A DNA stretch of 63,742 nt, counting the filler. It is 8 parts of 8 records of this genome, joined end to end, with 100 filler letters (N's around TTAATTAATTAA, not from the genome) between each part and the next. Parts side by side here need not be neighbours in the genome. Positions count along the whole stretch, not along the records: positions 6,279 to 12,723 come from SRR31147125_3874; 7 more parts are not named here. One strand, given 5' to 3'. The number at the start of each line of letters is the position of its first letter. The stretch's first letter is position 1. The notes below the pieces were generated by a model, which saw nothing but the letters and a program-made list of their open reading frames with translations, was not told the origin of the DNA and did not search any database. The position numbers were made by a program, and so were the translations under genes. Positions 1-63,742 of this stretch are shown here, piece after piece.

Positions 1-361
1 TTTTAAACGCAGCAATTCTTCGGCACGGTTAAAAGCTTTGTAAAAACGCTCGAAAGAAAAAGGCTTTTTCAGATAATCAATGGCATTTAACTCAAATCCT
101 TCAAGGGCGTATTCCGAATAAGCCGTGGTGAAAATTACCAGCGGCGGATTATTTAGATTTTTCAGAAAAGCGATTCCCGATAGTTTGGGCATATTAATAT
201 GGGAAAAGTAAATCGACCTCGTTTTCCTGTAAATATTTATTGGCACAAATCGCCTCTTCGCACGAACCTACAATTTCCAGCTCCGGTAGTTTTTGTGCGT
301 ACTGGCGTATTACGTTTTGTGCCAAAGGTTCGTCGTCGATAATTAATGCCTTTACCATCAT
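1..361 (-). CDS. LytTR-family two-component response regulator, receiver domain (3' partial; indel near 200)
   Basis: Manual translation: MMVKALIIDDEPLAQNVIRQY...DLLF / INMPKLSGI...IFTTAYSEYALEGFELNAIDYLKKPFSFERF. The frame breaks at the expected phospho-acceptor D (LF-LD-INMP). Directly downstream of the kinase. Confidence 0.85.
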
Positions 362-362
362 T

Positions 363-1417
363 TTACTTCAGTTTTAGTTGCAATTTTACTTTGTGTATAT
401 GGTTCTCTTTTGAAATAGAAAGCGCGTATTCGTTACTGGCATAAAGGTGGGCTAAACGCTGTTTTACATTTTTAATTCCTATTCCTGAATGTTTATTATC
501 CCACATTTCTGTCTCTTCAAAGTTGTTGTCTAATTCAAAGGTTAAGGTTGAATCTCCGTTAAATAAGAAACGAATGGTAATAAAATCACTCCCTTCTGTT
601 CCCGGAAGTCCGTGTTTAAATGCATTGTCGATAAAAGGCTCAAACAACAAAGGCGCAATTTTAGCAGCAGGAACAGAACCTGATTTAGTGTAGTTTATCT
701 TGGTCTTCTCCGACGTTCTGATTTTTTGCAAGGCAATAAAATTATCCACAAACTCAATTTCCTTTTCCAGAGAAATATAGTTTTCTTTCGATTCGTAAAT
801 AATATGCCGCATTAAATCTGATAATTTCAGAATAAGCTCGGGTACTTTATCCGATTTAATTAATGCCAGCGAATAAATATTGTTTAATGAGTTGAATAAG
901 AAATGAGGATTCAGCTGTCCTTTTAAAGTCGTTAGTTCGGCTTCCAGCTTTTGTTTTTCAATTTGTGCAAGCTTGTAATTAAGGTCCTGCATCGAAATCC
1001 AGTCTTTAACAAATTTTAAAAACGATGAAACTCCAACATAAACCAGTGTTGCAAAAAGAAAGCCGAGTGAGTATTGGAATTGAAGCCTGAAAATTGTTCT
1101 GAAACCTGTAATAAGTTGCGCAGCGGATAAATAATTACAAGCTGTATAAACAAACTTGTTCCGCTAAGTAACACCACCAGCCAGAATATGTAAAAAACGT
1201 AGCTTTTCTGTTTCAGAAATTTCGGAATAAGAATTCCAAGGTTGATATAAACTGCCGAAGCAAAACCAATGTTGGTAATTAATGCTTTTGCAATTAATGC
1301 GAGGTTCAGATTCTTGCTGTTTAAATAGAATATTATACAAAAGAACGTAAGGCTCAACATCCAAAAGATAATGTGACCCAATGTCTTATTTGTTCTATTT
1401 AAAAGTTTATGTGGCAT
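363..1417 (-). CDS. LytS/YehU-family sensor histidine kinase (split into ORFs 1016-1417 and 363-992 by a 1-nt indel near 1050)
   Basis: TM N-terminus; adding one T to a T-run gives AFFFATLVYVGVSSFLKFVKDWISMQDL, which leads into LKGQLNPHFLFNSLNNIY, ENAFKHG-like DNAFKHG and GIGIKNVKQRL motifs. Confidence 0.88.
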
Positions 1418-2128
1418 TTAAATACGGTCGCGTTTTAAAAATATTTTTTTCAAATAATACAACACCGGATTTTTGTATTTCAGGTTTTTCCAGGGGCGGC
1501 TCGAATGGGGAAGATGCAAAACCTCAACTCCCTTGCCAAGGTAATTGTGGTAGCCCATTTTTTTCGATTGGCGGCTGATGAATACATCGAACCAATCTTT
1601 ATCGTCGGCCAGAGCTTCAAAATCGAATGCCTTTAAAAACTCGGGAGCAATTAATGTACAGCAAAAACTTAAACTGTGCGAAGTGCTGACAATTTCATTG
1701 CTCTTTTCTTTTTCAAAAGTATACGGAAAGTTATATTCCCCGGCTTTGTCAACCGTAATTGCTCCAACCAATCCGGGTTTTTCGTAACTGTTTAAAATAT
1801 GATTGAGTTGTGTTAGTGTGTCTTTTTTAATTACAACGTCGGATTCAATAATAACCAATGCGCAGTTTTTTTCGATTGCCATTTTTTGTGCCATCTGCAA
1901 AACCAGTTTGTAATTTGGCGATGGTGTATCGGTAATGTCCTCCAGGTGGATTACATTGAATCCTTTTTCTTTTGCAGCAGAATCGAGATATTGTTTGGTT
2001 TGTGGCTGGCTAAAATCGTCGAAAATAAAATATTCAAATTGGCCTTCAGCGCTGGTAATCGCGTCAATAGTAAGTTTACAGGTTTCTAACGAATCTTTAA
2101 CAGGTGTAATAATAATTGCTTCTGACAT
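1418..2128 (-). CDS. Glycosyltransferase family 2 (GT-A) protein
   Basis: IITPVKDS...IFDDFSQ and IIESDV (DxD-like) motifs. Confidence 0.75.
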   Translation of the reverse strand: MSEAIIITPVKDSLETCKLTIDAITSAEGQFEYFIFDDFSQPQTKQYLDSAAKEKGFNVIHLEDITDTPSPNYKLVLQMAQKMAIEKNCALVIIESDVVIKKDTLTQLNHILNSYEKPGLVGAITVDKAGEYNFPYTFEKEKSNEIVSTSHSLSFCCTLIAPEFLKAFDFEALADDKDWFDVFISRQSKKMGYHNYLGKGVEVLHLPHSSRPWKNLKYKNPVLYYLKKIFLKRDRI

Positions 2129-2166
2129 TCTTTTGAATTGTTTAATAATACAAAGGTAATTAAACT

Positions 2167-2928
2167 TTAGGCTTCGCGATTAAATTCGCGGGTAAAAGCC
2201 TGACTGGTGGGCATAATTAGCACATCGTCGATATTCACGTGTTTTGGCCGCGTTACCATAAAAAGTATTGTTTCTGCAATATCTTGCGCATAAAGTGGTG
2301 TGAATCCGTTGTAAACTTTATCTGCTTTTTGTTTATTGCCTTTAAAACGAACTACCGAGAACTCAGTTTCAACAGCTCCCGGACAAATTGAACTCACCTT
2401 AATGCCGTGTTTTAGCATATCAATTCGCATTGCCTGGGTAAGCGACTGTACTGCGTGTTTCGTTGCACAATACACATTTCCTCCGGCATAACTTTCTTTC
2501 CCGGCAATCGACGAAACATTAACAATGTGTCCGCTTTTTCTCTCTGTCATTACAGGCGAAATTAAACGAGAAATGTATAGAAGACCTTTTACGTTTGTGT
2601 CAATCATTCTTTCCCAATCGTCAATTACTCCATCCTGAAGGGGGCTCGTTCCAACAGCAAGCCCTGCATTATTTATCAAAACATCAACATTCTTCCATTC
2701 AGCAGGTAAACTATTAATCGCTTTTTCTGTTTCCTGAAGACTCCTGATGTCAAAGCAAAGGCTTAAAATACGGCAATCACTTTCTTGTTGAATTTTATTT
2801 TGTAGCTCCCCGAGGCGCTCTTTTCTTCTTCCTGTAATTATTAAATCGAAATTATTTTCTGAAAGTATTTGTGCAGTTGCTTGTCCAATTCCTGAAGTAG
2901 CTCCTGTTATTAAGGCAATTCTGTTCAT
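2167..2928 (-). CDS. SDR family NAD(P)-dependent oxidoreductase (YdfG-like)
   Basis: TGATSGIG, NNAG and YCATK motifs. Confidence 0.92.
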   Translation of the reverse strand: MNRIALITGATSGIGQATAQILSENNFDLIITGRRKERLGELQNKIQQESDCRILSLCFDIRSLQETEKAINSLPAEWKNVDVLINNAGLAVGTSPLQDGVIDDWERMIDTNVKGLLYISRLISPVMTERKSGHIVNVSSIAGKESYAGGNVYCATKHAVQSLTQAMRIDMLKHGIKVSSICPGAVETEFSVVRFKGNKQKADKVYNGFTPLYAQDIAETILFMVTRPKHVNIDDVLIMPTSQAFTREFNREA

Positions 2929-3037
2929 TGTATCGTTTTTGAATTTGAAACGAAATTAAAAAAAACAGCTATTTTTATGGAAAAATGGACCACTTAATTA
3001 CCTTTGCTGACGGTATAATTTAAGAAAGGAGCAAGCT

Positions 3038-4078
3038 ATGAGCGACAACGTACAAACTGAAAAGGAGTTTACTATTGATTCAATTCCGGAACCTGAAAAC
3101 GTAGAGGAGGTAATCTTTTCGTTGATGGTTAATCCTAATTTGTCGACAATCAATTATTTTAACGATTTTAGTGAGCAATCTATATCGCCTGATGAAATTG
3201 GTGATAGCGATACGGATGAAACAGGATTGTTTGATTTGGATAGTAATGGAACAAAAATGGCGATGACCACACACGCTTTGCATCATCATTTGGATTACGA
3301 TCCGCAAAAAGCCACTGAGATATTAATTGCAAGGGCCGCTCGTAAAATGTTATGTTTTGGTGCAAGGCCAATTGCTGTTAGTGCATTTTTATACCACATT
3401 GATTTTGCCGATCCAAACGGGCATTTTATTGCATCGGGAGCTAAAAAAGGATTGGAAAATGCGGCCAAAAAATTCAAACTGAAAATATCTGATCGAAAAA
3501 TTCGTTTCGACCATTTTTCAAATAACGCAAGCACGCCGCCTACAATCATTATTAGTATGATGTCGGAGGTGAAAAAAGACAAGGCCCTTACTACACATGC
3601 ATTTAAGCAGAAAGGAAACCACATATTTGTTATAGGAAAATGTATCGACGATATTAACTCATCAGAATATCTCGAATTTTACCATGAGGTGAATAATTCT
3701 CCTTTACCTGCATACGAAATCAACGATGAAATTAGTATTCAGGAATGTCTTAAAACACTGAACAATGAGAATTTGATAGAAAGTGCCAGCCCAATCGGAA
3801 AAGGCGGCTTGTTTTTTACACTTCTGAGGGCTGCTATTCCTAATGAGTTAGGATTCGACATTACAAGCAGTGCCGAAACAAGAATTGATTCGTTCTTATT
3901 TGGCGAAGCAATGGGCCGTTTGTTGGTGGGTGTAAATCCTGATAACGAAGAAGAGTTTGTAGATGCCATGACCGAAATGAAATTACCATTCTTCACACTG
4001 GGGCATGTAACCAAAGGCGAAATTCGTATCGATGATGAATCGTTGGGATACGTTGATAAAATGAACGTTGGAGTTTAA
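3038..4078 (+). CDS. AIR-synthase-related protein resembling a degenerate C-terminal half of PurL
   Basis: AARKMLCFGARPIAVS, FKQKGNHIFVIG, GKGGLFFTL and LFGEAMGRLLV match PurL C-half motifs; no PurL N-half. Confidence 0.7.
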   Translation: MSDNVQTEKEFTIDSIPEPENVEEVIFSLMVNPNLSTINYFNDFSEQSISPDEIGDSDTDETGLFDLDSNGTKMAMTTHALHHHLDYDPQKATEILIARAARKMLCFGARPIAVSAFLYHIDFADPNGHFIASGAKKGLENAAKKFKLKISDRKIRFDHFSNNASTPPTIIISMMSEVKKDKALTTHAFKQKGNHIFVIGKCIDDINSSEYLEFYHEVNNSPLPAYEINDEISIQECLKTLNNENLIESASPIGKGGLFFTLLRAAIPNELGFDITSSAETRIDSFLFGEAMGRLLVGVNPDNEEEFVDAMTEMKLPFFTLGHVTKGEIRIDDESLGYVDKMNVGV

Positions 4079-4809
4079 TGGCCCTTCCGTACAAACAATC
4101 GCAACAAAATAAAAAGGGACAGGTTGAGGAAATGTTCGATAATATCTCTCCTAAATACGATCTGTTAAATCATCTCTTGTCGGTTAACATCGATAAACTT
4201 TGGAGGAAGAGAACCATAAGAAAGTTGAAACCTCATTCTCCCGGAAAAGTTTTAGATGTAGCTACCGGAACCGGAGACTTTGCAGTGGCAGCATCAAAAA
4301 TAAAAGATGTTGAAATTGTGGGCATCGATATTTCGGAAGGAATGTTGAATGTTGCGCGCGAGAAAATTCTGAAAAAGAAATTAGATAAACGAATTAGCTT
4401 TTTGAAGGCCGATTCAGAAAATCTGCCTTTTGATGATAATTGTTTTGATGCCGCAATTGTAGGTTTTGGTGTCAGGAATTTCGAAAATCTTGAAATTGGT
4501 CTGAAAGAAATACAACGCGTGTTAAAACCCGGTGGAGTATTTTTTATTCTCGAATTTTCGAAGCCGCGAAAAACACCATTTAAGCAGATTTACCATTTTT
4601 ACTTTACAAAGATTTTACCTTTAGTGGGTAGAATAATATCGAAAGACAGCAGTGCTTACACCTATTTGCCCGAATCGGTAAATGAATTTCCTGATGGTGA
4701 AAGATTTTTGACTATTTTAGCCGACATTGGATTTGAGCAAAACAAATGCTTTAGGCAAACCTTTGGAATTGCATCGGTTTACGAGGCTCATAAACCTTCA
4801 GAAATCTGA
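4078..4809 (+). CDS. menG: Demethylmenaquinone methyltransferase (UbiE/MenG)
   Basis: MFDNISPKYDLLNHLLS, LDVATGTGD, GFGVRNF and AYTYLPESV motifs; upstream of porT as is usual in Bacteroidota. Confidence 0.93.
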   Translation: MALPYKQSQQNKKGQVEEMFDNISPKYDLLNHLLSVNIDKLWRKRTIRKLKPHSPGKVLDVATGTGDFAVAASKIKDVEIVGIDISEGMLNVAREKILKKKLDKRISFLKADSENLPFDDNCFDAAIVGFGVRNFENLEIGLKEIQRVLKPGGVFFILEFSKPRKTPFKQIYHFYFTKILPLVGRIISKDSSAYTYLPESVNEFPDGERFLTILADIGFEQNKCFRQTFGIASVYEAHKPSEI

Positions 4810-4868
4810 TTGAGGCCAATACAATATTTTAATCGTTTTCCAGTTTTGAAGTAAAGGAAATACTTAAA

Positions 4869-5633
4869 GTGAAAAGAATTTATTTAAGCATATTATTGAT
4901 TGTTGTGGTTTTTGCAGCTGGTGCTCAAAAACAAAAGGTAAACTATCTTACAACCTTCGATGATAAGTTGTTTCATTTTGGTTTTACAATTGGGATGAAT
5001 GCACTCGATTTTAACGTTGTTAATTATAATCCCATTGGTGCAAATCCTGATTTTACAGATTACACTGTTCCGGGCACAAGCGAATCGATATATATAACTG
5101 ATATTATTCGTTCTGATGTTGCCGAAGTTATTCCCGGTTTTACTGTTGGAATTGTTTCGAGTATGCGTCTGTCAAATTCTTTTAATTTGCGCTTTTTACC
5201 CGGGCTCTCTTTTGGCGAGCGACGTATAACTTTTAACGTGCCGGTTGTCGATATTAATAATTACGGAGCCGATCCTCGGTATTACTCTGTTAAATCAACC
5301 TTTCTCGATTTCCCGCTGTTAATAAAATACAAAGCACAACGTATTAATAACGACCGCCCTTATGTTATTTTTGGTGGTGCGTATCGTCACGATATTTCGC
5401 GTACAGCACAAGAAGATCTGATAAAATTAAAGGACAGTGGTTTTTATGCTGAGATTGGTGGTGGCTGGGATCACTATTTCCTGTTTTTTAGATTCTCGGC
5501 TGAATTGAAATTTAGTTATGGATTAAATAATCAGCTGGGAGATTTGCCTTCGGATATTCAACGCCCCTATTATTCTCAATCAATTAAAGATTTACGCTCG
5601 AAGATTTTCACACTCTCTTTTCATTTCGAATAA
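4869..5633 (+). CDS. porT: PorT-family outer-membrane beta-barrel protein (T9SS/gliding)
   Basis: Signal peptide, FDDKLFHFGFTIG, LRFLPGLSFGER, C-terminal SFHFE; menG-porT-trmH synteny. Confidence 0.85.
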   Translation: MKRIYLSILLIVVVFAAGAQKQKVNYLTTFDDKLFHFGFTIGMNALDFNVVNYNPIGANPDFTDYTVPGTSESIYITDIIRSDVAEVIPGFTVGIVSSMRLSNSFNLRFLPGLSFGERRITFNVPVVDINNYGADPRYYSVKSTFLDFPLLIKYKAQRINNDRPYVIFGGAYRHDISRTAQEDLIKLKDSGFYAEIGGGWDHYFLFFRFSAELKFSYGLNNQLGDLPSDIQRPYYSQSIKDLRSKIFTLSFHFE

Positions 5634-6178
5634 GAATATTTTCCCCGCTTAAATTCCGAACACAGAATTGAAGTTGCAACAGATACATTCAGAGATTCTG
5701 CTTTACTGTTATTTTCAGAGAAATTCGGAATGCTTATTTGCTTTTCAATAAGTTGTTCAACGTCTTGTCTTATACCATTGCCTTCGTTACCCATAACCAG
5801 AATTGCTTTCGGTGCAAGCTGTTCGCTGTAAATATTGCTTCCGTTCATAAATGCTCCGTAAGTAGTTGCATTTGAATTGCCTGCAATAATTTTCATTTTT
5901 TCGAAAGCACACTCCCAAACGTTAACCCGGCAAAACGAGCCCATGCTGGCTTGTATTACTTTCGGATTGTATAAATCTACAGTATCGGTCGAACAAAATA
6001 GTTTGTTAATACCAAACCAGTCGCATATTCTTATTATAGTTCCAAAGTTTCCGGGATCTTGTATTCCATCTAAATATAAAACCAGCGCGTCGTCCAATTT
6101 TTCGGGTAACAACAACTGTTCTGGTATTCTGCAAATAGCAGCACTGTTTTGGGGCGTTTTTAACTGACTTATTTTTTT
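5621..6178 (-). CDS. TrmH/SpoU-family RNA 2'-O-methyltransferase (5' partial)
   Basis: LDGIQDPGNFGTIIR, MGNEGNGI and AESLNVSVA motifs; frame is open to the contig end (KKISQLKTPQ). Confidence 0.9.
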   Translation of the reverse strand, partial: KKISQLKTPQNSAAICRIPEQLLLPEKLDDALVLYLDGIQDPGNFGTIIRICDWFGINKLFCSTDTVDLYNPKVIQASMGSFCRVNVWECAFEKMKIIAGNSNATTYGAFMNGSNIYSEQLAPKAILVMGNEGNGIRQDVEQLIEKQISIPNFSENNSKAESLNVSVATSILCSEFKRGKYSYSK

Positions 6179-6278
6179 NNNNNNNNNNNNNNNNNNNNNN
6201 NNNNNNNNNNNNNNNNNNNNNNTTAATTAATTAANNNNNNNNNNNNNNNNNNNNNNNNNNNNNNNNNNNNNNNNNNNN
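6179..6278. other. Artificial contig linker N44-TTAATTAATTAA-N44 (first of seven; others at 12724, 22353, 31318, 37508, 50369, 57528)
   Basis: Identical 100-bp spacer with stops in all six frames; gene content and composition change abruptly across each one. Confidence 0.98.
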
Positions 6279-6397
6279 CTAAATCCCCCTGAAAGGGTGA
6301 CTTAAGAGGTCTTCGATGATTTTCGAAATAAATATTTGCATTTCCTCTTAAAGTCCTCCTTTTAGAGCCTTTACCGTGATTAACGGGAAGGATTTAG
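6279..6397. repeat. Nested palindromic REP/MITE-like element
   Basis: CTAAATCC (6279-6286) pairs with GGATTTAG (6390-6397); GACTTAAGAGG (6299-6309) pairs with CCTCTTAAAGTC (6344-6355). Confidence 0.55.
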
Positions 6398-6614
6398 GAG
6401 GTCGGTACTTTCATATCTATCTTCATTACCACATCTCAAAAAAAAAACCAAATTTAAGAGGTTGTTATGAAACATGGAATGCTTAATCGAATAATTGGCA
6501 CCATTGGGTATAATTTGTTTTTTATATAATAAGTAGCTGTGTTAAAATAGATTGTTTCTAAATTATGGTTTACTTACCTTTAATCCGTTATTAACCAAAA
6601 TAAACAGAACGACA

Positions 6615-7256
6615 ATGAACAAAGAGCAAGGAAATCACTATCGAATGTTTTTAAACACTCAAGAATTTTTAGATGACAACACTGTAACATGGACAACCAT
6701 TCCAAAAATTGTTACTTACAAAAACAATTTTGACGAGTTAATTTCCCGTATATCTGTTGTATCGGGTGAAGCTTCCCAAACAGTGGGTGTGCGCGATCGT
6801 AAAGGTATGCTAAAGGCACAGTTGGGGATAAAAGTTTCTTCTTTATCGGGTATCCTACAGGCATTTGCACATGACAACAACAACCCGGATTTAGCCAATG
6901 CTGCTGCCATTACAAAAAGTGACATTGAAAAGGCTAAAGAGCAAAACCTGGATGCCATGGTAAAAGCAATTGTAAAATTGGCTCAGGACAATCTTGCCGG
7001 CCTGGCAGATTTTGGTGTTACAGGGGGAACGTTAACTGAAATCCTCACCACACTCGAAGAGTTTAACGGGATGATTGGAAAACCCAGGAATATTCTGAAC
7101 GAGAAGTATGTAAAACTGGATTCATTGGAAGCACTATTTAAAGAGACAAACTCGCTCTTAAAGCTTAAAATGGATAATATGATGCTGATGTTCCGCGAGA
7201 CAAATCCCGAGTTTTATAATGGCTACCAAAGAGCCAGGGAGATTGTGGATATTTAA
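6615..7256 (+). CDS. Conserved Bacteroidota alpha-helical hypothetical protein
   Basis: Long open frame with probable start MNKEQGNHYRMF; amphipathic helices; ends PEFYNGYQRAREIVDI; followed by a terminator. Confidence 0.7.
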   Translation: MNKEQGNHYRMFLNTQEFLDDNTVTWTTIPKIVTYKNNFDELISRISVVSGEASQTVGVRDRKGMLKAQLGIKVSSLSGILQAFAHDNNNPDLANAAAITKSDIEKAKEQNLDAMVKAIVKLAQDNLAGLADFGVTGGTLTEILTTLEEFNGMIGKPRNILNEKYVKLDSLEALFKETNSLLKLKMDNMMLMFRETNPEFYNGYQRAREIVDI

Positions 7257-7271
7257 CTAAAAGAAAATAGT

Positions 7272-7317
7272 AAAAACCGCTTGCTGTTTCGGAAATTAGG
7301 GATGGGAGGCGGTTTTT
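7272..7317 (+). terminator. Probable intrinsic terminator
   Basis: AAAAACCGCTT...AGGCGGTTTTT stem just after the stop at 7256. Confidence 0.6.
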
Positions 7318-7357
7318 GTGATAAATTGTCTTGCTAAGAAAAGTCCGTACGACAAAT

Positions 7358-7434
7358 GCCAACGCACATTTGCAAGCCCAACTCCACATTCTGATTCTTT
7401 AGCTTGCAAAAGAGCCAAATTTTAGTCAACGCTC
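7358..7434. repeat. Structured intergenic hairpin element A
   Basis: GCCAACGCACA-TTTGCAAGC (7369-7377)-24 nt-GCTTGCAAA (7402-7410)-AGAGC; perfect 9-bp stem. Confidence 0.6.
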
Positions 7435-7468
7435 GTTCAGATTACTTTTAATAATAGTTAAATATCAG

Positions 7469-8409
7469 ATGAAATTAGATAACAAAACTAATCGTATAAC
7501 AAAAAGGCAAATTGAGATTTTAGAGTTAATGGCTAAAGGCTACAAAGAAGGAGATATTGCTAACGAACTAGGAATCTCTCATGTAGCACTTCGACGACAT
7601 AAATCATTGCTTTATCCAAGATTAGGTGTAAACAATTCTGTGTCAGCTGTTGTAACCGCGATTGATTTGGGATTAATTAAATGGGAATTAGCAACTAAAA
7701 ACAGAATTGAAAGAACTATAATTTTTGAACCTGAGTATATACAATCCGGTATTACTATTCTAAATTATTTTTCTACAATACTTCAACAAAAAAACCAGAA
7801 TATAATTCTGTAGTAAGAATTGAGCAAGAGGGATTAAAAGTAAGACTTCTTATTATTCCTGAAAAAGGAGATGAAATAGAGGTAATTGAAAAAACTTTGG
7901 AAGAATATGGGCTTGTAATTTCAGGTAAAATGAAAGTAACCGATTTTTTATCAGACAGTCTGCAAATTTTAGAACTAGAAAATAAACTTGAAATATCTAA
8001 ACTTGAATTACGTTTTGCAAAAAGACAATTAGAAATTGAAAGACAAAATCACAATGGCAGAATTGAACAAATTGAAAACGAGGTAAGCTGGTTACGAGGT
8101 CAAATTGGAACAACTTTATCAAATGCAACACAAATTTCGATAGAAACTAAGAATCATTTTAATGAAGAATTAAAACAATACTTTAATACCAACGATAAAT
8201 TACTTTTAAAATCATTGGAAATAATTGAGAAATTTCTAGAATTAAAAGAAATTAACACTAATGAAAAAGAAATTATTGAGGCTTTAAATAACGTTAAAAA
8301 GAAGAATCCTTCAATTTTAAATTATCTTTTGGAATTTACTCAAAAAACAATCAGTTCTGCTTCGGGAAAATTACTATATGATTTAATTAATTCATTGATT
8401 CAAAAATAA
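7469..8409 (+). CDS. LuxR-type HTH fused to an uncharacterised alpha/beta domain and coiled coil (split by an indel in the A-run near 7790)
   Basis: ITKRQIEILELMAKG...IANELGISHVALRRHKSLLYPRLGV is a LuxR HTH. Adding one base joins IERTIIFEPEYIQSGITILNYFSTILQQK to PEYNSVVRIEQEGLKVRLLI...IEKTLEEYGLVISGKM, in frame with ORF 7897-8409. Confidence 0.72.
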
Positions 8410-8450
8410 CCATAGCATATTTATATTAATACTATCACTTTTAGCTTCAA

Positions 8451-10515
8451 ATGAAATTTAATTATATAGACCAAAATAGCAAATATCTGGAAGAAGTAAT
8501 TGATTTAGGTAATAAACATTCTAAAACTTTAGGCTTTATGCCTGAAGGTGGATTTATTGACCACGCAAGAAAAAAATGGATTATTGTTGCGATTAAGGAT
8601 GATGTTGTTGTTGGATACTTATTATTCAGATTAGGGAAAAAGAATCTTAAAGTTAGTATTACCCATTTATGTGTTAAAGAAAGTTTTCGAGGACAGAATA
8701 TTGCTTTTAAACTAATCGACCAACTCAAAGAGAAATATCAAAATCTATTCACAGGAATTACATTAAGCTGTAGGACAGACTATACATATGCTTCAAAATT
8801 ATGGGAAAGGTATGGTTTTATAAAAAAAAATGAGGTTAGAAGTCGAAGTGTTGAAGAGAATTATTTAATAAAATGGTGGTATGATTTTAACAACTTGGAT
8901 TTATTTCAACTCTGTGAAAAGTATTCAGATAAAATTAAGGTTCTTTTGGATGCTAACATTTTAATTAAATTAAGAGACAAAAACTTAAAGGAATATAAAG
9001 AGGTTGAATCACTTTTAGCCGACTGGTTAATTGATGACGTAGATTATTATTTTGCCCAAGAAATGTTTAATGAAATTTGTCGTGATTCTGATAAAAGTCG
9101 GGCAAAACAAACAAGGATTTTTCTCCAAAATTTTCATGAAGCTAAATTTGACAAATCGGATTTTTTAGAAATTGAAAAAGAGCTTCAAATTTATTTGAAA
9201 GGAACATCAACCAATGATATTTCTGACAGAAAGCAACTTGCCGAGTGTATTGCAGCAGGCATTGAATATTTTATTACTGGAGACAGAAACATACTCACGG
9301 TAAAAGATATTATTGAGAGTACTTATAGTGTTCTAATATTAAACCCAACAGAATTCCTGCTTGAAATCGACCAATTGCAAAATTCAACAGAATATTACCC
9401 AATTAGATTAGCAGGAGCTATTCATACTACAAAAAAGGTTGATAAAACAGAGTAACCAACTTGCCGATAGGTTTCTCTGCAAATCTGAAGGAGAGTTGAA
9501 AACTGAATTACGAGAGAGAATTGAAAATCTCGTAAAAAAGAATAAAGATTCAGAATTGAAAGTTGTATTAAATCCTAAAAATGAAACGATCGCAGTATGG
9601 GGTAATAAAATAATTGACAACGTATTATATGTGCCATTATTAAGGGTGGTTGATAATAATTTATCAGTGACATTATTCACTCAGTTGATGACAGATATTG
9701 TTGAATATTCAATACAGCATAATATTTCAAAAATAGTTATATCGGAAAAATATATTTTAAAAAGCTGGCTTAACATTATCCAGGCTAAAGGTTTTGTGAA
9801 AATTGACGGAGATTGGATAAAAATCGTTCTTAATGATTTTATACCAAGCAGTCAATTATTGAAAAAATATCCCTTTGTAGAGGAACATCTTGAATCAGAT
9901 ATTTTAAAATTAGTTTCATCGAATGATAATCCAGAATTAAGGCAATCCTTATTATTTGAAATAGAAAGAAGATTCTTTCCATTAAAAATTGCGGATTTGG
10001 AAATGCCTTGTTACATAATTCCGATTAAACCTTATTGGGCAAGTCAATTATTTGATAAACTGGCGGCAAGTCAAATGATATTTGGTGCAAATCCTGAAAA
10101 AATCTGGAATCATGAAAATGTTTATTACAGAAATATAAAACCAGTTACTGAAAAATATCCAGCTCGTATTCTCTGGTACGTAAGTTCTCAAGATAGTTAT
10201 TCAAGGCAAAAATCAATTGTAGCATCTTCTTACCTTAATGACATGACTATTGATAAAGTTAAGAGCCAATTCAGGAAATACAAAAAATTTGGAATTTATG
10301 AATGGAAAGATATTTATGAATTAGCTAAATATGACATTGAGAATAAGGTGAAAGCAATTGTTTTTAGTAATACAGAAGTATTTCAGAAAGTAGTTCCTTT
10401 TGATAAAGTTACTGAGATTCTTTTGTCAAATGGATATAAAAGAAATACTTTTACGTCACCTTTAGAGGTAAACAAAGATGTATTTAAAAGCGTTTATGAA
10501 TTAGCAAATATTTAA
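8451..10515 (+). CDS. GNAT acetyltransferase - PIN nuclease - degenerate GNAT - ASCH/PUA-like multidomain protein (split at about 9453)
   Basis: GNAT: ITHLCVKESFRGQNIAFKLI, ASKLWERYGF. PIN acidic residues: LLDANIL, QEMFNEI, DRKQLA, FITGDRNIL. Second GNAT-like region ends AKGFVK. C-terminal YIIPIKPYWASQLF...NVYYR...RILWYVSS...IVASS is ASCH-like. Confidence 0.82.
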
Positions 10516-10517
10516 TA

Positions 10518-10957
10518 ATGAGAAAGTTTCTGTTTATATCAATTAAACCTGAATTTGCTAATAAAATTCTGAGCAAGAAAAAACGTATTGAACTTAGAAA
10601 AAATAAACCAAGTGCTCGGATTGGTGATTATGTTTTGATTTACTCTACCCAGCCAAAAAAATCTGTAATCGGATTTGCAAAAATTAAAAATATAATTGAT
10701 TGTACCCCAAATGAAATGTGGGAAAATAATGCAGATTATCTTGGAATAGATAAGAATAGATTTTTTAATTATTATAACGGACACAAAAGAGCAATCGGGA
10801 TTGAATTATCTGATGTTTGCAAACTAAAGGTAAGTATTCCACTACAAGAAATTAAGAATACTTATCCAAAGTTTAGTCCCCCCAGACTTATAAATACATT
10901 CCTTATTTTACAGCTATAAAATTTTATAAGGGACATCTTGATTATGCCAGCGCATAG
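10518..10957 (+). CDS. Stand-alone ASCH-domain protein (indel in the C-run at 10878-10883; corrected stop at 10957)
   Basis: FISIKPEFANKILSKKKRIELRK, GDYVLIYSTQPKKSVIG. One extra C restores the typical ASCH ending FSPPQTYKY. Confidence 0.9.
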
Positions 10958-11020
10958 CCATGCACATTAAGCAAACGCACATATCAACCGCACAACCAAA
11001 TTTGCTTAAAGAATATGTCT
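10946..11020. repeat. Structured intergenic hairpin element B (related to A)
   Basis: GCCA-TGCACA-TTAAGCAAA (10967-10975)-25 nt-TTTGCTTAA (11001-11009)-AGAA; perfect 9-bp stem with the same flanks as element A. Confidence 0.6.
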
Positions 11021-11217
11021 TCCTGTGCCATGTGCTGACAGATAATAATACGTACAAAAACACAAAACTGCGCATTAAAAAATTTAGAGGAATGTGCTAT
11101 TTATAAGATCGGCATATTCAAAATAAACAAAAACTGTCTAATGATTTACTTTGAAACGACGAATATTCTAAATATATAACCATGCTTCATTATATAGGAT
11201 CCTGACAAAAATAGAAT

Positions 11218-12440
11218 ATGTGGTTTAAAAAGAAAATAGAATTATTCAATCATCCATTAATTGAAAAGGTGGATAAAGAGTTATCATCAATCTTGAAAGT
11301 TGATTTAATAACATCCAATTTAGAGATTTTGGAACGATTATCTAAGGAAGAACAAAAGCAGAGCGGAATAACATCTTCAGATTTACTCTTAATATATGAG
11401 AAAAAGAAAGAAGAATTGATGAAATTCACATGTTATTGCCACTCAAAAGAATCTAAAATTGAGCATATTGAAGAGTTTGCGAGTTCTGAAGACAGTATTC
11501 AACATAATCCTGATTTAACAAACATCGGATTAAGTAAAGGATTTTCAATTACCTACGCGATTTATTATTACTTTCTATCAAAAGGTGACAATGCAAAGCT
11601 AATGGATTATTTATCAGTTAGGCGAATCCCTTATTATAAAAAATTTCATGAAAGATTGCTTAATTATTTCCATGAATCTAAAGGAGTTATGTTGTCTGAT
11701 TCTTACATTCAATACGTATCAGGGTATCATAAAGAGAATGTTACAATTGAGGATATAGATAAAGCGATAATTGATGTTCAAAAAATGGACAAAGAGCATG
11801 GATTATTTTGGATTTCAAAGTTTGTAGAGAATGAAGAAGAATATGTTATTGAGGTTAATAAAGGATTAAAAATCTCAATTATTTACGAAAAAAAAGTAGA
11901 TATTCAATATAATTCGCAAGATTGGGATGAAGTAAGACTCTTTTTAAAAATGCATATAGATAGAAAATTTGAAGAAATAATTTCTCTTGTTACCGGCAAA
12001 AATGAGATACAGAAAAAAATATGGAGAAATAAATGGCTACATTGTATTAATGAATTAACTTCATTGGAACTCCAAAAAAATCTTGGCTAGATAAAACAAA
12101 TAAAAATCCACATTGGTCTTTTGTCGAATTTATGTGTTGTTATTTTGACGATTTGGTGATTGATGATAACTACAAGATCGAATTAACTGACGGTTGGATT
12201 TCAAAAAGTGAATTTGAAACAATTAAACCTTGGCATGAATTACTAAATAAATATGATTCACCTTGTAATGATGACTATGATGTAGAAGCAATTCTTGCTG
12301 ATAAAAAATGGCAAATGATTATTGAGGAAGGGAAAAAAGCAAAAAGTGAATTATCAAAATTATTGAGTATAGAAGAAAACCAAATTTTAAATGAGGAAAT
12401 TAATTATACCCAATTTATTAAAAAAATAACTAAAGCATAA
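11218..12440 (+). CDS. Hypothetical multi-module protein, possibly immunity-like (ORFs 11218-12090 and 12132-12440 joined by +1 A near 12078)
   Basis: Adding one A to the A7 run gives LELQKKSWLDKTNKNPHWSFVEFMCCYFDDL, continuous with the second ORF; about 407 aa. Confidence 0.6.
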
Positions 12441-12566
12441 TATCTTGTATACGAAATAACAGGCAATGTTGTGGAAATTTAGTTTTTTATTCTACTCAAA
12501 CTGTACAGTGTTAAAGAGAACATCAAGAAATCGTCTACTAACCATTCAATTTAATATCAGAAAAAA

Positions 12567-12723
12567 ATGGAAATAGATTACATTGGCATAAATAAAAAAC
12601 TCTGGAATAATAAAACTGAAATTCACTACAAGTCTGACTTTTATGATGTTGATTCATTCTTAAAAGGCAAAGACTCTTTAAACCAAATTGAGTTGGATTT
12701 GCTTGGAGACATTAGCGAAAAAA
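12567..12723 (+). CDS. Class I SAM-dependent methyltransferase, N-terminal fragment
   Basis: YIGINKKLWN...HYKSDFYDVDSFLKGKDSLNQIELDLLGDI is a typical N-terminus for this family; cut by the contig end. Confidence 0.7.
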
Positions 12724-12823
12724 NNNNNNNNNNNNNNNNNNNNNNNNNNNNNNNNNNNNNNNNNNNNTTAATTAATTAANNNNNNNNNNNNNNNNNNNNN
12801 NNNNNNNNNNNNNNNNNNNNNNN

Positions 12824-14376
12824 GGGGCTTGGAATATTTTAAAGCAAATTATCACACCATAGATAACTTAAATGTTTTTCCTGTGCCTGATGGTGATACA
12901 GGTGTTAACATGCTATTGACATTTCAACCTGCAATTGAAGCAATGTTGGAAAAAGATGATAATACCTTCGACGCCATATTGAGTACCCTGCAGGAAACTT
13001 GTACCATGAACAGTCGTGGTAATTCGGGCTTTATCTTATCACGTTTTGTTTCCGGTTTTACCGAAGTTGTTCTTAAATATGGTGAATTTACACCTGAGAT
13101 CCTGACAGAAGCTTTCAATCATGGGAATTTTCTTTCAAGAACCTCGGTATCAACACCACGTGAAGGTACCATGCTGTCTGTTTTTGAGGCAGTAGCTCAT
13201 GCCATGAAAGAAGCAAAGTCGGAAACGATACTGGATCATTTTACTTTAGCTGTAGATGCCGGAATGAAAGAGGTTTTTATTTCACCTGAGAAGTTACCTG
13301 TGCTTAAAAAAGCAGGGGTTGTAGATTCCGGGGCCTTAGGTTTTGTATTCATCTTGGAAGGTGTCAGACGTAAAATGGCGGGCGAGGGAATTAAGATCGA
13401 AGACGAATCGGAATACCGCTTTGAGCCCGACGAAGATTCAAACATTGAAGAACTGATGGAAATATCTCACCGCTATTGTACGGAATTGACCATACGTCGC
13501 GGTGAAAATAAGATCGAAAAAGATCTGGAAACCTATTTAAATGAGATCGGTGATTCAGTGGCCCTCCTTATTAATGACGATATTATTAAATTACATGTAC
13601 ACACCAATACACCCGATGAGGTTATTGAGGAACTGAGCGTTTACGGATCTGTAGAAAATAAAAAGATCGAAGATATGCAAAAGCAGATCGAAGAAGAATT
13701 CGCTCGCTTTCAGCACGAAAATGAGATCGGAGTTCTGGCGTTGGTCCCGGGTGAAGGTTTCCGTAGTATTTTGCATGATTTTGAGCCTGACTTGGATGTT
13801 CTGGTTTATGGTAAAAATCTTCCAAAGACTGGCGATATTTTGAATCATGTCAATCAAATGCCTTATGACGTGATCATTGTTCTGGCAAACGATAAAAATA
13901 TTATTCCGGCTGTTCAGTTGGTAAAAAAAGAGACCTCAAAACATATTGAGATCTTTCCCAGCAAGAATGTGATCCAGGGTGTAGCCGCGATTATGGGTTT
14001 TGTTAAGAATGCCTCTTGGGAAGAAAATCTTACTCAGATGAATTCTTCCATGGAGTTGGTAGACAGTATCTCGGTATATCAGAGTATTAAAGACTCGAAA
14101 TTCGCCGGTATTGAAATTCCTAATGGACACTACTTTGCAGTGATGAACGGGAATGTGATCGCAGTGGATCCGGCTTTTGATCCGGTGGTTCTAAAAGCTA
14201 TTCGCAGCGCGGAACCGGATATGAGAATGAATATATCTTTCTACTATAACGATAAAGTCGATCCCGAAAAACTTCAGCCCATCACCAAAGAACTTGAGGA
14301 AGAATTTGAAGATCTTGAATTTGATGTGCGCTACGGTGGGCAACACACGGCTTTATTGCTTATCGGATTGGAATAA
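12824..14376 (+). CDS. DAK2-domain fatty-acid kinase subunit (FakA/YloV-like), 5' partial
   Basis: LNVFPVPDGDTGVNM, SRGNSG, GVVDSGALG, YCTE, KLHVHT and GGQ motifs. Confidence 0.93.
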
Positions 14377-14402
14377 TAAAAAAATAATCATTGGAGAATA
14401 AC

Positions 14403-15140
14403 ATGTTTTATCTTGTTTTGGTATCCGGATTGATCCTCGGTTACCTTTCAGGTTCGGTTTCTTATGCCCGCCTTTTTTCAAGAATTGCCAAAGGTGTAGA
14501 TATCACAAGGGTAGGGAACGGTAATCCCGGAACGTCAAATGTGGCAAGAGAAGTGGGTGTTTTCTGGGGTGTTATGACACTGGTATTCGATGCTTTGAAG
14601 GGATCAATGATCATGCTGCTTTACAAATGGCTGTTCTTTTCAGTAGATCCCGTTTGGAGTATCTCTGTTCCTTTTAATGGAGCGGAATTCATTGCTATTC
14701 TGCTTATTGGTATTGCTGCCATTTACGGACATGGATTCCCCGTTTTTTATAAATTCAAAGGCGGCGGGTCCATTGGCGTTCTGTTTGGCTGTTGGCTATT
14801 CCTGATCCTACCGCAATTTTTGATCAATATTGTTATTGCATATATCATTGTAAAAATATTTTTTGGGAAACAAAAATATCCCATGGGTAGAATGACTCCC
14901 TTTGTATTTTTGTTCACTACACCGCTCTATCTTCTTGTAGAAAGCCTTATCTCCAAAGATTGGACTCCTCTTTTTGCCAATTCAGTTCTTTTTGATCATT
15001 GGGGTTGGGGAAATCATTTTCAACTATTCAATGGCAATGGCTGGATGCTGATCGTTGGTATATTGTTATTCGGCATCGCTGTTATTCCCCCGAATTTGAG
15101 ATTGTTGAAGAGCAAGGAGATCCTTGCGGAAAGTGACTAG
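14403..15140 (+). CDS. plsY: Glycerol-3-phosphate acyltransferase PlsY
   Basis: YLSGS, GNGNPGTSNV, DALKG and GHGFPVFYKFKGGGSIG motifs; GGAG RBS before ATG 14403. Confidence 0.88.
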   Translation: MFYLVLVSGLILGYLSGSVSYARLFSRIAKGVDITRVGNGNPGTSNVAREVGVFWGVMTLVFDALKGSMIMLLYKWLFFSVDPVWSISVPFNGAEFIAILLIGIAAIYGHGFPVFYKFKGGGSIGVLFGCWLFLILPQFLINIVIAYIIVKIFFGKQKYPMGRMTPFVFLFTTPLYLLVESLISKDWTPLFANSVLFDHWGWGNHFQLFNGNGWMLIVGILLFGIAVIPPNLRLLKSKEILAESD

Positions 15141-15174
15141 TGATCGGTGACCGGTGATCGGTGACCAGTAAGCA
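15133..15174. repeat. Degenerate heptamer tandem repeat (GTGAYCR-like x6)
   Basis: GTGACTA GTGATCG GTGACCG GTGATCG GTGACCA GTAAGCA. Confidence 0.75.
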
Positions 15175-15194
15175 GAAAAGATTAAAGTAAAAAG

Positions 15195-15220
15195 TAAGGG
15201 CTGAACATGTTCAGCCCTTA
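15195..15220. repeat. Perfect 26-bp palindrome (REP-like, or bidirectional terminator)
   Basis: TAAGGGCTGAACATGTTCAGCCCTTA, between convergent genes. Confidence 0.75.
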
Positions 15221-15264
15221 TTGATTTTTATCAAAAATTATATTCTCAGACTCCAGACTCCAGA

Positions 15265-17295
15265 TCACTTCACCAACAACATCTTCCTGGAATCGATCAC
15301 ATCTCCACCCACCTGAAGAACGGCAATGTACATACCGCTTGGGACGAATGTACAATCCCAACTTTGTGTATATGTACCTGGAACATGGACTTTATTGATC
15401 AGCGTTTGGATGTGTCGTCCATTGATATCATATATTGATAAACGCACATCTGAAGTATGCGTAATATCGTAATTTAAGCTCGTTCTGGCATTGAATGGAT
15501 TGGGGTAGTTGGGATGTAATGCGCTTTTTTCAGGGATCATGGCAACTGCCGGTTCAATCGGGTCTTCTACAGTAAAAGCTTCGATCTCATCAATGAAAAT
15601 AATTCTATCATTTGCTTGTTCATCTGCAGTGAATAGGAGAGCATCAAGTGTTACAAAATCAGACTCTATTATACCGTCTCCCTGAGAATAGCTTTCCCAT
15701 ATGGCCGATGAATCAAGTCTGACACGATATGTATGCCACTGGCCATCTCCCTGAACGGACATATGCATTGATGATTCAAGTTCATATCCCACATCATCGA
15801 TGAGAACGGCAACATTAAGACCTTCCTGGTCTGTTTTTAAAGCAAAGTTAATTTCCGAGTTTCTGGACATTCGCACATTTTCTGTCGGTATGCCACCACC
15901 GGAAAGTAAGCGAATCCTCCAGTCGTCACTTGAGGCGGCATCGTCCTTGATGACAACTTTAAGTGAATGATCGCCTTCAAAGGAAAATTCTGAGCTGGTA
16001 TCACACCAGGATGTATTGTCAATTCCTTTTGATGAGCCACTGTAATCCGGTTGTCTGTAAAAATGACCCACACCTTCTTCAAAATCATCCAGCATCAGAG
16101 AGTCATCCACTTGAAGGAAATTTTCGCGTAAAACGCCCCATAGTTCCGTGTGTTCTTCATCGTAACCCAAAGCCCACATGCCGGTTCCCATTAATCCATA
16201 TGAAAAGACCAGCTTCTCTTTTGCATCAAGTGCTGTCGCATCATTGCACCAGGCTTGGTACCAATCGTCCCCGACCTGATAATAGGTCCAGGGATCTTGG
16301 TATTTGCTCGACCATTGCCTCCCATGAGCACTATACAGATCTTTTGCGGATGCATAAACCACAGAAGATCCTGATGCCAGGGTTGTGGCATTTACATCAT
16401 CACGCTGTGAACTACTAACTTTCCATTTATTACCATAATAGGGGAGACCGAGTATTAATTTTGATTTATCGCATCCACCATATCCTTTATCACTGTTGAC
16501 GATGGTTTGTTCAAGGTTATTGGATGATCCGGTGATCGGAGCGCAAGGTCCTGTTGTGGAAGCGCCGTTCCACCAGTAGGCATATCCCATGATGAAAACG
16601 TAATCGCAGGCATCTACCAGACCGGGAAGATCCCAACCACTCCAATTTACAGCCGGTCCGGCAAAGGAGATCTCCTGTTCTTGCCCGACATTGCTTTTAA
16701 TATAATTTGTCAGACCTTGCATGAAATTATTCATAGGTGCACCACGATCGGCAGTCTGTGGCCCTTCAAAATCAATGTTCACACCATCAAGATTATAAGT
16801 TGTAATAATATTTGCGACGTTTTGATAAAAATTATTTGAAGCTGTGGTACTATTTATTAAAGCATGAATATCATCATCATTGAACTCAACAACACACATG
16901 ATCAATTTGACTCCGTTGGCGTGTGCTGTATTCATCATGCTTGTCCAATTGCTTGGCCAGCCGTTGGGGTACTGAAAAATATTACCCTGAGTATCAACTA
17001 AGAAATCAAACATAGCAATATGAGAAAGCACTGAATAATCGAAGTAGGGAGGTGCGGAAACATATTTCCAGTCCGGTAGATATCCAAAGACAGCACGAGT
17101 AAGTTGGGGTCCCTCAGGATCGCGCTCCTGAAGCGGGTCTACACTTACGGCGCTTATCTTGGAAAGCGGCAAATGTTCTTGATCATTCAGATGCTCTTCC
17201 CATTCGATCTGATGAATGCTTTTATAATGAATATCTTGAGCAAATAATGAAGTAAAAAAGAATAATATTCCTAAAATATAGTGGGGTATTTTCAT
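15265..17295 (-). CDS. Secreted glycoside hydrolase family 18 with an accessory beta-sandwich and a C-terminal Por/FlgD-type sorting domain
   Basis: Signal peptide; LDGVNIDFE, FIMGYAY, LILGLPYYG and GTGMWALGYD motifs; C-terminus LHPNYPNPFN...KMLLVK. Confidence 0.88.
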   Translation of the reverse strand: MKIPHYILGILFFFTSLFAQDIHYKSIHQIEWEEHLNDQEHLPLSKISAVSVDPLQERDPEGPQLTRAVFGYLPDWKYVSAPPYFDYSVLSHIAMFDFLVDTQGNIFQYPNGWPSNWTSMMNTAHANGVKLIMCVVEFNDDDIHALINSTTASNNFYQNVANIITTYNLDGVNIDFEGPQTADRGAPMNNFMQGLTNYIKSNVGQEQEISFAGPAVNWSGWDLPGLVDACDYVFIMGYAYWWNGASTTGPCAPITGSSNNLEQTIVNSDKGYGGCDKSKLILGLPYYGNKWKVSSSQRDDVNATTLASGSSVVYASAKDLYSAHGRQWSSKYQDPWTYYQVGDDWYQAWCNDATALDAKEKLVFSYGLMGTGMWALGYDEEHTELWGVLRENFLQVDDSLMLDDFEEGVGHFYRQPDYSGSSKGIDNTSWCDTSSEFSFEGDHSLKVVIKDDAASSDDWRIRLLSGGGIPTENVRMSRNSEINFALKTDQEGLNVAVLIDDVGYELESSMHMSVQGDGQWHTYRVRLDSSAIWESYSQGDGIIESDFVTLDALLFTADEQANDRIIFIDEIEAFTVEDPIEPAVAMIPEKSALHPNYPNPFNARTSLNYDITHTSDVRLSIYDINGRHIQTLINKVHVPGTYTQSWDCTFVPSGMYIAVLQVGGDVIDSRKMLLVK

Positions 17296-18831
17296 TTAAC
17301 CTATCTTCCAGATTGAGGGAGAACTCTCTTCTTTTTTATAATAACCTTTGCTTCCGGGACCGCCATTGACCTTGGCCGGAACTCCGTCTTCTTCGGTAGC
17401 TTTGAGTAACTTAAGATCGGATAATTTAGAGGGAGTATGGTATAATTCCGGAAGGTTATACGACAAATAAAATCTGCGATAGAATTCTGGATCTTTTTGC
17501 GGTAATATAAAACCCTTGGTCGTCTGCCCGGTTTTAGGATCAAAAGACGCTATGTAAGGGCGTCCGCATTCATCGTCCGGAAATTTACTTGAATAAATGA
17601 ACCATCTTCCGTTTGATGACCATGAGTGATAGCTTTCGGTTTTCTTAGTGTTGATCTTATTTGGAAAATATGAACGGTTTTCTTTCAGATCCAGAATAGC
17701 AATATCAGAGATAGATCTCCAGATGGAAAAAATACCGAAATCGTACAGGGTATACATCAAATAGCGACCATCGGGTGATATTCTTGGGAAGGCAACAGAA
17801 CGGTTCATAGAAGAGGCATCGATCACCATTTCAGGGCTTGACCAAGTATGGGTTGTTATATCGAATTCCACTTTCATCAGATCATACTGGATCTTGGTTA
17901 AGTCTTCATGGTCCATGGCATCTATTGCATCGGCCCGACAATAATAAATGGTTTTACCATCATCCGCCCAATAGGGATAAGTTTCCCAGTAGTCACTATT
18001 AAAAACACCTTTGTCGGTATAGAATTCATTGTTTTCCAGACTGTATACAACAAGATCAGATTTGCTGTCCGCACCATTGATCAAATGAACGCTGCTTTGA
18101 TTCACATCCCGTCCATTGACAGAATTCACCGAGAAAACAATATATTTTCCATTCGGATGCCACCAGGCATATCCGACACTGGGATAAAGATCGTAGATCT
18201 TGGGTGCGATCTTTCTGATCTCATCACCCTGAATAATATAAGTACCATTCGCTTTGCCGGCTCTTACATGGAACATGAAATTGTTTGCATCGTGTGCTGA
18301 TACATGATGGCAGTTCAGACAACTGTTGTCTATGGATTTATTTTCCAGGATCACTGTTTCTTTAAATGAGCTAAGATCACGTTGGTATAATCCCATGTCT
18401 TTCCAATCACCCGTATGCGGGTAGATCAGGCGATAGCTCATGTATTGGTCGATCGGAAATTCTGATATTATATTTTGAATGGCAGGATACGCTGTCCATG
18501 TGCCTTCATTTTTGACAAAAATTTCAATTTCTAAAGTTTTGCCTTTATTATCGGAGATCAGACGTTTCCACTTTTTTTGAGGAATGCGTATTTTGCCTTT
18601 TCTGGATGTGACCTTAATTTGGCTTGTTCCCTCAATTGAAAAATCAGCCTTATAAAGTTCTCCTTTTTCAAGAACAGAAAAATTCATTGCTGTAATATTG
18701 CAGGGAATACTTATATCTGTATAGTCAGGGAAGATCGAAATATTTTGTTTTGATTTATCGGCATTTTCATAATTCGAACAAGAACTTATGAATAATACTA
18801 TTATGAGTGTGAAAGCAAATACTCTTTTCAT
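17296..18831 (-). CDS. TolB-like (PD40) beta-propeller lipoprotein with a CxxCH motif
   Basis: Lipobox FISSC; CLNCH; repeats WHPNGKYIVFS, FPRISPDGRYLMY, ESYHSWSSNGRWFIYSS. ATG overlaps the upstream TGA. Confidence 0.82.
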   Translation of the reverse strand: MKRVFAFTLIIVLFISSCSNYENADKSKQNISIFPDYTDISIPCNITAMNFSVLEKGELYKADFSIEGTSQIKVTSRKGKIRIPQKKWKRLISDNKGKTLEIEIFVKNEGTWTAYPAIQNIISEFPIDQYMSYRLIYPHTGDWKDMGLYQRDLSSFKETVILENKSIDNSCLNCHHVSAHDANNFMFHVRAGKANGTYIIQGDEIRKIAPKIYDLYPSVGYAWWHPNGKYIVFSVNSVNGRDVNQSSVHLINGADSKSDLVVYSLENNEFYTDKGVFNSDYWETYPYWADDGKTIYYCRADAIDAMDHEDLTKIQYDLMKVEFDITTHTWSSPEMVIDASSMNRSVAFPRISPDGRYLMYTLYDFGIFSIWRSISDIAILDLKENRSYFPNKINTKKTESYHSWSSNGRWFIYSSKFPDDECGRPYIASFDPKTGQTTKGFILPQKDPEFYRRFYLSYNLPELYHTPSKLSDLKLLKATEEDGVPAKVNGGPGSKGYYKKEESSPSIWKIG

Positions 18832-20552
18832 TTGGTATCCTTGCTTTTTTGAGTGAAGAACCAATAAAGCAGATACATTCCCTCAAATGATTCTTCGTAA
18901 TTTGATAGTATCGCTTGCTTATCTTGTGAAAATTTTGCCCCGAAATCATAAAAACGTTTTATGGTCTTTTGATCTGGTCTTACTCCTTCAAGATCGATCC
19001 TTTCATTCGGGTAACCCAATTGGTAGATGAGCAAAGCTTCCTGATAGTGTTTCGGAAGGGTCTTGTGCTTCAGCTCTCCCAAAACCCAAACATTATCAAC
19101 CAAAAATGCCGGTTGTTTTTGTAATAGATTGTAAGCGCATAGATAATTGAATGCAATCGCATTTAGCGGGTTTTGTTCAAGAAGTGTAAGCAGGTTATTT
19201 GCCGGATCATATGAAATGACACGATCTTGTTTTGGGGAATATTTTCTTTGTTTGGAAAATTCGTTTTTATATGCCACCGGATCTATAATTGCGTTTCTAT
19301 ATTTCATTGCCCATTTTCTATGGAATAAGGTGTGCTCCAAAAGATAAAGATATTTATCTGCACTTTGGAAATATCCTTCAGCCAGAAGGCATTTAATCTT
19401 TAATTTTGTATAAATGGGGGAGATCCCATTGAAAACAATACCATCACTTGCTATTCTGTGAGCCTTATCAAAATATCCTATTTCAAAGTATAGATCACCT
19501 AAAAATGGGAATTCGCGAATTTTTCGGTGTTTAACAATTTCGTAGGGATTGGGTAACAATCCATCGGGACCATAAGCCTGAGGAAAAGTGAACATATCAT
19601 CGAGGAGTCGATTTTCTTTGGCAAGCGCATAATTCATATATAGCGTTTGGATCTTGTTCTCAGGTGATCTTTTCTCGGCCTCCTGAATGATTTTTTTATA
19701 ATTATCATTCTTGATATAGGCTCGCCAGCGTTCAGTGGTTCTTTCACCATCACTTAGATTGATGATCGTGATAAGAACAAACAGTAACAAAGTAGCAAAT
19801 GCATTAAGAGCATGAAGTCCGGAATATTCTTTTTTGGGTAAGCGGTCGAAAAGTAACACGCCGATACCAATAACAAAAAATGCGATTCCCCACGCAGAAT
19901 CAAAAGGCAGGGTGCCGAAAAGCATGTCTTTGATACCCATGGTCCATATAAAACGTTGTGCGATCAAGCCCAGAACCGCGGCATATCCAATAAAGAAATG
20001 TAAGGTGCCTGAGAATTTACGCTCACCGAATGCATCCCTGAAAATGATCATGATCACATATAACCAGACCCAGGAACCCGCGGCGAAAATTAGTATAGGT
20101 AGGACAATAAACCGGCTGAGCCATAGTTGAATGTTTCCCTCGAGTTTTTCTTGATCATTGAAAGCATTCAATATCATACTGAAGGCTACAATATGGACCA
20201 AAGCACCTTCGGTTAAACTGAACAGAGCCAATGACAACACCCACAGTAAGATACCGGGTGTGGCGTTATTTCTGCTTAGATAAAATGAGCGGTAAACTAA
20301 AGTGCTAACAAGAAGTGACAATATTAATGAACCCAACCAGGGATTGATATAAAATTGTGAAACAAACTGGGCGAAAAGTTCAGATATGCCGCCGTAGGAA
20401 CTAAAATATTCAAGCAGATATTCTTTGGTGTAAAGCAATACTTGTTCATGATCTAAGCGGAAAGAGATCAAATGCGAAGCGGAAATCCTGAACCAGAAAA
20501 ATGAAATGATGAAAATGATGAATCCCATAGGATTGAAGGTTTGTTTTTTCAT
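18828..20552 (-). CDS. DUF6057-family membrane protein (multi-TM plus TPR-like soluble domain)
   Basis: GGISELFAQFVSQFY, NYALAK...LLDDMFTFPQ, AFNYLCAYNLL and LPKHYQEALLIY motifs; usual partner of the TolB-like gene. Confidence 0.75.
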   Translation of the reverse strand: MKKQTFNPMGFIIFIISFFWFRISASHLISFRLDHEQVLLYTKEYLLEYFSSYGGISELFAQFVSQFYINPWLGSLILSLLVSTLVYRSFYLSRNNATPGILLWVLSLALFSLTEGALVHIVAFSMILNAFNDQEKLEGNIQLWLSRFIVLPILIFAAGSWVWLYVIMIIFRDAFGERKFSGTLHFFIGYAAVLGLIAQRFIWTMGIKDMLFGTLPFDSAWGIAFFVIGIGVLLFDRLPKKEYSGLHALNAFATLLLFVLITIINLSDGERTTERWRAYIKNDNYKKIIQEAEKRSPENKIQTLYMNYALAKENRLLDDMFTFPQAYGPDGLLPNPYEIVKHRKIREFPFLGDLYFEIGYFDKAHRIASDGIVFNGISPIYTKLKIKCLLAEGYFQSADKYLYLLEHTLFHRKWAMKYRNAIIDPVAYKNEFSKQRKYSPKQDRVISYDPANNLLTLLEQNPLNAIAFNYLCAYNLLQKQPAFLVDNVWVLGELKHKTLPKHYQEALLIYQLGYPNERIDLEGVRPDQKTIKRFYDFGAKFSQDKQAILSNYEESFEGMYLLYWFFTQKSKDTK

Positions 20553-22351
20553 ACTTCGATCTCCTGGAAAATATCCATGGTGTATTGACTGTCCAGTTGT
20601 TTTCTGGCTTGAATATTTTCCATCTGTTTTTTCATGATACCCGGGATGTTCTCAGCTGTAGCCGATCGCAGTTGCTCAGTCAGTTCATTATATTCGTCCT
20701 TTAGCATTTGCATTTCGATCTGCTTAAGGCTTTCAACAAAGATCTGTTCCTGATTTTTTAAATTCTGTTCTTCTATGATCAGTTTAATGGTAAAGCTTCT
20801 AATCTTTTGATCATCAATTTTATCAGGAATGTGCCCCGCTTCAATTGAAATATTTTTTTCAATTGTTGTTAAAACTGCTTCCAGAACTTGCTTTAAGAAT
20901 GGATGTTTATAAAGAACCGGGGAAAGATAACGCAGTCCGGCTTTTCTAACCGTCAGGTCACCATTAACTAATAGCTGTAGTAAATAATATTCTGCAGCTT
21001 CACCCTGATCTTTGAATTGCTTGGGCTTTTCACCCATAAAAACATTCTTTTCTGAGCGAGAGGCTTGGCGCTTTTGTCTATTCAGCTGGTTCAATAGAGT
21101 TTGTTCATCAACCAGAAAAAGCTTTGCGATCTCTCGGGCGAACATTTCCCGATAAACCGGATCTGTAAATGATCTTAATTCTTCCATCAATTGTGTGATA
21201 GTGTCAGATTTTATTTTGGCCGACATTTGCGCCGGTTGATAATATTGTCTCAGGAATTCGAGAAAAGGAAGAGCAGAAGCTTCTTTTTTAAAGAAACCTT
21301 CCGCACCTTCTTTCCGGAGGTATGAATCCGGATCTTCACCATCAGGCAAGACAAGGACCTTACATTCCAATTTTTGGGAAGAAACACTAAATCCGGTACG
21401 CACCGCTGCTTTTTGTCCGGCATTATCACTATCGTAACACAATATCGCTTCGTCCGCAAAACGCCGTAATAGCCTGGCATGGTCATCGGTAAAGGCGGTT
21501 CCCGAGCCGGCTACAACGTTGGTATATCCGTGCTGATACAACTGTAAAAAATCCATATAGCCTTCTACGACGATAGCTTTTTTACTCTTGCGAATTTTAT
21601 CGCGGGTCACATTCATGCCATACAATATTTTCCGCTTGTTATAGATCGGGGTTTCCGGAGAATTTAAATACTTTGCATCATTCTTATCGTCCTTCATCAA
21701 GCGACCACCGAAACCGACGGCATTACCGCGGTCATCATGGACGGGAAACATCACCCTGCCACGAAAACGATCAAAGAGCCGGTTATCTTTTTCGGAACGA
21801 ACAAAAAGTCCACTTTGCAACATTAGATCTGCAGAAAAATCATTAGCGAGTTTTGAAACCAGAAAATCCCAGGAGTCCGGAGAGTAGCCAAGTTGAAAAG
21901 TTCGAATGATCTCTTCGGTCAAACCGCGGGATAGCAAGTAATCCAAAGCGGCTTTTCCGGAGGGTTTGAATAATTCCTGATGAAAGAGTTCTATGGCTTT
22001 TACGTGAATATCTCGAAGTTTACCGGTATCGCTTTGCTCCTGTGGAGAAACATCTTCGAACTCCAGAGGAATGTTCGCTCGTTCAGCCAGTTGCTTGACC
22101 GCTTCGATAAAGGAGAGTTTTTCGTACTCCATGACGAAGTTCAGGACGTTTCCCCCTACGCCACAACCAAAACAATGGTAGATCTGTTTTGATGCACTGA
22201 CAGAAAAGGAGGCTGTTTTTTCATCATGAAAAGGACAACGCGCCCAATAATTTGCACCCTTTTTCTTTAAAGGCAGGTACGAAGCAACCACATCGACGAT
22301 ATCGTTCGAATCTTTGATCTTCTCAATAGTGAATTCAGGAATTTTAGCCAT
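20549..22351 (-). CDS. dnaG: DNA primase
   Basis: CPFHDEKTASF...CFGC zinc finger, DRFRGRVMFP, KYLNSPET, VEGYMD and YDSDNAG (Toprim) motifs. Confidence 0.97.
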   Translation of the reverse strand: MAKIPEFTIEKIKDSNDIVDVVASYLPLKKKGANYWARCPFHDEKTASFSVSASKQIYHCFGCGVGGNVLNFVMEYEKLSFIEAVKQLAERANIPLEFEDVSPQEQSDTGKLRDIHVKAIELFHQELFKPSGKAALDYLLSRGLTEEIIRTFQLGYSPDSWDFLVSKLANDFSADLMLQSGLFVRSEKDNRLFDRFRGRVMFPVHDDRGNAVGFGGRLMKDDKNDAKYLNSPETPIYNKRKILYGMNVTRDKIRKSKKAIVVEGYMDFLQLYQHGYTNVVAGSGTAFTDDHARLLRRFADEAILCYDSDNAGQKAAVRTGFSVSSQKLECKVLVLPDGEDPDSYLRKEGAEGFFKKEASALPFLEFLRQYYQPAQMSAKIKSDTITQLMEELRSFTDPVYREMFAREIAKLFLVDEQTLLNQLNRQKRQASRSEKNVFMGEKPKQFKDQGEAAEYYLLQLLVNGDLTVRKAGLRYLSPVLYKHPFLKQVLEAVLTTIEKNISIEAGHIPDKIDDQKIRSFTIKLIIEEQNLKNQEQIFVESLKQIEMQMLKDEYNELTEQLRSATAENIPGIMKKQMENIQARKQLDSQYTMDIFQEIEV

Positions 22352-22452
22352 TNNNNNNNNNNNNNNNNNNNNNNNNNNNNNNNNNNNNNNNNNNNNTTAA
22401 TTAATTAANNNNNNNNNNNNNNNNNNNNNNNNNNNNNNNNNNNNNNNNNNNN

Positions 22453-23217
22453 AAAAGCAAAATGGGATTTATGCCATTTAAAAGATTTAACATGCCGACA
22501 TCAAGTGATCAAGGGGATGTGATGATTTCTAAAGGTAAATGGAAATTCTCATTTAAACATGAAAAAAATCATAGACATTTAGAAGTGAGTATACCTCACT
22601 TTAAGGATAGAGATGATTTAGAAGTTGATATCTATCTCAATCAAATGATAGATGACTCAATGGTCATTGCAACTCCTTTTGAAAAACCAACACAATTTTA
22701 TTACAATCAAAAAATCAATTTACTACAATCAACTGGAACACTAAGTCTTGGTGATGAAATATATGATTTTAAGGGTTGCTATGGGGTGCTCGATTGGGGA
22801 AGAGGCACCTGGAGTTATCATAACACTTGGTATTGGGCAAGTTTATCAGGTAAACAAGGCAATCAATATATTGGGTTTAACTTAGGTTATGGTTTTGGTG
22901 ATACATCTAAAGCAAGTGAAAACATGTTGTTTATTGATGACAAAACGTATAAGTTAGAAGACGTAGTTTTCAATATTCCTAAAACCAATCATCAATATGA
23001 TTATTTAAAACGATGGACATTGACATCTAAACAAAAAAACATTTATTTAGAATTTCAACCGATTATCGATAGAAATGCTTACACAAATGTTCTAGTAATT
23101 AAATCTGATCAACATCAAGTGTTTGGGTACTTTAATGGTTATTTTATCATTGATAACAAAAAAATTGAAATAAGTAATATGATAGGATTTGCAGAGAGAG
23201 TTGAAAATAAATGGTAG
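22453..23217 (+). CDS. DUF2804-family protein (5' partial)
   Basis: MVIATPF...FYYNQKIN, LDWGRGTW, GFNLGYGFGD...EN, SDQHQVFG and AERVENKW motifs. Confidence 0.8.
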   Translation, partial: KSKMGFMPFKRFNMPTSSDQGDVMISKGKWKFSFKHEKNHRHLEVSIPHFKDRDDLEVDIYLNQMIDDSMVIATPFEKPTQFYYNQKINLLQSTGTLSLGDEIYDFKGCYGVLDWGRGTWSYHNTWYWASLSGKQGNQYIGFNLGYGFGDTSKASENMLFIDDKTYKLEDVVFNIPKTNHQYDYLKRWTLTSKQKNIYLEFQPIIDRNAYTNVLVIKSDQHQVFGYFNGYFIIDNKKIEISNMIGFAERVENKW

Positions 23218-23235
23218 TTAAGATAATAAGCAATA

Positions 23236-23270
23236 TAAAAACCAACTATATTTTTTATAGTTGGTTTTTA
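23236..23270. terminator. Bidirectional intrinsic terminator
   Basis: 15-bp perfect stem TAAAAACCAACTATA / TATAGTTGGTTTTTA between convergent genes. Confidence 0.75.
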
Positions 23271-23277
23271 AATAGCG

Positions 23278-24228
23278 TTAATGATACATAAGTTCTATAC
23301 CGGCATAATAACCAGTATCATCAAAAATAAGTTTTTTATGATGGTAGAGTTCAACTTCTACATATCCAGATAATCCTTCTTTAATTTCATGGTCCATTTT
23401 ACCTTTATGTGGTGATTTTAATTGAACAATAGCTTCTTGATAAGCTTTAATGATTAATCGATATGAACGCTTAGTAATCTCAATTGATGTTAAGTGATCA
23501 TTAATACGATTGACTTTAACTTTACTGAAATTATAAGTGGAAAATCTATAGTGTTTATGATTGACATATAAAGATGCAATGAGTCCGTTGAATTTTAATT
23601 TTAAAAATGGAATGATCGCATATGAAAACATGAGTGAGTCGGATGGATGTTTAAAATGATTAGATTGAATCCAAATGTATTTAGACGGAAAAGATTTGCC
23701 ATAATCTTTTTCTATGTATAAATGAGTCTGATCGAAATTTAAGGATTGTCCTTGATATGTAAGATGACCGCGTGCTTTTGAATCCATAGAAATGACACCA
23801 TGGTTGCATTCCATAAAAGGCATATATGCAAATGGACCCATAATTGTTGGTTGGTATAAGTTAGTAGGTATATCTTGATGATCATATATATCTAAGTCAC
23901 CTTTTAGAATCAATCCATCTTGATGAATATTCAAAGATATGAAGTCTTTAGAAAATACGTTATCTTTAATAGAAATATAGAAAAGGATTTTATGAGATGA
24001 AAAATCAGATATATCATATCTCACATAATGGGTAGCTATTGAATGATCTTCATGATTAGTTATAAAAAATTGAATAAAAGCATGAGGATCATCGGTATTT
24101 AAACTAATACCGGGTATCAATGCAAGACTAAATTTTCGATCATGTGTAAGGCACTTATAGTACCAACCTTCAAAATAGTTCTTTTTATTAAGATGTCCTT
24201 GAAATTTTGCTTGATCAAATATTGACAT
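23278..24228 (-). CDS. Tocopherol-cyclase-family protein
   Basis: YFEGWYYK, IMGPFAYMPFMECNHGVISM and YIEKDYGKSFPSKYIWIQSN motifs. Confidence 0.82.
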   Translation of the reverse strand: MSIFDQAKFQGHLNKKNYFEGWYYKCLTHDRKFSLALIPGISLNTDDPHAFIQFFITNHEDHSIATHYVRYDISDFSSHKILFYISIKDNVFSKDFISLNIHQDGLILKGDLDIYDHQDIPTNLYQPTIMGPFAYMPFMECNHGVISMDSKARGHLTYQGQSLNFDQTHLYIEKDYGKSFPSKYIWIQSNHFKHPSDSLMFSYAIIPFLKLKFNGLIASLYVNHKHYRFSTYNFSKVKVNRINDHLTSIEITKRSYRLIIKAYQEAIVQLKSPHKGKMDHEIKEGLSGYVEVELYHHKKLIFDDTGYYAGIELMYH

Positions 24229-24373
24229 AGAATTTCCTTTTTTATGATATATAGATTTATTATAGCATGTATGAATATAGTACCAGATGATTATGTTTAT
24301 GATATCAGATGCAATTATATTTTATTGGTGCTATTATATGTATGAATAAGTTAGATAGAAGGAAGGTACACAT

Positions 24374-24709
24374 ATGATTAAACATTTAAATTATGCAAAT
24401 ATATTAGATTTAACGAAAGAAGTTGATTATCAAAAAGGACAAGTTGTGTCTAAGACGATTACAAAATCTAAGTATGTAAATGTTTCACTTTTTGCATTTG
24501 ATCAAGGCGAAGATTTATCACCACATACAACTGCAGGTGATGCTTTAGTACAAGTTTTAGATGGTGAGGTGACAATCACTATTGGTGATGAGTCATTTGA
24601 TTTAAAAACAAACGAATCAATTGTTATGCCTGCAAACGTTATACATGCAGTGTATGCGAAAAAAGCATTTAAAATGTTGTTGACTATTGTTTTTAATCAA
24701 AACATTTAA
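24374..24709 (+). CDS. Cupin-domain protein (Cupin_2)
   Basis: LFAFDQGEDLSPHT...MPANVIHAV. Confidence 0.88.
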   Translation: MIKHLNYANILDLTKEVDYQKGQVVSKTITKSKYVNVSLFAFDQGEDLSPHTTAGDALVQVLDGEVTITIGDESFDLKTNESIVMPANVIHAVYAKKAFKMLLTIVFNQNI

Positions 24710-24773
24710 AGCAGATTTATAGTAATAAGACATTCAAAAGAATATGAGTGATTTTTGTAGATAGGGGTAATTC

Positions 24774-25238
24774 ATGACAAAAAATGATTATATTAAAAAA
24801 TTAAATTTAGAAAAACATGTAGAAGGTGGATGGTTTAAGGAAGTGTATGCATCTGATACCATCTATAATCATCGACCAACGATGACATCTATATATTTCT
24901 TATTAGATGATCAGAACTTTTCTGCATATCACAAATTAACTGCAGATGAAGTGTGGTATTTTCATGATGGACAAACACTTCATATATCTATGATTGATCC
25001 AGATGGTAAATTATATGATATTAAACTAGGTAAAAACTTAAATGATGGAGAAGTGCTTAGTTTTACTGTACCAAAGGGATGGATATTTGGATCTTATGTT
25101 GAAAAAGGATTTGCAGTTGTTAGCTGTGCTGTATCTCCGGGATTTACATATGAAGATTTTAAATTATATACACATGATGAACTTATTAAAAAGTATCCTC
25201 AAAATATAATGATGATAAACAAATTAACCAGAGATTAG
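24774..25238 (+). CDS. Cupin DUF985 (Cupin_5) protein
   Basis: HVEGGWFKE, TSIYFLL, DEVWYFH and SCAVSPGFTYEDF motifs. Confidence 0.9.
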   Translation: MTKNDYIKKLNLEKHVEGGWFKEVYASDTIYNHRPTMTSIYFLLDDQNFSAYHKLTADEVWYFHDGQTLHISMIDPDGKLYDIKLGKNLNDGEVLSFTVPKGWIFGSYVEKGFAVVSCAVSPGFTYEDFKLYTHDELIKKYPQNIMMINKLTRD

Positions 25239-25244
25239 GGAAAT

Positions 25245-25270
25245 GGAAAGTGCTGACACTTTCCTTTTTA
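25245..25270 (+). terminator. Intrinsic terminator
   Basis: GGAAAGTG-CTGA-CACTTTCC followed by a T-run. Confidence 0.7.
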
Positions 25271-25308
25271 TTATGACAAAATAGCGTTATAATTATGATA
25301 TAAAGGAT

Positions 25309-26669
25309 GTGATGGCTATTAAAAATTTATTGGAATCCCAAAAAGCATATTTTAAAACTAATGTGACTAAATCATATACATTTAGAAAACAGCAACTCCT
25401 TCAATTAAAAGCAGCTATAAATACGTACCAATCTGAATTAGAAGAAGCATTATTTAAAGATTTGCACAAATCATCATTTGAAGCGTATACAACAGAAATA
25501 GGGTTTACTTTAAATTCTATAAGTGATGCGATTAAAACACTTAATAAATGGATGAAGCCTAAAAAGAAAAAAACACCATTTTTTATGTTTGGTGCTAAAT
25601 CATATGTATATCCGGAACCATATGGGCAAACACTCATTATTGGACCATATAATTATCCTGTGCAACTTGTATTGGAACCACTTGTTGGTGCAATCGCAGC
25701 AGGGAATACTGCAATCATTAAACCCAGCGAATTCACGCCACATGTTGAAAAAGTTTTGGTAAAGATGATAAGTGAAATATTTAATGAACAGTATATAAAA
25801 GTAGTGATAGGTGATTATAAAATCACATCATCTTTATTAGACTTAAGATTTGATTATATCTTTTTTACAGGAAGTACAAGAGTTGGTCAAATTGTCTATG
25901 AAAAAGCGGCTAAACATTTAACACCTGTTACACTTGAACTTGGTGGGAAAAGTCCTACGATTATTGATCGTTCTGCACATATTAAAGAAGCGGCTGAATC
26001 AATAAGTTTTGGTAAATTCTTAAATGCAGGACAAACATGTATCGCACCTGATTATATTTATGTGGATGAAACTGTGCATGATGAGTTTTTAGATGCGTTA
26101 ACTCAAGCGATTAAAAAACAATATCAGGATGAGACGCAATTTGGACATATCGTAAGTGAAAAACACTATGATAGAATTAATGGTTTAATCAATACAGATA
26201 AAGTTGTCTTTGGTAATAAACAAAGCAACAAAGATAATCGCATATCACCGACAATACTTGATCAAGTCACATGGGATGATAAGGTTATGCAAGAAGAGAT
26301 ATTCGGCCCAGTGTTGCCAATTTTAACATATCAGTCACTCGATGATTTGATTGCACTTTTAAAAGAAAAAGAAAAACCACTTGCTCTATATATGTTTCAA
26401 AAAATAAGAAAAACATTCACAAAGTACTATATGAGTTGTCATTTGGTGGTGGCGTGATTAATGACACTATTATGCACGTCAGCAATCCGCACCTACCTTT
26501 TGGTGGCGTAGGTCAAAGTGGACTTGGTGCATATCATGGACGTACATCCTTTGATGTATTTAGTCATCATAAATCTATCGTTAAAAGCACCTATCGATTT
26601 AAGATAAAAGTTGCACATCCTCCGTATACAACATTTAAAGAAAAACTCGTAAAAAACATATTAAAATAA
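25309..26669 (+). CDS. Aldehyde dehydrogenase, ALDH3/YwdH-like (1-nt indel near 26396)
   Basis: PYNYP, FTGST, LELGGKSP, NAGQTCIAPDY and EEIFGP motifs; adding one T gives YMFSKNKKNIH...SFGGGVIND...PFGGVGQSG. Confidence 0.92.
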
Positions 26670-26673
26670 AGAT

Positions 26674-26703
26674 AACACCCACATCAAAAATGTGGGTGTT
26701 TTT
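26674..26703. terminator. Bidirectional intrinsic terminator
   Basis: AACACCCACAT / ATGTGGGTGTT stem between convergent genes. Confidence 0.75.
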
Positions 26704-26707
26704 ATGA

Positions 26708-27526
26708 TTAAAATTGATAAGGATGTGCTTTGAAATAATGCATGGTATCTTGATAACCCCAATTGTATAAACTTAAAGCATGCTCTTTTGTAAAAGTTAA
26801 GACACTTTGTTCTTTATGGGTGTTTTTGATTTCATGGAAAATTGTATGCTGAGGAATCATGCATGTTGTATTTTTTGTGCCAAAAAATGCAGTACTGATG
26901 AGTATAATATCACTACACTTTTGATCAATTAATGGTTTGATGGGTGTATTATCTAAAACTCCACCATCATAGTATTTCAATCCATCAATGACTACTGGGG
27001 GAAATACACCTGGCATTGAGCATGATGCTTGAATAGCTTTGATCGCAGTTTCTTCATCAAGCGTATTGATATGAAGATAAGTTGCTTCGACATTTTTTCT
27101 AACACGATGGTTAATGGTTGTTTTAATAACTTCTCTAAAGCCAGAGTCTTCATGACCACTTTGTGTTAAAGAAATATAGAAATCAATGTTTTTTAATCTA
27201 TCTTTTTTAAAATGTCTTAGTAAAATATCATCCATACCTTGCATTGAGTATAAGCCTTGATTAAGTATATCTAGTCTTTTATCTTTAAGCTGTTGGATAA
27301 AGCTTATTTGTTCTCCTAATGGGTTTTCAGGCATGTTAAACCATAAGTCTTTTGCGACATTAATCGAATTTGTTGTAAGGATTGCAGCGTTAGCAGATCC
27401 AATAGATGCGCCAGATATAACTGAGACATGCTTATAAATACCTAAATCCTGTAGCGCTTGGACTGCTCCAATTTGGTATGCACCTCTTGCACCGCCACCC
27501 GATAAACATAAACCTAGTTTTTTCAT
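26708..27526 (-). CDS. Patatin-like phospholipase
   Basis: GGGARG, GASIG and DGG motifs. Confidence 0.92.
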   Translation of the reverse strand: MKKLGLCLSGGGARGAYQIGAVQALQDLGIYKHVSVISGASIGSANAAILTTNSINVAKDLWFNMPENPLGEQISFIQQLKDKRLDILNQGLYSMQGMDDILLRHFKKDRLKNIDFYISLTQSGHEDSGFREVIKTTINHRVRKNVEATYLHINTLDEETAIKAIQASCSMPGVFPPVVIDGLKYYDGGVLDNTPIKPLIDQKCSDIILISTAFFGTKNTTCMIPQHTIFHEIKNTHKEQSVLTFTKEHALSLYNWGYQDTMHYFKAHPYQF

Positions 27527-27612
27527 ATCATCACCTTCTATTTATATATTATACGCGTACAATGGGCATTTATGTCAATAAAAAACATCAACATGTGTTG
27601 ATGTTTTATAAA

Positions 27613-28317
27613 TTATCTTACTTTTTTCATAAAATCTTCTAAATTTTTTGTTTTTGGATGTTCCAATATATCTGGTTTGCCATGTTCAATGATATGTCCA
27701 TCTTCTAAGAAAATGACATAATCTGCAAAGTCTTTTACAAAACTCATGACATGGGTGACAAATATGAAATCTTTTCCTAATCCTTTTAATTCCTCAACCG
27801 CTGATAACACTTCATCTGTAAGTATTGGATCAAGAGAAGAGGTTGGTTCATCTAAAAATATAATTTCTGGATCTAATGCAAGTGCTCTTGCAAGAGATGC
27901 ACGTTGTGCTTGACCACCACTAACATTTTTAGGTAATTTATAATGTTGATCTCCTAAATGTAGTAAATCAAGATATTTATCTGCGATACGAGATGCTTTT
28001 TCAGGATCTACTTGTCTTGTTTTTTCAAGAATCAATGTAATGTTTTTCTTAAGTGATAAATGTGGAAATAAGTTGTGGTTTTGAAAAACAAATCCAATTT
28101 TCTTTTTATAACTAGAACTAGATACATCTTCATCATTAATGGATAAGCTACCTTTGGTTGCTTTTTCAAGACCACTAAGCAATCGAATTAATGTTGATTT
28201 ACCACTACCAGAAACCCCAATAATACCAATGGAATGGTGATTCTCAAGTGCAAAAGATAAATCTTTTAATACAGTTTTATCATAAACATGTGTTAAATGT
28301 TCGATATTTATTTTCAT
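27613..28317 (-). CDS. Polar amino-acid ABC transporter ATP-binding protein
   Basis: GVSGSGKST, SGGQAQR and LDEPTSSLDP motifs; ATG 28317 overlaps the permease stop. Confidence 0.92.
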   Translation of the reverse strand: MKINIEHLTHVYDKTVLKDLSFALENHHSIGIIGVSGSGKSTLIRLLSGLEKATKGSLSINDEDVSSSSYKKKIGFVFQNHNLFPHLSLKKNITLILEKTRQVDPEKASRIADKYLDLLHLGDQHYKLPKNVSGGQAQRASLARALALDPEIIFLDEPTSSLDPILTDEVLSAVEELKGLGKDFIFVTHVMSFVKDFADYVIFLEDGHIIEHGKPDILEHPKTKNLEDFMKKVR

Positions 28318-29078
28318 AAAGCATATTTCCTTTCTAGCCATTTCGTTGCAAATGATAGAGGGATTGTAATGATTAAATATAATACCCACATAATAATATA
28401 TCCTTCAACAAATGCAAATGTTTTAGATTGTGCGACTCTAAGTGAATAATAGAGTTCAGCGAAACTTAAAACATTTAATAAGGCACTACCTTTAATGATC
28501 ATAGAAAAATTGTTCATCATTGGTGGCATGAGTATACGAATAACTTGAGGAATAATAATATAAACATATCGTTGTGTTTTTGTAAAACCAAATAAATCCA
28601 TCGCTAAATATTGATCTTCAGAAATGCTGCTAATTGCAGATTTATATACATTCATCATATATGGGGACATATAAATGATTAAAGCTGTAACACCTAATAT
28701 GTTTCTTTGGTATGTACCAAATGCTGGACCAATTAAAAATGCTGTAATAATAATAAGTACAAGCAGTGGTGTACCATAAACGATTTCTTTAATAATATCT
28801 ATTAATGCAACAAAATATTTGATACGAGACATGGATAACAAATAGAAAACAAATCCTAAAACAAGTGATCCAATAAGTGCAATAATTGACACAAGTATTG
28901 TATTTAAGAAACCTTTGAAAATTAATGACTGATAAGGTGCAAAGGCTTCTAAATTAAACGCATCTGTTTGTCTTAAAACAATAAAAGCAATAAATGCAAT
29001 GATGGTTAAAAATGCGCCGATGTAGGGGATGATACGTGATAAAGTTGTCGAACGATTATCTTTTTCTGTCTTATTCAT
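28314..29078 (-). CDS. Amino-acid ABC transporter permease
   Basis: GTPLLVL, IIIPQVIR and IIKGSALL motifs; multiple TM helices. Confidence 0.9.
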   Translation of the reverse strand: MNKTEKDNRSTTLSRIIPYIGAFLTIIAFIAFIVLRQTDAFNLEAFAPYQSLIFKGFLNTILVSIIALIGSLVLGFVFYLLSMSRIKYFVALIDIIKEIVYGTPLLVLIIITAFLIGPAFGTYQRNILGVTALIIYMSPYMMNVYKSAISSISEDQYLAMDLFGFTKTQRYVYIIIPQVIRILMPPMMNNFSMIIKGSALLNVLSFAELYYSLRVAQSKTFAFVEGYIIMWVLYLIITIPLSFATKWLERKYAL

Positions 29079-29877
29079 TGATATAGAAGTCTAATCCGTA
29101 TTTTCCTAAGTTTTCTAAAATAACAGCATCCCAATTAGCTTTAAGTTCACTATATAGACCGCCTTCATCATTGAAGGTGTCAATGAAATCATTTGCTTTT
29201 TCTAACAAATCAGTATTACCTTCTTTAACAGCCATACCAATAGGGCTTGCGACAAAAGCATCCCAAAGGACCATCGTTGTATTAGGGTTAGCATTGTAAC
29301 CATTAACAACAGGGTTTGCACTCATAAGAAGTACATCAGCAGTACCTTGAGCAACACTTTCGATACCTGTTCCTAAGTCAGTCACTTCAGTCACTGTTTT
29401 ACCATAAGATTCAGGGATTGATGTTGATACTTGTGATGCAATACCAGTGTATTTTGTAGAATCAACTGCAAGTAGATCTTCAATAGTAGAATCTTCAGTT
29501 AAGCTATTTTCATCAGCAAAATCTTTATTAAGTAGTGAAATAATTTTAAAGTAGAAGTAAGGGTTTGAAAAATCAACAATTTCTTCTCTTTCATCAGTAA
29601 TACTCATTGAAGCGATAGCAATATCGATTTCTCCAGATTGTATCGCTGGAATGATTGCTGAAAATTCAGTATTTACAATTTCAACTTCTCTACCTAAATA
29701 TTCACCAAAAGCTAATGCTATATCTACAGATATACCTTCAGGGTCATTGTTTGTATCAACAGTTTCAAAAGGTGGGTATTGCAAATCCATACCAACTCTT
29801 AAAACATCATCTCTTTGACATGCGTTTAGTGCAAGAACGCTTGAAAAAATAAAAAGCACCATAAATAGTTTCTTCAT
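29071..29877 (-). CDS. Amino-acid ABC transporter substrate-binding lipoprotein (SBP family 3)
   Basis: Lipobox LNAC, YPPFE and MSITDERE...FSNPY motifs; GGAG RBS before ATG 29877. Confidence 0.92.
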   Translation of the reverse strand: MKKLFMVLFIFSSVLALNACQRDDVLRVGMDLQYPPFETVDTNNDPEGISVDIALAFGEYLGREVEIVNTEFSAIIPAIQSGEIDIAIASMSITDEREEIVDFSNPYFYFKIISLLNKDFADENSLTEDSTIEDLLAVDSTKYTGIASQVSTSIPESYGKTVTEVTDLGTGIESVAQGTADVLLMSANPVVNGYNANPNTTMVLWDAFVASPIGMAVKEGNTDLLEKANDFIDTFNDEGGLYSELKANWDAVILENLGKYGLDFYINE

Positions 29878-29993
29878 TATAATTCTCCTTTTGTTAAAAT
29901 ATATATATATATAAATTATATATATAGTCATTTTATCATGAGTGATATAAATTTATAAGCATGATGCTAAATAAAAAAATATCATAAAAAGTA

Positions 29994-30022
29994 TTGACAG
30001 TCTATACTATGCAATGTATAAT
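29994..30022 (+). promoter_or_regulatory. Consensus sigma70/SigA promoter overlapping a likely PadR operator
   Basis: TTGACA-17 bp-TATAAT; the imperfect palindrome ATACTATGCAATGTATAATAT overlaps the spacer and -10. Confidence 0.8.
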
Positions 30023-30043
30023 ATTGTTGAAAAGGAGGTATCT

Positions 30044-30352
30044 ATGAAACAACAATTAAAAAAAGGTGTTCTAGAGATTTTTGTTTTAGCCATCTTATCA
30101 AAAGAAGATTCTTACGGTTATAAAATCATCACAGATTTATCAAGTTACATAGATATGTCTGAATCAACGCTTTATCCTATTTTAAGAAGACTTGAAAAAC
30201 AAGAATTTTTAAAAACATATAATAGGATTTACAATGGTAGAAATAGGAAATATTATAAAATCACAATTCAAGGTGTAACAAAAATTGATGATTTTTTACG
30301 AGATTGGGAAGATATCAAAAAAATATATGATATCTTGACGAGTAGTAAGTGA
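30044..30352 (+). CDS. PadR-family transcriptional regulator
   Basis: QLKKGVLE, SYGY, ESTLYPILRRLE and RKYYKIT motifs; AGGAGG RBS. Confidence 0.93.
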   Translation: MKQQLKKGVLEIFVLAILSKEDSYGYKIITDLSSYIDMSESTLYPILRRLEKQEFLKTYNRIYNGRNRKYYKITIQGVTKIDDFLRDWEDIKKIYDILTSSK

Positions 30353-30357
30353 GGTAT

Positions 30358-30936
30358 ATGATGAGCGATATAAGAAAACAAAAAAAATGGTTTGAACAAT
30401 TAAATAGAGAATTATCTCATTACTTTGAAGATGATGAAACACGTGAAATCATGTCTTATTACGAAGAGATGTTTCATGATAAATTGGAAGATGGAAAAGA
30501 TCTTGATGACATCATTGATCAATATGATCCAAAACGCATTGCGCGACAAATGATTCCACGAGTAGTTTCAGGTAGAAAAGTAGAAACATCAAGTACAAAG
30601 AATAATGCAAAACTTATTATTTTAATATTGTTTTCTACACCTATTCTTATACCACTTGGTGTGGTTTATGTATCACTGATTATCACTGGATTATCATTAG
30701 TGTTTACAGGTATCGTACTTATTGGTAGTGCAGGACTTGGATTAATTGCATCAATGATTAGAGTGTTTTTACTAGGACTAGCAATACCTGAGATGCTTGT
30801 ATCTGTGGGTGCGTTATGTCTTGGATTCTCATTGATGGCTGTGGTTGGTTATTATTTATATAAAATATCATGGCAAGCTGTGCAAGTATTATCCATTTGG
30901 ATGAGTAAGTTGATTAATAGAAAGGGTAGCATATGA
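30358..30936 (+). CDS. DUF1700 (HAAS-like) membrane protein
   Basis: EIMSYYEEMFHDKLEDG...DPKRIA followed by TM helices; sits between PadR and DUF4097. Confidence 0.8.
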   Translation: MMSDIRKQKKWFEQLNRELSHYFEDDETREIMSYYEEMFHDKLEDGKDLDDIIDQYDPKRIARQMIPRVVSGRKVETSSTKNNAKLIILILFSTPILIPLGVVYVSLIITGLSLVFTGIVLIGSAGLGLIASMIRVFLLGLAIPEMLVSVGALCLGFSLMAVVGYYLYKISWQAVQVLSIWMSKLINRKGSI

Positions 30937-31317
30937 AAATATTTAAAGTATTGATTGTCAGTATATTGATTATAGGTATTGTAGCAGTGGTTGGAGGATT
31001 TGCACTTGGTGCAAATATGTCAGGTGTATTTGATGGCTTAAATCAGCGTGATGATTATGTTGAACAAGATACACTTTATTTTGATGACAACATATCACAA
31101 ATTGATATTGATGTAGAGACAAGAAACATTATGATTTCTTCTTCAGATGTTGATCAAATATCTATAGACCATTACAGAAAAGATGATGATACTTGGGGGA
31201 TAGAGATTGTTGATGGTGCGCTTACCATTTCACAAGATGAACCTAATCAAGTTTTCGGATGGTTTAATTTTGGTTTTTTCGTTGGTGATTATAGAGATGT
31301 TGAAATTATCATACCAG
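30933..31317 (+). CDS. DUF4097 (Toastrack/adhesin-like) protein, 3' partial
   Basis: N-terminal TM, then beta-rich ISQIDIDVETRNIMI...VEIIIP; PadR-DUF1700-DUF4097 order. Confidence 0.75.
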
Positions 31318-31417
31318 NNNNNNNNNNNNNNNNNNNNNNNNNNNNNNNNNNNNNNNNNNNNTTAATTAATTAANNNNNNNNNNNNNNNNNNNNNNNNNNN
31401 NNNNNNNNNNNNNNNNN

Positions 31418-31543
31418 GGGGTAACGATATTGGGGAATACAACTGTATCTCGCAAGGGTAATATTGGCAGAATCGATGGTATTTTTCTCCCGAATATCAT
31501 CTGTATCATGTTCCATCATTTCTTTAATATCTTTTTCGTCCAT
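31418..31543 (-). CDS. lon: Lon protease N-terminal fragment (frameshift in an A-run near 31483; cut by the contig end)
   Basis: Removing one A gives MDEKDIKEMMEHDTDDIREKIPSILPILPLRDTVVFPNIVTP, the Lon N-domain motif; downstream of hsp20. Confidence 0.8.
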
Positions 31544-31678
31544 TTTTTTCTCCAACATGATAAATTTTAGCAGCTTACACAAATAAAAACTACCAGACTC
31601 TCACTTTATAAAAACCAAAACTAAAAAAATCGTCACACTTTTTAGGCATTTAAACACAATTGACGTTTTCATCTGCTT

Positions 31679-32140
31679 TTAAATGATATCTTCATCTCCA
31701 ATAGGTATTTCAATCGTTTCATTTTTTTTTGAAATACTGATGATCAATACACCTTCTCCCAAATGAGCTTTTATCTCATTATGCTCGATAGAAGACGGAA
31801 TCGAGATATCTTTCTCAAAAGGTCCGTAGCTTATTTCTAATTGATGAAAATATAATTGGCTTTTTGGTCTGTCTTCTCGTCTCAAACCGGAAATTTTTAA
31901 ATTTCCATTTTTAATTTTTACACACAAATCTTCTTTTTTTACTCCCGCCAAAGCTAATTTGATGACGACTTCATCTTCCGTCTCAAATATATCTGTCTCA
32001 GGCTCCCAAAAAGCTCTATCTGGAATTTTCATGCCGGAACAAAAGTGAGTTCGCAGGGAATCCGAAGTTTGAGTGACTGTATCTGTATGTTCACGAATAA
32101 CTCTGATTAAATGAAGAGGCATTGTCGAATCCTCCATCAT
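31679..32140 (-). CDS. Hsp20/alpha-crystallin small heat-shock protein
   Basis: WEPETDIFETEDEVVIKLALAGVKKED...EISYGPFEK...GVLIISI. Confidence 0.9.
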   Translation of the reverse strand: MMEDSTMPLHLIRVIREHTDTVTQTSDSLRTHFCSGMKIPDRAFWEPETDIFETEDEVVIKLALAGVKKEDLCVKIKNGNLKISGLRREDRPKSQLYFHQLEISYGPFEKDISIPSSIEHNEIKAHLGEGVLIISISKKNETIEIPIGDEDII

Positions 32141-32320
32141 ACATTACCGTATTTAATGTCAAAAATCCAAAACATTAAAATACGTGCAGCTGCTTGTTTC
32201 CAATGAGTGATAACGCCAGCCGTATATGTGCACTCACCGTTTATTTAAATAGTCGTTTATAATGCTGTGTAATATTTCAATCTTTCAAACACTCTTTATA
32301 TAACTCTTAAAAGTCCTTTA

Positions 32321-32977
32321 TTACTTCATCTTTTTTATGTTCTTCAATACGCTATCTTTACCCAATAACACCAGAACATCACTGTCCTTTATTAAATGTT
32401 CAGCAGTGGGAATCAAAACAACCTTATCCGGGACATATTCTTTGATAACCAATACACTCACTTCAAACTTGTTCCTTAAATCTAATTGACCGATTTTTTT
32501 ACCAACAAATGACATCGGCGCTGCAATTTCAATTATACTTATTCCTTTTCCAAGTGTAATGTTGTCAAGCAAGTTATCGCTTTCCATCGTCTTGGCTAAA
32601 CGAAATGCTTCGTCCTTTTCAGGAAATACAACTCGTGTCGCACCAATAATATCCAATACCTTGCCATGATCTTCAGTAAGTGCCTTCGCAACAATATTTT
32701 TCACCTTCAGCTCATGGAGATATAGGGTGACAAGTATGCTGGCATCAATTTCATCACCAAGACTGACAACGACAACATCGAGTTGATCCAAACCCAAACC
32801 AGAAAGTATATTTTTATCCGAGGCATTGGCAACGACAGCTCTGTCAACAAATGATTTTACTTTTTCAATTTTTTCTTCGCTTATATCAATCGCCATCACC
32901 TGATGACCATTATCCGCTAAATATTTTGCCAGATAATACCCAAAGCTGCTCAATCCAATTATTGCAAATGATTTCAT
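32321..32977 (-). CDS. ktrA: TrkA/KtrA potassium-uptake regulatory subunit
   Basis: IIGLSSFG, VAKAL...HGKVLDIIGA and VVFPE motifs; RCK-C domain. Confidence 0.9.
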   Translation of the reverse strand: MKSFAIIGLSSFGYYLAKYLADNGHQVMAIDISEEKIEKVKSFVDRAVVANASDKNILSGLGLDQLDVVVVSLGDEIDASILVTLYLHELKVKNIVAKALTEDHGKVLDIIGATRVVFPEKDEAFRLAKTMESDNLLDNITLGKGISIIEIAAPMSFVGKKIGQLDLRNKFEVSVLVIKEYVPDKVVLIPTAEHLIKDSDVLVLLGKDSVLKNIKKMK

Positions 32978-33036
32978 TTTAACCACAAATATTAAAAGTT
33001 ATTTACATTATATCAATTTTTATAAAATTTATTTTC

Positions 33037-34428
33037 TTACCCAACTGTAAACTTTTCTTCAGCTACTTTAATTCCTGTTGGTCCCTGTCCCACAATGATC
33101 AAAGCCATGGTAAAAGGGCCAATTCTGCCAATATACATTAAGACTATTATCAAAATTTTGCCAAAACCAGTCAAGGTTGGTGTCAAGCCCGTGCTTAATC
33201 CTACGGTTCCCATGGCGGAGAATACTTCAAAAATGACCTCTAAAAATAGTGTTCGTCCCTGTTCATGAGGTCCTCCAGGGTGTTCTATTACGAGTAAGAC
33301 CATGGTCACCAATATGACAGTAACAAGCCATAAAAAGACGATTCCTATCACTCTTGAAACGATTAATTCGGGTACACCTCTTTTAAACAAACGAACCTGT
33401 TGCCGGTCGCGCAAGCGGGCGAATATCATAGCAATCATAACGGCAAAGGACGTTGTTTTAATTCCACCTCCACAGGAACCGGGCGAAGCCCCTATCATCA
33501 TAAAAATAATGAGCAATAATAGCGTACTATTTGTAAGAGCATTGATTGGGACCGTGTTAAATCCCGCTGTTCGTGCGGTCACCGATTGAAAAGCAGCGGA
33601 AAGAATTTTCCCGTCCAGCGACACCCCTAAAAGGGTGTTGTTCCATTCAAAAAATAATATTCCGACCATTCCAACAAAAATAAGCGTACCGGTCATGCTA
33701 AATACAATCTTGCTGTGCAACGTCAAAGCCCGAAAACCGCTCTTTTTTTTCAGGACATTTATTAAATCAATAATAACCCAGAAACCAATTCCACCTAAAA
33801 TAATAAGAAAAATAATAACGAAATTAACGATCCAATCCTGGCTGTAACCCATCAAACTAGAGGAAAACAGTGAAAAACCCGCGTTACAAAAAGCAGAAAT
33901 AGAATGAAATACGCCCAGATAAAGAGCCCGACTCCATGGATACTCCGCACTAAATCGAAAAGCAAGAAAAACAGACCCTATCATTTCTATCACAAATGTC
34001 CCTAAAACAATGGCCAATAACAAACGGCCTACTTTTGGAAGAGAAATACCTCCCACCGCTTCTTCAGCGAAAACATGACTTCTAATTGACAGACGCCGCG
34101 TGAAAATATAGCCAAAAAGACTCGAAAAAGTCATTATACCAAGGCCGCCAAGCTGAATAAGCCCCAAAATAACAATTTGACCAAATTGTGTAAATCTTGA
34201 TCCTGTATCAACGACAGCAAGGCCAGTAACACATGTGGCAGAAGTTGACGTAAACAAAGCATTTATAAAATTTATGTCCTCATGACAACTCCAGGGTAAG
34301 AGTAGCAAACCTGTTCCCAGTAAAATTATCGCGAAAAAACTAAATGCTAATGTATGTGCGGCATTAATTTTTCTTGATAACTTTTTAAAGGCTAAAATTT
34401 TTATTTCTATAAAGTCAGTTGTAATCAT
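33037..34428 (-). CDS. ktrB: TrkH/KtrB potassium-uptake membrane protein
   Basis: SATCVTGL, SAFCNAGF, RTAGFN, GGGIKTT and SAMGTVGLS pore motifs. Confidence 0.93.
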   Translation of the reverse strand: MITTDFIEIKILAFKKLSRKINAAHTLAFSFFAIILLGTGLLLLPWSCHEDINFINALFTSTSATCVTGLAVVDTGSRFTQFGQIVILGLIQLGGLGIMTFSSLFGYIFTRRLSIRSHVFAEEAVGGISLPKVGRLLLAIVLGTFVIEMIGSVFLAFRFSAEYPWSRALYLGVFHSISAFCNAGFSLFSSSLMGYSQDWIVNFVIIFLIILGGIGFWVIIDLINVLKKKSGFRALTLHSKIVFSMTGTLIFVGMVGILFFEWNNTLLGVSLDGKILSAAFQSVTARTAGFNTVPINALTNSTLLLLIIFMMIGASPGSCGGGIKTTSFAVMIAMIFARLRDRQQVRLFKRGVPELIVSRVIGIVFLWLVTVILVTMVLLVIEHPGGPHEQGRTLFLEVIFEVFSAMGTVGLSTGLTPTLTGFGKILIIVLMYIGRIGPFTMALIIVGQGPTGIKVAEEKFTVG

Positions 34429-34547
34429 TCCAGAAAGACAAACTCCTCAAAAATACGGATTTTACCCTTTTATAATAAATAAGGTGAGCAAAAATCACTC
34501 ACCTTAAAAATAAACATAAAAAAGATAAAATTAAAGATTTTTTCAAA

Positions 34548-35833
34548 CTACCGTTTAAAAATGGGGTCTAAATGACGAACGGGGCAGGGGTGGCCGCCAG
34601 ATTGATATTCACATTCACCCCAATAAAAACATTTAACAGAGCAAATGGTATCACTTTCGGTTATGTTATTGGTTGGATATTCTTGAGCGTCATATGAAAT
34701 ATGTCTGAGTACTTTCTTTCTTTCACGGTAACCGTTCCAGCCATTTTTACCCAATAATCCGACCGACACCAATTGAGCAATACTTTTGGATGCCTTTGAT
34801 TTGGGGTTGGCAATAACAAATGGCTTTAATTCTTTTACAGCTTTTCTGACCTCGCTATCATATTCAACATAGCCCATATAATCAATATTAATGTAAAGTA
34901 AATCCTCCAGGGCTGTGCGTAAGGCAGCACCATCTTTGGCTTCTTTTGTGAATGCACCATATTTAATACAAGTCGGAAATTCAATTCCTGGAGTATTTTT
35001 TCAAATTTTTCCGCATCGCTCTTGTCCATATTCCGTATTTCTTTTAATATCTCACTCATGGACGATTCTAATCGACCCGGTTTTGAAAAAGCAAACCGTT
35101 CTATTATTGAAATCACCTCTTGATTCGCCCTAAACTCTCGCATCAATTTTCTCAAAAGTGAAACTTTGACAAAATTAAAGCTTTCCTGAATGGCCATAGG
35201 TTCCGGCGTGGTAACCACGATGCCTGTATCGGCAGCAAGAAAAAAATCAATAACATTGTATGAGGATCCGGCTCCCAAATCAAGAAGAATATAATCTGCG
35301 TCTATCTTTTTTAATTCTGAGATAAATCTTAATTTTTGTGAATACCTTGGATTAGCTAATCCAAGAGTACCACAGGCACCACTGATGAGCATTAAATTTT
35401 CAACAGGTGTTTCCAGTTGAATATCATCCAGACTATCCCGCTGTAATGTGTAAAAATCGTAAAATGTATACTTGGGTTCAAGTATACCCATGCAAGTATG
35501 AAGATTGGCACCTCCCAAATCAGCATCGACGATCACAACTTTTTGCCCAAATGCGGCCAAAGCAATACCAAGTGAAGCTGTCAAGCTTGTTTTGCCCACG
35601 CCACCTTTACCTCCACCAATGGCATAGACTGTACGCTTTCTGGTTACTTCTTCAGGTATTTGAAAGATTTCTTTCAGGTCGTAAAAAGAACCCGCTTTGA
35701 TCCATTCCTGAGTATCTTCATCAAATACTAAATGGTGTGATTTGAATTCACCATTAGCAGCAAGACTTTTCAGTTCATTTGAACTGTAAGGTCCTTTTTG
35801 TTGCTCATCAATTCTGACAAATAATCCAGACAT
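34548..35833 (-). CDS. GYF_2 domain - MinD/FleN-like P-loop ATPase - C-terminal Cys4 motif protein (indel near 34945)
   Basis: QQKGPYS...LVFDEDTQEWIKA (GYF_2); GGKGGVGKT, DADLGGANLH, DLGAG, TPEP. Adding one A joins HSQKEAKDGAALRTALEDLLYINIDYMGYVEYD to CSVKCFYWGEC...C. Confidence 0.8.
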
Positions 35834-36017
35834 TTATTTAATCCAATATGTATTTAACAAATTCATTTTTATAAAAAAATTAAAATTTACTCTCGTTAAA
35901 AATATGCCACCCATAACAAACGCATGACTTTTTTATATATTGTCCTGTTAGCCTTTTCCTGGCAGTTGAATTAACCAGGACAATCCTGAAACAGCTACCT
36001 GAATAATCTTATCTGTT

Positions 36018-36221
36018 TCATGCTTTTCTCACATGAACAGCTTTATCTCCCTTCATATCTGATTTTTTATCAAACTTGACCCGGAGACCTTCTCTTATTT
36101 CTGTGGGTTTTAAGGTGATATCCAAATCATTGGAATGTACAAAAAGATCTTCATCTTCGTCTGTTACAATAAATCCAAATCCCTTTGATGAATCCCACAT
36201 TTTAATATTTCCGTACTCCAT
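36018..36221 (-). CDS. Cold-shock domain protein
   Basis: GNIKMWDSSKGFGFI (RNP1) and LFVH (RNP2); GGAGG RBS. Confidence 0.9.
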   Translation of the reverse strand: MEYGNIKMWDSSKGFGFIVTDEDEDLFVHSNDLDITLKPTEIREGLRVKFDKKSDMKGDKAVHVRKA

Positions 36222-36559
36222 TATATATACCTCCAAAATAGTTATTTTGCAGATTATTTTTAATACTTTACAATCATTGAACGATATGCAATATCACTGA
36301 TATCTATGCAAAATGTCATTAAAATAAAAGCTGTTTGAGACCTGCCAGCTAACTATAAAGTATACAATTTCATTCAAAATCTCAGAATGACTGTATTCAC
36401 ATATTTTTTCTAATCTCAAAGATGCCTTGACAGTTTTTAATTCTTTCTGGGTGAGATGATTAGACATGTAATATGAATGACTTTCCAATAAACGACCAGT
36501 AGCATAGAGCGTTCGTCGTATTTATTTTCTATTCATCCGTAGAGCTGGAATCCCTTGGT

Positions 36560-37507
36560 TTATCCCCCTTTTTGAACATTACTGTTTTTCCCACCCTCTT
36601 TTTCTGAAATATCGTCTTCTGCTTCTTCCTCTTTATCTTGACGCTCAAGCAGGTTCTCATCATCCTTTTGTTTTCTCAATGCAAGATAAAGAACTGTATT
36701 GCCTATGGTAAAAGTTGATAAACCATATGAAAATACCCAGCCTCCTACAAAAAGTAAACATAGAGCAAATAAATAAGAAGATATAACGACAGACACCGGT
36801 AATTCAGCAGCGGGTATTAAATGAAATTCATTAGAAAAAAAGATATATGATGATGCATTTTGGTATAGGTTATCCACAATCGTCTGAGCGGATAAAAGCC
36901 AACTTTGCAATAATCCATAACCATTATTGGCAAGCTTTATAAAATCACTTCCCATAAAGTTTGAAAATAAACCCGTCATCAGGCAAAAGGATTCTTTTAC
37001 AATAAAAGCAAATAATCCCATACTTATCAAAGATATGAAAACAGTCAGAATCTCATAAGAAACAAGTTTCCACGGCCTGTTCCATGTAAGGGAAAATGTT
37101 TGAAAAACAGCTTCAAAAGCATCCTCATCCGTTGTAGCAATGATACTTGGAACAAGAATCACAGAAACAACCAATATGAAAAGAAAAAAGAGTAATAATA
37201 GTGCCGCAACAAACCAAATGACAGTAAATAAGCTAATTCCGATGACTCCGATAAATGGTATTTTTCCAACCAGCCCGACAACAAATGCTCCTAACAACAT
37301 AATACCAATGAGTAAGGCCAGGGAAACAGGCGTTAACAAAATAGAGCTTAATTTACGAAATGAAAAAGCATACGCCTCTCTCCAGGTGTAAAAATTATTC
37401 CCCTTTGCACTCATATAGGTAGCTCTGGATACAGCAGTATTTGAGATTAGAAAAACTGCTAAAAAACTGAGGCTGGCTAAACCGTAAATGAACCCGGCAT
37501 ACCATGA
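36560..37507 (-). CDS. Hypothetical multi-pass membrane protein (5' partial)
   Basis: Frame open to the contig end; several TM segments; DAFEAVFQTFS and YLALRKQKDDENLLE. Confidence 0.7.
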   Translation of the reverse strand, partial: SWYAGFIYGLASLSFLAVFLISNTAVSRATYMSAKGNNFYTWREAYAFSFRKLSSILLTPVSLALLIGIMLLGAFVVGLVGKIPFIGVIGISLFTVIWFVAALLLLFFLFILVVSVILVPSIIATTDEDAFEAVFQTFSLTWNRPWKLVSYEILTVFISLISMGLFAFIVKESFCLMTGLFSNFMGSDFIKLANNGYGLLQSWLLSAQTIVDNLYQNASSYIFFSNEFHLIPAAELPVSVVISSYLFALCLLFVGGWVFSYGLSTFTIGNTVLYLALRKQKDDENLLERQDKEEEAEDDISEKEGGKNSNVQKGG

Positions 37508-37609
37508 NNNNNNNNNNNNNNNNNNNNNNNNNNNNNNNNNNNNNNNNNNNNTTAATTAATTAANNNNNNNNNNNNNNNNNNNNNNNNNNNNNNNNNNNNN
37601 NNNNNNNAA

Positions 37610-38545
37610 AGAAATTTAAAAAAATATCAATTACTAGAAATTAATGACATATACACCCAAATTGATAAAAAAATTGAATATCTCATTCAGGCAGATTTAA
37701 CTATATTAACATATAAATATGCGGAACATATTAGTAAATTAGTTCAAAATTATATTATTGAGGAAATAAGCGGTTTAATACTCAAATTCTATATCCCCAA
37801 AGAAAGATTAATGAGTAGGGAAATGTCTAAAATGACAGAAGTGTTTGAGGAGTATATTAATGCAATTCTTCAAAGAAAAGTAACTATTAATAAAATAAAA
37901 ACAAAAGATGGAGTATTAATTGAATTCTATAGTGATGAAAAAGACAAAGAATCTATTATTAGAGAATGGGAAAATTTCCCAGGGATTTTAGATATTTTCT
38001 CTTTTGACTCGAAAAAAACTAAGGAAATAATTAGCAAATCTAAATTATCTGATATTAAAAAAGATGAGTTGTTTCATTTGTTAACTATTGAATCAAAAAG
38101 AATATTAGCTGATTTAAAATACGAGTTTAATAGAAAACAAATAGAATTAAACTATTTAATTGAAAATCAGGTTATTGAAGGGGAAATTGAAAACCCAATA
38201 AATGAAATTAATTTTGAAACTATTAGAAAAATACAAACAAATAAGGGATTGCAATTATACGATAAGAACATTGAAACATTGAATTATACTTATATTAACA
38301 AAATTGAGGGAAACATTATTAACAATGAAACTGATCACCAACTTTTTAATTTGATTAAATCTCTTGCCTTAGAAAGTAAAAAAACTGAACTAATAGGTAA
38401 CGTTAATGAATTAAATGATCCTCAAATCAGCAATACAAAAAAAACTACAGCTGTAAGTAAAATCAAAACATTTTTAATAAAAAATTCAGATAAAATTGGT
38501 GATATTGGATTTAATTTGTTGATGAAATATATTGAAAATAAATAA
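37610..38545 (+). CDS. Hypothetical protein (5' partial)
   Basis: Frame is open from the contig start through ILKFYIPKERLMSREMSK to the stop at 38545. Confidence 0.7.
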   Translation, partial: RNLKKYQLLEINDIYTQIDKKIEYLIQADLTILTYKYAEHISKLVQNYIIEEISGLILKFYIPKERLMSREMSKMTEVFEEYINAILQRKVTINKIKTKDGVLIEFYSDEKDKESIIREWENFPGILDIFSFDSKKTKEIISKSKLSDIKKDELFHLLTIESKRILADLKYEFNRKQIELNYLIENQVIEGEIENPINEINFETIRKIQTNKGLQLYDKNIETLNYTYINKIEGNIINNETDHQLFNLIKSLALESKKTELIGNVNELNDPQISNTKKTTAVSKIKTFLIKNSDKIGDIGFNLLMKYIENK

Positions 38546-38734
38546 ACTATATTCATCTTCTAACATGTCGCCAGGGAACATGCAAAACAGCACGTCGACT
38601 ATATCATAGTAACGTTATACTTTTCAACAAAAATGCTAAATGTTTATTTCCAATTATTGTTGTTTCTGGAATGATATTAAATTAAAAGAAGATGTAATAT
38701 TATATATATTAAATCAACAAAACGAGGTGCCCTA

Positions 38735-38951
38735 ATGAAATATTCAAAATGGATTATCAATTTAATAGCAACTTATATACTAAGTAGAACCATTTTTTCA
38801 CTTTACAGGTTTTAATTATGATCTTTTTAGCGATAACTTCAATGTGTTAAAACTTATTATTGATGTGGGAGTCTATGCTATATCATATAGTTTTATCAGT
38901 TTTACCTTTGATAAATTGCATAATGTATTTATTCAACAAAAAGCAGATTAA
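38735..38951 (+). CDS. Small membrane protein of about 72 aa, broken by an indel near 38795 (not in the ORF track)
   Basis: GAGG RBS, MKYSKWIINLIATYILSRTIF, then in another frame FTGFNYDLFSDNFNVLKLIIDVGVYAISYSFISFTFDKLHNVFIQQKAD*. Confidence 0.55.
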
Positions 38952-39071
38952 TAATAGACTTAATATCAAGCAAATATTACACTAGAAAAGCCTCTAACAC
39001 ACGGCATTTGTTCGTCAAGTGTTATGCGAAAACATAAACTAAATTTAACAATAATTATTTGGAGGTTTACT

Positions 39072-39113
39072 ATGAGAATAAAAACAGGTAACTGCTCGGT
39101 ACAGTTGATTTAA
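39072..39113 (+). CDS. Putative 13-aa leader peptide MRIKTGNCSVQLI
   Basis: GGAGG at 39061-39065, 6 nt before the ATG; the 3' end overlaps the 5' arm of a long stem. Confidence 0.55.
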   Translation: MRIKTGNCSVQLI

Positions 39114-39176
39114 TCTGGTAGCAGGTTGTATCGAGCTAATAAGCGTATGTTATCAGTCAACTGTACTACTTTTTAT
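39098..39176 (+). promoter_or_regulatory. Putative attenuator RNA structure
   Basis: 13-bp stem 39098-39110 / 39155-39167 (GTACAGTTGA / TCAACTGTAC core) with two internal hairpins, followed by ACTTTTTA. Confidence 0.6.
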
Positions 39177-39207
39177 AGCTTAAATAATAAATAAAAAGGA
39201 GACAGTT

Positions 39208-39963
39208 ATGAATAAAAATGAATTAAAGAGAGTTTGGAAAAATGAAGAAAAAAAGGCATTTACTGGATGGGATTTCTCTCATCTAGATGGTAGAACAATC
39301 GAGGAAGAATTACCTTGGAATTATGAGGAAATAGTTCGAAGACATTTAAAACCAGAAGATAGCTTACTTGACATGGGAACTGGTGGCGGAGAGTTTGTAT
39401 TAACTTTAGAACATCCTCATGATAATACTTTTGTCACAGAATCATACCCACCTAACATTGAGCTATGCAAAAAGGAACTTGCTCCATTAGGGATACACGT
39501 ATTTGGAATAAGTGATGATAGCAATCTACCATTTGAAGATGAATCAATGGATATTATCATAAATCGACATGAATCATATGATATAGATGAGGTATATAGA
39601 ATCCTGAAGAAGGGTGGTAGATTTATTACCCAACAGGTTGGGGGAGCGAATACAGTAGATATCTCCAATCGTATTTGCAGTAACGGGAATCGTAAAAAGA
39701 ACAATAAGAATACTTTGGAATATCAAGAGACTATGTTTAAGAATGCTGGATTTAATGTAATTGATTATAACGAGTATTTTCCCTACTTAAAGTTTTTGGA
39801 TACAGGAGCGTTGGTTTATTTTGCTAAAATTATAGAATGGGAATTTATTAACTTCTCTGTGGAGACTAGCATTAAAGAGCTTCTTGATATAGAGCAAGAG
39901 ATTGCGGATTATGGGCATGTTACAGGTAAGGAACATCGTTATTTCATAGAAGCAGTGAAGTGA
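39208..39963 (+). CDS. Class I SAM-dependent methyltransferase
   Basis: GWDFSHL, LPWNY, LLDMGTGGGE, LPFEDESMDIIINRHES and LKKGGRFITQQVG motifs. Confidence 0.9.
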   Translation: MNKNELKRVWKNEEKKAFTGWDFSHLDGRTIEEELPWNYEEIVRRHLKPEDSLLDMGTGGGEFVLTLEHPHDNTFVTESYPPNIELCKKELAPLGIHVFGISDDSNLPFEDESMDIIINRHESYDIDEVYRILKKGGRFITQQVGGANTVDISNRICSNGNRKKNNKNTLEYQETMFKNAGFNVIDYNEYFPYLKFLDTGALVYFAKIIEWEFINFSVETSIKELLDIEQEIADYGHVTGKEHRYFIEAVK

Positions 39964-39987
39964 TTTAGGTTTAAGGAGGCACTCATC

Positions 39988-40518
39988 ATGAATATACGAA
40001 AAGCAAAACTAGGAGATGAAGTAGCAATTGCAAATGTTAAAGTAAGAACATGGCAAAGTGCATACAAAGAGATTATGCCTGCTGATTATCTAAACTCTCT
40101 TAAGCCTGACAAGAATATCAAATTCTATCACGAGCAACTTTCATCCAATAGCATAAGTTATGATATATTTGTATTAGAGAATGATGCAAAAGAAATTGTG
40201 GGAATTGCATCTGGTGGTGTAGAGAGACAAAATATAAAGGATTGCGAAATTGTTGCAATCTATATACTACCTGAATACCAAAAGCTGGGTATGGGTAGAA
40301 AATTATTTAGCGCTATGATTAAGAGCTTCGTAACAAAGGGCTACAAATCTATGCTAATCTGGGCACTAGAAGATAATAGAGATAGAAAATTTTATGAGAA
40401 GTTAGGTGGGAAACCTAGTATGAAGAAGATTTACAATGTAGCGAATAAAGAACTAACTGTTACAGGCTTTGTTTGGGATGATATAAGAGCATTAGCAATT
40501 ACTACAATTGACTTATAG
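39988..40518 (+). CDS. GNAT-family N-acetyltransferase
   Basis: TWQSAYKEIMP, AIYILPEYQKLGMGRKL and FYEKLGG motifs. Confidence 0.9.
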   Translation: MNIRKAKLGDEVAIANVKVRTWQSAYKEIMPADYLNSLKPDKNIKFYHEQLSSNSISYDIFVLENDAKEIVGIASGGVERQNIKDCEIVAIYILPEYQKLGMGRKLFSAMIKSFVTKGYKSMLIWALEDNRDRKFYEKLGGKPSMKKIYNVANKELTVTGFVWDDIRALAITTIDL

Positions 40519-40572
40519 ACTGATAGTAGATTATCTGAGAAAATAGAGTATTCAGTAACTATGGCGTTTTCC

Positions 40573-40601
40573 TTGTAATTTGACCTTGAAGAGTGTATAA
40601 T
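40573..40601 (+). promoter_or_regulatory. Sigma70-type promoter for exoIII
   Basis: TTGTAA-17 bp-TATAAT. Confidence 0.55.
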
Positions 40602-40668
40602 TTAAGACAAATATATTTTCTTACTTTTGAAATACGAAAGATATTTAGAATTTAATAAGGAGGAACAA

Positions 40669-41496
40669 ATGAAACTTATTTCATGGAATATTGATTCTTT
40701 AAACGCTGCTTTAACAAGTGAATCAAATAGAGCTATATTATCTAGAGAAGTTATAGATACAATAATGGAGTATGAGCCGGATGTTATCGCTCTACAAGAA
40801 ACAAAATTACCGGCAAAAGGGCCAAACAAGAAACACATAACTTATTTAGAAGAGCATTTTAAGGGATATTCTTATCACTGGAGAAGTTCCGAAGAACCTG
40901 CTAGAAAAGGTTATGCAGGAACTATGTTCTTATACAAGGATACTTTTAACCCAGAGGTTACATACCCTACAATTGATGCTCCAGGTACAATGGATTCTGA
41001 AGGAAGAATTATAACACTTGATTTTGGAGATTTTTATTTAACACAAGTATATACTCCAAATGCTGGTGATGGTTTAAAAAGACTAGAAGATAGACAAGTA
41101 TGGGATGCAAAGTATGCTGAATATCTGCAAAAGTTAGACTCAAGCAAACCTGTTTTGGCAACGGGAGATTATAATGTTGCACATACGCCTATTGATTTAG
41201 CTCATCCAAAGAATAACGAAAGATCACCTGGATTTACAATTGAGGAGAGAGAAGGATTTTCAAATCTACTAAATAAAGGATTTGTTGATACTTTTAGACT
41301 GATAAATGGTGACGTAGATGGAGCATATACTTGGTGGGCTCAAAGAGTTAAGACAAGTAAAATTAATAATTCAGGCTGGAGAATAGATTACTGGTTAGCC
41401 AGCGATAGAATAAAAGATAAAGTAGTTAAATCAGAAATGGTTGATTCGGGAGCGAGACAAGATCATACACCTATACTGCTTGAAATAGATATTTAG
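40669..41496 (+). CDS. exoA: Exodeoxyribonuclease III / AP endonuclease
   Basis: SWNID, LQETK, YTPNAG, GDYNVAH, YTWW, GWRIDY and DHTP motifs; AGGAGG RBS before 40669. Confidence 0.95.
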   Translation: MKLISWNIDSLNAALTSESNRAILSREVIDTIMEYEPDVIALQETKLPAKGPNKKHITYLEEHFKGYSYHWRSSEEPARKGYAGTMFLYKDTFNPEVTYPTIDAPGTMDSEGRIITLDFGDFYLTQVYTPNAGDGLKRLEDRQVWDAKYAEYLQKLDSSKPVLATGDYNVAHTPIDLAHPKNNERSPGFTIEEREGFSNLLNKGFVDTFRLINGDVDGAYTWWAQRVKTSKINNSGWRIDYWLASDRIKDKVVKSEMVDSGARQDHTPILLEIDI

Positions 41497-41574
41497 AAAT
41501 ATAACCACAGCTAAGCTAATCGCTAATAAGCTGTTATTAAGTAATTAAAAGCTCATATGAGTTTGACTTAGGCT

Positions 41575-41630
41575 GACAGAATAACTTATTGTAATCAAAC
41601 TAATAAGTTATTCTGTCGCCTTTTTATTTT
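41575..41630. terminator. Intrinsic terminator between convergent genes
   Basis: 16-bp perfect stem GACAGAATAACTTATT / AATAAGTTATTCTGTC followed by a T-run. Confidence 0.75.
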
Positions 41631-42086
41631 CTATTCATGCATACCTATATTGATTGCCCTTCCTGTTTCAGCCAATGTTTTGATATTAGATAACATTAAC
41701 CACCAGTTATTCTTAGTGTTTTCATATGAAGGATCATCATGATCCCAGTTGTAATGTCTAACATCCAATTTGATGTATTTCCCCATATCAGTAATTATGT
41801 ACTCTATTGTCGACTCATGTTCTGGCTCATCTTGGCGATAAACTTCACCAACAATTGATGTATGTGTGAATTCAACATTTGCCTCAAAGCTAATTACTTT
41901 TCCATAGATATGTTTTGTTTTTTCTCCACCTTTTCCTGGGCCTATATAGCTTAGTTCCGAACCTAACTCAAAACTTGACTCTAGCTTGGCACCATAGAAT
42001 ATCTTCTCTGTCCCTTCTGCTGTTGTTATAATATCCCAAACCTCCTGTGGAGATGCGACGATATAAAAACTATAATTTAATTCCAT
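41631..42086 (-). CDS. SRPBCC/AHSA1-like protein
   Basis: YIVASPQEVWDIIT...WWLMLSNIKTLAETG. Confidence 0.85.
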   Translation of the reverse strand: MELNYSFYIVASPQEVWDIITTAEGTEKIFYGAKLESSFELGSELSYIGPGKGGEKTKHIYGKVISFEANVEFTHTSIVGEVYRQDEPEHESTIEYIITDMGKYIKLDVRHYNWDHDDPSYENTKNNWWLMLSNIKTLAETGRAINIGMHE

Positions 42087-42175
42087 AAAATCACCCCTTT
42101 GATTATTGTTCTAATTGAAGTATACTATAATGAAAATAAAAGGTATTGGAAAAATGCGTCAAAAGGAATAAAAAA

Positions 42176-42973
42176 ATGGAATATTTTGAAAAGGCTATTA
42201 TTGATATTGAAACTCTAAATAAAAAAACTAAATTCTCAACATTTCCTCCCTCTGATAGATTATCTAATTGGGTTGAAAGATTTTGGTCTGTTCAATGGGA
42301 CTTGCCGACAGACTATTATTTCGATCAGGTCATTATTCCTAATCCCAATATCAATCTTGTTTGTCATTATGAAACCAAGTCATATAGAATTACAAAATTA
42401 ACAATTGACGGAGCTGTTAAGAGTTTATTTAGCTATAGACTGGAGAAAAGTGGAGCAATTTTAGGAGTTAAGTTCCATGTAGGTGCTCCAATTTGTTTTC
42501 TTAAGCAAAATGCCGTTAATTTTACAAATAATAGTATAGATTTCCATAAGATTTTTAACGATGCAAGTTCAAATAAGTTGGAAATGTCAAAAGATATTCC
42601 CGATTGTATTAAGTCATTTGAAAACTTACTTTTTAGTTTAAATCTAAATGTGGATCAAAAGGCTAATAAAACTAAAGAAATAGTGGAACTAGTTAGAAAT
42701 GATCATACTATTAACTTGGTTAGTCAGCTCGTTGATAGGACTGATATAGGACTTAGAACATTACAGAGATATTTTGATAAGTATGTTGGTGTTAATCCAA
42801 AATGGGTAATCAAAATCTATCGATTACAAGAGTTAAAAACTCATGTTGAAAAATCCAAAAATATTGACTGGGCTATAGAAGCAAATAAACTTGGATATTT
42901 TGATCAGGCTCATATGATAAATGATTTCAAATCACTATTTGGTACAACACCAAAAAACTATTTTGACTATTAA
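42176..42973 (+). CDS. AraC-family regulator with a DUF6597-type N-domain
   Basis: WVERFWSVQWDL, RTLQRYFDKYVGVNPKW and GYFDQAHMINDFK motifs. Confidence 0.9.
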   Translation: MEYFEKAIIDIETLNKKTKFSTFPPSDRLSNWVERFWSVQWDLPTDYYFDQVIIPNPNINLVCHYETKSYRITKLTIDGAVKSLFSYRLEKSGAILGVKFHVGAPICFLKQNAVNFTNNSIDFHKIFNDASSNKLEMSKDIPDCIKSFENLLFSLNLNVDQKANKTKEIVELVRNDHTINLVSQLVDRTDIGLRTLQRYFDKYVGVNPKWVIKIYRLQELKTHVEKSKNIDWAIEANKLGYFDQAHMINDFKSLFGTTPKNYFDY

Positions 42974-43045
42974 TATTGACAAGCTTAATTTAGAAAGCTA
43001 ATATTATGTGTGCTATATTATTACTTAATTACAGGAGGAAAAAGC

Positions 43046-44221
43046 TTGGCATTATTTGGAAGTAATTCGAACGGTGAATGGAAAAAATTTGCACAAGAAA
43101 TTAATGCAACTTTTAACAAGGGTGGAATATTCAAAGACGAAAGCGTTACTTTGTCATATAAAGGTCTAAATATAGTAATGAAATTAACTGTCATGGCAAC
43201 AAACTTTACTACAGATGTATATACAACTATTAGGTGTGAATTCTGTAGTAAGTATGACTTCAAATTCTATATCCATGATGATGAAATCTCAAGCTATATC
43301 TCACATGATACAGATTTAACTGAGAGCAGAGCTGATGAAGTTGATTTAAATCTAAACTACAAGGTTAAAAGTAACAATAAAGAATTAGTTAGCAGTTTCC
43401 TTGATAATGAAGAACTAAAAACACTGTTAACTAGGCAAACAAAGCTTAACTTTCTGCTAACATCGGAAATGAAGGCATCACCTCAAATGTGTAATAACAA
43501 GATCTACTTCTCAGCTAGTGAGTCTATTACTAATACTAGAAGACTGAAATCATTGTTTAAAATGTTTGAATTAACAATTGACCAATTAGAGGAGATAGGT
43601 ATACTTGAGACTGGCGAAGCTAAAACTATAGAGGATAAAGTTATACAAGTGAAAGAAGAAAATAGTACAGGTAAAACTGAGAAAGAGAAAATGCTCGCTG
43701 GCGAATATTATGATGCTTTTGATAAAGAGTTAATTAGGGATCGAATAAGAGCGAAAGATTTACTATTTGAGTTTAATAACACGAAACCAAGCGAAGCATA
43801 TAAAAGTAACAAACTTAATCAGCTAATTAATGCAAAGGGTTCATATCACATTGATGCTCCTTTCTACTGTGATTACGGCTATAATATAGAAGTAGGCAAT
43901 CAATTCTATGCTAATCATGGCTGTACTATCCTAGATGTGTGCAGGGTAACTATTGGAGATAATGTACTACTTGCTCCACATGTACAGATATATACAGCTA
44001 CTCATCCACTTAATCCCACTGAACGAAAGAGCGGTCTCGAATACGCCAAAGCTATTACCATTGGTAATAATGTGTGGATAGGAGGAGGCGCTATAATATG
44101 CCCGGGAGTAACTATCGGTGATAATAGTGTAATAGGTGCAGGCAGTGTAGTTACAAAGGATATCCCAGCTAATGTAGTGGCTGCTGGTAATCCATGTAGA
44201 GTAATAAAAGCCGTTGAATAA
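43046..44221 (+). CDS. Fusion of a DUF3137-like N-domain with a maltose/galactoside O-acetyltransferase
   Basis: GGAGG RBS and TTG start (MALFGSNSNGEWKKFAQEI); C-half TEKEKMLAGEYY, PFYCDYGYNI, hexapeptide repeats and GNPCRVI; TTGACA-17-TAATAT at 42976-43004. Confidence 0.8.
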   Translation: MALFGSNSNGEWKKFAQEINATFNKGGIFKDESVTLSYKGLNIVMKLTVMATNFTTDVYTTIRCEFCSKYDFKFYIHDDEISSYISHDTDLTESRADEVDLNLNYKVKSNNKELVSSFLDNEELKTLLTRQTKLNFLLTSEMKASPQMCNNKIYFSASESITNTRRLKSLFKMFELTIDQLEEIGILETGEAKTIEDKVIQVKEENSTGKTEKEKMLAGEYYDAFDKELIRDRIRAKDLLFEFNNTKPSEAYKSNKLNQLINAKGSYHIDAPFYCDYGYNIEVGNQFYANHGCTILDVCRVTIGDNVLLAPHVQIYTATHPLNPTERKSGLEYAKAITIGNNVWIGGGAIICPGVTIGDNSVIGAGSVVTKDIPANVVAAGNPCRVIKAVE

Positions 44222-44419
44222 TTAAGTTGTTTTACTAAATAAATTTTATTAAATTAAAGAAAGTCAAGTCTTCTAAATAATTGTTCCCTCTTAATCTTAA
44301 GAGGGGATTTTTTTGTCTTTCTCTTTAGCCAAACGAGGGCTAGGAGGGATTCGCTTTGATTATTTATATTTCCTGTGTTAAACTTTAAATGGAAAGTTAA
44401 TTTTTAGGAGGAATAAAAT

Positions 44420-44908
44420 ATGAATGTAGAGTTAAAAGTTGCAGAAGATAGTAAAATTATTCAAAACTTATTCCAATACTATATGTATGATATGTCAGAA
44501 TACACGGGATTTTCGGCAGATGATAATGGCTCATATGCTGTAGATGAATCTATAGTAAAATTAAGTGATTATTGGAACCTGCCAGGTCATTACCCATACT
44601 ATATAATGGTTGATGGTAAAATTGCCGGATTTTCTCTAATTAGAAAATTCCCATTTGATAACAATTATTTCGATGTAGGGCAATTCTATGTGATGAGGAA
44701 GTATAAAAGAAAAGGCGTTGGGAAAAAGGCATTTGAACTATCTGTAAGTTCGCGTCCAGGTAATTGGGTTACACGTGTGCTAACTAATAATATTGGAGCA
44801 TACAAATTCTGGTTAAATGTTATCAGAAAAGCGGCCAAACGAGAACCGAGAGTATCTATTGAAAAATACAACACTAAAGATATGTATTACTTTTACTATG
44901 AAGTTTAA
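44420..44908 (+). CDS. GNAT-family N-acetyltransferase
   Basis: NLFQYYMYDMSE, FYVMRKYKRKGVGK and NIGAYKFW motifs. Confidence 0.88.
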   Translation: MNVELKVAEDSKIIQNLFQYYMYDMSEYTGFSADDNGSYAVDESIVKLSDYWNLPGHYPYYIMVDGKIAGFSLIRKFPFDNNYFDVGQFYVMRKYKRKGVGKKAFELSVSSRPGNWVTRVLTNNIGAYKFWLNVIRKAAKREPRVSIEKYNTKDMYYFYYEV

Positions 44909-45079
44909 TTGAAAGAAAATTCATCCAGCTTTTTTCTCAAAAATTATTTCTATTTAGCCCTTCCAATTCGTCACATAATGTAGTATATTTATGGAATAAG
45001 GCAAGTGATTATACTAAAAATTTAGTATGAGTATTTGTTGATATAGATATTATTTACTAAAACCTAATGGAGGAAACTA

Positions 45080-46588
45080 ATGACAACAAGAAAAGAAGCA
45101 GATTCAATTGGATTAAAAGACGTAAAAGTGGATGCGTATTATGGAATTCAATCACTAAGAGCGGCAGAAAACTTTAGAATAACAAGATCAATGTTGCATC
45201 CTGCTTTTATAAATGCCATGGCAATGCTTAAGAAAGCATCAGCGCTCACTAATATGGAGGCTGGTGTACTAAAGGAAGATAAATCAAAAGCTATTATGCA
45301 GGCTTGTAAGGAAATTATTGACGGTAATCTACACGACCAGTTTATAACAGACGCGATACAAGGTGGCGCTGGTACATCAATGAATATGAATGCAAATGAG
45401 GTTATTGCAAACAGAGCGGATGAGATATTAGGTGGTACCCTTGGGGAGTACAAATTTATTCATCCAAACGACCACGTTAACATGGGACAATCTACCAATG
45501 ATGTTATACCTAGTAGTGGTAAACTAGCTACACTAATATTGATCAAACCGCTTATCAATGAGCTAATTGAATTACAGAGAGCTTTTAAGCAAAAAGCTAG
45601 AGAGTTTAACAATGTTATCAAAGTTGGTAGAACTCAATTGCAAGATGCTGTACCTATTAGACTAGGTCAGGAGTTTGAAGCTTACTCAGCTGTTATCCAG
45701 AGAGATATCAAGAGAGTTAGACAAACTGTTGATGACTTGAGATTTATGAATATGGGTGGTACGGCAGTTGGAACTGGTCTAAATGCCGATATCTATTATG
45801 TAAATAAAATCGCTCTTAATATCACAAAGGTTACTGGAATTGATGTGTATCAATCAGATAATTTAATTGACGCAACACAGAACTTAGATTCATTTGTATG
45901 GGTATCTGCCGCGATTAAAACTGCTGCGATTAATCTGTCAAAAATAGCAAATGACCTTAGATTAATGTCAAGTGGGCCTAGAAATGGATTTGGTGAAATT
46001 AACCTACCACAAGTTCAACCTGGTTCATCTATTATGCCTGGTAAAGTCAATCCTGTTATCCCTGAGGTAGTTAATCAAGTATCGTTCCTTGTTATAGGTA
46101 ATGACCAAACTATTACAATGGCAGCTGAGTCGGGGCAACTTGAACTAAATGCATTTGAACCTGTGCTTTTTAATATGTTATTCCAATCAATTGAACTAAT
46201 GACAAATGCTGTTAATACATTTAGAGAGAACTGCATAAGTGGAATTACAGCCAATAGAGAGCACTGTTACGAAGAGGTAGAAAACTCTATTGGTATCGTA
46301 ACTGCGTTAGTTCCTCATATAGGATATAAAAAGTCATCTGAAATTGCCAAAAAATCTCTAAAAACCGGTAAACAGATTAGAGAACTAATTATTGAAGAAA
46401 AAATCCTAAGTCCCCAAGAGTTAAATATAATACTTAACCCTATCAACATGACTGAGCCAGGTATCTCTGGTAAAGCTATGCTGGAAAGATTCAAAGAAGA
46501 GGAAAAATTAATCGAGGAACTAAAAAAGAGTAATTGTGTTACTGATGAAGAGATTAAAAAGGAAAAAGAGAGTAATAAAAATAAATAA
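45080..46588 (+). CDS. aspA: Aspartate ammonia-lyase
   Basis: YYGIQSLRA, QGGAGTSMNMNANE, HPNDHVN, GRTQLQDA and GSSIMPGKVNP motifs. Confidence 0.93.
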   Translation: MTTRKEADSIGLKDVKVDAYYGIQSLRAAENFRITRSMLHPAFINAMAMLKKASALTNMEAGVLKEDKSKAIMQACKEIIDGNLHDQFITDAIQGGAGTSMNMNANEVIANRADEILGGTLGEYKFIHPNDHVNMGQSTNDVIPSSGKLATLILIKPLINELIELQRAFKQKAREFNNVIKVGRTQLQDAVPIRLGQEFEAYSAVIQRDIKRVRQTVDDLRFMNMGGTAVGTGLNADIYYVNKIALNITKVTGIDVYQSDNLIDATQNLDSFVWVSAAIKTAAINLSKIANDLRLMSSGPRNGFGEINLPQVQPGSSIMPGKVNPVIPEVVNQVSFLVIGNDQTITMAAESGQLELNAFEPVLFNMLFQSIELMTNAVNTFRENCISGITANREHCYEEVENSIGIVTALVPHIGYKKSSEIAKKSLKTGKQIRELIIEEKILSPQELNIILNPINMTEPGISGKAMLERFKEEEKLIEELKKSNCVTDEEIKKEKESNKNK

Positions 46589-46612
46589 AACAGAATAAAA
46601 TCTAATAATATG

Positions 46613-46642
46613 AAATATGAGCCAAGGCTCATATTTTTTTAT
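46613..46642 (+). terminator. Intrinsic terminator
   Basis: AAATATGAGCC-AA-GGCTCATATTT followed by a T-run. Confidence 0.75.
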
Positions 46643-46789
46643 TCTAAAAGTTCTAATTTTTTGAATTTTAAATTAAGCTGAAGACTTTTTTTATATAAAA
46701 TAAATGATTTTGTTAACTTTTGTAGTATAATGATAAACGAGAGCTTTCTTAGTTCTTAGAGCTTGATTATTTTAATTTGTTAAGAGGGG

Positions 46790-47542
46790 ATGCATATGAA
46801 GAAAGTCATACTTTTTCTAGGAATTATACTTAGTATAACTACTTTTTCTAGGGATATAACGATTAGTTTAGCAACACTTCCAATTATGTCTGAGGATGAA
46901 GAGGAAGGCTTATACTATAAGCTAATTAAAGAGATGAATAACTATTATGATGATGGGGAAATTAAAATTATTGGCTCTTTTCCTTTTAAACGTTCAATAT
47001 TCAATGTAACTAATGGATTATCAGATGCACATCTACCTGTATTAAAAAATAACAATATGCCTGATACAGAACTTGAATATACACATGTTGATGAAAAACT
47101 CTATAATGTTATTTTCGTCCTATATTCGTTAACTTCAAAACCTGATTTGGATATAAATAATATAAATAAATATAAAATTGGAACTGAGTTTGCGCAGGTG
47201 CATCTATTTGATTTTGCTAAATTTGGTAGTCATTCTGTTAAGCAAAGTTTGATTTTATTAGAAAACAACAGGCTTGATGGCTATCTATTCTCGCAGTACA
47301 TTACTGATTTAGCAATTAGGGATAATAATTATACTAATATAAAAAAACAACTATTTGAAATTTATGAAGTAAGGTTTATTGTTCGAAAAAATAAAGAGGG
47401 TGAGAAAGTAAATAGAATATTGACAAATATATTGAAGCAAATGCATGATGACGGAACTATGGAGAAAATATTTGGGTATTATTATACGAGAATTTTTACA
47501 CCTGAGATTCTAGAAAAAGAGGTTTTATTTGATGATAAGTAG
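46790..47542 (+). CDS. Periplasmic substrate-binding protein (family 3-like), orphan
   Basis: Signal peptide; FPFKRSI, LLENNRLDGYL and LKQMHDDGTMEKI motifs. Confidence 0.78.
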   Translation: MHMKKVILFLGIILSITTFSRDITISLATLPIMSEDEEEGLYYKLIKEMNNYYDDGEIKIIGSFPFKRSIFNVTNGLSDAHLPVLKNNNMPDTELEYTHVDEKLYNVIFVLYSLTSKPDLDINNINKYKIGTEFAQVHLFDFAKFGSHSVKQSLILLENNRLDGYLFSQYITDLAIRDNNYTNIKKQLFEIYEVRFIVRKNKEGEKVNRILTNILKQMHDDGTMEKIFGYYYTRIFTPEILEKEVLFDDK

Positions 47543-47632
47543 TCTATACATGATTTACTATTGATTCTATATTAGGGATGGGATTATTATGATAGAATTT
47601 ATACCGATGAATTTCAAAATAAAAATAATATA

Positions 47633-47687
47633 AATAAAAGATAAGAGATTTCTTCAGTTAAGGAAATCTCTTATCTTTTATTTTTTA
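47633..47687. terminator. Bidirectional intrinsic terminator
   Basis: 20-bp perfect stem AATAAAAGATAAGAGATTTC / GAAATCTCTTATCTTTTATT. Confidence 0.8.
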
Positions 47688-47697
47688 TACCCAAAGT

Positions 47698-48375
47698 CTA
47701 GATGTTGAGTATTTCATAATCGTTATTAAGGGTATCAATTATAAACACTCGATTTCGAAGTAGTTCTCCTCTTTTGATAAGTAATTTTATTACTTCTCCT
47801 ACTTGAATGGAACTAATCATCGCTGGTGTAAACGACGGATTCCCTAGTAATTTTTCCTTACCTCTTACCACATCACTTTTATAAATTTTGCAAAGAGTTT
47901 TATCTCCAGGAAATATAGTTGAAACCTGTCCAAACCACCCTGCAATAGCACCAAATACATATGGTATCTCTAGTTTCTCACATGTATCTTGGATTAACAT
48001 TCTTAGTGGAATTGAGTCCACAGCATCTACCACTACATCGTGACCTCGAAGAATCTCGGTAATATTATCCTCATTAACAAACTCAGATATCGCATTAATT
48101 TTTATATTATCATTTACTATTCCCATTCTCTCTTTTGCGCTAATAGCTTTACCTTTACCCAATGTTTCATTATTAGATAATATCTGTCTATTTAGATTGC
48201 TTTCGTCAAATACATCACCATCTACCACAGTAATATAGCCAACACCTATACGACCTAACATCTCAATTATATAGCCGCCCAATCCTCCACTACCTAGTAC
48301 ACAGACTTTTGAATGAGTTAGTAGTTTATTTTCTTCTACAGTTAGTGTCGTTATGTTTCTTTCGTATCTTTTCAT
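47698..48375 (-). CDS. ThiF/MoeB-family E1-like adenylyltransferase
   Basis: RYERN, GSGGLG and DGDVFDESNLNRQ motifs; next to MoaD. Confidence 0.92.
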   Translation of the reverse strand: MKRYERNITTLTVEENKLLTHSKVCVLGSGGLGGYIIEMLGRIGVGYITVVDGDVFDESNLNRQILSNNETLGKGKAISAKERMGIVNDNIKINAISEFVNEDNITEILRGHDVVVDAVDSIPLRMLIQDTCEKLEIPYVFGAIAGWFGQVSTIFPGDKTLCKIYKSDVVRGKEKLLGNPSFTPAMISSIQVGEVIKLLIKRGELLRNRVFIIDTLNNDYEILNI

Positions 48376-48379
48376 ATCT

Positions 48380-48604
48380 CTATCCACCTCCAACTGGCGG
48401 AAAAATAGAAACAACATCATTCTCTTCTACTTCATCAGTTAATTTTCCATCACGCCCATTGATTAGTAAAATAGCTACATCTTCTTTTATTATTTCCAGA
48501 TTCTGTATAATATCATTAACCACTGTTCCCTCTGGAAATTTCAAAAATACTTCTTTCCCTCTACCTTCTCTCAATGTAGCAAATAATCTTACCTTTATCT
48601 CCAT
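48380..48604 (-). CDS. MoaD/ThiS-family sulfur carrier
   Basis: VRLFATLR...FPPVGGG with a C-terminal GG. Confidence 0.93.
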   Translation of the reverse strand: MEIKVRLFATLREGRGKEVFLKFPEGTVVNDIIQNLEIIKEDVAILLINGRDGKLTDEVEENDVVSIFPPVGGG

Positions 48605-48710
48605 AACTCACCTCACAATCAGATATATAGACTGCTAAAAGATATTTAATCGATAGTCCATATACTAAATTTTAGCTATATCTGATGTATGAACTAATCA
48701 GATAAGCATT

Positions 48711-49751
48711 TTATATACAAAATGTAAAATCTCTACTCCATAAACAATCTGAACACGATGGTTGATTACCATAACAATCAGCTGTTGTTGAGTTTACGTA
48801 GTCACATCCATCCACCCAATCACAATCTATACATGATGGATAGTGGTTGTTGTAAATAACATCTCGAAATCTTACATATTCTTCACTATTCCAAATATCT
48901 ATCAGTTTTGTCTCAGCTAGATTACCAAATGAATATGCCAAAACCTCTTTTTCCCTACCAAACACAACTTCTTTGCAGTCGTGAGCTAATCTATAACATG
49001 GTGCGATAGTTCCATCGAAATTAACCATTGTAGTATCATTAATTATAAATCTGCATCGTCTCTCGGTTTTTAGTTCATATGCCGGAAATCTTACCTTGAC
49101 TCCATTTATCATGCCATGTACATGTGTACGATTAAAAAACTCTTTTAATTTTTTATTCTCATATCTTTTATATAAAACCAGGTCATATTCGTCAAGAGTT
49201 GTAGGCTGTAGATTTGATAAAATCACCTCTGAAACACCTAAATTTCCTGCAAGTTTTATAATATCAAATATCTCATTTTTATTCTCTTTTGATATAACAA
49301 TTTGAAATAAAATCTTTAATTTTGTATTTCCCTGTTTTTTCTTCTCTTCATTAATTAATTTAATGTTTTTTATAATACCATCCAATGATGTTTGTCTGAT
49401 TTTATAAAAAGTTTCATGTAAACCATCTACTGATATTACAAGCATATCAACGCACTCAACTATCTCTTTTACAAGTGCTTCATTACTTATAGTACCATTA
49501 CTAGTTAATATCAGATTTTTCTGCTTAAGTTTATACAATACATCTACTATTCCATCGTAAAATGTAGGTTCACCAATACCACCTAGTACTACATCTGATA
49601 TTGTATCACAGGCATTTATTTCTGTAATAGCTTTGTCAATTAGTTTCTCATCCATCGATGCATCTGCATGTTTCCATGTTTTTCTATAGCACATGGTGCA
49701 GTTTAGATTACAAGAACTTGTTAGTTCCAGATATACTTTTCTCAAAGACAT
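48711..49751 (-). CDS. Radical SAM/SPASM protein, tungsten-cofactor oxidoreductase maturase type
   Basis: CNLNCTMC, GGIGEP, C-terminal Cys-rich SCIDC...GC...DC...SCSDCLW; located between aor and moaD. Confidence 0.85.
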   Translation of the reverse strand: MSLRKVYLELTSSCNLNCTMCYRKTWKHADASMDEKLIDKAITEINACDTISDVVLGGIGEPTFYDGIVDVLYKLKQKNLILTSNGTISNEALVKEIVECVDMLVISVDGLHETFYKIRQTSLDGIIKNIKLINEEKKKQGNTKLKILFQIVISKENKNEIFDIIKLAGNLGVSEVILSNLQPTTLDEYDLVLYKRYENKKLKEFFNRTHVHGMINGVKVRFPAYELKTERRCRFIINDTTMVNFDGTIAPCYRLAHDCKEVVFGREKEVLAYSFGNLAETKLIDIWNSEEYVRFRDVIYNNHYPSCIDCDWVDGCDYVNSTTADCYGNQPSCSDCLWSRDFTFCI

Positions 49752-49902
49752 TTTTTTAGCCTCCTACCAAAGACACTATTTATATCAGAATAACTTGAGA
49801 CTGGTAATATATATTCCAATTTGGAAGTTTTATTTTGTAAGGGCAGGGTTCTCCTGCCCTTTATAAAAGTTAGTGCTTGCCACTAACCAGTCTCAGTTTT
49901 TC

Positions 49903-50368
49903 TTATAAACCTAGTTCTTTTTTTCTTTCCTCAGTAGGGATACCATCTTCGCCCCAACCTCTAATATCATAATATTCAGGTAGAAGTTCAGATAGTCTAG
50001 TTACGTGACCTTTTGAAGGCCCTTCTGGGATTTTGTCTTCTAAAAGTCTTTTCGGAAGAGTATCTTGACCTGGATCAATTCCTGCTGCTAGGTTAAACAT
50101 TCTTTCAATGTTCCAAATTCTTTCCCCAGCCAGTAGGATATCATCTTGAGTTAAGTCTTCACCAATTACTGCTCCTAACATATTAGCATAGTCAGTTGCA
50201 TTCATTGCAAATGAAGTGAATAAACATAATCCTGATGAATCAATGAAAGCTGTTAAGTCTTGGAATATTTTTACCCAAGTAGCTTTTCCTTCTAATGTAA
50301 ATCTGTCTAATTTTTCCGGTTCACCTAATATTTCTGGAGAAATCATATATCCTCTTACGTGACATCCT
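49903..50368 (-). CDS. aor: Tungsten-dependent aldehyde:ferredoxin oxidoreductase, C-terminal fragment
   Basis: GCHVRGY, DSSGLCLF, GERIWNIERMFN, DTLPKRL and EYYDIRGW...GIPT motifs. Confidence 0.92.
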
Positions 50369-50468
50369 NNNNNNNNNNNNNNNNNNNNNNNNNNNNNNNN
50401 NNNNNNNNNNNNTTAATTAATTAANNNNNNNNNNNNNNNNNNNNNNNNNNNNNNNNNNNNNNNNNNNN

Positions 50469-52234
50469 AAAAAACTTTCTACACCTTCGCCAACAACTCC
50501 TAACATTCTTCCAATTGTTCCGCCCGCGGCCTTCCAAGCACTTGGGCCAACAACCTTTACAGTAGTATGGGCAGCTGCATAACCACCACCAATACTAATA
50601 ACTTTATGAGCAGTAGATCCTCTTCGCAGAGGACGATATCCTGAAACTCTACCAACAAAATCAACAAATTCACCTGTTGCAATATTTCCCATTTCGTAGA
50701 CCGGAATAATTAAAGGCATTTCATATAGAAGTGGATTTGTTCCATATCTAGCCGCTGCATATAAATCCATACCAAAAAGAGTACTTAAAAAACCTAGATC
50801 AGAATAGGTTCGCTGCCTAGGACTCATGTTAGTTGCATCTTTATAGATTTCATATCCAGCAATCGTTCCAAAAAGCATAATGACCATATCTATTAAATCC
50901 ATTTGAAAATCGAGCCGAAGTCTTCTGCCAAACCGTACCTGGAGTTGCCCTTCCTCGCTGAATCATTAATCCTGAGTCAGGCATGGCCAAGGTAGGCAGT
51001 TTTTCACCTGTGGCTTTAAACTCAAGAACTCTAATACTTTCAGGCTGAACATCACCATTTAAAACACCTCTAACTCCAGTCGGCCTACCTTCCAAATCAA
51101 AGAATTCAACTCTCAAATCTTGTCCAGGCTTAATGTCTACATAGTCCTGCAAATAACGAATCGTTTTTCCTGGAGCAACTACAGACTGATCACCAAGTGA
51201 AAATCTAACTCCATTAGCAACAACCTCACCAATAGGTGCCAAACCTGGTGCATAACGCGCTACCCCTGGCAAATTATTATTGATTGGTAAAAAATGAATT
51301 CTGGCACCTTCTAAAGGTTGAGGAAATCTGGTAATACCGCCTAATGACGTTGTATTCACTGTTGTTATAACTTCACCAATTTGAGTAGTTTTGATTGGGA
51401 CCTCTACACCATCTAGAAAAACACGAACCTGAAATGGCTCTGCCCCCAGAACAGCACCAGGAGCTTTAACTATATAAGAGACAGGACCTGATATGGGCTT
51501 AAGCTGTCCTGATGACTTCAAGCTTGCTAACCGTTCATTAACAGCAGTAAAAAAATCTCCCGACGCACCTGTCGATTGGCTATGCATCATCAATTCAGGC
51601 TGACCGCCATTGACAGAGACATACACAACATCAAGCTCAACTATTTCTGCTCTTGGTAATTGAAAGACAAGTTCTGTAGGATTGGATGAAAACCCTTGAT
51701 TCCTCCTTAGGTCGTTAGCGGTTCCGCCAGGACCAGGTATCACAAAAGGTCTATAGCCATCACGTGAGGCTTTCATTGCTGCTTCCATAACATCTGCAGC
51801 AGTGCCATCACCACCGACAGAAATAACATATGGTGGACGTTTAGGGTTGAAGCTTCTTACAACATCGACAATTGCCTCAGTCCGCTTAACAGGGTTTGCC
51901 AGGGTCTCATGATAAATGATATCACCATCGATAATAACCTGCCCTGAGGAGCGAGCCCTGCTTAGCTGAGTATGTAATTCAGCTGCCGTTTTTGCACCTC
52001 TGCCATTTCCAGCCATTGGATTTGCTACTATGACTACGGGACCATCTATCTTCATTGGTGTGACCACTTGGCTCGAAAAATAGTGATCTAAAAAAAGGGT
52101 AATCCTGACGATGGGATAAGGCTTTCAACCTCTGGATCATCAGCTGGCAACACACACATCTCCTCGCATTCACAAGGACATGCCTCTAAAGAATAGTAAT
52201 CTGTAGTACATTGAACGGACTCACATTTTGTCAT
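50469..52234 (-). CDS. Diacylglycerol/lipid-kinase (DAGK) domain protein with a Cys-rich acidic N-terminus and hydrophobic C-terminal extension (probable indels near 52093 and 50870; 3' partial)
   Basis: NPMAG, ISVGGDGT and GGTANDL motifs. Upstream frame MTKCESVQCTTDYYSLEACPCECEEMCVLP joins by +1 T. Overlapping ORF 50469-50902 is the likely continuation. Confidence 0.65.
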
Positions 52235-52298
52235 GGGAGGTTTCTATATAAATATCGAGAGAAGATCAAGACGCATCACATAATATTTACCCAATACT

Positions 52299-52322
52299 AA
52301 AAAGGGGCTCTTTCGAGCCCCT
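52299..52322 (-). terminator. Intrinsic terminator of the SPFH gene
   Basis: Minus strand AGGGGCTC-GAAA-GAGCCCCT-TTTT. Confidence 0.8.
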
Positions 52323-52353
52323 GATAGTCTAAAATAATTTTAATATAATCTCT

Positions 52354-53181
52354 TTATTTGACGTTAATAAAGGGAACTGGGCCGCTACCTGTATACTGAG
52401 GCAATGTACCATTCCACTTGTCAATTGCCTTGATTTGGGCCTCAACTTTTCTGAGTTCGATCAACTGAGCTGAAACCGCTTCACGCTGAAGTTTCAATGA
52501 TTCTGCCTCAGCTCTTGCTCGTTCTATCACCTGAATGGCTTCCTTTTTAACCCTCTCAACATCTTTTTCCGCTTTCTTAGCCATCTGCTCAGCAATCTGC
52601 TTGTCTTCAACTGACTTCAAAAAATCAGGTGTAAACTCAAAATTAGTAATCGAAAGATCTGTTACGATAATTTGTTTTTCATCCAAACGTTCTTTAACAA
52701 CCTGATCCATTTCACTGGTAACCTCAGCTCGGTTTGAAATAATTTTTTCTGCTGAATATTTAGAGGTGATTGATTTTACGGCCTCTTGAGTTATTGGATC
52801 AATTACGGTTTTCACATAGTCTGGACCAAGGTTTCTATAAATAGAGACTACAGTACTTTTTTCAATTCTGTGGTTGATAGCCATATCAACTACGATAGTT
52901 TGCATATCATTACTGAATGCCGATGTTTTAATATCAGCTCTCTGAATCCTGATGCTGAATCTATCAATTTTTTCTACGAAAGGAATCTTGAAATAGAGAC
53001 CTTCTGAATAGGAATCAACAATCTTTCCAAGCCTAACTTTAATACCCACTTCACCAGGCTGAATTGTGAAAAATCCATCCATAGCAACAACCAAAACAAT
53101 CAAAGCTGCAACAATTAGTGGAATAAACTTTTTATACTTTTTGATGTAAAGCGCTATATCCTGATTATATACTTCATTCAT
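52354..53181 (-). CDS. Prohibitin/SPFH (band 7) family protein
   Basis: GEVGIKVRLG, EGLYFKIPF, SVEDKQIAEQ and AIDKWNGTLPQ motifs. Confidence 0.92.
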   Translation of the reverse strand: MNEVYNQDIALYIKKYKKFIPLIVAALIVLVVAMDGFFTIQPGEVGIKVRLGKIVDSYSEGLYFKIPFVEKIDRFSIRIQRADIKTSAFSNDMQTIVVDMAINHRIEKSTVVSIYRNLGPDYVKTVIDPITQEAVKSITSKYSAEKIISNRAEVTSEMDQVVKERLDEKQIIVTDLSITNFEFTPDFLKSVEDKQIAEQMAKKAEKDVERVKKEAIQVIERARAEAESLKLQREAVSAQLIELRKVEAQIKAIDKWNGTLPQYTGSGPVPFINVK

Positions 53182-53331
53182 ATTTAGAACTCCTTTTTTT
53201 ATTAAAACGTTGGATTGACCTAGTATAACAATTCAATCTTTTCGTATAGTAAATAATTATATCAAATTGACCAAGACGCTCCCAACCGCGTAAACACTCA
53301 AACAAGCGCACTAAGTCTTATAAATCTAAAA

Positions 53332-55161
53332 TTAAAATCCCTCTAACTTGCTATCAAACTCTGCTGATAGTTTTTCATGTTCCTTATCAACCATTTCTAA
53401 CCGTTCAAATGAAGCTTCAATATCCTCAGTGAACATCTTTATCTTTCTTGACAACTCCACTATATTTAACGAATCTTTACCTTGAGCCGCCTCCTCAAGA
53501 TCTTTATTTGCTGCAACCAATCCATCTTCTAGATCAATTATACGTGCTTCTAATTCTTTAATTTCCTTTTGCAACGGATTAAGCTTTTTTGTTCGTTCAG
53601 TTATTATGGCAGCTCGCTGCTGTCTCAAGAGTTTCTTCGAGGTTGAAGGTGCCTGTTTTTTTATCTGAACATCTGCTTCTTCCTGCCACCCAATTTTTTC
53701 AAGAAACTCATCATAACCTCCATCAAACCACAACACTTTCTTACCCTGAAAAACAAGCAGCTTTGTGGCAACTGAACGCAAAACCATTTCATTATGTGTG
53801 ACCAACACAACAGAACCTTCATAATTTTCTAAAGCTCTCACAAGGGCATCTATGGATTGAATATCTAAATGGTTGGTTGGTTCGTCTAGAAGCAAGATAT
53901 TTGTTGGCATCGCTATTATTTTAGCCAGCATAACGCGACTTCGCTCACCGCCTGACAGAACACTGATCTTTTTCTCAGCATTTTCGCCAGAAAACATCAT
54001 ACTGCCACAAATTGACCTTATCGCAGTTCTTCCTAGCACAGGATTTGAAGACCCTACCTCCTCCTCAACGGTGAACTTTGGATGAAGTTGATCTATATTT
54101 GTCTGGGCGAAATAGCCAGTTAATAAGTTTGGATGTTTTTTGATCGAGCCCTCTTGCAAGACGAGATCTTCATTCAAAACTTTGATAAGCGTAGATTTTC
54201 CCTTACCGTTCTTACCAATAATGGCAATTCGGTCTTTGGACCCAACTGTTACATTAAGACTATCAAACAAAGGCTCTTCAGGCTTATATCCAAACTTGAG
54301 ATTTTCTGCTTCAACAAACCTCTTTGCCGGCAAAGGATCATACTGAAATTTAAATGTTAAGTTAGCAATATTTGCCAAAGCCTCTTTCTTGGGAAGTTTT
54401 TCAAGTTTCTTGATTCTAGATTGCGCAGCTGACGCTTTTGTTGCCTTCGAACGAAAACGTTCAACAAATTGTTCCATGTGCTTTCGCTGTTTTTCTTCGT
54501 TTTTCCTTGTCTGCTCATAAACAGATTCATCCAACTCAATTTGAGCATAGAGTTTATCTGTACTACCAGCAAGCTTCCGCATTTTATGCCTATGAATAGC
54601 GGCACTATGCGTTGTTATACTATCCATAAACTCGCGATCATGAGAAATAACAATCAACTCATGTTTCCACTGTCTCAAAAAACTTACAATCCATCTGATT
54701 GACAAAATATCTAGATAGTTAGTCGGTTCATCTAACAAAAGAAGGTTTGGTTTAGAGACAAGTACTTTTGCAAGGTTCAGACGAACCTGAAAACCCCCTG
54801 AAAAACTATTCGGCGGCTTTGTCAAGTCTTCATTGGTAAAACCTAGCCCAAACAAAATTCTTTCAACTTTGTAATGATCATGTATTTCGTCAACGGGCAG
54901 ACCAAGACACCCTTCTTCGAGTAGGGTTGGCTTTGTAAAATTAAGATGTTGCTCTATATGCCCAATTTTATAATGAGATGGGACAATAATCTTTCCAGAA
55001 TCCGGTTCGGATTGACCTAGTATCATCTGAAATAGAGTGGACTTGCCACAACCATTCCTTCCAACGAGCCCAAGTCGTTCCCTTGGCTGCAACTGCAAAC
55101 TTGCTTCTTCAAAAAGAATCTGATTGCCGTATGATTTAGTAATATTATCTATCCGTAACAT
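53332..55161 (-). CDS. ABC-F family ATPase (YheS-like)
   Basis: Two NBDs (GRNGCGKST / FSGGFQVR / LDEPTNYLD and GKNGKGKST / LSGGERSR), no TM, C-terminal coiled coil. Confidence 0.93.
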   Translation of the reverse strand: MLRIDNITKSYGNQILFEEASLQLQPRERLGLVGRNGCGKSTLFQMILGQSEPDSGKIIVPSHYKIGHIEQHLNFTKPTLLEEGCLGLPVDEIHDHYKVERILFGLGFTNEDLTKPPNSFSGGFQVRLNLAKVLVSKPNLLLLDEPTNYLDILSIRWIVSFLRQWKHELIVISHDREFMDSITTHSAAIHRHKMRKLAGSTDKLYAQIELDESVYEQTRKNEEKQRKHMEQFVERFRSKATKASAAQSRIKKLEKLPKKEALANIANLTFKFQYDPLPAKRFVEAENLKFGYKPEEPLFDSLNVTVGSKDRIAIIGKNGKGKSTLIKVLNEDLVLQEGSIKKHPNLLTGYFAQTNIDQLHPKFTVEEEVGSSNPVLGRTAIRSICGSMMFSGENAEKKISVLSGGERSRVMLAKIIAMPTNILLLDEPTNHLDIQSIDALVRALENYEGSVVLVTHNEMVLRSVATKLLVFQGKKVLWFDGGYDEFLEKIGWQEEADVQIKKQAPSTSKKLLRQQRAAIITERTKKLNPLQKEIKELEARIIDLEDGLVAANKDLEEAAQGKDSLNIVELSRKIKMFTEDIEASFERLEMVDKEHEKLSAEFDSKLEGF

Positions 55162-55195
55162 TTCCTCAAACCTCGCATCTTTGTCTATTAATAGC

Positions 55196-55885
55196 CTACC
55201 TGAGAAGCATTTCAGCTACGGCTTCAGCATGAATTGCTGTTGTATCCAGCAATGGGATTGAAACATCTTCCTGCTTAACTAACAGAGGTATCTCTGTACA
55301 TCCAAGAATGACGCCGCCTGAACCTTTATTTGCTTGAGACTCAATTATCCTGATATATTCATCCCTTGTCTTTTCTAAAAACTTACCAAAAACAAGCTCC
55401 TCATAGATGCTCTTATGAACAAACTCTCTATCAGCTTCTTCGGGTAGCATGATTTCAATATCATATTTTGACATCACATCTTGATAGAAACCATCTTCCA
55501 TTGTAAACTTGGTTCCAAGGAGTGTCACCTTTTTTATGTCACGTTTTTCAAGCTCTTTAGCCGTAGCATCTACGATATGTAAAATAGGAATTCCTACCTT
55601 GTCAGTTATCTGATCTGCAATCTTATGAATCGTATTTGCGCATATAATAAAAAAATCTGAACCCGATTTTTCCAATTTTTCAACTTGTTTTGTTAAAAGA
55701 TCTGCCATTTCATTCCAGTTACCGCCAACAGCTTGCTGAACCAAAGTTTCAAAATCAAGACATGCCATATTAATTTGAGCAGAGTGATGGCCACCCTTCG
55801 CTTTTGAAACTATCTCATTAATTATTCGATAATAATCAATTGTAGCCTGCCAACTAACACTCCCAATCATACCAACAGTTTTCAT
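55196..55885 (-). CDS. Aspartate/glutamate racemase family protein (YgeA/RacX-like)
   Basis: ICANTIH, LLGTKFTME and ILGCTEIPLL motifs. Confidence 0.92.
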   Translation of the reverse strand: MKTVGMIGSVSWQATIDYYRIINEIVSKAKGGHHSAQINMACLDFETLVQQAVGGNWNEMADLLTKQVEKLEKSGSDFFIICANTIHKIADQITDKVGIPILHIVDATAKELEKRDIKKVTLLGTKFTMEDGFYQDVMSKYDIEIMLPEEADREFVHKSIYEELVFGKFLEKTRDEYIRIIESQANKGSGGVILGCTEIPLLVKQEDVSIPLLDTTAIHAEAVAEMLLR

Positions 55886-55950
55886 ACAAGCCTCCACAAA
55901 AAACTCAACGCCATAACATCATTTTATAATTCAAACTTTGATTGTCGCCT

Positions 55951-56020
55951 TTGTCATTCCTGCGCAAGCAGGAATCTAGTAAGAACACGAGATCCTCGTG
56001 TCAACGCACAAGGATGACAA
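55951..56020. repeat. REP/RPE-like palindromic element
   Basis: TTGTCATTCCTGCGCAAGCAGGAATCT...AGATCCTCG...GGATGACAA, with terminal TTGTCAT/ATGACAA and internal hairpins. Confidence 0.7.
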
Positions 56021-56059
56021 GATTAACTATCACGACATTAATTGAAATACTATGAATTA

Positions 56060-56410
56060 TTATGAAATGATTTTTTCTTGGGATTTGTTTATGGCAACTT
56101 CAGCCAAAGCTGCTTCAATCTCTTCTTCAGCATTTAGCGTTTTTGCACCTTCAAAAATACAATCAAATTCACGTTCTCCATTTTCATATTCGACAAGTCT
56201 GAAATGGCAGTCCCCCTTATATATCCCCTCTGCCAATGCAAAGCGAGCTGGCTTATCAGGGTCTAAAGCCTTGAACTGCTTATGCATATTATCAAGCTCT
56301 CCTAAAGAAAGAGTTCCTTCAACTTTTTTGGATTCGATATGAATTGTTTTAGATTTATCGCCAAAACCCTGTCTCAATTGATTAACTAATTTAAGTTTCC
56401 TAACCGACAT
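56060..56410 (-). CDS. Hypothetical protein
   Basis: 116-aa ORF with a purine-rich RBS, co-oriented with its neighbours. Confidence 0.6.
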   Translation of the reverse strand: MSVRKLKLVNQLRQGFGDKSKTIHIESKKVEGTLSLGELDNMHKQFKALDPDKPARFALAEGIYKGDCHFRLVEYENGEREFDCIFEGAKTLNAEEEIEAALAEVAINKSQEKIIS

Positions 56411-56627
56411 AGACTTCCCCTTCTAACACTAAAGAACTTCAAAGCAAAATACGGGCCAATGACGGCTTAAAGTAACTCGCGTAACTCATTGAATTACAAA
56501 GAATTTTAATCAGCGCCCCTAAAAGAGGTCTTTCATTCTGATAATAAGCGTATTCTTTGACGATCTAATAAAAAAAGGCACTCCAAAATGAAGCGCCTTT
56601 TCATATATCTCTTAGTATTATCAAGCC

Positions 56628-57527
56628 CTAACCATGAATTTTCTTTTTTAACTCTTCTCTGTACTCATCTAAATTCACAGGGAATTTTGCAACGCCTGAA
56701 TCCATTGCTGCTTTTGCAACTGCTACTGCTTCCCAATAAAGCACACGAGGATCCAAAGGTTTTGGAATTATGTAGTCTGGCCCAAATTTTAGATCAGCGC
56801 CGCCATATGCTTTTTTAACTTCTTCAGGAACAGGCTCTTTTGCCAAGTCAGCCAATGCCTTTGCTGCAGCAATTTTCATTTCCTCATTGATCTTTGTGGC
56901 AGAAACATCCAATGCCCCTCTAAAAATAAATGGGAAACCCAAGACATTATTAACCTGGTTTGGAAAATCTGAACGACCTGTTGCCATAATACAATCTGGA
57001 CGTGCCTCTTTTGCATCGGCTGGTAAAATTTCAGGATCAGGATTTGCCATTGCAAAGATAATAGGTTTGTCATTCATCGACTTAACCATATCTTTTGTAA
57101 CAAGACCTTTTGCAGAAACACCGATAAAGACATCAGATCCAACCATAGCATCTGCCAATGTTCCACCCTGCTCTTGAGCAAAAGCACCTCTATATGGCTC
57201 ATCTGCTGCACGGTCTTTTGTAACAATACCTTTTCTATCTGTTAGCCAGATATTTTCACGTTTGACACCCATGCTTTCAATCAATTTAGCACATGAAATA
57301 CCAGCAGCACCAGCACCTGAGAAAACTACTTTAATATTTCCAATATCTTTTCCGACGATTTCTAGTGAGTTCATCAAACCAGCGGCTGTGATAATTGCGG
57401 TTCCATGTTGATCATCATGAAAAACAGGAATATCCATCATGTCGATTAATTTTTCTTCGATGTAAAAACATTCTGGAGCTTTTATATCTTCTAAATTGAT
57501 TCCACCAAAAGTTGGTTCCAAGGCTTT
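56628..57527 (-). CDS. Malic enzyme (NAD(P)-dependent, short type), 5' partial
   Basis: [32 protein letters not shown] and [16 protein letters not shown] motifs; no PTA domain. Confidence 0.93.
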
Positions 57528-57845
57528 NNNNNNNNNNNNNNNNNNNNNNNNNNNNNNNNNNNNNNNNNNNNTTAATTAATTAANNNNNNNNNNNNNNNNN
57601 NNNNNNNNNNNNNNNNNNNNNNNNNNNTTTTTTCAGCCAGTCTGATCATTTTGATCAGTTTGACCTTGGCAGTCGGGTTTATCATCAAAATGATTCGGGT
57701 ATACAAACAGCTGGGATCGACACCGTAACCGATCGCACGCTGATGCGGATGATAAGCGCAATCGGAAACGGATTTAACATCCATCCCCTAAGGTGACATC
57801 AAAGTAGGTTGAACAGCTCCGAGGATACAAAAAAATCCAGGTATT

Positions 57846-59690
57846 ATGACACTATTATTCAGTTACAAATCTTTATATAAAAGCTATGGCGAAGATGCGA
57901 TCTTCGAAGACCTCTCCTTCAATTTCAAAGCAGGTGAACGCCTCGGACTTATCGGCAGCAACGGCAGCGGGAAATCGACCTTGCTCAAGCTGGTGGCTGA
58001 TATGGCATCCCCCGATGAGGGAGAGCGGTATTTAAAACAGGGAACCCGTCTGGTCTTCCTTCCCCAGGAAGACGATCTGGATCCGAATAAAACCATTGAA
58101 GAGACGTTGCTGGCACGACTCGAGAATGAGCATATCGATGATCAGGAAAAATTTCGACGGATCAAACGGATGTTGGGGAGGGGGAAGTTTGAGAAACCGG
58201 AGGCACTCTGTTCAGAACTTTCCGGTGGATGGAAAAAACGAGTCGCCATTGCCGAAGCCCTTTGTCTGGAACCGGACCTTTTTTTATTGGATGAGCCCAC
58301 CAACCATCTGGACATTAACGGGATTTTATGGCTGGAACAGATCCTCAACATGAGTGACTTTGCCGTGGTGGTGGTCAGCCATGATCGTTCATTTCTGGAA
58401 AATGTCTGTCACCGGGTCATGGAGATCGGTAAATGTTATCCCGACGGCTACATTGCGGTGAAAGGCGGGTACACTCATTTCATGAAACAGCGGGAAACCA
58501 CTTTGGAAGCTCAGCTGAAGCAAGAAGAGGTCCTCTCCAACAAAATGAGACGGGAGACCGAGTGGCTCAGACAAGGTCCCAAGGCAAGAACATCCAAGGC
58601 CAAATACCGGATCGATCAGGCGGAACAGCTTCGACTGGAGCTGGCAACGGTGAAGCACCGAAACCGGCAGACCGACACAGTGGATATCGATTTTCATACC
58701 ACAGACCGAAAAACCCGTCAGCTTCTCACCTGTCATAATGTCGGTAAACAGATGGGAGACCGATCGCTTTTCAGCGGCATCACCCTCAAGCTCATGCCCG
58801 GAACCCGACTGGGGCTCATGGGAGAGAACGGCAGCGGAAAGACCACCTTCATGAACATCCTTGAGAACCGACTCTCACCGGACGAAGGAAGTGTCAACCG
58901 TGCGGAGAATTTGAAGGTGGCGGTATTCGATCAAAACCGATCCCGGTTGGATCCGGAGATGACGTTAAAAGAGGCGCTAAGTCCTGCCGGCGATTCGGTG
59001 ATCTACAAAAAGAGAAGCCTTCATGTGGTGTCCTGGGCCAAGAAATTTCTTTTCACGCCGGATCAACTTGCTCTACCCATCCGACGTCTTTCCGGGGGAG
59101 AGAAGGCCAGAATTCTCATTGCCGAGCTGATGCGTCAGCCGGCGGATGTGCTGCTGCTGGACGAGCCCACCAATGATCTCGATATTCCCTCTTTGGAAAT
59201 CCTTGAAGAAAGCCTGCTGGAATTTTCCGGTGCTGTGGTGCTGGTCTCCCATGATCGCTTTTTGCTTGACCGCGTCACCAACGGGATTGTCTATCTGGAT
59301 GGGAAGGGCGGGGTCGGTATGTTTGCCGATTACCGGCAGTGCCTTCAGCAAACTAAAAAAAAGGACGAGAAAGAGAGGTCGACTTCATCTCATCCAAAAG
59401 CGAATCAGACGCCCCCCAACGAGAGCAAAACGAAAAAAGGCACGGCCTTCTCGTACAAGCACAAATTTGAGCTGGAGCAGATGGAAGAGAAGATTCTTGA
59501 GGCGGAATCCGAGCTGGAAGAGTATCAGGCCAGGACGGAAGACCCGGAAGTAATGGCAAATCCGGAAGAGTTGGCAAGCGTTTGTGAACTACTTCAAAAA
59601 GCGCAGGAAGCGGTGGATAGGCTCTATGTCCGGTGGGAAGAGTTGGAGAAATTAAAGGAAAATGGGCGTCGATCCAGCCACTATCATTAA
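57846..59690 (+). CDS. uup: ABC-F family ATPase, Uup-like
   Basis: Two NBDs, WLRQGPKARTSKAKYRI linker, C-terminal coiled coil ending LYVRWEELE. Confidence 0.88.
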   Translation: MTLLFSYKSLYKSYGEDAIFEDLSFNFKAGERLGLIGSNGSGKSTLLKLVADMASPDEGERYLKQGTRLVFLPQEDDLDPNKTIEETLLARLENEHIDDQEKFRRIKRMLGRGKFEKPEALCSELSGGWKKRVAIAEALCLEPDLFLLDEPTNHLDINGILWLEQILNMSDFAVVVVSHDRSFLENVCHRVMEIGKCYPDGYIAVKGGYTHFMKQRETTLEAQLKQEEVLSNKMRRETEWLRQGPKARTSKAKYRIDQAEQLRLELATVKHRNRQTDTVDIDFHTTDRKTRQLLTCHNVGKQMGDRSLFSGITLKLMPGTRLGLMGENGSGKTTFMNILENRLSPDEGSVNRAENLKVAVFDQNRSRLDPEMTLKEALSPAGDSVIYKKRSLHVVSWAKKFLFTPDQLALPIRRLSGGEKARILIAELMRQPADVLLLDEPTNDLDIPSLEILEESLLEFSGAVVLVSHDRFLLDRVTNGIVYLDGKGGVGMFADYRQCLQQTKKKDEKERSTSSHPKANQTPPNESKTKKGTAFSYKHKFELEQMEEKILEAESELEEYQARTEDPEVMANPEELASVCELLQKAQEAVDRLYVRWEELEKLKENGRRSSHYH

Positions 59691-60249
59691 AACCAGCCAT
59701 CATATTTCTTTGGAACTATCTATTTTGCGACTGACGTTCGATCCGAATAAAAAAAACCGCCTCACCTTTCTCTCAAAGGCCACCATGGATTGAATTTGAA
59801 TTCAACAACGAATTTTATACTTCTCTTTGCACAACAATATTTCTCGATATCATTGCCTTTTTGATACAGTCTGCGATATCGATTCAAAAAAAGAGGATGT
59901 CAATCCTCACTTCGAGTGATGAGCTGGCCAAAAAGTTCTTTTGAACGACCGGACTTGATCGTGGAGGCTGATCATTATTGGTTTGTGATCTATCGATCCA
60001 GGATCTCTTCCGAGAGAAACCCATTGACCCGTCACAACCAATACAATATATTGAAGCAAGCGACAAATTCAGACACTTGCCGCAATTTCAACCATTCATT
60101 CATGGAGCTGTTGTCATGGACAATCCGGCATTTTTTTCACGACGTCAATAAAAGCCTTCTCTCTTCTATAAATATTCGATTATCAAGATTGCAGCGAACC
60201 TGATCAACGCCCCAATAAAACATCTTTTTGATAAACCGATGGAAAAATT

Positions 60250-61870
60250 ATGACAAAAAAAACGCCCACCCTTTCCGCATGTATGATGGTCAAAAATGAA
60301 GAGGAGATGCTACCCAGGTGTCTTAACAGCATCAAACACATTGTGGATGAAATTGTGATCGTCGATACCGGTTCCACGGACAATACCATCGAAATTGCCA
60401 AATCATTCGGGGCTAAAATTTTTCACCACCCTTGGGAGAACGATTTCAGCAAACATCGAAACCAATCCATCGGATACGTTACCGGCGACTGGTTTCTCAT
60501 TATAGATGCCGATGAGGAACTTGATGCCTATCACCTCTCTAAAGCGGATATCCAAGCACATCTCAAGAAAGCGCCCAAAGCCCTCCACTGTTTCTTGATC
60601 AACCTTCTGGACAAAGACACCAAAGGAAATATCGCAACCGTCACCAAAAGTGCCCGGATTTTCAAAACCGGGGTGGGTGTGGAATATAGAGGTATCGTCC
60701 ACAACACGGCTTATTACCCCGGAAAAGTAATGGAGATGGACCTCCAAATGTTCCATTACGGATACGCTCTGTCACCGGAAAAAATGCAGGCAAAATACAA
60801 ACGGACCTCTTCGCTACTGTTGAAAAGAATCGATCTGGACCCAAAAGATTATGCCGCCTATTTCTATCTCTGCCAAGTGTACATGCAGATGAAAGAGCCT
60901 GTTCAAGCCATTGATTATGCCAAACAATGCCTTGATATTTTACCCACGGAAAAAAAGAGTGGGATCGATATATCATTTTATTACTCACTTTATCACAGCA
61001 TTGCCATCTCCCACATTGCGCAGAGTCAATACAAAGAGGCTGAAGCAATCGCCAGAGAAGGGTTGGCGCATCTTCATGATGAAATCGATCTTTACTATGA
61101 CCTTGCCTGCATCGGAATCTTCAGTAAGAACTTCGCCCTTGTCGTGGAGGGGGGAGAATTATCTGAGAGTTCTGGATGAATTTCGAGATACGCCACTTCG
61201 TGCCGGAACGCGTTTCATTTTCTCTTCTTCAAAGGAAATCCAACTGACCGTCGAATATTGGCTGATGACCGCTTACATTGCATATCAGCGAATGGATGAA
61301 GCAAATGACATATGGGAACGCAATAAGGAAGCGATGCTCCGGAAAGCCACATTTCAAAGAGAACTGCTTGTCAATTTAGAACGAAATGAGGCGTGGAATT
61401 TTATTGAGAAAGTTGTCTTTGATTTATCAGAGCATATCGAGCAAATTGAAGGTGAGAATCGGAAAACAATTTTCTCCCATCAAATGTTTTATCTGAGACA
61501 AAACGAAAATTTCGACATGCTTGAAACGGTCATATCATCCTATTTGGATATGACCGCAGATTACAATGATATACCGGAAGAGACCTCGATTATCATTGCC
61601 GAATTTCTTTTAAAACGGGAAATGGGAGATTTCTTTCTGGATATGACGCTATCGCTGTTCAAGAGAGCTCTTCCAGAAACCTTTACCATTATCGATACCC
61701 CCCAGGCCCTGGCAAAAGGATACCAACTCATTTCTGATCAACTCCCCCAAAATAAAAAGGGGGTGTTCCTCTCATCTCTATGCTTGAACATCGCTTGGGG
61801 CTTGACTGAAGATGTCAAGTACCTCGAAGGACTCACCGATATCTACAATCAACATAAAAACGAGCAGTAA
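60250..61870 (+). CDS. GT2 glycosyltransferase with TPR repeats (indel near the G-run at about 61150)
   Basis: SACMMVKNEE, DTGSTD, DFSKHRN, IDADE and HYGY motifs, then TPRs; continues in ORF 60911-61870 from ENYLRVLDEF. Confidence 0.85.
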
Positions 61871-61961
61871 CTCACACCGAGTCTAATAGATACAGTCTCG
61901 CCACATATTGAAATTAATATGCGGTGGACGGCACGACTTCAAAAAATTAACGGACTCCCAT

Positions 61962-63742
61962 ATGGCAAAAAAGAAAAAAAAACAATTCAAACTTTCCGCA
62001 TGCATGATTGTCAAAAACGAAGAGGCGATGTTAGCGCGATGTCTCAATAGTATTCAAAACATAGTGGATGAGATCATCGTCGTGGACACCGGATCGACAG
62101 ACAACACCGTGGCGATCGCACAATCGTTCAATGCGAAAGTGTTTCATCATCCATGGGAAGAAGATTTCAGTAAACATCGAAATCAATCCATTTCATATGC
62201 CACCGGAGACTGGTTTCTTGTAATAGACGCAGACGAAGAGCTGGATAACACATCCTCTTCCAGCCAAACGCTCAAGGAAACGCTTCGAAAAACTGGAAAG
62301 AAATTCAACGCCGTTTCCATGACAGTCGCGGATAAAAACCAAGAAGGAGAGCTTGTCAACCAGATCGAAAGAGTACGTATATTCAGAAACAACGTTGGAA
62401 TGCACTATCAGGGTATTGTCCATAACACCCCTGTATTTAAGGGGGGATCAAAAACATTGCTCTGAAGCTTTTTCATTACGGCTATGCACTTTCAGACCCA
62501 GAAATGCAACGGCGTTTTAAAAGGACAACATCACTGCTTCATCGTAGGCTGGAACAAAACCCGAAAGACATTCATGCCTGTTTTTATCTCAGTCAGCTCC
62601 ATATTCAAATGAATCAGGATGAACAAGGGATCAAATATGCCAAAAAGTGTCTGACTTTGCTTCAAACGGCAACAGACAACACCACCCAATCCCATGAACA
62701 ACCTCTCGACTTCTATTACGCCATTTATCACATCCTTGCCACCGCCCTCATCCAAAGAGATGCGTTTGATGAAGCTCTGGATATTGTCCGAGAAGGCCTC
62801 GCCAAACTTCCCAAGAATATGGACCTACTCCATGATCTGGCGACCATTGGGTTCTTTCTTGATAATCCGGAACTGACCATTGAAGGGGGAGAGCCGTTTC
62901 TCAATCTTCTGGAAGAAGAGAATACGCCATTGAGCCCGCCTGAACTTAACCTTGGAAACGGAGATTACCCCCGCCCCATTTCCACAACGACTCCAGAGGC
63001 GATATTCAGTGTTAAATATTGGTTGATGACCGCTTACCTTGCCCTTGATCAATTTGATACATATGAGGTGTTTTGGAGCCAATGTCAGGATCAATTTGTT
63101 GAAATTGGTTCGCTTCACGAGCCACTTCTAACTACTCTTGAAAAGGCTGACGCATGGAATTTGTTGGAACAAACCCTTTCTTTTTTAGTTACGGACTCTC
63201 AGGGAGAATTAGAAGTGAGTGAAAAAAAGCGCCTCCAATACGAAATTTTTCTGGCAAGAAAGAAAGAAACATACGATTTACTGAACAATGCCATTGAAAG
63301 CTATCTTGCCTTATCTCCCGATTATGAAGATATTCCGCTCTCTACCCTTGTCATTTTAGCCGAATACTTCCTTAACAAAAATGACAGCAAAGCATTCATC
63401 ACCCTCTCTGCCTTTCTTCTGCCCACCCATTTAATGCATAAACCGGACAGTCTTAAAAACACCGAAAAACTGTCCCAGGCTTACCGCTTGCTGGCTCAGC
63501 AGCAGGACAAGACCGATTTAGGGAGCTTAACCTCAATAATCTGCTCTAAAATTGCGTGGATTTTGACGGATGACTCATCCGAACGTTCTTCCGTAGCCCC
63601 CTCCGATTGTATGAACAAAAAAGGTCCTCACTCCCTCTCAAAAAACAGACCTGATGAACATTTAATAAACAGCGTTGTCCCGGCCTGTTTTCGCACAGCA
63701 TTTGCCGAGTTCAACATCACCCCCCAGCTCTCTGAAGCCCCC
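61962..63742 (+). CDS. Second GT2-TPR glycosyltransferase paralog (indel near 62443; open to the window end)
   Basis: Same GT2 motifs; after the G-run the frame IKNIALKLFHYGY...YWLMTAY...IAWILTD has no stop before 63742. Confidence 0.82.

Follow-up and report, generated by a model that had tools for sequence, protein, structure and literature searches.

The window analysed here is a stretch of 63,742 nucleotides, fillers included, made up of eight records joined end to end, in which adjacent parts need not be neighbours in the genome. Positions 6,279 to 12,723 come from record SRR31147125_3874. This segment (6279..12723, no strand assigned) has a GC content of 26–34%, compared with 36–43% outside it, so that its composition bears out the low-GC setting described in the first-pass annotation. 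Three open reading frames lie within it on the plus strand: ORF1 (8451..9455, 334 aa), ORF2 (9439..10515, 358 aa, in the +1 frame) and ORF3 (10518..10919, 133 aa). ORF1 and ORF2 together (8451-10515) correspond to one 688-aa protein that is uninterrupted in relatives, in agreement with the protein of about 690 aa expected after repair of a break. ORF3 starts 2 nt past the stop of this large gene, as had been noticed, and matches Pfam ASCH. The sole other family match in the segment is a LuxR-type HTH at 7469-7813 (Pfam, NCBIfam, PADLOC); in the window, the segment has a SpoU methylase gene (5621-6115) on one side and a FakA/DAK2 gene (12829-14376) on the other (Pfam). Searches with Pfam, NCBIfam and PADLOC found no recognisable defence gene among the window's own neighbours of the pair, and a tRNA scan of the window found none. 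Promoter-like sites between 7300 and 11400 number 26, against 23.7 expected, and are hence uninformative; no terminators were found there.

The large gene is interrupted on the plus strand at 9452..9453, in the linker between a PIN domain and a second GNAT domain. Protein and DNA alignments to intact relatives place a net 2-nt gap at this site, where a break had been read at about 9453. Against intact 688-aa relatives (90–93% identical), the alignment leaves ORF1 at ...VDKTE and picks up ORF2 at NQLAD, a single residue being absent in between. Programmed frameshifting was considered and rejected, because in relatives a single frame codes for the protein and, at the gap site, the contig of a related organism (run X2) has two letters more. 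The gap is also present in a depth-33 contig of sequencing run X1, and since this read-derived contig shares it, the gap is probably real. The large gene would thus be truly broken in this strain by a 2-nt deletion between the PIN and the second GNAT domains. With such a deletion, the module in this strain probably no longer works; at best, it survives as two separate halves, GNAT-PIN and GNAT'-ASCH.

The small gene (10518..10957, plus strand; about 146 aa with read-through) stops at 10919 as assembled. Within it, the window has six C in the run 10878-10883, and the contigs of runs X1 and X3 have one extra C, behind 10877. With this C added, ORF3 extends to a TAG at 10955-10957, which restores a conserved FxPPQxY motif. 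As the break in the small gene is missing from the read-derived contig, it is best explained as an assembly or consensus error in which one C was lost from the run. The end coordinate of 10957 given for the locus is valid, but only by way of this second read-through. Because run X1 may itself be the source sample of the window, its support for the 2-nt gap counts as only partly independent.

All four domains that had been called in the large protein from the letters, as well as the stand-alone ASCH, were recovered with Pfam, structure models and conservation analysis. The N-terminal GNAT acetyltransferase domain (8451..8891, plus strand) occupies residues 1-147. To be called a GNAT, a domain had to score above the curated cut-off and to carry the acetyl-CoA pyrophosphate motif R/Q-x-x-G-x-G/A. 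Against PF00583 Acetyltransf_1 the domain scores 40.2 bits, compared with a cut-off of 20.7 (E 4.5e-10), and its motif A reads RGxGxA in the family consensus and RGQNIA in the window; both here and in close relatives of the window copy, Asn replaces Gly at the fourth position. On these grounds it is predicted to be a genuine GNAT. Residues 1-147 of a model of the 688-aa relative P0001 (pLDDT 93.9, pTM 0.83) match the Ard1/Naa/RimI N-terminal acetyltransferases with Z ~20, and when all 688 residues of the model were compared with known structures, the matches listed were GNATs throughout, over residues 1-150. The GNAT profile also finds Ard1 among PDB sequences, at E 1e-7. The description of this domain as an intact-looking GNAT with an RGQNIA loop is therefore confirmed. 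The matches listed (best 50 structural, 60 sequence) are N-terminal and aminoglycoside acetyltransferases, and none of them is a TacT, AtaT or ItaT GNAT toxin. Given this resemblance to protein N-terminal acetyltransferases, and with no GNAT toxin among the matches listed, a nucleic-acid or aminoacyl-tRNA substrate would be a guess.

The PIN nuclease domain follows at 8934..9380 (plus strand, approximately residues 162-310), with the motifs LDAN, E204/E208, SD259 and TGD278. It was judged by a match to the PF13470 or PF01850 profile together with conserved acidic active-site residues. In the window, PIN_3 aligns over profile positions 1-114 of 115 with E 6e-4, at 21–22.6 bits and below its cut-off of 27. 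Among relatives the assignment is clearer: PIN_3 is matched by 46 of 59 at E<=0.01 (best 3.6e-14), and PIN by 21 of 59. D167, D259 and D278 are invariant, and N169, E204, E208 and T276 near-invariant (E204/E208 in at least 90%). Positions 1-140 of the PADLOC profile PDC-M11A also align to this region; the PIN profile had no matches at E<=1 among PDB sequences. The PIN domain and its acidic residues, as first described, are confirmed at the family level, mainly through relatives.

The second GNAT fold (9439..9834, plus strand) corresponds to ORF2 residues 1-132. In an AF2 model of ORF2 (pLDDT 95.6), residues 1-131 match GNAT folds with Z 11–13.3 (best rmsd 2.4, 129 aligned). The position of motif A is taken by VDNNLSVT, without the conserved glycine, and this acetyl-CoA pyrophosphate motif is absent from all 21 sequences compared, eight of which have an N-terminal GNAT and 13 of which do not. 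The domain had been called a degenerate GNAT, a reading that stands as a fold match only.

The C-terminal ASCH/PUA-like domain (10000..10515, plus strand; ORF2 residues 188-358) is the best-conserved part of the large protein. Its best structural match is ZmASCH (5guq_A, Z 16.4, rmsd 2.4, 141 of 143 aligned; E 2.6e-9 by Foldseek), and EVE/PUA-like chains match with Z 11–12. A comparison with the small-ASCH profile by hhalign gave 96.3% probability and E 1.8e-9. In this alignment the Lys/Glu dyad is not kept in the C-terminal domain, and Y559 stands opposite the catalytic Glu. The kinship between the two is visible only in profile-profile comparison, as a BLASTP comparison between the small ASCH and ORF2 gave no match. 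Neither Pfam EVE nor Pfam ASCH matches the domain at E<=0.1, and so the C-terminal ASCH/PUA-like domain proposed initially, borne out by structure and profile-profile comparison, is assigned at the superfamily level only. Its profile found nothing meaningful among PDB sequences (best E 0.028). Short YYR...LW look-alikes of the domain in retroviral integrase fragments are chance matches.

The small stand-alone protein matches Pfam ASCH (E 2.5e-7) and PADLOC PDC-M11B (E 2.5e-31), and its profile aligns over the full length of ZmASCH (ZMO0922, PDB 5GUQ/5GUS; ASCH family 2) with E 1e-31. Residues K22, E25, R27, Y42 and P122 are invariant, the K, E and R being present in 51 of 51 sequences. The protein thereby has the Lys and Glu of the octapeptide GxKxxExR that mark the GKER subgroup; at the Gly position of this octapeptide the window has Lys, and many relatives have Gly. 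Both the Lys and the Glu have been reported in a preprint to be necessary for removal of ac4C from tRNA (10.64898/2026.02.27.708502). In the GK[T/S]R signature of YqfB-type ac4C amidohydrolases, by comparison, the sixth residue of the octapeptide is Thr or Ser, and here that residue is an invariant Glu. The analogy to YqfB drawn in the first-pass annotation accordingly holds at the level of the ASCH superfamily, but not for a YqfB-type enzyme.

ZmASCH is thus a full-length homologue, sharing with the small ASCH the GxKxxExR octapeptide, a Tyr equivalent to Y47 and a PPQ[S/T] motif that holds S128. It has been described as a weak Mg-dependent ssRNA nuclease (PMC5615036). According to the 2026 preprint, it removes ac4C from tRNA in vitro, is inactive on free ac4C and, when overexpressed in E. 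coli, does not lower tRNA ac4C significantly (10.64898/2026.02.27.708502). It differs from the small ASCH in having been studied as a lone protein, its gene neighbourhood not being discussed in the text of its paper. Stand-alone ASCH genes also occur without the large protein, in 15 of 401 genomes, and the E-value of ZmASCH to the small-ASCH profile lies within their range; ZmASCH may therefore be neither an operon partner nor an ortholog of the small ASCH.

The domain order places the locus in a class of operons already in print. Operons of PIN-GNAT-PUA/EVE proteins with an ASCH have been described as being of toxin-antitoxin or defence type and uncharacterised (PMC5499597, PMC7641849), as had been said at the outset of associations of this kind. 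The families concerned are PIN_15 and PIN_17 in Matelska et al. 2017 (PMC5499597), and Bell, Wolf and Koonin 2020 (PMC7641849) state in their text that all such modules are untested; both papers cite Iyer et al. 2013. As in these operons, the large protein has a PIN domain, then a GNAT-like domain without motif A, then a C-terminal PUA-like domain, and a second PUA-like or ASCH protein, described as always present in the operon. Further likenesses are a sporadic distribution, annotation as acetyltransferase family proteins, and an association with defence systems, type I R-M among them, the last of these likenesses being seen for the family and not for the window's own neighbours. We regard it as very likely that the pair belongs to this class, which combines a PIN, degenerate GNAT, PUA/EVE-like protein with a separate ASCH. 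The window's family differs by a further GNAT at the N-terminus, in which motif A (RGxGxA) is preserved; its small ASCH has no fused HTH, and the AAA_17 ATPase is absent in the window. The four-domain order GNAT-PIN-GNAT-PUA is not given in the passages of either paper that deal with such operons (PMC5499597, PMC7641849), and the extra intact N-terminal GNAT is the less documented part of the design.

A named candidate system is also close. PDC-M11 is one of 145 untested guilt-by-embedding PADLOC candidates (Payne et al., 10.1101/2024.01.29.577857), and the text of that study, supplements aside, holds no description of M11 itself. Its A component runs from PIN to an ASCH-like domain (about 376–501 positions), its B component is a small ASCH, and both align to the pair. 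M11A matches the two halves of the large protein in the window distantly, with E 2.6e-7 to 1.7e-6 before application of the PADLOC score and coverage rules, and is matched by 29 of 30 intact relatives from the PIN through the C-terminal domain (best E 1.9e-16). The profiles leave the N-terminal 160 residues uncovered, the PADLOC candidate being a GNAT-less form, and the window copy, in contrast to PDC-M11, is not embedded in BREX, DISARM or type I R-M. By its sequence, the locus is related to PDC-M11, though distantly, and has one intact GNAT more at its N-terminus. The pair is not a new system, its basic design having been predicted in print before. Its novelty was overrated: a candidate system had been named, and comparative genomics had treated the class three times already.

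The fused single-protein form is the norm in the family. Longer proteins matching at E<=1e-3 number 289, and all 120 among the matches listed are 604–714 aa long. In an exhaustive search, ORF2 matched 1157 cluster representatives (E<=1e-3). Among the 150 listed, 103 are 660–725 aa long and are matched at about residues 335-690. The family is common, with hundreds of 50%-identity clusters, mostly in Bacteroidota, and relatives are spread across many phyla. The small ASCH is present at 55 of 62 related loci, directly downstream at 54 and upstream on the other strand at one; the remaining seven are too short to show linkage, breaking off at the large gene or within it, or containing no more than a fragment. 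Pairwise identities of the small protein correlate with those of each domain of the large protein at r 0.87–0.91, as tightly as those of the domains with one another. Among 401 sampled genomes of the phylum the family was found in six, with one match each. It is present in three of 72,556 plasmid records, and phage genomes yielded no matches in 50,697 records. Copies that look decayed are known at five related loci, in the large gene (L030, L035, L060) or the small gene (L014, L057), in addition to the window itself. The pair is rare and patchy, and accessory in nature.

This distribution bears on the idea that the pair does housekeeping work in RNA modification, perhaps as writer and eraser of ac4C in tRNA or rRNA, the PIN domain serving in RNA processing. 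A GNAT next to an ASCH does resemble ac4C writing and erasing, and ASCH proteins that erase ac4C from tRNA have been reported (10.64898/2026.02.27.708502). The best NCBIfam match of the N-terminal GNAT is RimI, and translation-related genes adjoin some related loci, encoding RF3 (L021), PrmA (L058) and a pseudouridine synthase (L001). However, the RimI score is far below the cut-off (40.8 compared with 86.4 bits), a pair found in so few genomes of the phylum and scattered over many phyla does not look like housekeeping, and the low-GC setting of the window copy, the frequent defence neighbours of its relatives and the toleration of a broken copy in this strain argue against it as well. We consider a housekeeping role very improbable.

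Defence genes are frequent around the related loci. Eighteen of the 62 have PADLOC defence genes as immediate neighbours at E<=1e-10, or 21 if ambiguous ATPase and controller matches are included; these are raw counts with no matched control. The genes include restriction types I, IIG, III and IV, HmaC, HEC-05, Dsr1, AbiEi, NsnA, PDC-S37 and PDC-S72. Pfam adds HNH_5 (8 loci), AbiH, RES, PLD and AAA_15, bringing the number to ~28 of 62. Housekeeping genes, among them those for arginase, RF3, DnaE and carboxyl transferase, adjoin about half of the related loci. The homologue neighbourhoods, proposed as a check in the first-pass annotation, show, in raw counts, defence genes adjoining ~18–28 of 62 loci. 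Linkage, patchiness, these neighbours and the placement among restriction genes on a Calothrix plasmid (below) lend support to the conflict or defence reading offered there, but the window's own neighbours contribute none. On balance, a role in conflict, defence or toxin-antitoxin (TA) function is likely, and the best overall explanation is probably a two-gene conflict module, a TA or anti-phage candidate of the PIN-GNAT-PUA + ASCH class.

Two other readings draw on the same neighbourhoods. The pair could act in modification-dependent, type IV-like restriction, with PUA-like domains reading modified phage DNA, a PIN-like nuclease cutting DNA or transcripts, and the GNATs in an accessory or regulatory part. 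Restriction systems are frequent neighbours, and a Calothrix plasmid has an Eco29kI type II R-M system on one side of the pair and, following the operon, a McrBC-like pair on the other. The C-terminal domain also matches readers of modified DNA of the EVE/PUA-like kind, namely the McrB N-terminal domain (Z 11.0), THYN1 bound to 5mC DNA (Z 11.0) and PH1033 (Z 11.1), and the ASCH in such operons has been argued to be possibly a binder of modified DNA (PMC7641849). Against this, PIN_15 and PIN_17 are placed among the VapC-like families (PMC5499597), and the protein that best matches the two ASCH domains in structure and sequence binds ssRNA. A restriction role would also leave an intact and conserved GNAT without a part to play, and PIN_3 and VapC-like PIN domains are typically RNases. 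We give type IV-like restriction a slim chance.

A similarly slim chance attaches to a plain addiction module that would stabilise genomic islands or plasmids and give no protection from phage. Toxin-like GNAT and PIN domains are fused in one protein, with the small partner gene in tight coupling at a distance of 2 nt. Some plasmids carry the pair, integrases or resolvases lie near it at three loci (L016, L045, L059), and the decayed-looking copies listed above would also suit such a module. Nevertheless, its neighbours are chiefly defence rather than mobility genes, and the GNAT-less form was detected embedded in defence systems (10.1101/2024.01.29.577857). Addiction and defence are not mutually exclusive roles.

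For a conflict module, the domains suggest how the pair might work. The C-terminal ASCH-like domain, its dyad lost, would bind RNA that is structured or carries modified bases, most plausibly tRNA, and by doing so would place the PIN nuclease for cleavage. The N-terminal GNAT would acetylate the same substrate or a protein partner. The small GKER-type ASCH would counteract or gate the large protein, through hydrolysis of an acetyl mark, through competition for RNA or by binding the large protein directly. Until the cell is infected or loses the small protein, the pair would be inactive.

Known systems provide parallels for the individual steps. GNAT toxins such as TacT and AtaT acetylate aminoacyl-tRNA, VapC-type PIN toxins cut tRNA or rRNA, and in TA pairs that rely on enzymatic reversal, such as DarT/DarG, a partner hydrolase removes the mark made by the modifying toxin. 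The likeness of working to DarT/DarG, TacT/AtaT and VapC is hypothetical; unlike in DarT/DarG and TacT/AtaT, the partner is an ASCH and not a macrodomain or an RHH/HTH antitoxin. That the pair runs a specific cycle of acetyl writing, reading, cutting and erasing, as its domains allow one to infer, is doubtful. An acetylation-based immune or TA cycle in full, in which the GNAT would write a mark on RNA, the dead ASCH would read it, the PIN domain would cut and the small ASCH would erase, appears improbable. Candidate marks in such a cycle are N4-acetylcytidine in tRNA, or acetylated aminoacyl-tRNA.

The window copy by itself contributes only a natural example of such a module decaying. In the PIN-GNAT-PUA operons, known to comparative genomics since 2013, the sole GNAT is judged dead, so that the nucleic-acid acetylation proposed for them has no writer. 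The present family supplies a conserved GNAT with motif A, together with a partner from the ASCH subgroup whose Lys/Glu dyad, according to the 2026 preprint, serves to take ac4C off tRNA. If true, the acetylation cycle would be an RNA-acetylation counterpart of DarT/DarG and the first biological context for ASCH erasers. The hypothesis is testable with ordinary tools, and could give the ASCH superfamily, and ZmASCH with it, a physiological role.

The gene pair lies on record SRR31147125_3874 as three open reading frames on one strand: ORF1 (8451..9455, 334 aa as assembled) and ORF2 (9439..10515, 358 aa as assembled, in the +1 frame), which are the two halves of a large GNAT-PIN-GNAT'-ASCH-like protein, and ORF3 (10518..10919, 133 aa as assembled), the small ASCH. 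The two-gene locus and the frame break at about 9453 proposed in the first-pass annotation are both confirmed. A search limited to longer proteins returned 289 relatives of the large protein at E≤1e-3, and all 120 matches listed are 604-714 aa long, the best (688 aa) being 93% identical. Alignment to three longer relatives places the end of ORF1 (...VDKTE) and the restart of ORF2 (NQLAD) side by side with one residue absent between them, and DNA alignment to L001, a 90%-identical locus from another genome, reveals a 2-nt gap at 9452/9453 in the window. The small gene contains a second break, at a run of six C (10878-10883), where L001 and other relatives stay in frame; L001 has no C-run matching this one. 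Read through, the small gene ends at a TAG at 10955-10957 and regains a conserved FxPPQxY motif, which accounts for the end coordinate of 10957 reported earlier.

Read-derived contigs from three sequencing runs bear differently on the two breaks. The X1 contig covers 8400-11000 at depth 33 and differs solely by one extra C behind 10877, an insertion also present in the small gene of the X3 contig; it carries no extra letters at 9453, and hence shares the large-gene gap with the window. The X2 contig, from a related organism (113 differing positions over 1659 bases), has two additional letters behind 9453. Run X1 contains 99% of the sampled words of the stretch and may be its source sample; if so, its agreement on the 2-nt gap is not independent of the window. 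We read the small-gene break as an error in the assembly or consensus, or perhaps as slipped-strand length variation of the C-run. The 2-nt deletion is probably real in this organism, and the window copy of the large gene thus broken there.

The domain composition claimed for the large protein is borne out from end to end. The N-terminal GNAT, described as intact-looking, matches Pfam Acetyltransf_1 at E 4.5e-10, exceeding the cut-off, and its motif A, RGxGxA across the family, is RGQNIA in the window. In an AlphaFold model of P0001, an intact relative (pLDDT 93.9, pTM 0.83), residues 1-147 resemble the N-terminal acetyltransferases Ard1, Naa50, NatC and RimI (Z ~20, rmsd 1.7-2.0, 140-145 residues aligned), and a search of PDB sequences with the domain profile reaches Ard1 (E 1e-7). 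The PIN domain of the window matches PIN_3 at E 6e-4, under the Pfam cut-off; among relatives, PIN_3 is matched by 46/59 (best 3.6e-14) and PIN by 21/59. Its acidic residues are as proposed, with D167, D259 and D278 invariant and N169, E204, E208 and T276 at least 90% conserved.

ORF2 has no Pfam match. Its model (pLDDT 95.6) shows a GNAT fold in residues 1-131 (Z 13.3 to 3d8p), and motif A is absent from this second GNAT in all forms examined, both those that have the N-terminal GNAT and those that lack it, as expected of the degenerate domain first suggested. Residues 188-358 are modelled as an ASCH/PUA-like barrel (Foldseek E 2.6e-9), for which the best structural match is ZmASCH (5guq_A; Z 16.4, rmsd 2.4, 141/143 aligned), with EVE-type chains at Z 11-12. 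This C-terminal domain is more conserved than any other part of the large protein and is related to the small ASCH by profile-profile comparison (96.3% probability, E 1.8e-9). Relative to the small ASCH it has a 17-residue insert and a Tyr opposite the catalytic Glu, so that the Lys/Glu dyad is not kept.

The small ASCH, predicted earlier as a stand-alone gene, matches Pfam ASCH at E 2.5e-7 and, as a profile, ZmASCH over its full length (E 1e-31). Within its octapeptide GxKxxExR, K22, E25 and R27 are invariant across 51 sequences. ZmASCH is described as binding nucleic acids and weakly cleaving single-stranded RNA with Mg (PMC5615036). In a 2026 preprint, each of the 19 ASCH proteins tested is reported to have removed ac4C from tRNA in vitro, with the octapeptide Lys and Glu required; for ZmASCH the preprint reports no activity on the free nucleoside and no significant in vivo drop (10.64898/2026.02.27.708502).

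The pair is strictly linked and has an accessory distribution. An exhaustive search with ORF2 found 1157 cluster representatives at E≤1e-3; among the 150 listed, 103 are proteins of 660-725 aa matched at about residues 335-690, 14 are 491-645 aa long (in all 13 of them that were aligned, the N-terminal GNAT is missing), 27 are shorter pieces and 6 are longer proteins. One-genome-per-species contigs yielded 62 loci, mostly in Bacteroidota, with others in Actinomycetota, Verrucomicrobiota, Chloroflexota, Cyanobacteria, Desulfobacterales, Gammaproteobacteria and additional lineages. In 54/62 loci the small ASCH follows the large gene immediately, and in one (L046) it lies upstream, on the opposite strand; the remaining seven stop at or within the large gene or comprise just a fragment of it. 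For the small protein, pairwise identities track those of each large-protein domain (r 0.87-0.91) as closely as the domains track each other, so that the pair moves as a unit, a correlation that makes no statement on binding. The large protein occurs in 6/401 evenly sampled genomes of the phylum, one copy each; the small-ASCH profile matches 21 of the same genomes, the six best being those adjoining the large gene and the other 15 weaker, stand-alone or fused ASCH genes. The pair is present on 3/72,556 plasmid records and 0/50,697 phage records. Several copies look decayed: L035:1044-5771 matches the large gene in several frames with ~2.4 kb between halves, the large gene is split in L030 and L060, and the small gene in L014 and L057. 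These may partly be assembly errors in metagenome bins.

By raw count, defence genes are frequent neighbours of the pair among the 109 genes immediately flanking it in the 62 loci. PADLOC (E≤1e-10) identifies them in 18/62 loci, or 21/62 including ambiguous ATPase and controller matches; they comprise type I, IIG, III and IV restriction components, HmaC, HEC-05, Dsr1, AbiEi, NsnA, PDC-S37 and PDC-S72. Pfam extends defence-type neighbours to ~28/62 loci, with HNH_5 endonucleases (8 loci), AbiH, RES, PLD and AAA_15 ATPases; the rest have housekeeping neighbours. A block that may be an independent defence system recurs upstream of the pair in six loci (L006, L012, L014, L019, L025, L034). It consists of a ~1100-1280-aa protein clustering with Eco57I/IIG-type methylases and an SMC-like (SMC_N/AAA_15) ATPase (~620-645 aa) that weakly matches mad3/LmuB, often joined by an HNH_5 endonuclease (~300 aa). 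On the Calothrix plasmid pCAL6303.01 the pair sits between an Eco29kI R-M system and a McrBC-like pair. On the Nostoc plasmid pCENA543c (L064, 450-4411) the small partner carries the annotation of an EVE domain protein and is followed by an AAA family ATPase, as described for some (PIN)-GNAT-EVE operons.

In the window, the pair occupies a low-GC insert flanked by SpoU methylase and FakA/DAK2 genes, in which neither a tRNA nor an integrase nor any recognisable defence gene was found; its other genes, a LuxR-type HTH excepted, have no family match. The LuxR-type HTH and coiled-coil genes just upstream (7469-8409) are matched at 78% and 65% identity by genes in Tamlana (L052:3015-3920). Tamlana also has a copy of the pair, far more diverged (33-48% identical), ~6 kb downstream of these genes, an arrangement suggesting that the two genes form a unit that moves separately. 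Low GC (24-33%) is also seen at 23000-32000, with ordinary-looking genes (cupins, aldehyde dehydrogenase, patatin, ABC transporter), and at 37000-39000. Two 44-N runs 12 bases apart occur at seven sites; those at 6179-6278 and 12724-12823 bracket the insert, and among those at 22353-22452, 31318-31417, 37508-37607, 50369-50468 and 57528-57627 are sites at the edges of further low-GC stretches.

The core of the conflict-system interpretation is already in print and in PADLOC. Matelska et al. (2017) defined PIN_15 and PIN_17, in which PIN is fused to a motif-A-less GNAT-like domain and a PUA-like domain, and described their operons as sporadic, always containing a second PUA/ASCH protein, and possibly extended TA systems (PMC5499597). 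Bell, Wolf and Koonin (2020) called them (PIN)-GNAT-EVE operons, noted the ASCH partner and a link to type I R-M and other defence systems, and stated that none of the modules had been characterised (PMC7641849); Iyer et al. (2013) is cited in both. The GNAT-less form, a distant relative of the window pair, is listed in PADLOC as PDC-M11, one of 145 untested guilt-by-embedding candidates (bioRxiv 10.1101/2024.01.29.577857): ORF3 matches M11B at E 2.5e-31, the two large-gene halves match M11A at about 1e-7, and 29/30 intact relatives match M11A (best 1.9e-16) from PIN to the C-terminus. The literature search found PDC-M11 in three papers, each time as a list entry. An extra N-terminal GNAT that keeps motif A does not appear in the available text of these descriptions (PMC5499597, PMC7641849, the PDC preprint).

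The pair has a defined domain set, conserved PIN acidic residues, a GNAT motif and a small-ASCH dyad that is lost in the fused ASCH-like domain. The fused domain could act as a reader bringing PIN to an RNA, the N-terminal GNAT might acetylate that RNA, an aminoacyl-tRNA or a protein, and the small ASCH would reverse or gate GNAT/PIN action. By structure and profile, the nearest solved relatives of this GNAT are protein N-terminal acetyltransferases. The conflict or defence reading is unproven but reasonable, and we consider it probable that the pair is a conflict system; a full cycle of acetyl writing, reading, cutting and erasing is unlikely. The value of the locus lies in its intact N-terminal GNAT, with which an old prediction becomes testable.
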